Shown: piece by piece, positions 1 to 64,000 of the stretch | Position numbering within the stretch: position 1 is the stretch's first letter | How the letters are laid out: each line of letters starts with the position of its first letter | Source: Takakia lepidozioides | Lineage: Eukaryota; Plantae; Bryophyta | Length of the DNA stretch: 64,000 nt | Direction of reading: 5' to 3' | Assembly (NCBI GenBank): GCA_030704615.1 | Contig: CM060731.1 | Span: 52,824,001-52,888,000, forward strand | Position numbers and translations under genes: made by a program | The notes under the pieces: generated by a model | Seen by the model: only the letters and a program-made list of their open reading frames with translations | Databases searched by the model: none | Told to the model about the DNA's origin: nothing

Positions 1-165
1 GTGGTTATGCAATTTAAATCCCAAATGCTTTGTGTTAAATTTGGAAACAAGCCCTTTGTTTGCAGGTATTGAGGATTCTCTCTTGTTTTACTTCGTCCCT
101 TGAGCCCCTAAGCACGCTTTAAAGTTTTTCTTTCTTTGTTTATTTCTCTCTTAATTACTTTTAGA

Positions 166-532
166 AGACAGTATTCATTTTCTGATACACTGTCTGGGGT
201 TCTCTCACCAAAGAGACGCTCTCTTCAAATTTATTAAGGGAATTGTGCCTGTACCCCTGTTTACCAACTTTGAAAGTCTCGAGGCTGAGCCAAAAGCCCA
301 GGCCCTCCTGAGGCCTAGTTTTTGGGCAAATCACACACAGCAGATTGATGCTTGTGTGAAGGGATTTCTAGAGGATATCTGGAAAACCCGGATTAATTCT
401 TTATATGGAGGTAAGTCTTACTACCAACGTCAGCCCCTGACAGAGGTAGGTTCTGTCCCCTTTGTTCCCGCTCAAACTGGGCGCGGGGTCAATGGCCACA
501 AGGCTACGGCAAACAACGTCTTATGAGTACAA
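166..532 (+). mobile_element. 5'-truncated LINE (non-LTR retrotransposon) ORF2 3' end, RTEX/L2-like
   Basis: Frame reads EDSIHFLIHC...QRDALF (distal half of an ORF2 CCHC knuckle) ...FLEDIWKTR... to a stop at 526. Flanked by a 19-bp TSD tctcttaat(t/g)acttttaga at 147-165 and 533-551. The 3' 130 bp recur at 51839-51970. Confidence 0.75.
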
Positions 533-2729
533 TCTCTTAATGACTTTTAGATAGGAAAATGCAAGCATTTTTCCAATCCTACCTCCAGGACAATATAGAG
601 CTTGCATGTGGATGTGGAAATTGTAAGCATAAAATTACATTCCTTCTGGTACTATCTTCCTTTACTTTCAAGGGTGCCTTGTAAATGATCCATCCTCTAT
701 GAGCCAGTCTCAACTGTAGTATCTTCTAAGGATGTTCTATTACAGATAGACCTTGTCAAGAGCCTCGGCGGCATAAATGTGATCCTCTGTGAATATAAAT
801 CTTGTCCGCATACTGCTTGGCCACTGAAGAGTACCTCAAACATGACTCAACCTTGGTGCTGGATGGACATTCACTTTATGCAAGCACTACAGCAAGGGAG
901 GATTTATAGTATAATTGTCACCACTGGGTAATAATCCCAGAGCCTGGGGAGATGGTGACCTCAGGGTACATCATCACTAACCTTTATGGGTTATAGAAAG
1001 TCCAGAACTTCTCTTTCACCCCATTTAAGCGGGCATGAGTTGTAACAGCAAGAAAGTTTTAATGAGTGCAATGGGTAACCAAGCATGAAGTTGGGTGATA
1101 CTGTCTGCAGATTTGGAGGTATTGGCTGTAGATGCCAGAAGGCGGCAGGGTAAACTTGCTCAACGTCCTCTGAAGGATGGCAGGGAGGCACGTGCCTTGA
1201 AATTGTTGCTGAATCGTGTGGACTCTTGCATTAAGTCACACACCCTTGCCATAAAGGTCCGCTTCTCCTTCTCCATTCTTTCTTCTGTTTTGGCCCACAT
1301 TTCATAGTGTGGTATCAGAGTCTAGGGGCCGATACATGATAATATGCACTGAGATCATCTGTGAACTGTTCACTTAATCTTCTGCACTACACATCCCTAT
1401 TAGATCTTCAAGAAATGTGTGTCTCAATGCTTTGACCAAGAAATGTAATCTGCAAAGTCAGCCATACTCCTGGCACCCGTAGTCAAGTGAATTCTAAGTA
1501 AAGGCTTGGATCGTGTATCAGAGGGCAGAGAACGTACGGATAGAAATGCAAATCAGCAAGGAGCGTGCAGAAATGGCAAGAGCAGTGCTTGCTGGAGAAC
1601 TTCGAGTGCTTCGCTCTGTGGGAGCATGGTTGCGACCTCGTGCAGAAGGTGGAGGCTTTGATTCGCTATGCTTACAATGACAACATTATTCCTTGAAACA
1701 TGAAAAATGGTGGGACCAGATACCACAATTCACCAACGAAACCCAAAGAGCTTTATTGAAACTTAGAAAATCGCATGTGTCAAGGAAATAATAAACTCAA
1801 GCTACTATCTCAAGCTTGTCATTCCATCCTACTGTTTGAAATACATCAGACAAGGAAAAGGGAAGAGAGCTTTGGAAGGAAAGATGAAGCCATGCCGGCT
1901 ACTTCTACCTGAGCCAGTATAGACATGGCTTGTACTCTTTGCGAAGCAATAGATACAATTTGATCATGTAAGGCCAAAAGAAACGAGGCAATGCTTGCTA
2001 TGTCTTGGCTTGAGCTGCACGATGAGCACAAGTACGTATAGAATTGTTAAATCATAGAATCGTCCGAAAGATCTCCACTACATGGTAGAAATGCATCCAT
2101 TGGAAGTGATGGTACTCTCTCTTCTTATCCGAGCAGTTGAGCAGCTGCAGTTATGAAATCAACGATATATGCTGTGCAGCGTTCCCACTGTCTAAGAAAC
2201 CTCATAACCCAGCAACCAAAGATGCAACGTTGGAGATTTCAGGATCGGAGGTACATCCGCAACCCCCCCATAGCTCCTTTTCGTGCTCTGTCCAGTTCCC
2301 AAACAAGGCCTTCAGCGTCTTACCACACCGTTGTAAGTAGACTGATCTGAACTCCTGCGGAACCATTCACCTCCTCCCTACAAACGAAAAAAACCCCCCC
2401 AACTCACTCTTTTGTTGATTGAAAGTGAAGTGAAGTGAAGGAAAGGAAGAAATTTATGGGATGGTTTCAAATTATCTTCGGTTCTGAGTTTTAATAGTGC
2501 CCTACGAAGCATGTTCGCTAATAACTTGAGAGCCAGGCTGCCAGGGTTGGGCGTAGTGTTACAACGATTGTTTTCTTGGTACGTAAGGGTTAGGATATTG
2601 CAAGCGGGATGCCAACACAAGTTGATGTCTCAATTGATCCGTGTCTTGCACTGTGATTGTGCAGTCTGGAGGGTTGACTGATGCATTTCAAGGGTGACTC
2701 TGTTTCTGAAGTGGGCCCTGTTTGTTGAT

Positions 2730-3660
2730 AAATCAAGTGCAGCTAGATGATATGCATCCTGGGACTGCACGAGGAATGGGGAGACCAAGCTGGTTGGGCT
2801 CCATGTATACCTCAGTGTTACTTTCCTGCTTATGCAGTCCACTTGGGAATGTTGGAACTGGAAACCTTCCAGCCTCTTTCAGTTTTCTACCCCCATCCCG
2901 TGACCCCTTTATAGACTTGGATTTGAAAATTTGGGGTTCCTGCTCATTGATGTTTTTAGACATTTCAAAGAAAGTAATTGCCTATACATCTCAACCTTGG
3001 CCAGTCAAATGGTATGAATACCCGTCCAGGAACTGTGGGGTACCCAAATACCATGCCAAAATGACACTAGTTGGGTTTAGGTACAGCACAAGGGATTCCT
3101 TTTCTTGTCTTAAGAAGCTTCAGGTGCGTGGTGAATGTCCCGCTACCACAAAATTCGTCCCAAAGGATTGTTGGCTGAGCAGTTGTACTACAGGATGCAA
3201 ACTGCTTTCACCACTCCACAGATGGGGTTTGTTCTGTGGAGTACTGATGCTTTTCAGAAAACACGCTTGCTTCGTTCATCAAACTGCGAAGCTGCTGGGT
3301 CCATCCACCATTTCCTGAGAATATTGGTTATGTTGTACCGTTCAGCGCATTTCCTCTGTGGCATATGAAACTTCAAAGAGCGATCACGGGTTCAACTCAC
3401 CAAGAGGTGGAAACTCAGCCAGTAAATTGCACACCATGCTCCAACATAACCAACAGCAATCTGGTTGCAGCTTTCAACAGCGTGGTCTACATCATACATG
3501 GATGCATTTGGCTCTGGCCAGATGTGACACAGCTATCGTTGGACTTTGTAGTCATGTCTCGACAAAAGACCGAGTCTGAGAGAAAGAGGAGCTCGTACAT
3601 TTCCTGCACCACATGACACATGAAATTAAACTCTGCAAGACATCGCCTTCCCTCTGTTCT
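2730..3660. mobile_element. Highly degenerate Ty3/gypsy pol/integrase relics
   Basis: Scattered eroded motifs: EVETQPVNCTPC and QLSLDFVV..KT (+, 3365-3616), AGRFPVP and YHLTGQ (-), LAEFNF (-). No intact frame. Confidence 0.35.
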
Positions 3661-4163
3661 CTTCAGTTACTGTCCAAGCAAATCCTACTCAATCACATTC
3701 CCTCCTTCATCCCAAGCTTTCCAACTGCTTGTAGTGAAATCTCTTGGCTACTCTCTTCTAAGATTAGATATGTTACTTCTCCCAGATACAAACTCTCTCT
3801 TCTTTCTTGAGCTCTATGAAGATCCCGGCATGCTTCAAGAGCAGCTTTGTCAGGGTTTGTCAAGTAAGATTGTCCAGAATTTTGGCAGAAGGACTTTTAG
3901 TACCACCCTGATTTATTCCCAAAGCATCCATTTTCCACCCGCAGGGTCAACCAGGAACATGTTCTTGTACACTCACGCCATGTTGTAGTATCCTAAAGCT
4001 ACGTAACCCCTCCCTTCTCTCCCGTACAAATACAGTGAAGAACATAGAGGACATGAGCATGTTAATGAATGAATCTGACTTACCGCAAACCAGACAGCTC
4101 CACCAAAGAGATTCCAGAAATATGTTTGCACCTGCTGACCTCCGAGAAGGACGGTTGCAATGC

Positions 4164-7100
4164 TCAGAGCTCTGTTGTCAAAATATCATCCCTATGGTTC
4201 TGCTCAAGCACATAGCGAGCAAATTGCCTCTCGTGCTGGACCATGGCCGCTAGATCCTCCCGCCCAGCATCTCTGTAGCTCTTGATTACTACACTGTATG
4301 CAATATCGTCAGGCTCGCACCCAGCTCGCTTCATTCTTTTAAAAACACGTGAGACCCCTTCCAGCAGTCCCATCCTTGCATATACACAGATTACAGTCGT
4401 GTAGGTCACCACATCAGGCTCTAAACCTTTGGTTTGCATCTCCATGGAAATCCGTAAAGCCTCATGAAGGTGCCCTGCATGCCCGTAGGCAAATATCATG
4501 GCAGAGTAGGCTGCTGTATCAAGGACAAATCCACTCGTTCGAAGTGCCTCACAGGCTTCAAGTGCTTCTTCATGCATGTCCGCATGACCATACAAGCTGG
4601 CAGCAGTCGTGAGAGTATGCATGCTAAGTGGGAGGCCTGAAGAATCTGCTGCCTCTATCTGCTTCAAAGCATCCTTCAGAAGGCCTGCTTTCTTCAGTAT
4701 GGCTGCCAGGCAGTTGTAGGTAAGGATGTCAGGAGCAATCCCCTTTGATTGCATTAGTTCAAAAATTTCTGTTGCCTCTGTCACGCTTCGGGACATCTCT
4801 AGAACACTGTTGAAAGAGACCAGATTTGTAAGGAGACCTGCCTTCCGCATTCTTCTCGCCACTTCAGATGCCTCCCGTATCATACCTAGTCTCATGTTGC
4901 ATCAAGGACAACAAGTGAGTAGAGGTGCCTATCCAAAGTGAGGAACATAATCGACAGTGAGAATGCACTCAGAAATGTATTTCTTTTCCTTCACACATTT
5001 TGCAGCCATGGCCTCTGTTTGCAATAGCATTTCATCTAATTTCTTATTCACACGAAGCCCTTTCATGGATTCCCCCATGTTTAACATTGTCTTAATGTTG
5101 TTGCAGAAAGTCACCTGATTTTTTGTACAGGTTTAGCATAATCGTCAGCGTAACCTCACTCTTGTGCATGGCCTCTCCCAAAGCAGATGCCAGCTCCTCC
5201 ATTTCTGATGTAATCTGTTTGGAAAGACCCAAGCCGGAAGCAACCTTTGCCTCCCCTGCCATTGCGTTTCTTAAGAGAGTTCTAAAAGTCACAGCATCAG
5301 GCACTAGACCTGCCTCCCTCATCCTCTCGTAATACTCATGCGCGAGTCGTTTTTTTCCTTTCTTCAAATACAAAGCAATCATTGTGTTGTAAGTAGCTAC
5401 ATCCGGGACACAATCCACATCACCCATCTTTTTGAAAATGGCCTTAGCTTCTTCTAGCCGGCCCGCATGCCCGCAAATATGAATCATGGTGTTAAATGTC
5501 ACAGTGTTAGGGGAAACCCCAGCTGCCATCATGTTACGGAAAAGTTTTGAAGCTTCTGCTGACTGACCGTTACGAGCATACAGGTCCATCATTGTGTTGT
5601 ATGTATCCACATTCTTCGGGTGGGAACTAAATCCTGTATCTGTGCCTTGCAGGGGTTTCACACTCCCTGTTGGGTCAACCCTTTTTTCTGTGGCTTCCTT
5701 GCTCTGTGTTTCCTCATCGGGCATGAAGGGTTCCTTACCCCCTAGATCTGGGTTCTCCCTATCAAAAGTCTCAATCCCTCTGTTTGTCTCTCCTATGCTT
5801 AAGTCACACTCTCCCTCTGAAACCACCCCATGTGATACAGGTTTCTCTGCGAAAGCAATTGCACAATGTTTAGCATTGCAACTATGGCTGGGAATATGAG
5901 AACACATACTGGACATCTAGGATAAGTACAGCTTACTATGCTATCATGCAGGATTGACTTGCTACAAAGCTTGGCAATCGTGACGTGCGACAAACACAGG
6001 GGCACCTTTGACCCCACCATGCAAACTGACCAGAACTCTTTACAAAGCAGCTTCTATCTTCACCATTAGCTTCTTTTCAAACTTTCCATTACAAGACCAC
6101 TAGAGAGGAAATAGACCAAATCAAACTTCTTCATACAAGAGAGGGTTGTGCATGTGTACTGAATTGAGTTGGAATGTCTTCTTTGATTTGGCTTTTGTCA
6201 ATGGCCGCGTGGCCTCCAGCCGTGTCTGATCTTGACAGGGAATGGAAAAGCTTCTCGGCTTCTGCAACATCTCCAAACTTCTTATATGCATTAATGAGCG
6301 TATTGACGGTTACTTCATCCGGCTGCAACCCCCCCTCCTTCATACTGTCAAACCAAAACAGGGCATCTTCTTTGTGCCCCGCTCTAGCATAAGAGTCAAT
6401 AAGCGTGCTATAAGTTACATTGGTCGGCGTGATGTTTTGGCTATGCATTTCAGACAATAGATCCCTCACCAGATCCCATTTCCGCGCCCTCCCACATATT
6501 TTCAGCATTATATTGTACACATACACGTTCGGCCTGTACTTTCTTTGCTGCTTCAACCATGAAAAGATAGTTAGAGCCTTGTCCCACTGCATCTGCCGGT
6601 CTAAAAGCATCGACTGTTCTTTTACGTTGATCTTTCCCTTCCACAGTTCCAGTGCATCTTCCATGTCCAGGTTGGTCTTGAGGGCCTCTAAAATGGAAGA
6701 AACAGGCTCGCTGTGTGTCTTTCTCACCTTTCGGCCCGTCTGGCTCTCCCATGCTCTCCTTCTCAAAACCTTTCCTCCTCCCTCCTTTCGACAAACCCTT
6801 TCCTTGTCAGCTGTTCCAAATTGCTGCGCTGATGTACTTGCTTCCGAATCCCCTGTGCCAGATCCTGCAGACCATCGCTTCTCTTCCCTAGCAATGTGGG
6901 ATAGTTCCTCAGATCTATGGTCCTCCTGCGACTGGGAGTCCAACCCAATTACGGACTCAAAGTCTGACCTGGGGTAGCTGACTGGAAGAACGGACGAAAG
7001 ACGGGAACCAATACCTCGAAATGCGTCTGGTCCCGCCCGCCAGCTCCTCGACGGGGCACCAGTAATTGCCTGATGTGAGATCAACTTCAGAGAAAACCCT

Positions 7101-7189
7101 TCGATGATTCTCTTCTCAGACACGGGGCGAAACTGGAAGCAGCCCAAGGTGCAAGAATTGAGAGCAAGACGATCAATCAGCACAGCCAT
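4164..7189 (-). CDS. P-class pentatricopeptide repeat protein, organelle-targeted, at least 3 exons (At1g73710/At3g23020-like)
   Basis: ATG at 7189 (MAVLIDRL) with a Ser/Arg-rich N-terminus. KEQSMLLDRQMQWDKALTIFSWLK..YRPNVYVYN, then 35-aa P repeats in ORFs 6131-7234, 5092-5916 and 4164-4895. A GT..AG intron joins KKSG|MIRE. The exon 1/2 junction is uncertain. Confidence 0.85.
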
Positions 7190-7267
7190 CTCACAATATG
7201 AACAACACTGCGTGATCGCGGTAAGCACTAGCACGTCCGCATGCCATTCCTCCAGTCTTCGCCGTGC

Positions 7268-7281
7268 AGGGTTTAGGGTTT
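7268..7281 (-). promoter_or_regulatory. Telo-box pair upstream of the PPR gene
   Basis: AGGGTTTAGGGTTT ~80 bp upstream of the ATG. TGGGCT site-II-like motifs lie at ~7470. Confidence 0.4.
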
Positions 7282-7680
7282 AAGCCTGCCCTCTCCAGAA
7301 ACCAAACTAGGGATGTCACATTTCAGGGATAGTACATTTAGCATACTAGTAATATTCACTACATTCCCCTCTCCAGCACATAACGGAATGCACCTTAACT
7401 GCAGATTACGGTTCATAATGTGCTGTTTTGCTTTGTTTTGGTTTTGTCTTAGGGTTTCGAAATAGTTATTGGGCTGGGCTTTTTCTCATAGTTGAAATCG
7501 CCAAACTTCTCCAAACAAAATATAAGTAATGGATGAATTTTCCAAAATGGATGATATAAATGGATGAAAGTACAGAGGAGGATGATTCTATCCAAATTTC
7601 AGCGGATGAACAGAAAATATGGCTACTTCCTGGTATTTTTCCAAATTTAGAGAAAAAACACTCATCGCTTCAGTGCATCA

Positions 7681-7816
7681 GCTAGTAGCTCAGTTGGTAA
7701 GTGCACAGCGTGTCGCCCTGATGGTTTAGAGTTCAAACACGCTGCCCTGCCTGGTGTGTGGAACGTTCGTCCAGGTTTCCTTATTTAAAAAAACAAAACT
7801 AAACAAAACAAAAAAC
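7681..7816 (+). mobile_element. tRNA-derived SINE
   Basis: Pol III A box TAGCTCAGTTGG (7686-7697) and B box GTTCAAAC (7731-7738), then a non-tRNA body and an A-rich tail (aaaaaaacaaaactaaacaaaac). No cloverleaf acceptor stem. Confidence 0.6.
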
Positions 7817-8169
7817 TTCTAAAATAAAAATAAGCGGCCTTTACGGCCTTCTAGGAGGTTATTTTTCCTCCTCCCATGTTTTGACTTTTTCTTTTTCTTT
7901 TTCTTTTTTCTTTTTTCTTTTTTTTCTCTTAATAAATATTCCAGGGCCACTGTCCCCAGTTTTTAAAATAATAATAATAATTGTTTTTTCATTTTAAAAT
8001 AGTAAAAAATAATTACCCCTCCAACCTTGGCTAAACCGGGCGACGTGGCCGTATGATTGAGCAGTGCACTGCCTAGCTGGCATCCTAGATAACACGTGTA
8101 AGATGCTGCCACGGCGCGCACTCTGAGGAAGTCATTGAGTGGAGCATCGGTCGGACAAGAGAGGTCCCT

Positions 8170-8210
8170 GGAACACTCTGGAGAGTGAAGAACGCTCCAG
8201 ATTGCTCCGC
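8170..8210 (+). promoter_or_regulatory. Imperfect heat-shock elements of the HSP101 promoter
   Basis: Alternating nGAAn-like units GAAcaCTCtgGAG and GAAcgCTCcaGATtgCTC, ~220-260 bp upstream of the ATG. Confidence 0.4.
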
Positions 8211-8428
8211 CACCATCCTCTGCATTCTAGGTCCCTCTCACACATTCTCGTTCTTTCTCTCTTCCCTTATCATCAACGTCACCCTTGTATCGGTATTTTT
8301 CTTCGAAATTGGAGACTCAGAGTTGCTGTTACCGTTCAGAAAGTGTTGCATAGAGAGGGAAAGTGAGCTATCGACTCTTTGGGAGCGTTAACAACTCGCA
8401 GAAGAGGATCTGCATTTAACGTCTGACC

Positions 8429-11400
8429 ATGAATCCGGAGAAGTATACACACAAGACTAACGAAGCGTTGGCCGGGGGCCAGGAGCTGGCCACGAATGCT
8501 GGCCATGCACAATATACACCAGTTCATTTGGCGCTTGCTCTACTCAACGATCCTGAAGGCATCTTCAGGCAAGTACTGAGTTCGGCTGGCGGCGGGGATG
8601 AAGCGATCACCTCTGTTGAGAGAGTTTTGAATCGGCTTCTGAAGAAATTCCCTTCGCAGGACCCTGCTCCGGACGCCTCCCCGGCTAACAATGCGCTCCT
8701 GAAAGCCATCCGGAAGGCTCAGTCTGCTCAGAAGGCCAAAGGTGACTCGCATTTAGCTGTGGATCAGGTGATTCTTGCATTGTTGGAAGATTCACAAATT
8801 GCGGATGCCCTGAAAGAGGCTGGCATTAGCCCTGCCAAGGTGAAGGCCCAGCTTGAAGCTATGAGGGGAAGTGCAAAGAAAGTGGAGAATGCCACGGGTG
8901 ATACCAATTTTCAAGCTCTATTAAAGTATGGAAGGGACCTCGTGGAGGACGCAGGCAAGCTGGATCCAGTGATTGGAAGAGACGACGAAATCCGAAGAGT
9001 GATCCGCATCCTCTCCAGGCGGACCAAAAACAATCCTGTGCTAATTGGGGAGCCTGGGGTAGGTAAAACGGCAGTGGTCGAGGGACTTGCTCAGAGAATT
9101 GTGCAGCGTGATGTCCCAAGGTGAGACATTGTATTGTATCAATTTTTTTGTAAGAAGGTAAACCTATAGTAACAGTTGTACCATTTTATTCGCGCATTCC
9201 AGTCTACATATATCAAATCTTGCAAAGTTGGACAAATGGTCATGCGGCAGTGTGTATGAGGACTTGATGTGTTTATTGCTAAGAATGTTTATTTGTCGTG
9301 TCGTGCAGTAATTTGCTTGATGTGCGAGTCGTCGCTTTGGATATTGGAGCATTGATTGCGGGTGCCAAGTACCGGGGTGAATTTGAAGAACGCCTCAAAT
9401 CTGTGCTCAAAGAGGTCGAAGATGCACAGGGCAAAGTCATTCTTTTCATTGATGAAATTCACCTTGTACTTGGAGCAGGTGACGGACCGATAATATCCCT
9501 GCTCATTCTTAACTTCTCAACATGTTTCTTCATCTTGTGTCTACCTTGCAACAAGAAGTCAGTTGTACCATGGTCATGCCTTTTATATCTTTTACCCTAC
9601 TAATATCAGTGTTATGAATGGGTCTCAGGGCGCACAGAAGGGTCAATGGATGCAGCAAATCTTTTGAAGCCAATGCTCGCTCGTGGCCAGCTCCGTTGCA
9701 TTGGGGCAACAACACTAGATGAGTATAGGAAATATGTTGAGAAAGATGCAGCTTTTGAGCGTCGTTTTCAACAGGTTAGTAGCTCACTCTACCAATCCCT
9801 ATCCAAAATATTGGCCGGGGTGCTGTTCTCCTATTTTCTTTGTTTAGCCAGTTTAGTGAATGGTGTCGCGGTGGTTTTTCATGCATACGAGTTGTCACAA
9901 TGCAGGTAATGGTGGCAGAGCCCAGTGTGGAAGATACAATTGCTATTCTTCGAGGACTAAAAGAGAAGTACGAAGGACATCATGGTGTGCGGATATTGGA
10001 TAGGGCTATAGTAGTAGCTGCTCAGCTGTCAGCTCGATACATTACAGGTAACATTGTGGAGGGATTTCTGGCATTGCCATTTCCCCCTTGCTTTCTTGGT
10101 TCCATAGGGTAAGTAAGCAAAGCTCTAGGTTGTTCACAGCAGTATAACCAACAGCTCCACAGTTAGAAAAGAATTCTGGAGTTATTGACAAGCAGCTGTA
10201 TGTCAACAACCATGAAACAATCTATCTAACCTGCTGTGATTCTTGTCTCCACTGGTTGTATGTACTCTGCAGGGCGATTTCTTCCAGACAAAGCTATTGA
10301 TTTGGTGGATGAGTCATGCGCTAACGTGCGGGTGCAACTCGATAGCCAACCTGAAGAGATTGACAATTTGGAACGGCGGAGAATTCAGCTGGAGGTTGAG
10401 CTCCATGCTCTGGAGAAGGAGAAAGACAAAGCCAGTAAAGCACGTTTAGTGGAGGTAAGTGAACAAAACTATTTCACAGTAGGACGAATGCCTGATGTAT
10501 TTTCTGGATTTACTGTAAGTTAGTTTGTAAGCATGCCTGTCAGATTTAAGTTTGGGCTTTCACGATGTCTTGGTCCAACTTTAAGAGAACTATTGTGAAG
10601 AGGGATGTGATTGTCGGTTGTATTGTTGCACAGGTAAAACAGGAACTTGACAACTTGAAAGAAAAGTTGCGACCCTTGAAGATGAAGTATGAAAGGGAAA
10701 AGAAGAGGGTGGATGAGCTACGTCGGTTGAAGCAGAAGCGGGAGGAGTTGCAAGTTAGCCTACAGGAAGCTGAACGGCGCTATGACTTGGCAAGAGCTGC
10801 TGACCTGAAATACGGTGCTCTTCAAGAGCTGGATTCAGCCATTAATAATTTAGAGGCGGCTGAAGTGGATGAAAATAACATGCTTACCGAGACTGTTGGG
10901 CCGGAGCAGATTGCTGAGGTAAGTGCTTTCACCTACCTCATGTGCTTTGGCTGGTCAATTCACTGATCATTGGACATTATTTTCTCCAATTTCTTTGACC
11001 AAGATGGTTGAAGTTCCTGCTAGGATGAGTGAAGTAGATACAGAGCCTTGATCACTCTTAGAAACAAAGAAAACAAGAAGGAAGAGCGTAGCCTATTATG
11101 CAGCATGTATAGGTGTTGACTGGTGGATGATTTTGGGGCATGGCAGGTAGTCAGCCGATGGACAGGTATTCCAGTGACCAGGCTTGGCCAAAATGAGAAG
11201 AACCGTCTACTAGGGTTAGCAGAACGTCTGCACCAGCGTGTGGTGGGCCAGGATGAGGCGGTGCAGGGGGTGGCTGAGGCTGTCATTCGGTCACGCGCCG
11301 GTTTAGGGCGACCCCAACAACCTGTGGGGTCGTTCCTTTTCCTTGGGCCTACGGGTGTTGGTAAAACTGAATTGGCGAAGGCTTTGGCAGAACAGCTATT

Positions 11401-12893
11401 TGACTCAGAGAAGCAGTTAATACGCATTGACATGTCGGAGTATATGGAACAGCATTCTGTGGCCCGACTGATTGGTGCCCCTCCAGGGTATGTACCAGAC
11501 ATGGCCCCACCCCACATCCTGACTGCATGGGATGGCATATAAGATGGCCCTTACGTTCTGCTTTCATTGCCACTTTGATCTGATTCTCTCAATTCTAACA
11601 GGGTGTTGCTGAGGAAAGGTATGATGGAAATTTATGATTTACACACCTAACCATCTTTGAGGGCTCTACTAAACCAAGCTGGGTCAATACATGGCTGTGG
11701 CAGGTATGTAGGGCATGAGGAAGGAGGGCAGCTAACAGAAGCAGTCAGAAGACGGCCTTACAGTGTGGTGCTGTTTGATGAAGTGGAGAAGGCACACCCT
11801 GCTGTCTTCAATACCCTGTTGCAGGTTCTTGATGATGGCCGTCTCACTGATGGGCAGGGTCGCACTGTCGACTTCAGTAACACAGTCATAATATTGACAT
11901 CCAACCTGGGTGCAGAGCATTTACTTGCAGGCTTGAGTGGGGAGCAGAGTATGGTTGTTGCACGCGAAAAAGTGATGCAGGAGGTAGGCCTTCTCTTGCA
12001 TTGTCACATAAGGTTAGGTTGCTACAATCTGATTGCCTATGTTATGGTAGTATATCAGCTGTATCAGTTTAACTGTTAAGCTCCCTGTGTGGACAGTTTG
12101 AAACTCTGTAGTTACAACAGCTTTTAGAGATAGTGATATATTCTGACCTCGCATTATATGATTGAATGTCTGTCTCCGCCTGTACTCCTAGGTTCTGTAA
12201 TGTGAGTGGCTGACCAGTATTGGAATGGTGGGTTTCTAGGTGAAGAGAAATTTCAGGCCAGAGTTATTGAACAGATTGGATGAGATTGTCATCTTCGACC
12301 CGCTCTCTCAGCCGCAACTGCTCAAGGTGGCCCGCTTGCAGATGAAAGATGTTGCCGCGCGCCTTGCAGAACGTGGGGTGGCCTTGGCTGTCACTGATGC
12401 TGCCCTTGAGTTTGTGCTGGCTGAGTCTTATGATCCTGTAAGTCTAATTTGTCATTGTTATTGCAGTTATGTCGAGGCGCTTATTTATGGTCCTAATCTC
12501 ATACTGCCAGTCTATGCATCAGGAACTGTCAAGCATAATCATGGTGACAAAGGCACTGGCTAAGGTTTGTTTGTTATCACATTGCTGCAGGTATATGGTG
12601 CACGTCCACTACGGCGGTTTCTGGAACGGAAGGTAGTGACACATTTATCAAAGATGCTGATAAATGATGAAATTGATGAGAACTCCACAGTCCACATCGA
12701 TGCAAACGGTCGAGAATTGTCATTCCGTGTAGAACGGAATGGTGGCCTTGTTAATGAAACCACTGGTGCACGGGGAGACATACTCATTCAAGTTCCAAAT
12801 GGTTATCCCAAAGATGGGGGCTCATCACAGAGCATGAAGAAGATGAAGGTTGAGGAGATTTTCGATGATGATGCTGATGACATGCAAGATTAA
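8429..12893 (+). CDS. HSP101: Cytosolic ClpB/heat shock protein 101, 10 exons
   Basis: [14 protein letters not shown] start, Walker A motifs GEPGVGKT and [20 protein letters not shown], acidic C-terminus. Exons 8429-9120, 9309-9478, 9629-9774, 9906-10047, 10273-10454, 10634-10918, 11147-11487, 11704-11983, 12240-12437, 12591-12893, all GT-AG. Confidence 0.97.
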
Positions 12894-14568
12894 TATGATT
12901 AAAGATTTGTGATATAGCTGGCAATAGTGTACAAAGAGACATCCCATGGCAAGCATCTGGTATGGAATAGGAGCACTGCAGAGAATTGTGGGGAGATTTT
13001 TAACTTGGAACCACTGTTGAGTTGCATCTTTGTAACTATATAACTGTCTGCCCAAATGGTGGGAAAACCAGTAGAATAGTGGCAGGTATTTGCTAAACAA
13101 AAGTAGTGCACCCTGTCTGCCCTGATAATGACCCTGTCTGCCCTGATAATGCAATGTCACTCTGACAGTGAATATGAAAGAATATTGAAGTGGCTCTTTT
13201 CCTTGCAACTCAATTTACTATTCCTCCTCACCAATGTACATCTTGTTATGTCAGTGCTACTTTCTAACCTCTCCTCATTGGTGTAATGGGGAGGAAACAT
13301 GAACCATCACCATTAATTGTTGAAGGCTTCATGAGAAGTTTAGACACAACCGTCATAACGAAGACACCATGGACATCATGCCAAGCTGTGGTGCCAGTTG
13401 CTAGATGTGAACTTCATGATGACCTTGCATGTCACTTCCACAGGAAAGTATCAAGCAAACATTGATTACCGATGTGTGCTTCACACAACACCCACTTGTT
13501 GAGGGAACTGTCGGCTTTGCCAATCTCTATACATCATATGGGTTCCAAACCTGCGCAGGTGTTGTAATCATCCCAGCACCACTGTAATCCACAAGCACCT
13601 ACAAACTACAGCCTCTAAACTACTTGGTGCACATTTTGGATGGCCTTCCCCAGTCAAATGGTCAGAATGATGCTCATGAGTATCTTACCAAAACCTTCAC
13701 TTGTCTGCTAGCTTTGAATTTCTGCAATTAAACCCTCAAAATCTTCAGAAAAGAGTTAGTGTTTGACAAGAACCACGGCCCCAACAACAGTCAATCAACC
13801 AAAGAAAAGGATCTCCTGAACCCTCTACGCTCTCCCCCATGCCCTCTCAACTTGGATGGGGCCCAACATGTACACAATCACCCAGAGCCCAAGAGGTTGG
13901 GAATCCCAAATGTTCCGTCTTCCTGTATCAGATTCACAAGTCTTCTGTTCTGGTAGACATTTCATTTCACTAGAAAGTAAAGGATTGATCTTGACAAAAT
14001 ACCAAGGATGCCAAAAGTGAGGAGTCTCAACTTTGTAGACACCACTTCATTCACCTAAACACCGATCTTTCCAAAATCATAACAGGACTAGCATGTGACA
14101 CTCTCACAGCACTTGCCATTCGAGTGCTCATCATCTTTGGTAGTTTAGTGCAACACAGCAGATGGTACAAGACAAGCAAAATAAGACTAACGGATGTTAC
14201 GGTTTGGAGGGTTCTGCCTGCAACCTAATCACAACAGACCCAAAGCATTCCTTCATCCAAAGACAACTGGAGTGGTCCAACGCAGCTTTCAGAGATCCAA
14301 AATGGGGATCTGTTGATTCTAAGCCACAAATATCACTAATCATTCTTCATTCATGTGTTCAAAAACGTAACACTCATTACTTCCAAAGAATTATACTGGA
14401 GTTTGTCTTAATAGTATCTTACTGAACAAAGAAGACAAATGGAGACAAAACTCCTAGATTGCCAAGATAACCCCCACGACTTCTGATCTTTGATCAAACC
14501 TGCAGACACTGCCTCCACAAACAGGTCAAGAATGCACTATCAGTTCCAGAAGTGAAAGCAGGGTCATA

Positions 14569-15963
14569 CTACCCTGCGGCAACAGCCTCCTGATTGCTCC
14601 CAGTAGCATCTAGAGGGGGAGAAGGCATAACCTTGCTGACAGCACTCTCCTCTGTGACCTTGTCATCTTTTTGGTTGTCTTTTCCTTTGGGACTCGTCCC
14701 CTTGGAGGCACGTTCCTGTACCTTCCCATTGCCCTCCGGTTGGACTCGGCGACTATCCTCCTCCTTCACTACCGCAGCTTCTTGTTGCTCCTGAGCTTCC
14801 TCTCCATCATCTACCCCAGTCTGCCGCAATTGTTTAAGTAGCGTAGCATTCTCCTCCTGCAACCTCTTGCACTCTTCAGAGACCCGGGAAAGTTCTGTCC
14901 GCAGAGCCATGTTCTCCACAGACAGCGTGTCAACTCGCGTACCCAGCTCCTCACACTCTGCCTGCTTCCGCAGTCGGGAACGTCTGGCTGACTCACGGTT
15001 AGACTGCTTTCTTCTCTGACGCTTCACCTCCCGCTCATCTTGTAGCCAGAGCTCTGGAGGAACGTTGTCACGGCTGCCAGTAGGAGCGCTAGATGTGGCA
15101 GCCAACATTCCAGTCGAAGTACTCGCGGAAGACTGCTTGCCAGCCTTCACGCCAAGAGTTGCAGGAGCGGATCCACTCCAGTAATCAAGGCCTATATCCA
15201 GACTTGGTGCGGGTGCACCCACCGGCGGGGGGCCTGCACCTGCAACAGCTTGACCAGTAGATGGGGCACCTCCTGCAGGCACAGCTGCACCTCCTGCCTG
15301 TAGATCATATGGCGGAATGCTAGTGCCTCCCACTCCAACGGCGTCCAGAGTCACCTGCTCAAAACTCCTCTTGCGCAGAATGTTTTGGGAGTTGTCCTCC
15401 TCACTGCCCTCACTAGAGCCTTCACTCCCACTCTCGTTGCTGCTGTGAGAAAACACCCCGTTGGCTGACCCCGTATTTCCTTTCCCTCCTTCCCTTCCTT
15501 TGCCAGTCACCATCGCAAGGCCGCCCTTACTGCCTTTCATGCGCTTCAAGGGGCTCGGATTCTTCCCACCTTCCAAGGGCTTGGTATCTGTCTCCATACC
15601 GGCCCCTGCACCAATCATTGCTTCAGTGGCACCACCAGGTGAGGGCATCCCATACTGGCCATAGAGATGAGATCCCGGTTGCATTGGAGGATGCCCGTAC
15701 ATTCCTCCGTGCGGATACATGGCACCGTATGAAGGATGCGGGGGGCCTCCGTAAGGCGGCATCATAGGCTGGCCTCCCCACATGTAAGGATGGGGACTGG
15801 ATGCCACAGATGGAGGAAAGAAGCCTGCAGGAGGCTGTCCACCCGAATTGTAATACGCTTGAAAGGCAGCAGCCCACTCAGGATATGAATGGGCTGGCGG
15901 CTGCTCCTGGGGGGTAGCCACCTTGGCAGCCTTGGTTGGCGTCCCTGTCTCGCCTGCCCCCAT
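14569..15963 (-). CDS. Group G bZIP (G-box binding factor), intronless CDS
   Basis: 464-aa ORF with a Pro-rich MFMR domain (YPEWAAAFQAYY, PHPYMWG) and basic region QDEREVKRQRRKQSNRESARRSRLRKQAE followed by a leucine zipper. Confidence 0.93.
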   Translation of the reverse strand: MGAGETGTPTKAAKVATPQEQPPAHSYPEWAAAFQAYYNSGGQPPAGFFPPSVASSPHPYMWGGQPMMPPYGGPPHPSYGAMYPHGGMYGHPPMQPGSHLYGQYGMPSPGGATEAMIGAGAGMETDTKPLEGGKNPSPLKRMKGSKGGLAMVTGKGREGGKGNTGSANGVFSHSSNESGSEGSSEGSEEDNSQNILRKRSFEQVTLDAVGVGGTSIPPYDLQAGGAAVPAGGAPSTGQAVAGAGPPPVGAPAPSLDIGLDYWSGSAPATLGVKAGKQSSASTSTGMLAATSSAPTGSRDNVPPELWLQDEREVKRQRRKQSNRESARRSRLRKQAECEELGTRVDTLSVENMALRTELSRVSEECKRLQEENATLLKQLRQTGVDDGEEAQEQQEAAVVKEEDSRRVQPEGNGKVQERASKGTSPKGKDNQKDDKVTEESAVSKVMPSPPLDATGSNQEAVAAG

Positions 15964-18490
15964 TGCTTGATAAGTCTTCTCACAGCTTCTGGTCGAAGTT
16001 CAAATCAGTGCTATCCCAAACAAAACGGTCATTTTGCTGCTTCCGAGATCACACTTACCCCAACTTTGCGCAATTGACATCATATTTGCCTCCTGCTACA
16101 TGCTCGATGGACAGGCTGCTACACAACCTAAGTGAAGATGAAAAAGGCTCACAAGTGGCAAGATCAGGCAGGTCAACCCACACAACCCTGATGGGCTAGA
16201 AAAACATCTAAGATCGGCCAGTCAAGACCCCAACCTCGCAAACAGTTGGGTGCAAGTCTTTAGACAAAACAGAAGAGACAATACAACTTTGTGAACATCA
16301 TCACCTGCACTGAGTGACAGGCAGAACAGAACAACCAAACCCCCCCAAAGATCCAAACATCTAACAACCAAGACGGACAGTGGCTTCAAAAGCACCAGAA
16401 GCAGTCGATCACACCAGTAACGGGTAACAAACACTCTCTCTACTTGAACCAGCCCAAAATCCCTCCCTTGGACCTTCAACCGGAACACTACAAAGAAACC
16501 CAGATGCCTACGAAGCGCAGTCGAGAAACTGGAGGGAACGGTAAAGCCGACTCGGCTCGCTAAAGGCCAGTAAAGACGGTGTGGTCACCTTGCAAGCGCA
16601 GGAATCAGCACCACAGTGTGCACACACTGGGGCCTCGGACGCCACGAGGCAAGTCTTGACAAGAGATTCGCTGGGACCCTGCCTGCCTTGAGAGATAAGT
16701 GAGACCATGTCACGATCCACGCGGCGGGGCATCACGGGAGCGAGCTTCATATCTGTCCACATGCGTGGGCATTCTTTTTTTGACTTGGGCACAAAGAAAG
16801 CCCGCGCTGTGGCTGCATCACTGCGCGCCAATGGCACGCTGCATCGGTGGACGCCATCGATGCTGCCGCCTTGCCATTTTGGCAGACCATCGCTACGCGT
16901 AATTTTCAACGGCACAGATGCCCCTCTTGCTTGCCACCCTAGTTTCTCCTCGTGGGTCTCGGAGAGGAAATCACCCGAATCCGTGTCCGATGTGGGTTGC
17001 CACAGGGGTGCTGGCGTTGGAACACGATTTGCAGAGGTGGGTTGTTTAGTGATCTGAACTGTCCGTATGACTCCCCCGTCCCCTTATTTGTTTGTGAGTA
17101 GGCATCTGGAAGTTGATGGGATGTAAGCTAACAGGGACCCTGGATGTGGGGATCACGATACGTCATTCCAATGAGGTTTGGGCGAGCTCTGATTTTGCTT
17201 GAGCAGGACTCGTGACAGTTCGTCCTTGGAAGCCATAAGCAGCAGGCTTGGAGACTTGTATGCAGTATTGCCATCAAGAGGACAAGAGCAGGTAAGTAAG
17301 CTTCCAAATCTAACCTGCGGGTGCTGTTTTGAAGGCTGTACTGTGCACCAAGTAGAACGTCGGCTATATTATCGCTGTGTGAAGCAAGATGCAAACTCTT
17401 ATTTTCCGTTTCAGAGAAGAGCTGTAATGTGGTCCTAAGTGAGCTCACAATTTTTATATTATCCTAAGTACTGTAACGTCATGTCGGCATGGCATGCACG
17501 TTTTGCTTTTCAGTCCTGTTGGGCTTTTAAGTCGTGTTAAATTTGACTTCCCTGTTTGAGTCTCTCAATCTCGTCATGGTTCTGCCAGTTAATCCCGAGG
17601 TTGAGCGTGGGTCTCTCAGCTGCAAGTTGGAATAGGGGAGAGAGAGATTGTGCGATGAGCATGGTTTGAATACTGTTGCTATAGGAACAAACCCTTATTG
17701 GTCGATGTTGATCCTACGAGTACACCTAGTCACATTGCCTCAGTAGGTCTTAGTACGAAGTTTTTGATCAAGTGGAAGCCCCATGATAAGCCTAACCACG
17801 GATGCGGGGACCAAGCTTACTACTGGTACCCGTAAGATCTTCCTGTGGAGGTGGTAAAAACATTTTCCATTTCCCCTCCTGTTCTCGTCTAATGTAAGGG
17901 TTCTAGAGTCTACAAGTTCGAAGCCAACTCTGGCCCTAGTTACGTGGACAGCAGCAGATTTCTTATTTTCACTTGAAGAGGCTGCATCACCAAAAGACAA
18001 TCCAGTTTAGTCTGGATTGTGGCTAAATATTTGCTAGTACTTTCTTCATCCTGACTTTGTTGAACTTCTTTCTGTGCATGCCGTTCTCCAGAGGTCTCCT
18101 TGGCACCAAAGGCATTTTATCGAAGCTTCTCTTGCCTTATCCTTATTTCTTCTGGGCATGCAGTATCATGTGGCCAGGTCAGTGCTAAAGGATGACTATG
18201 ACTTTCAATAATCTGAAATTTGGATGCTTCACCACTGAAAAGTTAATCTCTCTCAGCGGCTTTGTTGACAGTGGTGGCTATGGCTGGATGTGGAACAGCC
18301 TATGTTGTTTGGATGCTCTTTTATCCGTTCTCGTCTGTCGTTCCAGTTCCAGAAAACACAGAGTGATAGCAATTCTTTTTGCTATCCAGAGGGTGCCCCC
18401 CAGACAAGGGGATGTGGTCAACCATCCCATGACCCTCCAACCGTGAATTCTGTTCTTGTACTCTGCAGTGAGGGTGTTCATGATATACAG

Positions 18491-18584
18491 ATGTTTGTGG
18501 ATTTGCCCGATGAAATTGACTTACGAAGCTGCATGCAAGGCAGAGGCCGTGAAACAGATGAACAGCTCTTGCCTGACACCTTAG
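18491..18584 (+). pseudogene. Isolated diverged copy of one UBP14 exon
   Basis: FVDLPDEIDL..CMQGRGRETDEQLLPDT with flanking AG/GT matches UBP14 exon 53916-54008 ([29 protein letters not shown]). Confidence 0.8.
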
Positions 18585-18881
18585 GTTTTTTTCCCCCTCT
18601 TCCTATTTGAGCTGCAAACTTGATTTCCAACCTGAAAACCAAGTAGTCAACCGCCAACCTGCGACCTCCTGCACAAGCAATCTACCAAGCTTCTTTCAAC
18701 CTGTGCAGCTCCTGCTAGTTTTGTCGGCTGCCGACCTGCTGTCACCCTGACAGACCACTTTACCACCATAGTCTAACTGCCTCCTGATGCTAGATGGAGT
18801 CCAACCTGGTGGTTAGAGATTTGTGCACACCTGTACTCTGGCCGAGAACTTGCTAAACCAACTTAGGCCACCCAGATGGAC

Positions 18882-19023
18882 AAGATTGGACGTTATTCCG
18901 GTTCGTCCTAATTCTTGTTCAACTATTTTTCAAGCAAGGCAGCTAATAAGTCATAAAGAGATTTGCGGCTGACGACACTAAACCCCCCTCCATTTGCAGT
19001 AGTGATGTGTCATTGGCACATGT
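18882..19023 (+). repeat. Second copy of the rps4-NUMT / CACTA right end / flank junction
   Basis: Near-identical to 44323-44492 with an internal deletion. Includes the ...gcagTAGTG terminus and the host flank atgtgtcattggcacatgt. Confidence 0.85.
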
Positions 19024-19254
19024 AGACAGCTCACAAATCAGACCCCGTAATAGTGAGAGGAGAAAATAACCTTTTTCACATTAACAGTGCCATGGAGGTG
19101 TTGGCGTATGAGTGGGACACCGCCCAGGGAAGGGGGAGAAGAGAATACCACACCCTTCAAGTAGCAAGATTTGACCCAGAGTCATCTGGGTGGTACTCAA
19201 TGCACTTAACCACTACTGACTGTTGGAGGTTATTTTCTCCTCTCACCAAAGAAA

Positions 19255-20004
19255 AACTAGGGCTTCATGTTGCTCCGCACTACTTGCGACAAAATCTGAG
19301 AACTACATTCAATTTTTCACAGAAATGGGGTGGGTCAAAAGGGGTGGATCATCCCCACGGTGTTACATGCAGAGATCCTTTTCTGGAAGAAAAATGGTGG
19401 ATTTGCATTTCAATTTTCACGAGCTGCATCAACCAAACAACATACCCAAATACCCTTACATTCACTATATGAACTTTCAAGCATCCACCATGCGATTGGA
19501 TCTTAGTGGGTGAAGGCTAGCTTTTGACAATATTCATGCGATTATGTCAAGGGCTCCATCCAAAGCCGCACCACGAGAAACAAACAAACATGTCTAAATT
19601 TAAGATCCTGAACAAATTTGTCCATGGGACTGCCCCTCCCATCAAGCTCGTTAAAATTTGTATTCACTTCCAGCTTCAAGCTTTGGAGAAGCTCCACCAC
19701 CCAAACCCAGAATTAGCAGAGCACTCTGATTTCCATCCACTGTCGCCAGAATCAGTCAAAAATCACCCCTTTAGTCAAGTGCAATTGTGGGCCGACTTCC
19801 CACCTATGCAGGGTAGACCCCACTATCAGGAAATGGTGGATGGTCTGAGTAGCTACACAGATCAATAAATGAAGCAAGACACTTGCATCTTGCACTCAAC
19901 AGTACATAATGGTCAATACTCTCAGGAAGTGGTGGATGGTCTGAGTAGCTACACAGATCAATGAATGAAGCAAGACACTTGCATCTTTCCAAGAAAACAT
20001 CCTT
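19255..20004. repeat. Duplicated downstream flank of the PPR-DYW locus (paralogous to 31575-32168)
   Basis: Long collinear identity, e.g. catacccaaatacccttacattcactatatgaactttcaagc and aagctttggagaagctccaccacccaaacccagaattagca. Its left end also recurs at ~23990-24090. Confidence 0.85.
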
Positions 20005-22545
20005 TCACCAGTAATCACCACAAGAACAAATCCCATCTTCAAAGTGGTGGAAAGTAGTTAGCGTCCCATACAACAATTGCTCGGCCAACAATCTTTGAGA
20101 TGAATTTGGTGGAGGTGTGGCAGTCTCCACACACTCGAACATTCTTGATGAGTTGTGCTGATCAGCCCAAAACCAATGGCCAGCATCTCACTATGGTGGC
20201 AAAGAGAAATTCCTTTCCTCCACATCATGCAATAAAAAGCATGTGTCAGGCACATACCCCGCCTCCTTCATCTGCCCAGACAATTTTCTCAGCTCAACAT
20301 GGATTTCCTTAATTCTGGGATGCAACTTGTCATCTGGCTCCTTTCTAACCCCTCTGACCTTCATCCTTCTTCTCACCTTTGCAGTATCATCCCACCTGCC
20401 AACTGCAGCATAGATGTTTGACATAGCAACACATAAGTTGCGGCATCCAGGATAGATGTTGCCACACATTCAGCTATCTCCACATTGCCATGGATTCTGC
20501 AGGCACCAAGGCATTCCACACCATAACATCTGGATTGATTGGCATTTTATTAATCAGGTCCACTGCCTCATGTAGTTGTCCCGCTCGTCCAGAAGGTCCA
20601 CCATGCAGCCAAAGTGCTTTACTGGCGGGGTGACACCATGATCTTGACTCAGGGAATCGAAGTAGCGTCTTCCTTCGGCCAGTGTGGCTATGTAGAGAGA
20701 ACACATATAAAGGTGATATTGTCCGGCTTCAAGCCGTTCTTTTGCATTCCTTCAAATAGTTGCAGGACCTCCCTGTGACAACCATGTTGGGCATATCCTG
20801 CGATCATCGGATTCCACGACACCACATTTCATTCAGCCACATTGTCAAATACTCCCTTTGCATCCTCAATGCACCCACATTTCACATACATGTCCACCAG
20901 GGCAGTGTGTCCAGAATGACATTTGGTACAATTTGAGCTTTGAAGATGTCACCATGCACCCTTTGCCCTTTTCCAGGGCTGCCATGCTTGCCCAAGCATT
21001 GCAAACGCACACAAACGTGATGTGGTTGCACTTCCCCCCTTCCCCCATCATTTGCTCATAGGTCTCCAAGGCCTCCATCCCGCGCCCCTGCTGTGCTGCA
21101 AGCATGGCGTTCCATGACACCAAATCTCGTTCAGCCATACTGTTGAACACTCCCTCCGCATCCTCAATGCTCCCACATTTGGCATACATGTCCACGAGGG
21201 TATTGTTCAGAATCACATCTGGTACAATTCCAGCTTTGGCGATGCAATTATGCACCTCTTTGCCCTTTTCCAAGGCTGCCAGGCTTGCACACGCACTGCA
21301 AACGCACACAAACGTGATGTGGTTGGGCTTCACCCCTTCCCCCATCATTTGCTCATAGGTCTCCAAAGCCTCCATCCCACGCCCCTGCTGTGCATACCCC
21401 TGCAAGCATCGCGTTCCACGACAGCATATCTCGTTCAGCCATAGTGTTGAAATTAACTCCCTTCACATCCTTAATGCACCCACATTTGGCATACATGTCC
21501 ACCAGGGCAGTGTTCAGGATGACATCTGGTACAATTCCAGCTTTGACGATGTCACCTTGGACCTCTTTCCCCTTTTCCAGAGCTCCCAGGCTTGCACACG
21601 CATTGCAAACACAGACAAATGTGATGTGGTTGGTTTTCACACCTTCGCACATCATTTGCTCATAGGTCTCCAAAGCCTCCAGCCCACACCCTTGCTGTGC
21701 ATATCTTGCAATCATCACACTCGACGACACCACATCACGTTCAGCCATACTGACAAACACTCCATTTGCATCCTCGATGCACCCACATTTGACATACATG
21801 TCCACCAGGGCAGTGTTCAGAATGACATCGGGTACAATTCCAGATTTGATAATGTCACCATGGACCTCTTTGCACTTTTCCAGGGCTAAAAGGCGTACAC
21901 ACGCATTGCAAATGCAAACAAACATTATGTGGTTGGGCTTCACCCCTCGGCACATCATTTGCTCATAGATCTCCAAAGCCTTCATCCTGCGCCCTTACTG
22001 TGCGTATCCTGCAATCATCGCACTCCACGACACCACATCTCGTTCAGCCATACTGTCGAACACTCCCTTCATACATGTCCACAAGGGTATTGTTCAGAAT
22101 GACATTTGGTACAATTGCAGCTCTGACAACGTCGCCATGGACCTCTTTGCCCTTTTCCAGAGCTGCCAGGCTTGCACACGCATTGCAAATGCACACAAAC
22201 GTGATGTGGTCGGGCTTCACCCCTTCCCCCATCATTTGATCATAGATCTCCAAAGCCTCCCTACCACGTCCCTGCTGTGGAAACCCTGCAAGCATCGTGT
22301 TCCATGACACCATATCTCGTTCAGCCATAGTGTTGAAAACTCCCTTCGCATCCTTAATGCACCCACATTTGGCATACATGTCCACCAGGGTAGTGTTCAC
22401 AATGGTATCTGGTACAATTCCAGCTTTGACGATGTCATCATGGCCCTCTTTCCCCTTTTCCAGGGCTCCCAGGCTTGCACACGCATTGCAAACACAAATG
22501 TACGTGATGTGGTTGGGCTTCACCTCTTCGCGCATCATTTGCTCA
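20005..22545 (-). pseudogene. PLS-E-DYW RNA-editing factor pseudogene, copy A
   Basis: P-L-S triplets (VSWNAMLAGYAQQG / ITFVCVCNACASL / VILNTALVDMYAKCG), E domain, HHSEMLA, CGDCH and ...CSCGDYW* (stop 20005-20007). Many frameshifts. Confidence 0.9.
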
Positions 22546-22739
22546 CCACATCAAGGTGCCCTCACCACATTGTCCTTGACAATTCAGTATGCATCTCAGG
22601 GCCGAGTCTGATGAGAGGGCAAAACAGGCTGAAATTGGTCGAAGAAGAAGGTGCCCTCACCACATTGGCCTTGACCTTGTGGCACGACCCATGGAAGATT
22701 TGAATCTGGATCCACACTCTATCCCTGCTCCTTCAGCTA

Positions 22740-23095
22740 TATCCTGCAATCATGGCGACAGCATCACGTTGAACATCTTGTCAAATACTTTACAGGCATC
22801 CTGCATGCAGCCACCAATGGCATTCATGTCCAAAAGGGTATTTTCCAAAATGATATCTGTAGCAATTCCCCCTTTGACGATGTCAGCGTACATCTCTCTG
22901 CCCTTTTCCAGGGATCCCAGCTGGCACATACCTTGAGAACGAAAGTGAGTGCAACCTTGTCAGGCCTTACCCCATCCTGTATCATTCGCTCATACAACTT
23001 GAAGGCTTCCCTTCCATATCCATGCTGAACATATACTAAGATCATGGAGCTCCATGCGACCACAGAATGTATAGTAATATTGTCGAACACACTCT
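22740..23095 (-). pseudogene. Divergent PLS-PPR fragment
   Basis: VVAWSSMILVYVQHGYGREAFKLYERM..PDKV followed by frameshifted L/S motifs. Confidence 0.7.
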
Positions 23096-23223
23096 ATTGC
23101 ATGCTAACGCAACTAGTGGAACAGTTTTCCCTGTTAGCAGTTAAGAGTGTTCTAATCATCAGAACAATCACAGGAAGCATAAAAAGAGTTCATTGGATGC
23201 ATAGAGAGCTGAATACAACCGTC

Positions 23224-23467
23224 CAACATACCAGCAATATAAGACAGAGGGACAAGGTCTCCTGAAGCAGTGACAGTTCCTCTCAGCGGCAATTTCGGAG
23301 TGACATGAGAGTTTAGAAGCTTTTGCATGGCTTCCAGAATTTCCCAACGAATGCCTGAGTACCCTTGCATCAATGTGTTGGTGCGCACCAGCATGGCCGC
23401 TCGCGTGGTGCATGCTGGCAGGGTGTTACCGTCGCCCTTGGCACCAATGACTCCGGCATTGAGAAAC
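23224..23467 (-). pseudogene. PAL: Phenylalanine ammonia-lyase gene fragment (5' part of one exon)
   Basis: After a CAG acceptor: [40 protein letters not shown]...[23 protein letters not shown], including the MIO-forming ASG. Homology then breaks off abruptly. Confidence 0.9.
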
Positions 23468-25201
23468 CTGAACTCATATATTGTGCACGTGCGATATACA
23501 TAACATCAGCAGCGTATAAGTAGTTTTTCTCAAGACATTAGTCTATCCAGCCATGGTTCACTTACCAGGACCGTCGGCAGTTACTTATAGAGCACATTGA
23601 ATTACATGCCCCCCATCTCTCTTCCACAGCTTTATCAATTCACTTTGTTTCGATCATCAGGCTTGACACTCTCAAGACCCACATGGAGGCAAACACAGAC
23701 CTAAGAACCACCACGGTGCAGCTGAGCAGGCAGAGATTGATTCACGGCCTGCTAAGACCAAGCTGACTCTCCCAAGAACCTCGTAAACATCGGGAAACGG
23801 TGTGTGAAACCTCTCGGCGCTCTAGCACGCATGCCCAGCGCACGCGATGCCTCCCGCGCTGCAAGACAGTCTGGGCAATCCGGGCAGATATAAAACATTT
23901 GAAGACGACGGCTACGAAACGTGGCGACGAAACGTGGCGATGATGACGTGGCACTATGGCACCCTATGCATATGTATGCGATATACATAACTAGGGCCTC
24001 GCGATGCTCCGCATTACTAGCCACGAATTCTGAGAACTACGTTCAATTTGCACAAGGGGGGGGGGGGGGGTCATATGGTGTTACATACACACATCCAGTG
24101 TTTCATTGTTTGGCGCAAGAAGAAGGACGGAGTGTTGTCGAAGCTATCTCGACATTTCATTGTTTGGTGCAGATAAAATTATTCTTCCATCGAGGCTTTA
24201 TTTGAACTATACAACATATTTACAGTCAAACCTGGATAAATGTTACCTTTTTTTTTGTTATATCATCCTATATATTATGGTTTTCTTACTCGGTAAAAAT
24301 ATACACTAGGAAAGACAAAAAGAGTGTTATTTGTTATTTGTTATCGAATACCTACTCTCCTCTTTGTTAAGACAACTCTGTAATTGTTACATTCAATAAT
24401 AATAATAATAATAATAATGGTACTAGTATTCAAATTCATTTGAACTATTGAAATGGGCATTTCAATATTGAGATGGACACTTGAACTATTGAAATGGCTA
24501 GGAGAACCCTAACTGCCGCCTGTTAGGGTTGGGGGGCCCTCCACGGAACTCAAAAACCTCCTGGTAGGGTACGGCGAATGTTTACGGGAATAGAGAGAAT
24601 AGTAGGTTAAGCACTATGTGATGACACCTTCAATGTTAATGAGATACTATGAGCGTAAGTGTGAAGAAGAGAGGAAGCATCAGTGCTACATTTGTGCCAT
24701 TTGAGCCGACAGATGAAGAAATATGGGATATGGTTGCACAAAGTGAAGAAATGCATGAGGACGATGAAGAAGAATTAGTAACTTCGGTTCTACCTTCAGT
24801 CTCTTACTGAAACTGTTCATTTGTATCTTGCACAACAGGCTTACGATATTGGTGTTGCTCTTTCAAAGTGTTTATCCATGGAGAAGGAATTGCATCTTGC
24901 TAAGCAAACAAACTGCCGGCAAAGAGACATTACCCCATATTTTTTGCCCTCTCTCTAAATGTTATTTTGCATCTGAAGGACATGTTTCAATGTTTAAATT
25001 TCTAATTGTTACGTTATGATATTTCAACCTATTTTACTGTTATTTGATATAACTGCCTAATTGTTATAAAGTTCCTACTCTTGCAGCATAACATTTATCC
25101 AGGTTTGACTACCATAGGTGCCCAATGATGTGTTCAATGTGACTTTTATGACAAAATAGTTATTTTTTATTATTTATATTTTTAAGGGAAACACCTGGGA
25201 G

Positions 25202-28200
25202 CTATCGCTCACAAATCACGCCCCTTGATAGTGAGAGGAGAAAATAACCTCTTCGTCGTGAAGGCTTTCTGATTGGACATTGTCCAAAGGACCTGTTGCC
25301 AACCTCAATGCAGCAGCGACCTGGCTGCTTTCTAACACCTCTGACCTTCATCATTCTTATCACCTTTGCAGTATCATCCCACCTGCCAGCTGCAGCATAG
25401 ATGTTTGATAGCATCACATAAGTAGTAGCATCCAGTTGATCCCACTTGAGAATAGATTTAGCCGCACGTTCAGCCACCTCCATATTGCCATGCATTCTGC
25501 AGGCACCAAGCAAGGCTTTCCACACCACCACATTTGGTTGGACTGGCATTTTGTTAATGAAGTCCTCAACCTCATCCAATTGCCCTGCACGGCCAAGAAG
25601 GCCCACCATGCAGCAAAAGTGCTCCACTATACGAGTGAGGCCATGATCTCGACTCAGGGAATCGGAGTAGTGTCTGCCTTCATCCACTAGGCCCCCTTGG
25701 CTACATGCTTGGAGAACACTTATAAAGGTGATACTATTTTGCTTGAAGCCTTCCTTTTGCATACCTTCAAACAGTTGCAGGGCTTCCCTACGACAACCAT
25801 GCTGGGCATATCCTGCAATCATTGCACTCCATGAAACCACATTTCGTTCAGCCATTTTGTCAAACACTCCCTTTGCATCCTTGATGCTCCCGCATTTAGC
25901 ATACATGTCCATGAGGGCAGTGTCCAGAATGACACCTGGTACAATTCCAGCTTTCATGATGTCAGCGTGGATTTCTTTACCCTTTTCGAGAGCTGCCAGG
26001 CAGGCACAAGCATTGCAAGCAAAAATGAACGTAACCTGGTCAGGCTTCGCCCCTTCCTGCAGCATTTGTTCATAGGTCCCCAAAGTCTCCATCCAGCACC
26101 CATGCTGGGCATATCCTCTGATCATCGCATTCCAGGACACCAAAAAGACTCCCTTTGCATCTTCGATGCTCCCGCAGTTTGCATACATGTCCACAAGGGT
26201 ACTGTTCAGAATGGTATCTGGTACAATTCCAGTTCTCAAGATATCAGCGTGGACCTCTTTGCCTATTTCCAGGGCTACCAAGCTCGCACACACATTGCAA
26301 ACGCAGACAAACGTGACCTGGTTGGGCTTCACCCCTTGCCACATCATTCGGTCATAGGTCTCCAAAGCCTCCATCCCAAACCCATGTTGGGCGTATCCTG
26401 CGATCATCGCACTCCATGACACCACATTTCGTTCAGCCATATTGTCGAAGACTCCCTTTGCATCTTTTATGTTCCCGCATTTGGCATACATGTCCACAAG
26501 GGCAGTGTCCAGAATGACACCTGGTACAATTCTAGCGTTCATGATGTCAGCATGGACCTGTTTGCCTTTTTCCAGGGCTGCCAGGTTTGCACATGCATTA
26601 CAGATGCAACCGAACGTGACCTGGTCGGGCTTCACCCCTTCCCGCATCATCTGCTCATAGGTCCCCAAAGCCTCCATCCCAAACCCATGCTGGGCATATC
26701 CTGTGCTCATCGCATTCCACGACACCACGTCTCGTTCAGCCATGTTGTCAAAGACTCTCTTTGCAACCTTCATGCTCCCGCATTTGGCATACATGTCTAC
26801 AAACAAATGAGAATGCAAACAAATGTGACATGGTCAGGCTTCGCCCCTTCCCGCATCTTTTGCTCATAGGTCCCCAAAGCCTCCATCCCACACCCATGCT
26901 GGGCATATCCTGTGATCATCGCATTCCATGACACCACATCTCATCCAGCCATGTTGTCAAATACTCTCTTTGCAACCTTCATGCTTCCGCATTTCGCATA
27001 CATGTCAACAAGGCTATTGTTCAAAATCAGATTTGGTACAAGTCCAGCTTTCATGATGTCAGCATGGACCCTTTTCCAGGGCTGCCAGTCTCGCACAAGC
27101 CTTGCAAATGCAAACAAATGTGACCTGATTGGGCATCACCCCTTGCTGTATCATTTGATCATATGTCTCGAAGGCATTCCTACCACAACCATGCTTGGTA
27201 TATCCTGCCACCATATTGTTGAACACTAGACAGGCCTCCCTTACACTCCCATATTTGGCATACATGTTAACAAGGGCAGTCTCCCAATTTATATATGATG
27301 AAATTCCAGCTTTGATAATGTCATCATGGATATCTTGCCCTTCTCCAGGGCCACCATGCTGGCAACAACATTGAGAACACAAATGAATGTGGCTTGCACA
27401 CGCATTACAAATGCACACAAACGTGATGTGGTCGGGCTTCCCCCTTCCCCCATAATGGACCTCTTTGCCCTTTTCCAGGGCTGCCAGGCTTGCACAAGCA
27501 TTAAAAATGCACACAAACATGATGTGGTAGCACTTCACCCCTTCCCTCATCATTTGCTCATAGGTTTCCAAGGCCTCCGTCCCGCGCCCCTGCTGTGCAG
27601 ATCCTGCAAGCATCGCGTTCCACGACACCAAATCTCATTCAGCCATATTGTTGAACACTCCCACCGCATCCTCAATGCGCCCACATTTGGCATATATGTC
27701 CACGAGGGTATTGTTCAGAATCACATCTGGTACAATTCCAGCTTTGGTGATGCAACCATGCACCTCTTTGCCCTTTTCCAGGACTGCCAGGCTTGCACAC
27801 GCACTGCAAACGCACACAAACGTGATGTGGTCAGGCTTCACCCCTTCCACCATCATTTGCTCATAGGTCTCCAAAGCCTCCATCCCGCGCCCCTGATGTG
27901 CATACCCTGCAAGTATCGCGTTCCACAACACCACATCTCGTTCAGCCATAGTGTTGAACACTCCTTTCGCATCCTCAATGCTCCCACATTTGGCATACAT
28001 GTCCACCAGAGCAGTGTTCGGTGTTCCCTGCTCCTTTAGTTCCCGCGCCCTTGCTGTGCATATCCTGCAATCATTGCACTCCATGACACCACATCTCGTT
28101 CAGCCATACTGTCGAACACTCCCTTTGCATCCTCGATGCACCCACATTTGGCATACATATCCACCAGGGCAGTGTTCAGAATGACATCCGGTACAAGTCC

Positions 28201-29370
28201 AGATTTGACGATGTCACCATGGACCTCTTTGCACTTTTCCAGGGCTGCCAGGCGTGCACACGCATTGCAAATGCAAACAAACGTTATGTGGTTGGGCTTC
28301 ACCCTTTGGCACATCATTTGCTCATAGGTCTCCAAAGCCTCCATCCTGCACCCTTACTGTGCATATCCTGCAATCATCGCACTCCACGACACCACATCTC
28401 GTTCAGCCATACTGTCGAATACTCCCTTCATACATGTCCACAAGGGTATTGTTCAGAATGACATTTGGTACAATTGCAGCTCTGACAACGTCGCCATGGA
28501 CCTCTTTGCCCTTTTCCAGAGCTGCCAGGCTTGCACACGCATTGCAAATGCACACAAACGTGATGTGGTCGGGCTTCACCCCTTCCCCCATCATTTGATC
28601 ATAGGTCTTCAAAGCCTCCATATCACGTCCCTGCTGTGCATACCCTGCAAGCATTGCGGTCCATGACATCACATCTCATTCAGCCATAGTGTTGAAAACT
28701 CCCTTCGCATCCTTAATGCACCCACATTTGGCATACATGTCCACCAGGGTAGTGTTCAGAATGACATCTGGTACAATTCCAGCTTGACGATGTCACATGG
28801 ACCTCTTTCCCCTTTTCCAGAGCTCCCAGGCTTGCACACGCATTGCATACACAAACAAATGCGATGTAGTTGGGCTTCACCCCTTCGCGCAGCATTTGCT
28901 CATAGGTCTCCAAAGCATTCCTACCACATCCATGCTTGGTAAATCCTGCCAACATTATATTCCACGTGATCAAAGATCTTTGAGGCATTCTGTTGAACAC
29001 TTGGTGAGCATCCATGATGCTCCCGTGCTTAACATACATGTTGACAAGGGTATTGAGTAGAAAAACATTTGGCGTGAATCCACTTTGGATAATGTGAGTG
29101 TGCACCTGCTTTCCAGCTTCCAGACCTTCCATCTTGATGCACTTAAGCAAAAGACAGACAAACACATCTGAATCTGCTGAAATGCCTCCTTGGTTTAAAG
29201 TCTGTAGAGCCTCAGAGAGTCTGTCTGCCGCACAAAGCAAATTCACATGCCCAGAAGTGCCAGAAGAGGCATTGTGGACTCCCTGTCTTGATCCTCTTTC
29301 AGAAGCTGTGGTCATGGTTGAGGTGCCTGATTTAATCAACTGTGCCGCTGCAGCTGCTGCCTTTAGTTGA
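25202..29370 (-). pseudogene. PLS-E PPR copy B, DYW domain truncated; 3' 538-aa segment still open
   Basis: N-terminal extension (..VNLLCAADRLSEALQTL) and a long frameshifted PLS array. ORF 25202-26818 has P2-L2-S2, E1/E2 and PG box KQPGRCCIEV, then unrelated sequence. Confidence 0.88.
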
Positions 29371-30366
29371 CCATCTACTCATGCAGGTTTCTTGTAGCTA
29401 TTGATCCACAGGGAATCATAGGTAATCTGGAGCTTGAAATCTGGCCCTCTTGGATGAATCTGGACCCACACTCTATCCCTGCTCCTTCAGCTATCCATGC
29501 CTCTGCACAAATCATGCATACATCCTTGCCTTGCTGCTAGCAGCTGACAATGACAGCCTAGAATTGTTCCAGTAAACACCCCAACCCTACTTATCACACT
29601 AGTTCCTATGCTGACTTCCGACTGCTTCCAACATGCATTCACCTTTTTGCCTCGATTGTTCCACCATTGACTGGGATCGAAAACGTATTCATTCTAGAGC
29701 TTCTCCTCGTCTCTGTTATCTGTTTTTCATAGAATTTGAGCCTTCTCAAGATTTCCATTGTTCGATTGTTTTCCGTATGCTGAGATAGATTGATGATGGG
29801 AGGCTAATATGTAGCTAGCAATAAACCCGATTGCATATCACAGATGCCATTGGCCAACTACAAGTGGTATAACTACTGACATCAGTCAATAGCAACATGA
29901 CTGGATATTTAAGGATCATCAAGCAGCTAACTTACTGTACTGAATTTCAGTGTGCTATAAAAGCATGTTCATGTCCAGTGTTTATTTTGGACACTTGACT
30001 GTTACATGTAATCTCTTTGCACTGGCAAAGTGTGGCGAAGGTATCATGATGTGAGGGCCACAGCAGCAGATGGAAGAAACCCCAAACTGTGCAGAAATGC
30101 TTGGCTTTCTGCTCTCCAGCTCTTCCAAACAGAAAAGAATATATGAACTACCTGCAAGCCATTAGCAATGTTTTGTCTATAACCTTAATTGACGGACTAG
30201 AGCAAAAATAGCCATTTGAACTTGCCTGGCTGCTTGAGTAAACTCCTCAACTGCCTCAACGGAGTTATAGGAGAGCCAATGACCCAGCTGCTAAGCTGCG
30301 AGAAAACCACAACTTGCAGTGTATGCACACACGGCACAATGTGAGCTTTGAGACAACTGGAGCTCC

Positions 30367-31130
30367 CTAAACTTCTGGAATGTCTTGCTCTTTGGATGGT
30401 GTCTGTTGCGCTGGTGCAACCAAAGTGGGCAGATCCTCATATGGTAGAGAAGGAAGACCATTGGAACCAGCACTACTGGAAGTAGCGCTCGTACTGGATG
30501 GCTGAGATTTCTGTGTCTCTATGCCCATAGTTTTTCGCGCTGCTTTCAAAGCTGCTACTTTTGCCCTCTCCTGGACCTCTTCCTGCAGTCCACAATAATG
30601 ATGCTTAAGCAAAATTTGAGGAATACTCTGCTATGTTGATTAATCAACTCCGTTGCAAGTTTGGCAGGAAAGCTATTTATGAGCACAAAAGCTTAACATG
30701 CTGGAGTTTGAAAACTGGGTCTTAATATCGAGGAGTCCTATGATAGTCAGCGCCTTTAGCTGCAGACTGGTACAGGCTCCACATGAAGAATGTGAAATAA
30801 GTACTTCAGACCATGCAGAAAGTACCTGCTTTGTAATCACCTCTACTCCAGTTTCAGTTGTCTCAGGCAAAATAAGTGAGACAACCAAGTAGCACTTTAC
30901 TCTGTATTAGAACAATGACAGATCCCTAGATAATAAATTATTCTAAGGATCACGTTGTACCATCTCACATTTTTCCACCTCTCCCTGCCTGCTCCTCAAA
31001 CACTGAACATGGACAATCTCTTGCAACATGGTGGATTCCTGGACCTTTACCTGAAATTGAGTATGCGTTTCTGTTGCTCAGCCTGCCGTCGTCCAATGTC
31101 ACTCAGAAGCTCCCCCAATGCACACTGCCC
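30367..31130 (-). other. Possible exon fragments of an unidentified gene
   Basis: Coding-looking segments (QEEVQERAKVAALKAARKTMG...; LLSDIGRRQAEQQKRILNFR) near plausible splice sites. No family recognised. Confidence 0.3.
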
Positions 31131-32168
31131 ATTTTCGATACTTTCCTGTTACCACATTGGCACTAACATGTCAAAATCACTCTTTTACTTTTTCATCCAT
31201 TCATAAAAAAATGAAGAAGCTCAAAAAGACAACCATAAGACTTGGTATGATGAATCAAGAATCAACTATTTTATTAATACGTAATAAATTCATATACAAG
31301 TTTTTTATAGAGAATACTAATACATCATCTTGGGAGTATGTTAGAAACAAATGCTCACGAATTAGCCAAAATCAATGATGCTACCGTACCTGCCTACGCT
31401 GCCCGATAATAATTAAATCCAAAAAGAGGCTGCCGAAAATTTTGAAATTTTTACCCATCCCAATGCCAAATGTCATGCATATTTGACCCCAAGACCTATC
31501 CTGATAGTTCTCTTGCATTACCATCACACTAGGCATGCACACATGCAAATGTATGTCGTTTTTTTTATTATTTACCACTACGGCTTCGCGTTGCTCCACA
31601 CTACTAGCGACGAATTCTGAGAACTGCGTTCAATTTTTCATTAAAAAAAGGGGTTGGTCATCCCCACGGTGTTACATGTAGAGATCCCGTGTTTTGTTTA
31701 TTCTGGAAAAAAAATGGCAGATCTGCATTTCAATGTTCAATTTTCACAAGCTGCATCAATCAATAACAACATACCCAAATACCCTTACATTCACTATATG
31801 AACTTTCAAGCAACCACCATGGGATTGGATCTTGGTGGGTTAAGGTTCATCAAGGGCTCCATCCAAAGCCACACCACGAGAAACAAACAAACATGTCCAA
31901 ATTTAAGATGCTGAACAAACTTGTGCACAGTGTTGCCTCTTTCATCAAGCTCATTAAAATTCGTATTCACTTCCATCTTCAAGCTTTGGAGAAGCTCCAC
32001 CACCCAAACCCAGAATTAGCACAGCACTCTAATTTCAAGTGCAATTGTGGGCTGACTTCCTACCTATGCCGGGTAAACCCCACTATCAGGAAATGGTGGA
32101 TAGTCTGAGTAGCTACACAAATGAATGAATGAAGCAAGACACTTGCATCTTTCCAAGAAAACATCATT

Positions 32169-33620
32169 TCACCAGTAATCACCACAAGAACAAATCTCAT
32201 CTTCAAAGTGGTGGAAAGTAGTTAGCGGCCCATACAACAATTGCTCGGCCAACAATCTTTGAGATGAATTTGGTGGAGGTGTGGCAGTCTCCACACACTC
32301 GAACATTCTTGATGAGTCGTGCTGATCAGCCCAAAACCAATGGCCAGCTTCTCACTATGGTGGCAAAGAGAAAATTCTTTTTCTCCACATCATGCAATAA
32401 AAAGCGTGTGTCAGGTACATACCCCGCCTCCTTCATCTGCCCAGACAATCTTCTCAGCTCAGCATGGATTTCCTTAATTCTGGGATGCAACTTGTCATTT
32501 GGATCCTTTCTAACCCCTCTTACCTTCATCATTCTTCTCACCTTTGCAGTATCATCCCATCTGCCAGATGTTTGATATAACAACACATAAGTCACAACAT
32601 CATGTTCATCCCACTTGAGGATAGATGTTGCCACACATTCAACCATCTCCACATTGCCATGGATTCTACATGCACCATGCAAGGCCTTCCACACCACAAC
32701 ATCTGGATTGATTGGCATTTTATTAATCAGGTCCACTGCCTCATCCAATTGTCCCGCACGTCCAAGAAGGTCCACCATGCAGCCAAAGTGCTTTACTGTC
32801 AAATTGATACCATGATCTTGACTGAAGGAATCAAAGTAGCATCTTCCTTCATTCAGTAGGTCAGTGTGGCTGCATGCAGAGAGAATACATATAAAGGTGA
32901 TACTATCCGGCTTCAAGCCTTTCTTTTGCATTCCTTCAAATAGTTGCAGGACCTCCCTATGACAACCATGCTGGGCATATCATGCGATCATCGGATTCCA
33001 CGACACCACATTTCATTCAGCCATATTGTCAAATACTCCCTTTGCATCCTCATTGCACTCACATTTCGCATACAAATGAACCAAGGCAATGTCCAAAATG
33101 ACATTTGGTACAATTCCAGCTTTGATGATATCACCGTGCACCGCTTTGCCCTTTTCCAGGGCTGCCAGGCTTGCACACGCATTGCAAACGCACACAAACG
33201 TGATATGGTCGGGCTTCACCCCTTCCCCCAGGCCTCCATCCCGCACCCCTGCTGGTGCATATCCTACAAGCATGGCGTTCTATGACACCAAATCTCGTTC
33301 AGCCATATTGTTGAACACTCCCTCCACATCCTCAATGCTCCCACATTTGGCATACATGTCTACGAGGGTATTATTCATAATCACATCTGGTACAATTCCA
33401 GCTTTGGCAATGCAACCATGCACCTATTTGCGCTTTTCAAGGGCTGTCAGGCTTGCACACGCATTGCAAACGCACATAAACGTAATGTGGTTGGGCTTCA
33501 CCCCTTTGCACATCATTTGCTCATAGGTCTCCAAGGCCTCCATCACGCGCCCCTGTTGTGCATACCCTGCAAGCATGACGTTCCACGACACCGAAACTCG
33601 TTCAGCCATACTGTGGAAAA
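32169..33620 (-). pseudogene. PLS-E-DYW pseudogene, copy C (5' end lost)
   Basis: E domain ORF 32326-32931, [17 protein letters not shown] and ..CSCGDYW* (stop 32169-32171). Shares lesions with copy A. Confidence 0.9.
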
Positions 33621-34739
33621 CTCCTGGGGGGTGCACTCTTTATAAAATGTCCATATCACGTGCGTTCGCCGCCTAAAAAAAAAAAACCCCTGTATACGGG
33701 TCCTTGGATCATTTATACCCCCTCTGTACATTTGAAGATTATAAAACCCCCTCCTGTAAATATATAGGAATTTGTAAATTTTAAAAAGTACCCCCTGCTG
33801 TATGTATGTTTCCCTTTTCAATCATTAAAAAATACCCTCAAATATGTATATGTTTTTCTTTTCTTTTTATCAAGTTTATTCCTTTAAAAACAGACCTCAG
33901 CCTGTAGGTCCAAATTTTATGAAACCAAGTCGGTGCATCCCTACTAGTGTTGTGCAGGTCCAGGTTTTGACCAAGGGTATACGGCGGGTTAGGATTCGGT
34001 TTATCCGGACCCTGACTCGGACCTTGACCCGGTTTCATTTCAAAAGATGGTCTTACTGGGACAGATCTGGCATTAACCAGGTTAGACACATATGGAACAA
34101 CCAAGATTTTATGGACTCCACATCTATTGCTAGCATTGCAGGATCAGCCAGGACTTCCTCTGGCAGAATTCCTTTTCAGCACCCTTTAATCAGTCTTGAT
34201 ATGTCAGTAAGAGAAATTATAGTGGTCTCTACCCTTTCTCCAAGATTTACCCTATCTTGCCAGAATCTGTATTACGACTTAATTTTCCCTTTATTGATTG
34301 ATCACCAATAATACCATTTGTCTTTCTCAGTGTATCTGACTTGTAACAAGTCTTTGGGTATCCAGTACTCCACTGCTTCTATGATCATATGACAATATTC
34401 ATAATTTGAACATCCTTCCCTGAAAATATAACTAGTGTAACAAACTTTTCTGATTGGGATTAGAGTAATTAATAAAGCTAGACGGGACAACCATTCTTCA
34501 CTTCTAATTCTACATTCCCAAGGTGCTCGTGTAATACTGATCACTCCTCCCTTTAATCCCCATTTGTCATCTTCTTTCGCAATTGAAAGAAAGACCTTCT
34601 GTTGTATTGCTATTCGTAAGCTAAATTTTTTTCAGGAATGCTTTCCATTCCTCTGCTTCCGTTGACTCGTTCTTTTGTGATTTCAAGAAATCACTTAACC
34701 ATCCTTCCTTGAGTTCACTTGAACTCAACAACCGTTAGT

Positions 34740-35645
34740 CCCCAGTATGGTCGCCAAATGTTAACCGTTGGTTTATGACTTGGACAAAACTGGCTATCAG
34801 CACTACTGCCCATTTCCTAAGACATGCAACAGAGGTTGTCAGACGGTATGCTTTCAGAAACGATTACGAAGTAATCGTTTTAAGGATAGCTAAACCATGA
34901 ATGTCGTATGAATCTATATCCCTACAAGCTGCTTAATCCTATTGATTAAGCCCAACCTACAGTCTCTTTTCCATAAAAGATCTTAGTCGGAAGAACTGAA
35001 GCTTCTTTGTTCATACAAGCAGATGGTAGTCAAGACAAAACAAGAATTATTCTGAGATGATACACATTCTCACCATCTCACGTTCTCTCATAATGCGCAT
35101 TATCTCCATCTCATGTTCACTCTACATAGATATGCTTCGAATAGCATGGCTTTACTTCAGAGTTCGTCACATCATCACAGAAGTACACATTGAATCACTC
35201 TGAGTTCCCTGAATACACACTGATCACTGATACTCATATTGTTCATACTCATCTAAGTTGCGTGCAACCTTTTTATATTATGCTCGAAAGAGCCGTTACA
35301 GCCTGTGGTCGTTAATGACCGTTTGCCTAACTGCCTACGCAACCTAAAATGTTTGCTAAAATAGTGGCTTGTTGTAGTGGTCATGAGCCATAGTGGTAAA
35401 CGGTCCACTACTCCCTCTATTGGTTAAAGCCGATGCTAACGTGGTCGTGTGATATCGTGGTTCACGGCCCACGGTCACTACACTACCCACTACTGCTCCC
35501 GTGGTAATGTACCCTTGTTCTGCCATTTGCTAAGTACCGCGTATTTAGCCTTTTCTGTCCGTGACCAGGTAGTGTACACCAATCACCACCCGGTATGTCC
35601 CGTTGTGACCTTCGTTGTCTGGACCTCGTAGCATAGCCGTTATCA
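34740..35645 (-). mobile_element. LTR (34759-35645) plus tRNA-Arg primer binding site of a truncated Ty3/gypsy element (Tat/Ogre-like PBS)
   Basis: Minus strand TGATAACGG...CGGTTAACA (TG..CA with imperfect inverted termini), followed 2 nt later by TGGCGACCATACTGGGG. Degenerate internal sequence continues toward ~33900. Confidence 0.7.
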
Positions 35646-36055
35646 GTGTGAAACAAGAAATGTTGGTAGAGTTATGTGCATGCAACTACGCAACACATGA
35701 TGGTTTAGTAAACGGAGTAGACGGTATATTTAAACATACTTCAGTGTTAGCATATTCAACGCCTTTAATATCAATATATGAACTTTGAAGCGAGGCGGTT
35801 TGTTTGTTTTGTTTTGTTTCGTTTAATGAAAACTAGAGGTCGCACTTGGGCCTCGACATAGGAGACGCACTTGGATACATAGAAGATCTCACACTTGGGC
35901 TTAAGTGATGGACACTTGGGCCAACGGCACAGGCTACCCTAGTATGAAGCAAGGTATCTAAACAAACATCCAACTTCATTTTAATACATCGATTTCAATT
36001 CTTCATACATGGGCTTCGACGTAGGAGATGCACTTGGCTACATAGGGGATTGCAC

Positions 36056-36290
36056 CAGTGTTGGGCAGATATAGAGTGATCCGGATATCAAAATCCGGAT
36101 ATCAATTCGGATTCCAGTGGATCCGGATCCGGATCCGGCACCATTTTATTACAATTGTAATAATTGATTAAATAAAAATTCCAAAATATTATTCTTAAAA
36201 TTCATACATCCGGATGCTATATCTGGATTATTCTACAACCGCCGGATATTGTAATATGAATATCCGGACTTATGTATTGTTCAACTGGAC
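36056..36290 (+). mobile_element. Right-truncated hAT MITE
   Basis: Left TIR cagtgttgggcagat after the flank gattgcac (36048-36055). Has atccgga subterminal repeats and is homologous to 37825-38096. Confidence 0.7.
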
Positions 36291-36498
36291 GCTCTAACTT
36301 GGTAGGAAATTATGGACGTCATATTATCTCTCGTCCATTTGACGTGCGTCGATATATTCATAACGTAATACATTTAGATTGTATAAAGAGGGTACCCACA
36401 AGGGGAAGAGGCTCTTATCTATGCTAACTAAGGTATAACTCACGGTTATGATTCAATATGGTTCTTTCCGAAGTGACTCTCATCATTGCAACTTAGCT

Positions 36499-37335
36499 TC
36501 AGAAAAGTATGACATTCAGACCTCCATTCTCGTTCATAACTTCATAGCCACCAGAACGTTCTGCCCCATTAATTGACTGCGCGCAAATGTATGTTAAGGT
36601 ACTCACATAATTTCCTATTGTGCTACATGGCCAACAATCTTTATTTCCACACAGTCCAGCGGAGCAACTGCCAATAGTAATCATGGTTTCGCATTGGCTT
36701 CCCCATCCATTGTCCTGACAACAATCCGTTGAACCAAGATTCCATAAATAATAAATTATTGCCTGGCAGTCTGTAGTCAGAGGGCTAGCTTCAGAAGTCT
36801 GACAGACAGCCTGTGATTCGGCATGTGCTCCTGATACAACCACCACCCGCACACAAACGCAAAGCGATATTTCAGCTGTGAACATGCCCTAGATAAGAAA
36901 GTTGGTGGGATGGATGTGATGTTGTTTCAACCAGGACTGAACAACCTTGGACAATATTAAAATCAGAACCAAATCTTTGACTCTTTTTTCATGGCCGGAA
37001 CAAGGATTGATCACCCAATTTGTGATGTATAATTAATATTAATATCGAATTAAGCAGTTTAGGTGCATACACAAAAGACATGCAAGTCATGTCTCGTTTC
37101 AGTAAGCGGCATATATCCAAATCAAGATCCAGTATGAGATTAGTAGAAGACACATCGTGACAAAGGGCCTAATTTCATGCCAATCGAGATCAGAGCAGCC
37201 ATATCGAGACTTGAAAAAGTAGTAGAAATGAGATAAAAATATGGATTACTATGTGTGGAGGGGATTCAAACCAGTAGCCACAAGAAGCAATAGAAAGACG
37301 CCAAAATTGATCAAAGCAACTCGTGGTAGTGCCAT
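36499..37335 (-). CDS. Small secreted Cys-rich protein, fungal Ecp2/Hce2-effector-like (131 aa, 2 coding exons)
   Basis: Exon 1 37335-37272 (MALPRVALINFGVFLLLLVAT-g), GT..AG intron 37271-36831, exon 2 36830-36499 in frame (GAHA|ESQAVCQTSEASPLTTDC...RSGG...LNVILF*). Signal peptide with an A-H-A site; 106-aa mature part with 10 Cys. Candidate 5'UTR intron 37497-37369 and TATA 37645-37638. Confidence 0.8.
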
Positions 37336-37824
37336 GATTGTTTTTATCAAGAACTCGAATAAATCCACCTGCAAGAAAATGTGGGCATATTATTAGCTCG
37401 AATATTGTAGACTTGCTGATTCAGCTATATATTAGCTATAATCTCAGCTATACATAAACAAGACTCCTAACAACCAACAAATGCTGTCAGTAGTTACCAG
37501 AAAACTCGCAAACCTCAAGGCATTGCCCACATACCGTCTCAACACAAAGAGATGCAAGTTGGGCTTGTGAGAGTAGAGCGCTTAGTGCAAACACTTAGAA
37601 AGGGAGCGAAGACTTAGATATGAGGTCTCATGTAGTGTATATATAGTAACTTTTCTTGTCTCATGCATGCTAGTCAATATATGAAAAGGTGGTTTGTAAT
37701 TTGTTTGTTTTGTTTGTTTTGTTTTGTAACATTGAGATCTCCCAAACTGTGGGCCCCAACCCTGGTGCTCTTCATACATAGGCCTCAACATAGGAGACGC
37801 ACTTGGATACATAGGGGATTGCAC

Positions 37825-38096
37825 CAATGTTGGGCAAATATAGAGTGATTTGGATATCAAAATCCGGATATCCATTTGGATACCAAGGGATCCGGATCCG
37901 TCATCATTTTATTAAAATTGTAATGATTTAAATTGATTAAATAAAAAAAATCCAAAAAAAAAATCTACTATGCATAGTCCGCGCGGATATTAGAAATTCA
38001 GGTTATTGTAATATTCGGTTCGGATCCAATGGATACACTTTTTTCTAATTTGCGGACTCGACGAATATTACAAAAGCTACGATCCGCCCAACACTC
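37825..38096 (+). mobile_element. hAT-family MITE (272 bp)
   Basis: TIRs caatgttgggc / gcccaacactc with a perfect 8-bp TSD gattgcac (37817-37824 and 38097-38104). Confidence 0.85.
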
Positions 38097-38730
38097 GATT
38101 GCACTTGGCCTTAGATGACACTTGACACTTGGACCAATGACACAGACAATAATGATTGGCCCTTCATTTGTCGGTTGTGCCTGTTGACATAAATGTACAT
38201 TTGGTTTTGTTGAAATACTGATGTTTGCAATATTGTTTGTATTGTCGATGAGTAAGGACTTTTATCCTATGGGCCGAGAGTTATGGAGTTATAAACAATT
38301 TTGGCGCTAGAAATTCAACTAAATTATAAAATTGAGAGTGTTGGAATGACATTGGAGGTTGGACTTGGGCCTTGACATGGGAAACGTACTTGGATACATA
38401 TGAGATTGCATACTGGGCTTAGATGGGCCTTGACATAGGAGATGCACAGGGGAGACGCACTTGGACACATAGGAGATTGCACTTGAGCTTAAGACGACAC
38501 AGACACTTGGGCCTCTACGTGGAAGATGCACTTTGATACATAGAAGATTGCACTTGGGCTTGGATGGGCCTCGACAAAGGAGATGCACTTGGATGCATAG
38601 GAAATTGCACTTTGTCTTAGATTTGAATTCGTAACACATGGGCCAACGCCATAGGCTACACTAGCGGTCGTACTTGGACCTCGACATAGGAGACGCATTG
38701 GGATACATAGGAGATCTTGCACTTGGGCTT

Positions 38731-39975
38731 AGAGAGAGAAGACTCCGGCCGAAGCCGGCGTAACTAAGAGCCACTTCACCTTGCGGCTATTGTCCCCTGT
38801 CGGGGGTGGGCCCTATAATAAACACAGGTGTCCGGTTGGACACTTAGTAGCCAGGGGGTAGGTATGCTATGGTGTTAGAGAACAAGGGGGGTAGTACCCC
38901 CGAGGGGGCACCCCGGGGGGTGCCCTAGGGGTGTCTAGGGTAATGTTGTGAGGTTTTCGTTTATTGGTGATAATTGTTGTGAGAGAGCGGAGGGTTGTGA
39001 GGTGGATGGCTTGGAAACATTTATGGATAGGGGAGATAGGGATTTGAAAGTTGTTATGCACGTCGTTGGTGAGTGATGGGGATGTTGTGGTAGGATGTAA
39101 GGCAGTCTTGGGTAGACCCTGCACTAGTAGAATATCCGGGCAAAGTCTAGCTGGACATGTGCATGGGTGAGAAATACATGAGCATGGAAGTAGCCATGGT
39201 AGGACAATGTGGTCGGGTGGGCAGCCTTGGTATGTACCTGCGTTAAGGAGTGTGAACCATCTGGTTTCGGCACGGCTAAGAAGTAGTTTGTGGAGATGCC
39301 AAACTGCTTGGTTATGGCGAGTGATATGGAGGCCGTGAATAATGAGGTGTGTGCATTAAAATGTGCTTGCGTTGGTGGCCCATATACTGGGCGTATATGA
39401 ATTTAAGGGTTTGGCGGATTTGTGCATCTGTAGTGGTTTAGGTATTCCAAAAGTGGTTTGATAGTTTACATGGTGTAGTACCGTGGATTGTGTCCATTCT
39501 GAATGTGGACCTTAGTATGGCTAATTCATGATGCAATAGCTTGTTTGTTGGCTTCCCAGGAGAGGGTGGCAAGGATGTTTGCGAACAGGTCTGGGTGCGG
39601 GTGGGTCTGGGACGTGGGTATGAACCAAAATAGGTGAGTGTGGGCGATGTGAATAGGGTCGTCAGATGCGATTACAGGAGGCTTAGAGGCGCCGGCTTTG
39701 GGAAGTAAGTCGGCAACATCGTTGCCATGTATCCCGGTGTGCGAGCGGACTTTGCGGAAGTGGATGGGGTGGGATTTAGAGAGAGTTAATTGAACAATGG
39801 CAGTGATAAGGTTGCGGTCGGGGTGGTGGTGTTGGGATGAAGGGCGAGCGATGTGGTTCCTGATAAGGAAGAGTGAAGTAAGACCGTTGGTGAAAATATA
39901 GTAGAGGGAAGGGAAAACATCCAGCCTTGATAGGGCCTCATAGATTGCCATAAGTTCAGTACGTAAAATTGTGGC
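38731..39975 (-). mobile_element. 5'-truncated non-LTR retrotransposon with RNase H plus restriction-like endonuclease (Dualen/RandI-like)
   Basis: RNase H (TILRTELMAI..IFTNGLTSL..FRKVRSHTGIHGNDVAD), then degraded C..HGLHITRHNQAV and LCPDILLVQG (RHN and PD motifs of RLE), a structured 3' UTR and a (TC)n tail. Confidence 0.75.
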
Positions 39976-40326
39976 GGGGCCAATGACACAGGCTACCCTA
40001 GAGGTCGCATTTGGGCCTCGACATAGGAGACGCATTTGGATACATAGGAGATTGCACTTGGGCTTAGATGAAACTTGACACTTGGGCCAACGGCACATGC
40101 TATCCTAGATAGGAGATATGGAATTTCAAGTACTTTTGGTTGCTGAAAATTAGTGAAAAGTAGCAAAGTGGGCTTTCTTGGAACAATGATTGGATACATT
40201 ACTACTCAATAAATTCATGGAAAAAAATAAATTGGTTTTTCATTCTTTGTAACTAAAAAACATCCAACTTCATTTTACTAAATCGATTTCAATTCTTCAC
40301 ACATGGGCCTCGACATAGGAGACGCA

Positions 40327-40396
40327 GAGAGAGAAGACTCCGACTGAAGCCGGTGTAGCTGAGAGCCATGTCACCTTGCAATGACTGCCTCCCACC
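40327..40396 (-). mobile_element. 70-bp 3'-end copy of the Dualen-like element
   Basis: Homologous to 38731-38800. TSD ggagac(g/c)ca at 40318-40326 and 40397-40405. Confidence 0.8.
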
Positions 40397-40589
40397 GGAG
40401 ACCCACTTGGATACATGGGGGATTGCACTTGGACTTAGATGACACTAAACACTTGGGCCAACGACACAGGCTACCCTAGTCAATATATGAAGCAAGCTAG
40501 TTTGTTTGTTTGTTTGTTTTTTTTTTTTGTAGCGCTGAGATCTCCCTAACTGTGGGTGCCCCAGCCCTGTCTCTTCTGCTTCTCCTTTT

Positions 40590-42081
40590 AAGATAATAGC
40601 GTCTTCAATGCGCTATGGGCCCCGCCAATATGGCCCATGGGGTCAGCTCCTAAGACCAGCGCCCATCCACCGGGTCCGCTGAAGGGTCCATTGGATAGTC
40701 TAGTTTGTTTTGGATCAGGATCTGCTGGAGGGTCCAGTGACTTTCCAGAGTCCGCTAGAGAGGGTCCACTCCGCATGCTAGTCCACTCTGCAGTCTAGTC
40801 CGCTGGAGGGTCCACTCTACATGCAGAGTGGATTGTGAGTCTGCTGGAGGGTCTGCGCATGAGTCCGCTGGAAGGTCCGCCGCCGCAAAAGAACATGGAC
40901 TTAGGAAAATTTCAGAAAGAAACCATACATAATATATATTCAATAACACACACTAATGCCACAGTACCACCTGATAAGAATTGATCATCAAACCTCATAC
41001 TCACTATTCATTGCTGTTTACCACCCAAGTGTCCGCTACTTTTTGCAAACCTTTGAAACAACTAATGTTTTATGTGCATTACCAGAGCTTGTATGCTTGT
41101 CATCTCTTGGTTGGGATGTATCGCAACAGATTGGCTTGCCCGGTAGACCCAACAACGGACTGGCTTGCCTAACAGATTTTTAGACAGCCTATCTACAACT
41201 ACCATGATGCAGTCATGGACATTCTTGGTCCTGGGCAAAGCCATGATCAGACTGAGCCTCAGTGGACCCTCTGACGGGTACGAGCGCTCCCACTTGTCGC
41301 GCACCTCCTTTCGGTAAGCTCCCCTTCACGTCATAGTTACTCGCTTTGATGCGCGCGCCTGACTCCCAAATTGGCCGCCGGGCCAACTTGGAGCTTCGGC
41401 TGCTCACCGGGACATAACGGTCCCCCTTCGCTCCCCACTAAACCCTCCACCTATTTGGGACTAGGAGAATTCCCTTTGGTAGATGGCAGTCCGGAATAGC
41501 TCCCCACTCTTTGGTCGCTTTCCGGCTCGCTCGCTTACTCACTAGTTTTTGGTCACCAATGGGCTTGCACCGTTCTCGGGGTTACTACTCCCTATATATA
41601 CTTCTGTAGCTGTCCGCGGGGGTTTCACAACCAGCCATGCCATTTTATGGCGAACCACCACGAAAACCCTCGACTCCCGGTGATGAGTCGCGGTGAGTCT
41701 TGGCCCACTCACCACGGCCCCTATGGACCGTGATGAGTCCCAAGACTCCCCACGACTCCTACCACGAGGTCTCCGCCCCCATGGTGAGTCCTATGCCACC
41801 CCCACTAAGTCCCGCTAAGCTACCACCACCCCTTGTGGAGCCACCCCCACCACAACCCGGTGTGCGGGGCTCCACCTAGTGAGCGCCTCTGCCTCCTTGA
41901 GTGCCTTGGGCACTCAAGGGTGCTTCAGCCCCCCATACCTATCACTGCCGCTGCCCCCACCACAGGGGCAGCCCCTCATGTGTCCCGACCCCCTGCCCTC
42001 AAGGCAAAGGGCCGCGACACCACTGCTACACATGGGCCCCGCCATAGGCACACGCGTGCGCATTGAAGACGCTATTATCTT
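40590..42081. mobile_element. Non-autonomous TIR element (PIF/Harbinger-like termini) with mixed cargo
   Basis: Perfect 24-bp inverted repeat aagataatagcgtcttcaatgcgc (40590-40613 / 42058-42081). Internal gctggagggtcc repeats and gypsy pieces. No clear TSD. Confidence 0.65.
41179..41253 (-). mobile_element. Ty3/gypsy integrase core fragment
   Basis: SLIMALPRTKNVHDCIMVVVDRLSK. Confidence 0.75.
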
Positions 42082-43964
42082 TCACTGAGAAGCGTCTCTT
42101 CTAGGCTACACGTATTTCAATTCTTGTGAATTCATCCACTAAGTGGCTTTGCTCGGCCGATTTTTAGTCAGGGACAAATCCCCATCGCTCTGCGGGTCTT
42201 TGGTTCTACAAGGTTATTTTTTTCTTGACTAGTAAAGTGATCTAAATGGCTCCACTCGCAAGCCTTTTCTATATATACTAGGGTCGCCTGTGCCGTTGGC
42301 CCAAGTGTCCAATGTCATCTAAGCAATCTCCTATGTATCCAAGTGCATCTCCTATGTCTAGACCCAAGTGCGACCTCCATGGTAGCCCGTGCCATTGGCC
42401 CATGTGTGAAGAATTGAAATCTTAGACAAGCGCAATTTCCTACGTATCCAAGTGCATCTTCTATATTAAGGCCTGGGCACCTAAGCCCAAGTGCAATCTC
42501 CTATGTACCCAAGTGCTTCTCTCATGTAGAAGCCCAAGTGTGACCTCCAGTGTCATTCGGCTAACACTTAAATTTTGTAATTTAGTTGAATTTTCAACGA
42601 CCAAAATTGTTCATATTTCTATAATCCTCGGCCCAAATTTTCGCTAAGGTAGCTTGTACCATTGGCCCAAGTGTCCAACGTCATCAGCTAAGTCCAATTG
42701 CAATCCCCTATGTATCCAACAACGTCTTCTTTGTTGAGGCCCAAGTGTAACCTTTAAGGTAGCCTGAGCCGTTGGCCCAGGTGTCCAAAGTCATCAAAGT
42801 CCAAGTGCAATCCCCTATGTATCCAAAGACCCTGCAGTTTGGGAGATCTAGGGTAGCATACACTACATGAAAGGGGGGGGGGGGGGGGGGGTTTCACGAC
42901 ACCGGGACGTCGCTAAATCCCCTTTTTGGGGCAAGATAGAAGCCCCAGATTGCGACGCCCGGGCGTCGCAGCGGCGCGGCTAGAAATATCGTCGCTAATT
43001 TGCGACGTAGGGGGTCGCTAGGTAACGATGGGGCGACTTGCAACCACCGGACATCACAAATTTATAATTTTTAAAAAAAAATCTGCGATGCCGCATTAGC
43101 GACGTCCGGGGTCGCAAAGTGCGATCCCCGGACATCGTAATTTAGGGGGCCCGTACATTTGAATTTAGGTGGGAAAATTTGAACTTAAAAATTTGAATTT
43201 GAATTTCACAATTATTGACCATTGACTCCAGTTGTGTCCAATGGCAGTACGTTCATTGTTTTACATATATTAGGCAATGCATACTTGAACTTATGATCTC
43301 CACGTTATATCATTTCTAAGACACTACAGACTAACAAACACACCTACGATATATCTATGTATCACAAAAGCAGTCTAAGAATTTATATACATATCAAGAT
43401 TACTTTCAAGTTCTTTTTAAAGGGGTTTCTCTTGTGACGTCGGGGAGTTGCAACATCCGCAGTCTTAGTGCCCAGCCCTAGCCCCAGCCCCAGTGTCGTT
43501 GCCATTGTTGCAGCCCCAGCGCTACGCGCATCGAGGTCCCTGTGATGCCCTAATTTGGCTACGACACCGTTGTGACCCTCTGTGGCGACGCCGTTGCGAC
43601 CCCCTGATGTCGCAGTGTTGGGCGCCCCCAACGATGCTTTTGTGACGTTGGGAGGGCCGGAAGGCCCCAAAAAAAGAAAAAGAAAAAAACCTTTGTGGCG
43701 ACGTCATTGCAACCTCCCGACGTCGCAGTGTTGGAAGCCCCAGCGACGCATTTGCTACGCCTGGGGGTTGCAAGAAAAAAAAAACCCGTCGCAACCCCCC
43801 GTGGCGACGCACCACCGTCGCCTGTCCCAACGCCCTTGGGGCCCCCTTTCCCCCTTCATGCCACCTTGCAACAGCTGAGCGTCGTAGCGGGGGATTGCGA
43901 CGCTCGGGCGCCACGGGGGTGGCGTCGCAGGCCCAACGTGGGTATGTTTTATGTCGATTTTTAG

Positions 43965-44034
43965 GCAGATATTGATTAAAGGTAAATTTTGTGCCTTCCA
44001 AGCAGGGATATGGGTTCGATTCCTGTTATTCGCA
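43965..44034 (+). tRNA. trnG: Mitochondrial trnG(UCC) pseudogene (NUMT)
   Basis: gcagatattgattaaaggtaaa...gcctTCCaagca...gggttcgattcc...tattcgca. Anticodon TCC at 43997-43999, with several stem mismatches. Confidence 0.8.
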
Positions 44035-44062
44035 ATGGCTAAAAAAACCAAGTCAACTTCAT

Positions 44063-44425
44063 ATGCTTACATCGAGATTTAAAAGTTGTCATCGAATTTC
44101 AGAAAATGTTTGGCAGACTAAAAAACTTACTCAAAGACAAAAAGCCATTATTTTGCAGCTTCGAAGAAAACAAATAAAAAAAATTTGATTTTTCCAAACA
44201 ATTACAAACTATACAAAAGTTGCCATTTTTTTTTATGGAAATTTACCCATTAGAAAGAGGCAAAGGTCTAAAACGCACACTTATCTGGATATAAAAAATA
44301 GTTTGTTATTCGATAGAGAAAAAAGATTGGACGTTATTCCGGTTCGTCCTAATTCTCGTTCAACTATTTTTCAAGCAAGACAGCTAATAAGTCATAAAGA
44401 GATTTGTGTCAATTACGAAATGGTA
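44063..44425 (+). pseudogene. rps4: Mitochondrial ribosomal protein S4, 5' part (NUMT)
   Basis: MLTSRFKSC..ISENVWQTKKLT...DFSKQLQTIQKL..FYGNLPI...EKRLDVIPVRPNSRSTIFQARQLISHKEICVN. AT-rich, with homopolymer frameshifts. Confidence 0.9.
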
Positions 44426-45312
44426 GGGGGTTGCGGCTGACGTCATTAAACCCCCCCTCCATTTGCAGTAGTGATGTGTCATTGGCACATGTGTGACGAA
44501 TTGAAATCTAAGCCCAAGTGCAATCTCCTATGTATCCAAGTGCGTCTCCAATGTAGAGGCCCAAGTGCGACCGTCCAATGTCACCTAAGCCCAAGTGCAA
44601 TCCAAAGCCCACTTTGCTATTTTTGCAATATCCCATGTTGAGGCTTTATATATTGATATATCCATTTTGCTATGTTTCGCGAATTTGCTCTTGGAAAGCC
44701 CACTTTGCTAATTTATTGCTTTTCATGAATTTTCTGTGATAAAAAACACTTCTCCCACATGAAGGGCGAATCATTGCTATAGGAAAGTCCATTTTGCTAT
44801 TTTTTTCGCGAATTTCCAAAGACCAAAAGTACTGGAAATTTGACATCTCCCACACTGCAGGTTCGAAAATCATGAGACCAAACCGGTGCACCCCTCCTCA
44901 TCGAGGGCTTTCCAACGGTACCAAGCACTAACCCCGTCGTGTAACCCAATGTAACCCCAAGTGGAGTTACACACCTCGTTGTGTAACCCGGCTGGAGTTT
45001 ACACTCCTTCAGTTCCATGTCGCTCTCAAGGGGAAGATTTGACATGCTGGAAACGGGTGTACCATCGTGTCAGAGGTTGCAAGTGTGCATTAAGCTATTA
45101 CATTATTCATATTATCTTCCAATTAGTCCCGCACTTATAAAGTTCAGCCTGGCTTCCATCCCCTTTCTATTATTACACAAAAAATAAAAAACAGTAATGT
45201 GAAGTCCCAGCCCAACCCAGGTCCAGTTGAAACTTCCATTAATTACTGGATGGTGCTTCAGGCTGACTTACAGCCTTGAGATGTACAGTTTGTAGTTGCA
45301 AACGGTATGGAA

Positions 45313-45407
45313 GAAGAAGAAGACTCCGGCCGAAGCCTGAGTAAGTAAGAGCCACTTTGCCTTGCGGCTACTGCCCCTTTTCAGGGGTGGGCCCTATGTA
45401 AGAATGC
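45313..45407 (-). mobile_element. ~95-bp 3'-end copy of the Dualen-like element in the UBP14 promoter
   Basis: Perfect TSD aacggtatggaa (45301-45312, 45408-45419) and a (TTC)n tail. Confidence 0.85.
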
Positions 45408-45612
45408 AACGGTATGGAATGTTTGTGGCATAGACCTACTTAATGTCTGATGATCGGACTATGTTTACACGACGATGGTATTCCAGTTACACAGCACAAA
45501 ACCCAAAACCCTAAAGTTGGTGTGAACAACGCTGAACGTCTTGTGCGGCCCTATAAACCCTAATAAGTGAAGAAGAGCAAGACAGAGGAGACGCTCGAGA
45601 GTGGCGTGCAAG

Positions 45613-48600
45613 ATGGAAGTGTTGCGGTCACAATTGTCCAAAGTGCGTATCCCTGAGCCATCCAATCGGATCTACAAGCAAGAATGCTGCATCTCCTTCT
45701 GCACGCCGGTGAGTATGAGGCCCCTTTGGAAGTTTGACGTTTTTTCCTCTTGTCCCCCGAAAGCAGGGTTCTGTCTATGTGTTTGTATGCGATTGAGGTT
45801 GTTGGTGAAGTTTCCTACGATAGATGGGCGTGCAGTTGGTTGTGGTTTCCAGTCGTTTTCCTCGTCAATGTTGTAATTGGGAATTTGGTCCGTTAACCTC
45901 TGATGCGTTACTGGTTGTTTGGCTGTGGTAGCATCGTATAGGGGGTTTCAGGCGGTCTCCTCTTGAACTCTAATTAGGAGATAGTATTTCCTTACTGGAT
46001 TCCACATGTTTGTCGCGCTCGCATAGTATTAATTGTTCCTCGTTGATGGAGACAATTTGTATCAATGACCGACTTTGGGATGGCTATCTGGAAAGGCGAT
46101 GATGGATTCAGGATTGCTACTTCATGCATTAGTCATCCCACCATTCTCTTGGACCGTCGTGCGTTAAGTATTGCTTATCATGCGGCAACTGGTGTCGAAC
46201 TTAGGCTTGATCATCACAGCGCTATGATTTCTCAATCAGTCATTTTCTCTGGGGTGTACAAGACTCCAACATAGTTGTGATGTAGTAGTAGAGTATTGCA
46301 AACGGTATTTTGAAACCTAACTGTGGAGATTGCTTGTGTTGTGGGGTGCAGAGGTCTGAAGGGGGTTTGTTTGTGGATCTAAGTTCATTCCTGGCATTTG
46401 GACGGGAGTATGTAATGTGGAATTATGAAAAGACAGGTGACACGGTGTATTTGAGCATTCAAGAGAGGCCCAAGCCAGTCAGTGAGAATCGCCCACATAA
46501 AAAACCGACATTACTTGCCATTGGTATTTTGACATAACTACTTTATGTATTTTTCCGCATTTTAGAGCTTTGCAGCTTATCCACCCGAGTTAGCAAAGTG
46601 TGATTTCATGGAGCTGTTGAAGTCAGCATGTGAAAGTCTTCCTTGCGCCATGGAGTTAGGGATGTTTCTGTTCTCTCCTCTTTACTACTCCTTTGGCAGT
46701 ACATCTCTTATGGTGGTCTGCAACTCATTTTGACTTACTAGGTCAATTGTCTTGGGCAGTAGTTTCTTTTGTTTAGGCTTTGCAACCCTATTTGCTGTGG
46801 TACAAGGTCCATTGTGTATGAGCTAATCCCTGAACAACTATCGTTTAGCTTCATTCAACAAGTTATTTCAAGGAACTGTTGATTTAGAATTAGCCTACTT
46901 TTGGGTCAGAAGTTCCTTGTTATGGTCAGTGGATAAAGGATTATTATTTTTGTATAATAGAAAGCAGGATGTCTCATTCGTGACACTTCGGTTGCAACAT
47001 GGCAGGAATTGACGGAGGGTTTGATTCAAAGGAACCTGAATATGAAGAATCATACAGCATCGTGATCCTTCCAGACTTCATCACACTCCCTTTCCCAAAT
47101 GTTGAGCTTCCTGAAAAGGTAGCAGGCAATCCTACACAACCGAAGTGCTGTGTCCCATGTTTTGGGTGCATTTCCATGGATGCTGTGTGTATGAGAGAGG
47201 AAGAAAGAAACAAGGAAATTTTATAGTGGTCATCATCATGCCCTCTGACTTCGTTCAACAGGTTAACTCTCAAAATTAAATGCTAGAGAGACTTTATAAC
47301 ATCCACAGGGGCCCCAAGAGAGTGATAGAGAGGACATTCAGTGGTGCTTACAGAACTCCAGTAAACTAAGTGCGCCTTTATCAAAGACTTGTCTTCAAAA
47401 CATGTTACAGTATCAAGGTCCTGGCTACATCATGTTCCTTGCCAGAAAGATCTGTTTTCTCTGTGACATTGTCGGCTGCACAGCAGCCGGGATCTCTTAG
47501 TTGAACTGGCTGCAGCTGTGTTCTTCTGAAGAGTATCACTACCCTTATGTGGGCCAGCGTTGTCTGATGATCTGTCAGATCAGGCTGGCAGTGGATGGAG
47601 TACTTCAAGCTGTTGGTGCTGAGCGCAAGGAACAAATTGCTGCTTGGACAGCTGACAAAAAGCAAGTGAGCGGATATGCTACATCATTGCAGCAACTGAA
47701 AAATGGTGTGAGAGTGCCTCCAAGTGGCTGGAAATGCACAAGGTGTGACAAGACAGAGAACCTATGGCTGAATCTCACCGACGGAGCAATTCTCTGTGGA
47801 CGACGGAATTGGGATGGGACAGGAGGCAACAACCATGCTGTGGAGCATTATCAGGAGACAAACTACCCGCTGGCAGTAAAGCTTGGCACAATTACAGCTG
47901 ACTTGGAAACTGCAGGTAGTCTTCGGTGGTCTTTTCTGTGAATGGGTTGTCACATGAGGATTCTTTGTTTCTTCACTGTCGTGGCGTCGACCCTAATTAT
48001 CTATTTGCTGTAGTGGCTCTCTGGTTATGGATCCCTTTGATGCAGCATAGGTGCAAGTGAGTGAGCTACTTGTCATTTGTGACACTATACCAAGTCAAAG
48101 GTTAGATGGAAAGAAGACCTTGTAGATATACAGGGTACTACTTATTGTCTTACCTGCAGCTGGAATAGGTCGAAAAGTCATTATTTTGTAGCTTGTGGCC
48201 ATGGTTGCAGATGTGTATTCATACCCAGAAGATGAGACCGTGGAGGATCCCCTGTTAGCAAAGCACTTGGCACATTTTGGCATTGATTTCTCTTCTTTGA
48301 TGAAGGTAATCAGCAAGTAGCTGTAGGGTACAGCTGGATCATGATGGTGAAATTGTTGAGTAGCTGCAAGACCCTAGATGTAGCTTGAGTAGACAACCCC
48401 TTCACTTGGCAAAGCTAGAAATCTCTTCTATGCGTGCACCTGGTTGCACTCGAGGAGATTGAGACAAGCTCTGCAGTGCCATGGAGGACATACTGCGTAA
48501 AATGTGGAGGAGCTGGAGCTTGGCACAAAATAGCAGTTTTAACATCCTCACAGGCTTTGATGAACAATGGCGAAGGGTACTATCATCTTAGAATAAGCTC

Positions 48601-51600
48601 TGAAGGGTTTATTATGTTTTGAGAGAACACCCATGATAAATTCTCTCCCTCTGCCCACATTTGTCCATAGTGTGAGCTGCATAACCAAGGTTGACTTCGC
48701 TGCTTTCTGAGGAAGAGGTTTCATTCTGCAGACAGAAATGACAACAGCTGAAAGGGAGCTCGACCAAAACACCAATTTTGATTGGAATAGAATTCAAGAG
48801 AAAGGGAGGGATTTGGAGCCACTCTTTGGCCCTGGATACACAGGGCTTGCTAATCTTGGAAACAGGTAAAGAGTTGATAGGTCTTTTACAAATGTTCTTT
48901 TATTCTAGTGGCTATCTTTCACCCTTTATAGGTTGTATGCTGGCACTCTTGCACTTCTCTTGCGCAGGTATTGTGAAATTCTGTTAGTCTCCTCTGCATG
49001 TCCCAAGCATGTGATGGAGACGTACAAAAAGACTTTCCCTTTTCAGGGAGGTCCAATTAGTTGGACAATTAACTGTTCAGGCAAGCTTGTGCAGTTGCTA
49101 CAAGATAGGTTGTACCTACCTTTAAAAGGCTGAGGGGCTCACTTCCAGAAAATGAGGATGGGGCTTATAGGTTGCTTGTTGGATGTACCTGGAGTGTGCT
49201 CTTTCCAGATTTCTGTGACGGTCTTTTTATACAGGATCTGCGGGTTGCTGATTAGCATGTTGGATTAGTGCTTAGCCCCCAATTTATCCTTGATACTGTA
49301 AGTGATAAGAGTATTTTCAAGTACTGCATGTGTGGTTAATAACCAGGAGAGTATTCTGGCATTGTGCATTTCAAGCTCATAAAGGTGGGTTGAATGTGGG
49401 ATTTTGTATGGGGTATGCAGTTGCTACCTTGCATCTGTCATGCAAGCCATCTTTGCCACTGAGGACTTTCAACGCCAGTGAGTGTCTTAGCCTCTTGGAC
49501 CTTCTGCAAGTTGTCGCTGTTGACTTATCTATGTCTGCTTAAAAGTGATTTCTAACTGACTGCAGTGCAAAATGCTTTTCCATCATGGATTTACTTCCAT
49601 TCTTTCGAGGAATTCTGTAGGCTTGTGCATTCAGGTTAAGGCAATGGCATGGAAAACTCGTGCTGAGGTTCCTATACTCCTGTCAGAAACTTGAAATCAA
49701 TCACCCCCTCTGGAAACCAACCTGAGCACCCAAATGCCCTAGTCAGCCCTGATCCTCCTGTTGTCCTTGGTCCTGATATAGGTTTAGTTCAAATGTTCTG
49801 TGAATCTATCCATCCATTAAAACACACTGTAAGATCTGTTAACATGATGCTCTGCAATGACACTTGCTTTTGATGGCTATGCAGTGGTTGACAGAGGCAG
49901 TTTGACGTTTATAGTGCACTGCCACTGCATCATGTGGGTGTTCCATTACATGTGGGATTAGTAAACTTGTCTTCTGGAAGCTGGTCATCTTGTTAGAATA
50001 TAGGTTTCCAGTAGTGATACTGAACATTGTATCTTCTTGTGTTGTTCTGGTGTGTGGGTGCCTAGTTACTTCAAAAATCTCATGTTGGACGACGCATTCA
50101 GGCGTGCTCCTGCAGATCCTACGTTGGATTTGGACATGCAGCTGTACATTCCTGCAACTTTACTTTTGTACCTGCTGCTTATGTTGTTGAACAGGGTCCA
50201 TCTTAATGCTTGTCCTTTTGCATTACTTTCACTTTCATTTTCCTGTTAGTTGTTTGTTAGCTGGCATGGCTTGCCTGTGGCTTTTAATGGCATGACATGT
50301 ACCTTCTTGGAGCCGGTCATGCACATTGTACCATACTCCTTACCTTTAGGCTTTTCTTTTCCTGCTTCTACTTGTTGATTATTGTTCCATTCAGTGAATA
50401 GATTTCCAGATTCATTAAATGAAAGGCTAATTTCTCTTTACTTTCTCAATTGCCAGGGCAAAGTTGGCACACGGACTGCTGTCTGGAAAGTATGCTGTTC
50501 CCTCACAAAAGGTATTGAGTTCAAAATTCCTTTTCCCCAGTGGAATTTTTCTTGGTTGGTTTTCCATCACTTGTTAGCTGACTGTCTCACATGTCATGTT
50601 GATTCCATCTTGATTAGAGCGGTGTGTGGGTATCCTTTAGTGATTGTTGATGCCCCTTACATTTCTTCCCCTTCCGAGTCACACCTTTTGGTAAGTCATT
50701 CTCAGATTTAGGTGGAAAAGCATAGCGTACTTTCGATGTTATTCGCCCTACCTGAGATCAAATGTTGATGATTTGTGTACCTTCAAATTTGTGACAGACA
50801 GCTGAAAACGATACAACTGACGACAGAAAAGGGCAATTTGTACGTTCCAGTTTCATTCAATTTGAGGACTTCCCTTCATCTGGCTGGTTTCTTTGAGTAG
50901 ATTGGTGACATTCTTGTGCATTCAACAGATTCTGGTGCAATCATCTCCTCTTATTTTTACTTACCTCGCTCAAGTGTTGCAGGCCTGTCCATCTTTATCA
51001 GTTTGGGTTGACTATCCTTCCAGTTGTCATTAAAGCTAAACCTCTATTACATTTTCTATGTTGCCATCTTGTTCATCTTCCTTGTCCTCACTCCTTTCCT
51101 AGTAAATGATAGAGAGATGGTGAGCACACGAGGGTTTAGTGAATGGATGGCTTGGGATTGCATGTGTTTTGCAGGGACAAGATGGCATCCCTCCACGCAT
51201 GTTCAAGTTTTTGATTGGTTCTGGGCATCCTGAATTTGCAACCTCCAGGCAACAGGTCCGGTTCCACATGTGACCTCCGACTTCAAACCTAGATTTATAT
51301 CCAATATCGGTCATTTGTGGGGAGAGCAGGAAATAGGCTTACCCTGCTAGCAGAGGGACACAGGTTTGCAGATGCAAAAGGACAGAAAGGTTGGGGAAGA
51401 GGGAGGGAGGTGGTGGAAAAGAAGGGAAAGTTTGTTATCATTTTCTAATTTTGTTCAAAATTTTAGGGGATCAGGGGGAGGAACTAACTGCCTTAGGGAT
51501 TACTTAGGCAGACAAGTGTCTCATTGCATGAGTACCGATGATGCCAGGATGCACTCGAGTTTTTCCAGCATTTTGTGGACCAAGTGGAGCGTACTCATAA

Positions 51601-54600
51601 CACCAATGCTAGGGAGGACCCATCGCGATGCTTCAAGTTCTGTGTCAAGGAGAGAATCATGTGTTCCTCATCTGGAAAAGTCAAATACAACAGGAGGTGT
51701 GACAATGTGCTGTCACTGGGCATACCCTTGCAAGCTGCCATCAATAAAGGTGAGTAGCCAGCCAGCTTAGGGGACTGTAGATTCCTCCAACAATCTGTCT
51801 GTGAAACTCTCTCTCTCTCTCTCTCTTGTCTTATGAGGTCTTTATATGGAGGTAAGTCTTACTACCAACGTCAGCCCCTGACAGAGGTAGGTTGTCCCTT
51901 TTGTTCCCGCTCAAACTGGGCGCGGGGTCAATGGCCACAAGGCTACGGCAAACAACGTCTTATGAGTACATCTCTCTCAGATGGATCTGCCAGTGAAATA
52001 TGGTATGACAGGTAGCTGTTCTGTCTAGAGCATTTTCTATTCCACATTTCCAAGGATCAAGTTGGTATTTGTCCCTCTTCAAGCTGATGTTAGATGGCTG
52101 AAGAGTCGCTGAGTGTCTCTGAATGTTACAGATGAAATGGCTGCGTACACAAGAAGGAAAGCAGAGAAGGAGCTCACTGGAGAGAAGCTGTAAGTAGCTT
52201 TATGAACTATCTCAAATGAATCAAAGTGTTCAATTTCATCAGCTTCAGGTTTGTATTGCACCTCTCAGTATGCTTCAAAGGGTTCACCTGATGGATACTT
52301 TGTGATATACGCAGTTCCTTTTGAACAGGTTTAGTGGAGTCAAAGTAGCCAGTGCAGAGTTTTGATGGCCAGCTCGATATACATTCTTCTTTACTCTTGT
52401 CCCTTGTTACTACCGTGCAATGAATTTGTAACTGGTCATTATGAATTCTGGCACATTTTGTAACTGGGCAGCATAAACTCACCCTTAACTCTGTAGTTCT
52501 AGAAGATTGGTCCGAGGATGAAGCAAAAATTCTGCAATTCTGACAAGTGAAATCACTTTGAGGATATTTTATCACATTCTCTACGGAGACTTCTGATGGG
52601 CCCTCTCTTCTTCTGGTCCTAAAACAGTCTGACCTAAGTCATGAAGTTCTGTCTGAGATGTCAGTTTGCGTTGTTTGATAGATATTTGTGAGCTGCTACA
52701 TTCATAGTGAAGTGAACTGTCCAGATTCCCCCCTCCCCTTTTATTGAAGTAGTGCGTTGATGGATTGTGGGACATTTTTACAAAGGGACAGAGCCACAAG
52801 ATGTGGCTGCTAGAGTACAGTGTACATCAATACTATGCAGGTCCAAGTTTGTGTCCGTGAAGCTTTCATTTGACTTGAACAGGACTGAAGAAGAGATAGT
52901 TCGTCCTCGAGTTCCGCTAGCAGCATGCTTAGAGAGCTTTTATGCAGCTGAAGAAGTTCACGATTTCTACAGCAGTGCCATCAAGGGCAGGACAACAGCA
53001 ATCAAGTAAACTCCTACGTTCTTTGCTTGGAGTAAAATAATAATCTTTTAAGCTTCAAAGATTGGACTGTATGTGCTCTATGTAGAAAGACATCTGAGAT
53101 GTCACCATTTTGCAGACCTTTCCTCTGTAGGTCTCACTCCTGACATCTCTAAAGGTATAGTGTGATGACAAGTATGTCTGAGCATGCTGGCCACTGTTAT
53201 TACTGTGATAGTGCCGTTGTATGGAATGCAATCCCATGTGCCAAGGAATGCTCCCTACTCTTTTCATACATCTTAATTTCTAGAATCTGCAGAAGTTAAA
53301 AGTTCCAAAGGCAGCCATAACTCTGTAGTTTTGGAAACCAGCAGATTGCTGACTTTGCTTTCACGAGACTGCATCAGCAAAAACAACCATAGGATTTTCA
53401 TGTGCCATCATAGAGGTTACAAGTGACGATTATAGTGAAAATTTAAGGCTGACACTGTTGTGTGGCCACTGGGGCTTATCTTGGCAGGACCACAAGATTG
53501 ACTACATTTCCAGATTATTTGGTCATCCACATGAAAAAGTTTATTCTGGATGCTGGTTGGGTTCCCAAAAAATTGGGTATGACCTTTCTTCAACCTGGCA
53601 CCGAAGACATTACAATGAAGTTTGTCTTATAGTTGCTCTAGGCACATAGCAGCCTACATCCTTGGACACTGTTTTTTGTCAGGCTCTACAAACGTGAAAG
53701 TGTATCATGTTACCTATGTTAGGATGGAAGAAAGGAGCATCTAGAAAAGATCTAGAAAGAACGTAGGCAGACTTAACCATTGTCGAGGATCGTCTTTTTA
53801 AGAATCTCTTTCCCCCTTGGTCACAAGGTTACGGCAAACGTTTTATGGGTACATTCTTTTCCCCTTGGTCGAGTTTGTTCTTATGTTATGCACCAAGGGT
53901 CTTTGGGATGGACAGATGTGTTTGTGGATGCGCCCGATGAAATTGACATCAGCTACATGCGAAGCAAAGGCCCTGAACCCCATGAACAGCTCTTGCCTGA
54001 CACCCCAGGTTTCTTTCTGCCTGGTTTCTTTTTGAGCTCGTTGTATACCAGCTTCTTAGCTGCTCTTGACAAGAAGTTGGAGTACTGAATATCTGAAGGG
54101 CCTTCTACTAGGGAGGATGCCTGACCTTCAAGCTAAGGACTATATACCTCTGAACTACATGAAAGTTCCCTTTTACTGTTAAATTGTGAGGCTCTGTATT
54201 GAAAGTGTTTGAAATTTGTGGCCTGTGTTTGTGAACATGTTTTTGTTAAGGAATTGTGAGGTACAAGCAACCTTCTCTACATGCTGGTTGATTGAATGTT
54301 CTTGAGAACTTCTAGGTTGTGGCATTCAGAAGTCATACCCACCTGTTGGCGGCCGGTGCCAGTTCACATGTCTAGGTCTTGTCATTCAAGAGCATCATTT
54401 ACATGTCTCCACTTTGAGCGGTATGAAGACGGCATGGACAGCTTTCAATCTTTAGGTCAATTCCTTCAATCCCAGTAGTTGTCATGTATGAATTTGCCAT
54501 CAAACTCATTTGAATCAATTCATGGGATGTCTACAGAGGGGCTTTCCGCAGAGCAAGCAGGCCCAGCAGCAGATGAGGCAATCGTAGCGCAGCTTGCAGA

Positions 54601-56222
54601 CATGGGATTCCCAAGGCTTCGATGTGAGAAGGCTGCTATTCAGACTTCAAATACAGGACTCGAGGAGGCCATGAATTGGCTCCTAGCACATATGGATGAT
54701 TCAGGTGAATATTCGTCGTTGTTTGGTGCATACCAGTGTTGAGTACTCGGGTACTTTCAAGTACTATAGGTCAAATTCTTGTCTTATGAGCTTCCAGTGC
54801 TGACAACTTGACTGCAGTTCAGATGGGGGCTTAAGAAGCTGTTTTTCTGAATTCCCCGTATACTTTAGAAGGCTGAAACTGTATTTTGGTGCTGTAGGTG
54901 AGAAGAAATATCTATTACAGTATTTTGTGTTCGTGTTATGAAAGTTGCTTCAAGATAAAGGAAACCCAGTATGTCTGCACCGTCTGTCCGGATCTGATGA
55001 AGTCAGTGGGGAACTATAAGCTCAATATTATACAGGATATAGTTGATTGTCTTGTTCCCTGGATTGACTCTCTGAGGATTAGGCAGGGTTCATTCTGGTT
55101 TCCTTCCTCTTTGTTGGTGTTTCCTTTCCTTGAGGTTGTCCTGATGCCTTCTTTTCATCTGGAATGCTCTTCTTTACCTTGGATGTGGCTACTTTTTGAA
55201 TGTGAGTTCAGAGTTTGCTAGGCTTCTCACATTGACATATGCATGTTCTTAAACTGGGATGACCTAGACCTGATGTACACTTCTTTGAAAGTGCAAGATT
55301 AGTCATGCCTCTACTGTCTATTAGGGAGGTTAGTAAAAGTAACACTAGGGGTTCTGACATAGGGTTTCCTGCGGGGTTGGCTGTGGGTAGATATTGATGT
55401 ACCCCATGTCATGGGAGGTGAGAGACAAATTTCAGATCAAGCAGCCTTAAATGAGGCTGATGTGGAGACCCTTATTTCATTTGGATTCCAGCCTGATGTG
55501 GCACGAAAAGCACTTAGAGCCACGGTGGGTCCTTCTAACTTGCAGGAGCTAATCTATCGTGAATCCCAATTACCGAAAATCCATTGATGGCTACTGTAAC
55601 CTGTGTCAGTCTCCAAATTGATTTCAGGGAGGAGATGTGGAGAGAGCAGCTGAGTGGATCTTCAGTCATCAAGAGAAGGCAACTGCCATGCATCTTGATG
55701 TGGGTACAAGCAACCATGATAATGCTGCTGAACCAAGCCTCCCGGATGGCGGAGGAAGTAAGTTACACAATCTGACAGTGGAGTGGGGTATTTTGTATTA
55801 ATAGAACTCTTAATTGTCTATATGAAGTGGTACAGGCTGTCAGCCTCAGGACACAGGGGCTACCAGTTGTGAACAACCAGCTTTAGGGATAGGCGTGAAT
55901 TCTCAAGTGAGGTTGTCAGTGTCTTTGTGTTTGGCCAACAACATCCTTTCCTCGCATTCAAGTTTAAGCTGGTATTCAACTTGACATTGGAGACTACACT
56001 GCAGTCCTGCAAAAGAGTTCTAAACAGTGATGATGTGGTGCAGGATACCAGCTTCTAGCATTTGTAAGTCATATGGGAACATCAACACAGAGTGGGCACT
56101 ATGTGGCACATGTGCGGAAAGAGGGACGCTGGGTCATTTTTAATGACTGTAAGGTGGCCCTGTCGGGTGACCCCCCCAGAGACATGGGTTATCTCTACTT
56201 TTTCCAACGTGTTTCTTCATGA
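45613..56222 (+). CDS. UBP14: Ubiquitin-specific protease 14 (USP5/IsoT orthologue), ~20 exons
   Basis: [26 protein letters not shown] start; Zn[23 protein letters not shown]; Cys box [10 protein letters not shown]|SCY; QQDALEF; two UBA domains; His box [14 protein letters not shown]; [13 protein letters not shown] (stop 56220-56222). Telo-boxes at 45506 and 45555. Confidence 0.95.
51839..51970 (+). mobile_element. 5'-truncated copy of the LINE at 166-532, in a UBP14 intron
   Basis: Nearly identical to 398-531 and inserted at a (TC)n microsatellite. Confidence 0.85.
53823..53854 (+). mobile_element. ~32-bp extreme 3' fragment of the same LINE family, in a UBP14 intron
   Basis: acaaggttacggcaaacgttttatgggtacat, flanked by a 16-bp TSD tcttt(c/t)ccccttggtc (53807-53822, 53855-53870). 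Confidence 0.75.
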
Positions 56223-56241
56223 TGGGTGTGCCTCTTAAGTG

Positions 56242-56380
56242 GACCCCTTTAAGACATCTGTATCTACTTTTTCCGAGGCATTTCCTCATGCTGGCTACAT
56301 CCCAGCGCAAAGAGGGGTGCTGGGTCACTCCAATGATTGTAAGGTGCCCATAATCAGGTGACCCCCTCAAAAGACATCTA
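56242..56380 (+). repeat. Degenerate tandem re-duplication of the UBP14 terminal coding segment in its 3' UTR
   Basis: aaagaggggtgctgggtcactccaatgattgtaaggtg...ggtgacccc and gacccc..agacat..tctactttttcc mirror 56118-56206. Confidence 0.7.
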
Positions 56381-58372
56381 TCACTGCTGTCTCTAGTGCT
56401 TTCTCTCATGGTTGCTTGCTGCATCCCAGAACTGCTCTACCTGATTTTGTTCCTACACCAAGTAGATGGAAAACTGCGTCTAGATAGGCATGATGTAGCT
56501 AGCAGACTCTTTGGTCATTATCAGTGCTGGAGGAATCCAGCTGTTCGGCATGAAGATTATTTTAGGGATCTTAAAACAGGCACTTTTCCATGAGCTTCTG
56601 GGTCATCTGTCAGCAGAACAGGTTAGGGCTGACTGTTTAGAGGACTAGGGGGAGGCAGTGCATTCTTTCACACAACCATTCTTTTCAAGTGTGATGTCAG
56701 AGGATTAGACTGTCAATTTGTAGGCAAGCACTCAGAGTCAGCTGGTAAAGAAGCCAATAATTGACACCTTGTAAACAGTTCCGCCCATGGTGGTGATCTG
56801 GCTCTCCAGCACTTCGGTGGCTTAAAGCACTTGAATGTATCTCTGTCTCTACTGACCTCCATTGGAGAAGGGGTGCAGTACTTATGAAGTTCTGTTGAGT
56901 TTAGGTGCCCTTAACAACCATTGGCACGTGAAACCCACGGCTCCATACAGAAGGCACTGATGAAGATCAGAATCTCTCCTTGTGTTGTCTCTCCATCTCT
57001 TCATCTATGTGGTGTGTTGAAGGGATCTGTTCAGTTACTGTACTGAGAACCTCCGCAACTTGCAGCAGTCAATTTTTAATAAAGTTTTCTCCAATTGGGG
57101 AGATTATCACACCCTTGACCCATTGTGCGGAAAGGCAAATGATTCAATCTGTAGGATGTCAGGGCCCATAGATGAGGTCCAATCTATTTCTAATTGTGCA
57201 GCTATGCCTATGACTAAATTCCCCGGTCTTTGTTGCTGTTGATGTAGTTAAATTTGATCATGAGGTTTGATTACGGTGTGGTTTATATATCAGACCGGAT
57301 TGTCAAAAATGAGGGAGATCTAATGGAAGTAAAGAAAACTTCCAGGGGATCGAGCTTGTCCGTGTCATTGAATCTGTGTGATAAGTTCGACGTGGCAGTT
57401 GCTTTATGCCACTATTGGGATGTGCAAAGCAAATAATCGCCCAACCGCATCATGCAAGTAAACTGGAGATACCAAACAGCTCAAATGGACTGCAAGTAGC
57501 ACTGACTCTGAAGTTGACATTGACAGAAAAACAAATGTTGTCAGTTAAGAACTTGAAGACCTACAGAAAGAGAACCATAGCGAATGTTAAAAAATTCTAC
57601 CACATCATTATGTGACTCCACCATACATCAACGTAACCAATAGCTCAAGTTGTGGCGTAACCACTCCCTTGGTCGATGAGAAATGTAATGAATGGGGCTG
57701 TGGATTGCTCACTTGCATTGACAATAGTTTTTTTCCAAAATATCTTTCTAACATCTAAAATAGTTTGACCTTTCTTTTTTCATCCCCGCATCGTTACAGA
57801 AGAAGTTAAAGATAAAAGATAAAAGAAAAAGAAGTATGCTACTCCCTATCTCATTTTTCAGCTTCCCATACATCTGGGCCTCAACTTTTCAGCACATCGT
57901 CTGCCAAGAATTTCTCTGTAATGCACATTGGTGCTGTGATTGCTGATGTACCTTCCCCAGTCATTGCCTAAATGTGAAGAGGATGCCCAGCTTTAGGGGA
58001 CAAATCTGAGGGATAAACTGAATGGAACTACCTAAATGTGATACAAGGGACTTATTGTTATAGAACTCCAGAGATAAACTTGAAGGGAACCAGGCGAAGA
58101 CCGAAACACCGGAGCAAAAGAAGAGAACCAAAGAAGAGCACAGGGGCAGATGGGTGGTGTCTCTGATTGCAGTCTTCTACATGTTGAGGGTATCGCTATC
58201 ACCTTGCACCCAATCATAAAACATTGCAGACCAGTCAATTAGCGACTTCTTAGGACTTCCATATATCCAATTGACGAGTTCAGAGCCAGTTCAATCAATG
58301 CTCGATCATGCTACAGAATCATAAAGTACAGATCTTAACATTCTGATCCAAGTACAAAAAAGTGGATCATAC

Positions 58373-58634
58373 CAAACTCTCTGGTAAAATTAACCAAGTA
58401 TGGCATAATCCGAGTGGAGGAGGGATCTGTAAACTGCAGAAGGCTTGGGATGGAATGCCGAAGTTTGTGAATCTCTGGAAGATTTCCTATGAAGGGCCTG
58501 AAAGCTGGCCCACGAATGTCTTGCTTCTTGTAGAATCTGCGTCTACTGCATGGTGTCCACCATCGCCAATATAGTATAGTGGCCACCAATAAACATAAAA
58601 TTGTGTAGACTGCTGTAATCTCCCAACTGGCCAT
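58373..58634 (-). pseudogene. Cytochrome P450 CYP72-clan first exon only
   Basis: TM anchor plus WWTP..RRFYKKQDIRGPAFRPFIGNLPE...RIMPY....REFG|gt. No downstream P450 exons recognised. Confidence 0.7.
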
Positions 58635-61422
58635 CTGACTCGATTGTTGCTTTTCCCAACGATCTGTCAATGGTTTGTGCTCTAAGTAGCTGAAAGTGCT
58701 CTAAGCAATTCTAAGTAGCTTCAAGTAAAACCCGCGGTTTCAAGGTACTACGAACCTGCTGTCTGATCTGTCCAATCGCTCCAAGCTGGCTGATCACTCT
58801 GATCTCTCCCCACGCTCACTGCTCACGTGGTACACACACGATGCCAAGTCAAGCAAGCAAGCAAGCAAGTCAAACCAGGCCTGGAGGAGGGAAAGGGTGA
58901 GAGGAAGCTCTTGAATTGCTCACTCTGATATCTCCTGTAGGCTCACTATTCCTCAAGTGGGCTTGAGGTACACAACTTAGTCATATATATACCTGCACCA
59001 CGTCCCTGCAGGGTGTAGAGGAGTCTCGAGCGGTGAGAGGAAGGCTGATGAGCAGGTCTGAAACCGCGGGGAGAGACTCCGCACTGGTGTCTAGCTTTTC
59101 ACGTGACCAATGCCTTTTCTCGATGCCTTTTCTGGATGATTGTCGTCCATCGTAGTGAGACCATGCGACAATCAACAACAACAGGCACTGCCACTGCCCG
59201 TCCTCTTCACAGGCCCTTGGCATGAAAGTGAACTGCAGGCACTGAAAAAGCTGTTCAGTAAGACGAGGCTGAAATGCCGTTGGCTAGGAACAAAAGCATG
59301 GACCGACGATACTATGCTCGACATGCCTAACAGTGAGGTTGGTATGGAACAGAGAAATATAAGAGCCACAGATACCTGTAGGTGAGGACCATGCCTCCTC
59401 AGCAAAGGAAAAAATTGTCCCTAAATTGTCGGATGCAGGTTTTGTTCTTTGATTGGTTTCAGTGCTTTAAGGCTCTTGGTCAGATTCAGATAGGTACATA
59501 AGGCAGAGGTAAGTCAAGAAGCCTTGTTACAGACATCTGAGTGAGATAGCCTTGTTACAAACAGAGCGATTCAAGGGAGATTTGAGATTTTCCCCTAGCC
59601 CTGCTGCCTTTGTGTTGCGGTGGTTCGAACATTGTAGCATTTTCTGTGCATTCATCAATGTCTGCTTATCTTTATGTCAGCCTATTATGCATTTCGGTTC
59701 AATTGTTGGGGATGAAACTTCTGTTGTGCCGAGGGTTGGACCAACAGATTATGAAGATAGGTCTACTGACTCAGAGAGCAGTGAGGTTTCTATTGGCACT
59801 GTGCATGATTGATCTAAGGAGCCCTGACTGTTGTCTGCGCACATGAAGGAAATGAAGTAATTTTTTTGACACCTTCAACTGCGATAAAAGAAGGCATACA
59901 AGCTGCCATGAGGGAACTGGGAGTCAACCACAGCTTCGAAGGGTCCCTGGAGTTGTGGACCTGTTATTGTGCAGCTCTCTGCAACTCCAGGAACAACTTG
60001 AGATCTGGCACAAGTCTGGGTCCACGACCTGAGGTAAACTCCAAAGTGAACATAAATGAAGGGCACCTCAGAGTTGGACGGATTCCAGCTAGAGATGCTA
60101 ACATCAACCGTTGAGGTACCTTGCTTCAACTGTGGTTGACAATGTCTCAGATAGATGCATCCTGTGCCCATCTGAACAGGTGTGGGGAAGGGGTAAAAGG
60201 CTTACATTATTATGCAAATCCGTCATAGCAAGCATCTCCTCAGAGACTTTACAAGACCATACAATACCATAGGACATTCTCTGTTACAGTCTCTCATTGT
60301 AGTTGTTCCTTAAATTCAGCCTCGGTTGTAACAGTGTTATGTAGATTCAGGTGTCCTGTAAGCTCTCATTGTGGTTGATCTATAGATGGGTTTACAAACT
60401 CTTCTTACCAAAAGCATCTCTTTCTCTCTCTCTCAAGTTTCATCTATCAGATATCTCTCAACTCCAAACTCAGCATTTTACATGTACTACCCCACAACTT
60501 TTATAGTTTTCAAGGATAGACAAACATATCTCACTAGATCATAATGAAGATGACCTTTGATTAACGCCCAAACGAATTTACAGAGGCTACTGCTCAACAC
60601 ATGGCCCATCAAAGGGCCAATGGATGGTTGAAGGAACCCTGAAGAAAAAGTCATCTTGGTGCCCAACAACCCAACTACCTGCGGTTCACTCAAACCTAAG
60701 TGGTACTATCCTTACAGAAGGGGAACACTACCTAATTCCCACTTTCCAACACTCTTCAATCGTAACAGGTAGTTGATCAGGAGTGAACATCTGAAATAAG
60801 GATGAGGAAGAAGTGAGTTGAGGATCAAAAGGAACCACATGAAAGTTTGTCACAAGGACATTGACTGTACAGGGCCCTAACTGTATCTGACAAAACTATT
60901 TCGGCGATACTTGAACAGTCTCTAGAGGCGCCCTCTGCACTGTCCAAAGATACTGTGGACCCGCAGGTCTACCTGTCAATATTGCATCGCAGCACTTGTT
61001 GCTCCACAGTAGGTTGCGAAACTTGCTTAGATGGGCTGTTGAATGATTCTCATGAACCAAGTAGAAGCAAAGAACTTCCAAGCCCAAATCACGCTACCAG
61101 ATTTGTTTCTAAGCTAAGCTAATAACAAGGCTGCCCTCTTCAACCCCTCCTTGTTTACCCCTTTCGGCTCTTCTTAGCACAAGCCTTCCCTGGGATTCAG
61201 GCGCCAGATATCGCAACCCCTCAACCTCTCACCCCTTGCACTGAGACATTGACAAGCCCTTCAGTCTGCTACAACCTGTGTCGAAACCTTATTTTTAAGT
61301 AAGAGGGGCAATGCATGTTCTTGGCTGAATTTTAGGTGAGGTGCTTGCCAGTGATCTTATTTGTCACTGTAGGAGCCAAAGGAGCATAACTTATCTACTC
61401 ATTGTTGGTCCCTATGTCTCGT

Positions 61423-63506
61423 CTAAGTGTGGGCTCCTTCGGACTCACTGTTGTGCAAGTATTGCTGAACATAAAGCTCTTGCTTGGAGATGCAGAACGA
61501 TCCCATTTGCTCGCCAGGCTCCATGACAAACTGTTCACTGAATGTACCCATCCGCCGCTTCTGGATATCAGTGCAGGGGCTGCTTGGCACACCATCCACT
61601 TGAACGCCATCTCCTGTTTGATAGGAACTGTATTGTCACAATGGTGGACCACTGAACAACCTACATATTAGATTTATATATAGATAGAGCCTTAAAGTAA
61701 GTAAAATGCTCACCACAGTGGTGCAGAGAGATAAAATTACACCAGGTATGGGGCTATAAATTCCTATGAGAACTTTGGCTCAGAACAGAGAACCCTATTG
61801 GACAGTACTGTTAGGGCAATATACCCTTTTGGTCAAGCATGTGCCAAAATGCACAAAAACTGCTTACTCAGTTAGACTGTAGGTGAAACAAACACCAAAC
61901 CCAACTAGGCACTGCCTGTTGCAAAAAGGTCCCCAGCAGCAAACGCTGACAGCTAGCAGTTGGTCAAAGCCTTATCCTCCCTAGAGATGTCAATCTTAGA
62001 GTGGAGTGAGTGTTAGTGACATAAGGTCTTATTGATGAATACCTCTGACAGCTGGGAGGTACACTGGTACAGCCAAAATACGGACAGATGACGCAGCTGT
62101 CCCAGAGAAGTGCAGTAAGGGTTACAAAACTAATAAATCCTTGCCTCCCTCCTCTTGCAGACGTCCAACAATGAACAGGGAAGGAATCCCCACATACATT
62201 TACATGAAGTGCCCAAAAAAGTACAAACCTGTTGGCACAAAATGAGTTCCAACGACGAAGGAACCTGACACGCGAATCATGACCCCACGTTCGGCAAACG
62301 CACAGCACTGCAGGTTTTCCACCACATGCACTAATCTCTCTTCCTCATGATCACATGCCAGCATGTTACGGATGTTACTCAATGTTTTGAAGATCTCATC
62401 TGCCCCAGTCGCGATCTGATTTGCGAACCTGAATCAGAGCAAGCGCATAACCTCATCAGATCTCTCAAGGGCTTGGGAACTTGGTAAACGACCAAAACAT
62501 CTTCAATAAGACCAGAAATACACTTCAAAACCTGCCATCTAGCCCAGCTTTTGCAAGCTGAGAAGGAGGCGAGCAACACAAACAGTGACAGATGATAATT
62601 CAAGACACAGATTTTTAATTTGGATAACACTGGGGTAAAACAGATTACGAAAGCGTAGAGTTTGGGCGATATATGCTTTTCATGTGGGGCCACCGCACTT
62701 GGGCTCCATCAAACAACATGTAATAGTGCACTGTGAGCATCTGCTACCACACCCAGGAAATCAGGAGGATATCAGCCAACAAACTGCAAAAAGCTATGCA
62801 ATTTCCGCTAAACAAAAAAAAGATAAAAAAGAGAGATCTTACAGTCATGCTGCCTGCACAAGTGAACAAAAATCCTCTAACAAGGGATCAATGATGTGGC
62901 TGTTGGTGCACTTCCAGTCAATATTAAACATATGTTGCAGTAGAGAAAGAGAGAGAGAGAGAGACTCTATGTGGGGTCTCGCCACTTCCTCTTGGGAAAC
63001 AGATCATCAGAGAGCGAGAGTAGTAGGGGTCCAATACGACCAAAGAATGGTGGCTACCTAACGCAGTGGAGCTCAGAAGAGAAAATTACATCAGATAAGT
63101 CTTTGAGGCGTTCAGTGGGATCAAAAATACTATGAACAAAGCCGGCCAGGTCCACCTGGGTGTTGTCATATTTTGTAATGAAAGGATGTGCCAGCAACTG
63201 CACAGACAAATAGCACAAAATTATCACAAAGAATTAGTAACTTCTACGTGGGATTCCAACATGTCAGCTTCCTGCACTAGGTGCTACAACATCAGTCCAA
63301 ACTAGATAGTCCCAAAGATTAGACAAAAGAACGTACAAAGTATTGAAAAGAGAGATCTGTGTCAGAAAAGGAAACAAAATTGGAGGAGAGACCTGTTCAG
63401 CTGTTGGCCGAGCATCAGCTTCTTTCAGGAGGCAAGCATCGACAAAGGACCGAAACTCCCAGGAGAATCGATCAGCAGGAGGTGACGGAGATGGATCATA
63501 CATAAC
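61423..63506 (-). CDS. MKK3: Group B MAP kinase kinase with C-terminal NTF2 domain, 3' exons (gene continues beyond the window)
   Basis: Five exons: VMYDPSPSPP..EFRSFVDACLLKEADARPTAEQ | LLAHPFI..DPTERLKDLSD | MLTVHYYMLFDG | ..LVHVVENLQC..IRVSGSFVVG | GDGVQVDG..RMGTFSEQFVMEPG..SKQELYV...* (stop 61423). Confidence 0.92.
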
Positions 63507-64000
63507 CTTCATCCATACAAGTTCTACTTTTCCATCAGCAGTAAGCTAATGAATTAGAATAGCTTCTAGCATTCACCAACATAAGACTGACAAGATGGTA
63601 ATACCTTAGGAAGCCTATTGCATTGAGCCTAAACTGTAAACTCGATGATTATATCTGCTGCAAATACTTCAACATCCCTAAGCTGCCTATTCTTATCTTC
63701 GTTTATTTTTCTTACTCCCAACTTCCATTTCTTCCTGCACCAACTGAGAATAGCTACATTTTATAACTTTCGCATTCCCTCCTGACCAAATTGTAGCTGG
63801 TGCTCAGTAGTGGAAGTGAGTTAATACACATAGAACTATGCCAGCCTTATATGTGTACTGTAGGTTTACAAAGCCTATCCAAATCTTCACTGATCCAGAT
63901 TCTCGAAGAAGGCTGGGTGGTGAGGCATTGGTATCAGGACTCCACCCTCAACAGAGGCTTATGACCTTCCACACAACCTTTGACCACCGGAAAAGCCCAT

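Follow-up and report, generated by a model that had tools for sequence, protein, structure and literature searches.

Gene structure and transcription

The window, by which we mean the whole 64-kb stretch of DNA that was analysed, holds plant genes (PPR, ClpB, G-box bZIP and ubiquitin protease) and, on its minus strand, a gene for a small cysteine-rich protein that is referred to here as the 10-Cys gene. Its coding sequence joins 37335-37272 (64 nt) to 36830-36499 (332 nt), giving 396 nt and 131 amino acids with the sole stop at the end. The ten cysteines (positions 31, 43, 58, 59, 68, 77, 82, 87, 90 and 104) all lie within the predicted mature part. This exon join and its product of 131 residues with ten cysteines had been proposed by the initial annotation, and recomputation of the sequence across the phase-1 GT..AG intron proved the proposal correct. 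A start inside the intron, as placed by the open reading frame track, was rejected.

Read along the minus strand, the gene begins behind a putative TATA-like box (TATATATA, 37638-37645) with a non-coding first exon (37535-37582), over which a paralogue's spliced contig aligns at 37533-37582 and whose 5' end probably lies near 37610. A 166-nt GT..AG intron in the 5'UTR (37369-37534), evident from the sequence, separates this exon from exon 2 (37272-37368), which is supported by sequence and by contigs of run X5 and contains 5'UTR, the start codon (37335) and the larger part of the predicted signal peptide. The coding intron (36831-37271; 441 nt, phase 1, GT..AG) is at least 80% alike in several paralogues. 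The coding part of exon 3 (36499-36830) supplies the end of the signal peptide and the predicted mature protein of 106 amino acids, and is followed by a 3'UTR whose extent, as covered by an X5 contig, is 36134-36498.

The stretch is present in five of nine sequencing runs, which come from two studies. The four DNA runs all stem from a single sample, perhaps the one that yielded the window, and do not count as independent of one another. X5 comes from another sample and another study, and its RNA type was assigned by guess; we take it as RNA because its contigs carry intron-skipping joints. In two X5 contigs (summed depth 137.7) the 36830/37272 joint leaves out exactly 441 nt, a joint that is absent from those listed for DNA run X1 (15 of 16). 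The junction of 37271 and 36831, for which the initial annotation had looked to RNA reads, is therefore spliced in two contigs of a run whose RNA type is a guess. One of these contigs belongs to the 10-Cys gene itself (795 nt, depth 97.9), covers 37369-37271 and 36829-36134, differs from the window by a single synonymous mismatch and has its 5' end at the acceptor of the 5'UTR intron. The other derives from a paralogue (664 nt, depth 39.8) and skips both the coding intron and the 166-nt 5'UTR intron, which lends support to the latter as a candidate named by the initial annotation. If X5 does represent RNA, as indicated by the joints, the 10-Cys gene is a gene of three exons that is transcribed and spliced. 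A pseudogene reading was ruled out by the intact frame, the splicing and the frame-keeping gaps of the paralogues. Run X6, which carries the same species label, belongs to a third study and is likewise taken for RNA by guess, had no contigs over the exons; contigs prove presence and not absence.

Predicted protein properties and family tests

The 9-residue mean hydropathy of the N-terminus peaks at 3.2 near residues 11-19 and an A-x-A site precedes residue 26, features from which the protein is likely to be secreted. A small secreted protein with a signal peptide is a trait of the Hce2/Ecp2 proteins, and on the basis of hydropathy the 10-Cys protein shares it. The mature part is acidic (pI ~4.05; two K/R against ten D/E) and contains no N-glycosylation site. 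Amphipathic helical moments were found at aa 43-53 and 91-101.

When the whole protein was compared with 24,736 Pfam models, the sole match at E<=10 was Hce2 (PF14856; 17.9 bits, E 0.0037, profile positions 5-64). The cut-off for this profile of 103 positions is 25 bits, and the 10-Cys protein, at 17.9-18.6 bits, stays below it. The entire score is carried by residues 27-48 (36751-36816, minus strand), which as part of a 26-aa piece scored 18.6 bits (E 0.0023, profile positions 5-26). These residues hold the T-S-x-A-S-P-L-x-x-D-C motif and the start of a helix; the piece matches both the N-terminal motif and the first helix of the Hce2 profile. Pieces covering aa 52-91 and aa 70-131 were without any Pfam match, the remaining ~80 residues adding nothing to the Hce2 score, and neither of two cysteine-rich control frames that share the CCQxNG motif had a Pfam match. 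The hallmark of Hce2 is described as three conserved cysteines together with a W/F/Y motif (PMC12382754). Because the Hce2 score is confined to 22 residues, the resemblance is one of motif and not of membership. Hce2 had, moreover, been named beforehand by the initial annotation, so that a chance match is less likely. Its assignment to Hce2/Ecp2 was supported for the start of the protein, which matches PF14856 below the cut-off, and found no match beyond it.

Neither the KP4 model (PF09044) nor the DUF26/Gnk2 model (PF01657) was matched at E<=10 by the whole peptide or its pieces, and the solved KP4, Zt-KP4-1 and Gnk2 chains among the PDB sequences were likewise unmatched by sequence at E<=10. 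The moss KP4 genes carry PF09044, hence the link to them suggested by the initial annotation was not borne out. The C-8X-C-2X-C core of DUF26 is absent as well: cysteines 77, 82, 87 and 90 form C-x4-C-x4-C-x2-C, in which the spacing before C87 is 4 or 9. We do not file the 10-Cys protein as a member of Hce2, KP4 or DUF26, while it may work in a similar mode.

Two single-sequence AlphaFold2 models reached pLDDT values of 38 and 39, were mutually inconsistent and could not be used; fold searches with them returned generic helical or beta matches only and were discarded. The KP4 topology is given as H2-b1-b2-b3-b4-H3-b5-b6 with two antiparallel helices (PMC12382754). Inspected by eye, the layout of the 10-Cys sequence is compatible with helix, four strands, helix and two strands, which we treat as a lead only, and its size and cysteine number fit the KP4 superfamily. 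The protein probably adopts an Ecp2/KP4-type alpha/beta sandwich fold, and given such a fold a fungal origin of the gene would be quite probable.

Paralogues and a hypervariable core

The 10-Cys gene has paralogues, a family that the initial annotation overlooked and that emerged from X1 contigs at a likeness of at least 80%. The number of X1 contigs differing from the window is five at 36513-14 (the 3' end of exon 3), eight at both 36862 and 36887 in the coding intron, and nine at 37291 in the signal exon, while over 36644-36687 only the window copy aligns (depth 41.8) at 80% likeness. From these figures there may be at least five, perhaps about ten, other copies, contig counts not being copy numbers. 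No second copy lies inside the 64-kb window. The gene is flanked by two direct repeats of ~190 bp, also overlooked previously, which are 1769 bp apart; the upstream copy (37769-37957) is 90% identical (163/181) to the downstream copy (36000-36186).

In the paralogue contigs the signal exon and the introns align at 80% or more, whereas the centre of the mature domain, ~aa 60-90 (hypervariable core, 36628-36715, minus strand), does not. In three long contigs the alignment holds on either side of this core and breaks off across 36597-36784, 36601-36716 and 36627-36727, respectively. The first two of these gaps are unchanged in length though diverged in sequence, the third measures 99 against 102 letters, and the frame is kept in all three. 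One of the three, 1848 nt long, shows 26 differences over 36784-37006, a span that reaches into the intron, and fails over 36598-36783.

Of 40 indels the 12 listed were considered, every one of them in an intron. Individual variants were taken as the best 40 of 216 rows, picked by support; 15 of them are substitutions in the coding sequence, one of which is the X5 allele. Among the same 40 rows, the mature part has 12 changes from paralogues, 11 of them non-synonymous, as against none of the two in the signal part. At omega 0.2, strong purifying selection is rejected by 11 non-synonymous changes in 12 (P 4e-4), a figure also compatible with neutrality (P 0.21). The alignments make the better case for diversifying selection, since introns can be aligned between copies more readily than the coding core. 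A contrast of this kind could also be produced by gene conversion.

Homologue searches and origin

A word search of 5.8 billion proteins returned no candidates at near lengths, and at longer lengths none of 21 candidates was related. Related loci numbered 0 of 69 in metagenomes, 0 of 19 in prokaryote genomes and 0 of 4 in viral contigs, and tblastn against plasmids and phages gave no match to the 10-Cys protein. The PDB sequences yielded only two chance OspA rows, and none when the motif piece was used alone; NCBIfam yielded none for the protein, and PHROGs a single chance row of eight residues. The initial annotation had pointed to ascomycete secreted proteins with a C-x-Q-x-N-G-x-G-S-x-C layout. 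A DNA pattern for CCQxNGxGSxC hit 118 metagenome loci, all of which were scored; all 118 looked like chance, the best 25 of them being without flanking similarity, and that family was not confirmed. The DNA pattern of the N-terminal motif occurred at two prokaryote loci, both unrelated, and at no viral locus. Absence from fungi is not implied by these blank searches, since they need near-identical words or cover prokaryotes. As no homologue was found in the collections reached, neither a donor nor a tree can be offered.

The CpG ratio of the coding sequence is 0.54 against 0.45-0.65 in the host, and its GC3 is 0.34 against 0.52-0.54. With CpG depletion at the level of the host, nothing in the base composition points to a recent transfer; GC3, being low, is ambiguous.

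Fungus-to-bryophyte transfer is reported to be common (PMC12513842), so this kind of event is already known, and the transfer of KP4 from fungi to mosses, cited second-hand in PMC12382754, PMC10462633 and PMC11228847, is a precedent. In the literature searched, which did not extend to the extensive HGT tables belonging to PMC12513842 and to Guan et al. 2023, no account of Hce2-like genes from a non-seed plant came up. If fold and origin hold, what would be new here is a case on the Hce2 side that is amplified and diversifying.

Comparison with known KP4-fold proteins

KP4-fold proteins have been sorted into four groups (PMC12382754). In the accessible text of that survey, moss KP4 (Group 1) and the Gnk2 cluster are the only plant members named, and all five HCE2-labelled clusters of its table have fungal representatives. 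The survey would not have captured the present plant because, as described there, it was built on UniProt/AlphaFold DB and 1014 fungal genomes. Compared with Hce2/Ecp2 (PF14856; KP4 Group 2; Zt-KP4-1/Zt-NIP1, PDB 8ACX), the 10-Cys protein is likewise a small, predicted secreted cysteine protein with the N-terminal motif and a domain of similar length (106 against 103). It differs in its sub-cut-off score, in its ~80 unmatched residues and in having ten cysteines as against the two disulfides of Zt-KP4-1 (PMC12382754); it is, furthermore, encoded by a plant, while the description of Hce2 is that of a family of fungi (PMC6637899).

With UmV-KP4 and moss KP4 (PF09044; Group 1) it shares the capacity for five disulfides, the number described for UmV-KP4 (PMC12382754), and the moss genes provide the precedent of a killer-fold gene in a non-seed plant. 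Unlike these proteins it matches neither PF09044 nor a KP4 chain, and it is acidic. If fungal, the 10-Cys gene would be an acquisition separate from moss KP4. KP4 Groups 3 and 4, which mostly lack a Pfam domain, resemble it in that neither Pfam model is reached above cut-off, but according to PMC12382754 their representatives are all fungal whereas the 10-Cys gene is in a plant; this comparison is by description only.

Ginkbilobin-2 and other single-DUF26 proteins (PF01657) are secreted plant proteins, as is predicted for the 10-Cys protein, with a domain of ~100 aa and a C-x2-C (aa 87-90 in the 10-Cys protein), and ginkbilobin-2 is an antifungal lectin with a KP4-like sandwich. In contrast to them, the 10-Cys protein has no PF01657 match, no C-8X-C-2X-C, ten cysteines as against six core cysteines, and an Hce2-like N-terminus. 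DUF26 is described as having the same sandwich fold and as structurally close to fungal lectins; Gnk2, LDL and Y3 bind fungal glycans, and liverworts and mosses possess secreted forms with a single domain that show lineage-specific expansions (PMC6368629).

Proposed function and alternative explanations

We tentatively favour, from the sequence evidence, a diversifying family of secreted proteins with an Ecp2/KP4-type fold that would inhibit fungi, probably came from a fungus and would be distinct from moss KP4. The signal peptide would send the protein to the apoplast or the plant surface, up to five disulfides would lock a scaffold made of the N-terminal motif, two helices and C-terminal strands, and the variable centre could form a binding face for a microbial target that keeps changing. 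At 5.5 uM, HCE2-domain Zt-KP4-1 caused an inhibition of 91-95% in two fungi and no necrosis in wheat, and hyphal growth arrest is reported for both Zt-KP4-1 and UmV-KP4 (PMC12382754); by analogy, the most likely outcome would be an arrest of hyphal growth. How KP4 proteins disturb calcium and what they bind is called unresolved by PMC13211469. For the 10-Cys protein, with its two basic as against ten acidic residues, the membrane may be a less likely target than a specific glycan or protein on the fungal surface. As with antimicrobial peptides in general, acidic charge makes a cationic membrane attack unlikely. A disturbance of calcium might also occur. The copies would probably multiply in repeat-rich DNA, perhaps aided by the flanking direct repeats.

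A fuller scenario strikes us as conceivable rather than probable: a non-seed land plant would independently have captured an Ecp2/Hce2-type gene, given it a spliced promoter unit of its own, multiplied it in repeat-rich DNA to 5-10 copies and, through an arms race with fungi, diversified its central face, so that a weapon of fungi became an antimicrobial or decoy repertoire of the plant. If fold and origin are true, this would be a second independent entry of a fungal KP4-type killer fold into plants, on the Ecp2/Hce2 side, with a borrowed gene turned into a fast-diversifying family rather than a relic. The family would then also provide natural variants for probing the ligands of the KP4 fold and a candidate source of antifungal proteins. 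Should the connection to fungi not hold up, these expressed orphan genes, with their hypervariable core and from a plant lineage that is poorly sampled, would still be good candidates for a role in defence.

Among the alternatives, the one that retains most weight, while unlikely, is a lineage-specific family of cysteine-rich secreted plant peptides of unrelated fold, diversified through defence, cell-cell or reproductive recognition, in which the Hce2-like start arose by chance or convergence. Many plant families of cysteine-rich peptides combine a conserved signal exon and a variable mature part, the Hce2 match spans 22 residues and lies under the cut-off, and homologues were found in no collection reached, all of which suits this explanation. 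Against it, the one match among 24,736 models fell on the family predicted beforehand (E 0.002-0.005), and, judged by eye, the KP4 topology agrees with the size of the protein and with where its helices are predicted.

It is distinctly unlikely that the fold and the fungal origin are as we propose while the protein acts on the plant's own cells (growth, calcium gradients) or manages fungal or cyanobacterial symbionts. Such a role would agree with moss KP4, which reportedly alters calcium gradients and cell development in the moss itself (second-hand, PMC12382754 and PMC11228847), and with an acidic charge that speaks against membrane attack; an arms race is nevertheless the better fit for a core whose divergence, in several copies, outpaces that of the introns.

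Very unlikely is a secreted lectin of the single-DUF26 (Gnk2-like) type, inherited vertically and strongly diverged, which would have the KP4-like fold without any new transfer. It would draw on the shared sandwich fold, on the single-domain secreted forms of liverworts and mosses (PMC6368629) and on the C-x2-C at aa 87-90, near the predicted second helix, yet PF01657 was unmatched at E<=10, the C-8X-C-2X-C is missing, the PDB sequences gave no Gnk2 match and the N-terminal motif matches Hce2 instead.

Genomic context

A DNA contig of 778 nt, with no mismatches, joins exon 3 of the 10-Cys gene to the flanking downstream repeat (36072-36849) at the depth of the unique flanks (42-49), repeats reaching depths thousands of times higher, and the core word of that repeat recurs across the window, including at 48263 and 62695. 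Physical integration in the plant genome and splicing were both found for the gene. Its residence in a land-plant genome, as put forward by the initial annotation, was supported by the plant neighbours, the contig running into the host repeat and the copy in a second study; contamination as its source is unlikely. That a fungal contaminant or endophyte segment was joined into the plant assembly is hardly credible: the fungal-like motif, the low GC3, the derivation of the four DNA runs from one sample that is possibly the window's source and the fact that no listed contig spans the whole locus would allow it, but it is opposed by this contig and its flank-like depth, by the recurrence of the repeat's core word, by the spliced form with one mismatch in a second sample from another study, by paralogues at similar depth and by the host-like CpG depletion.

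The surroundings of the gene consist of very high-depth repeats, broken PPR, PAL and RNase H pieces and an rps4-like piece. A very high-copy modular repeat built on the CCAAGTGC word occupies 35780-44600, and also 48263 and 62695, in both orientations. At 33830-35250 lies a decayed, coding-like repeat of high depth that had no Pfam match in the three frames tested. A short repeat with terminal AG runs (38731-38817, 40332 and 45318) flanks an RNase H fragment at 39526-40104 (minus strand; PF00075, E 6e-8), which is probably a decayed non-LTR retroelement. A frameshifted fragment of ribosomal protein S4 behind a tRNA-like end at 44040-44430 (plus strand; TIGR01017, E 3.9e-15) is probably a mitochondrial rps4 insertion; several of its residues look as if they may require C-to-U editing.

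Between 19000 and 33650 runs a tandem array of PLS/E(+)-type PPR sequences, mostly broken and almost wholly self-repeated, inside which a phenylalanine ammonia-lyase-like fragment is found at 23152-23505 (minus strand; PF00221, E 4e-26). The array includes a stop-free PPR-E frame of 543 aa at 25202-26833 that, from its sequence, may or may not be intact, and the statement that the 10-Cys gene is the only intact gene in ~25 kb is accordingly unproven.

The G-box-binding bZIP gene at 14569-15999 (minus strand) is a single frame of 476 codons and apparently intronless, which is unusual for the bZIP family. Its top 10 database matches are 47-55% identical and spread widely, gymnosperm and liverwort sequences being about equally distant, so that the host is a land plant lacking close relatives in that database. 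Taken together with the PLS/E-type PPR array, this makes a non-seed lineage probable, in keeping with the bryophyte-grade plant proposed by the initial annotation. At 8420-12893 (plus strand), a multi-exon ClpB/HSP101 gene with short introns adjoins a P-type PPR gene on the opposite strand.
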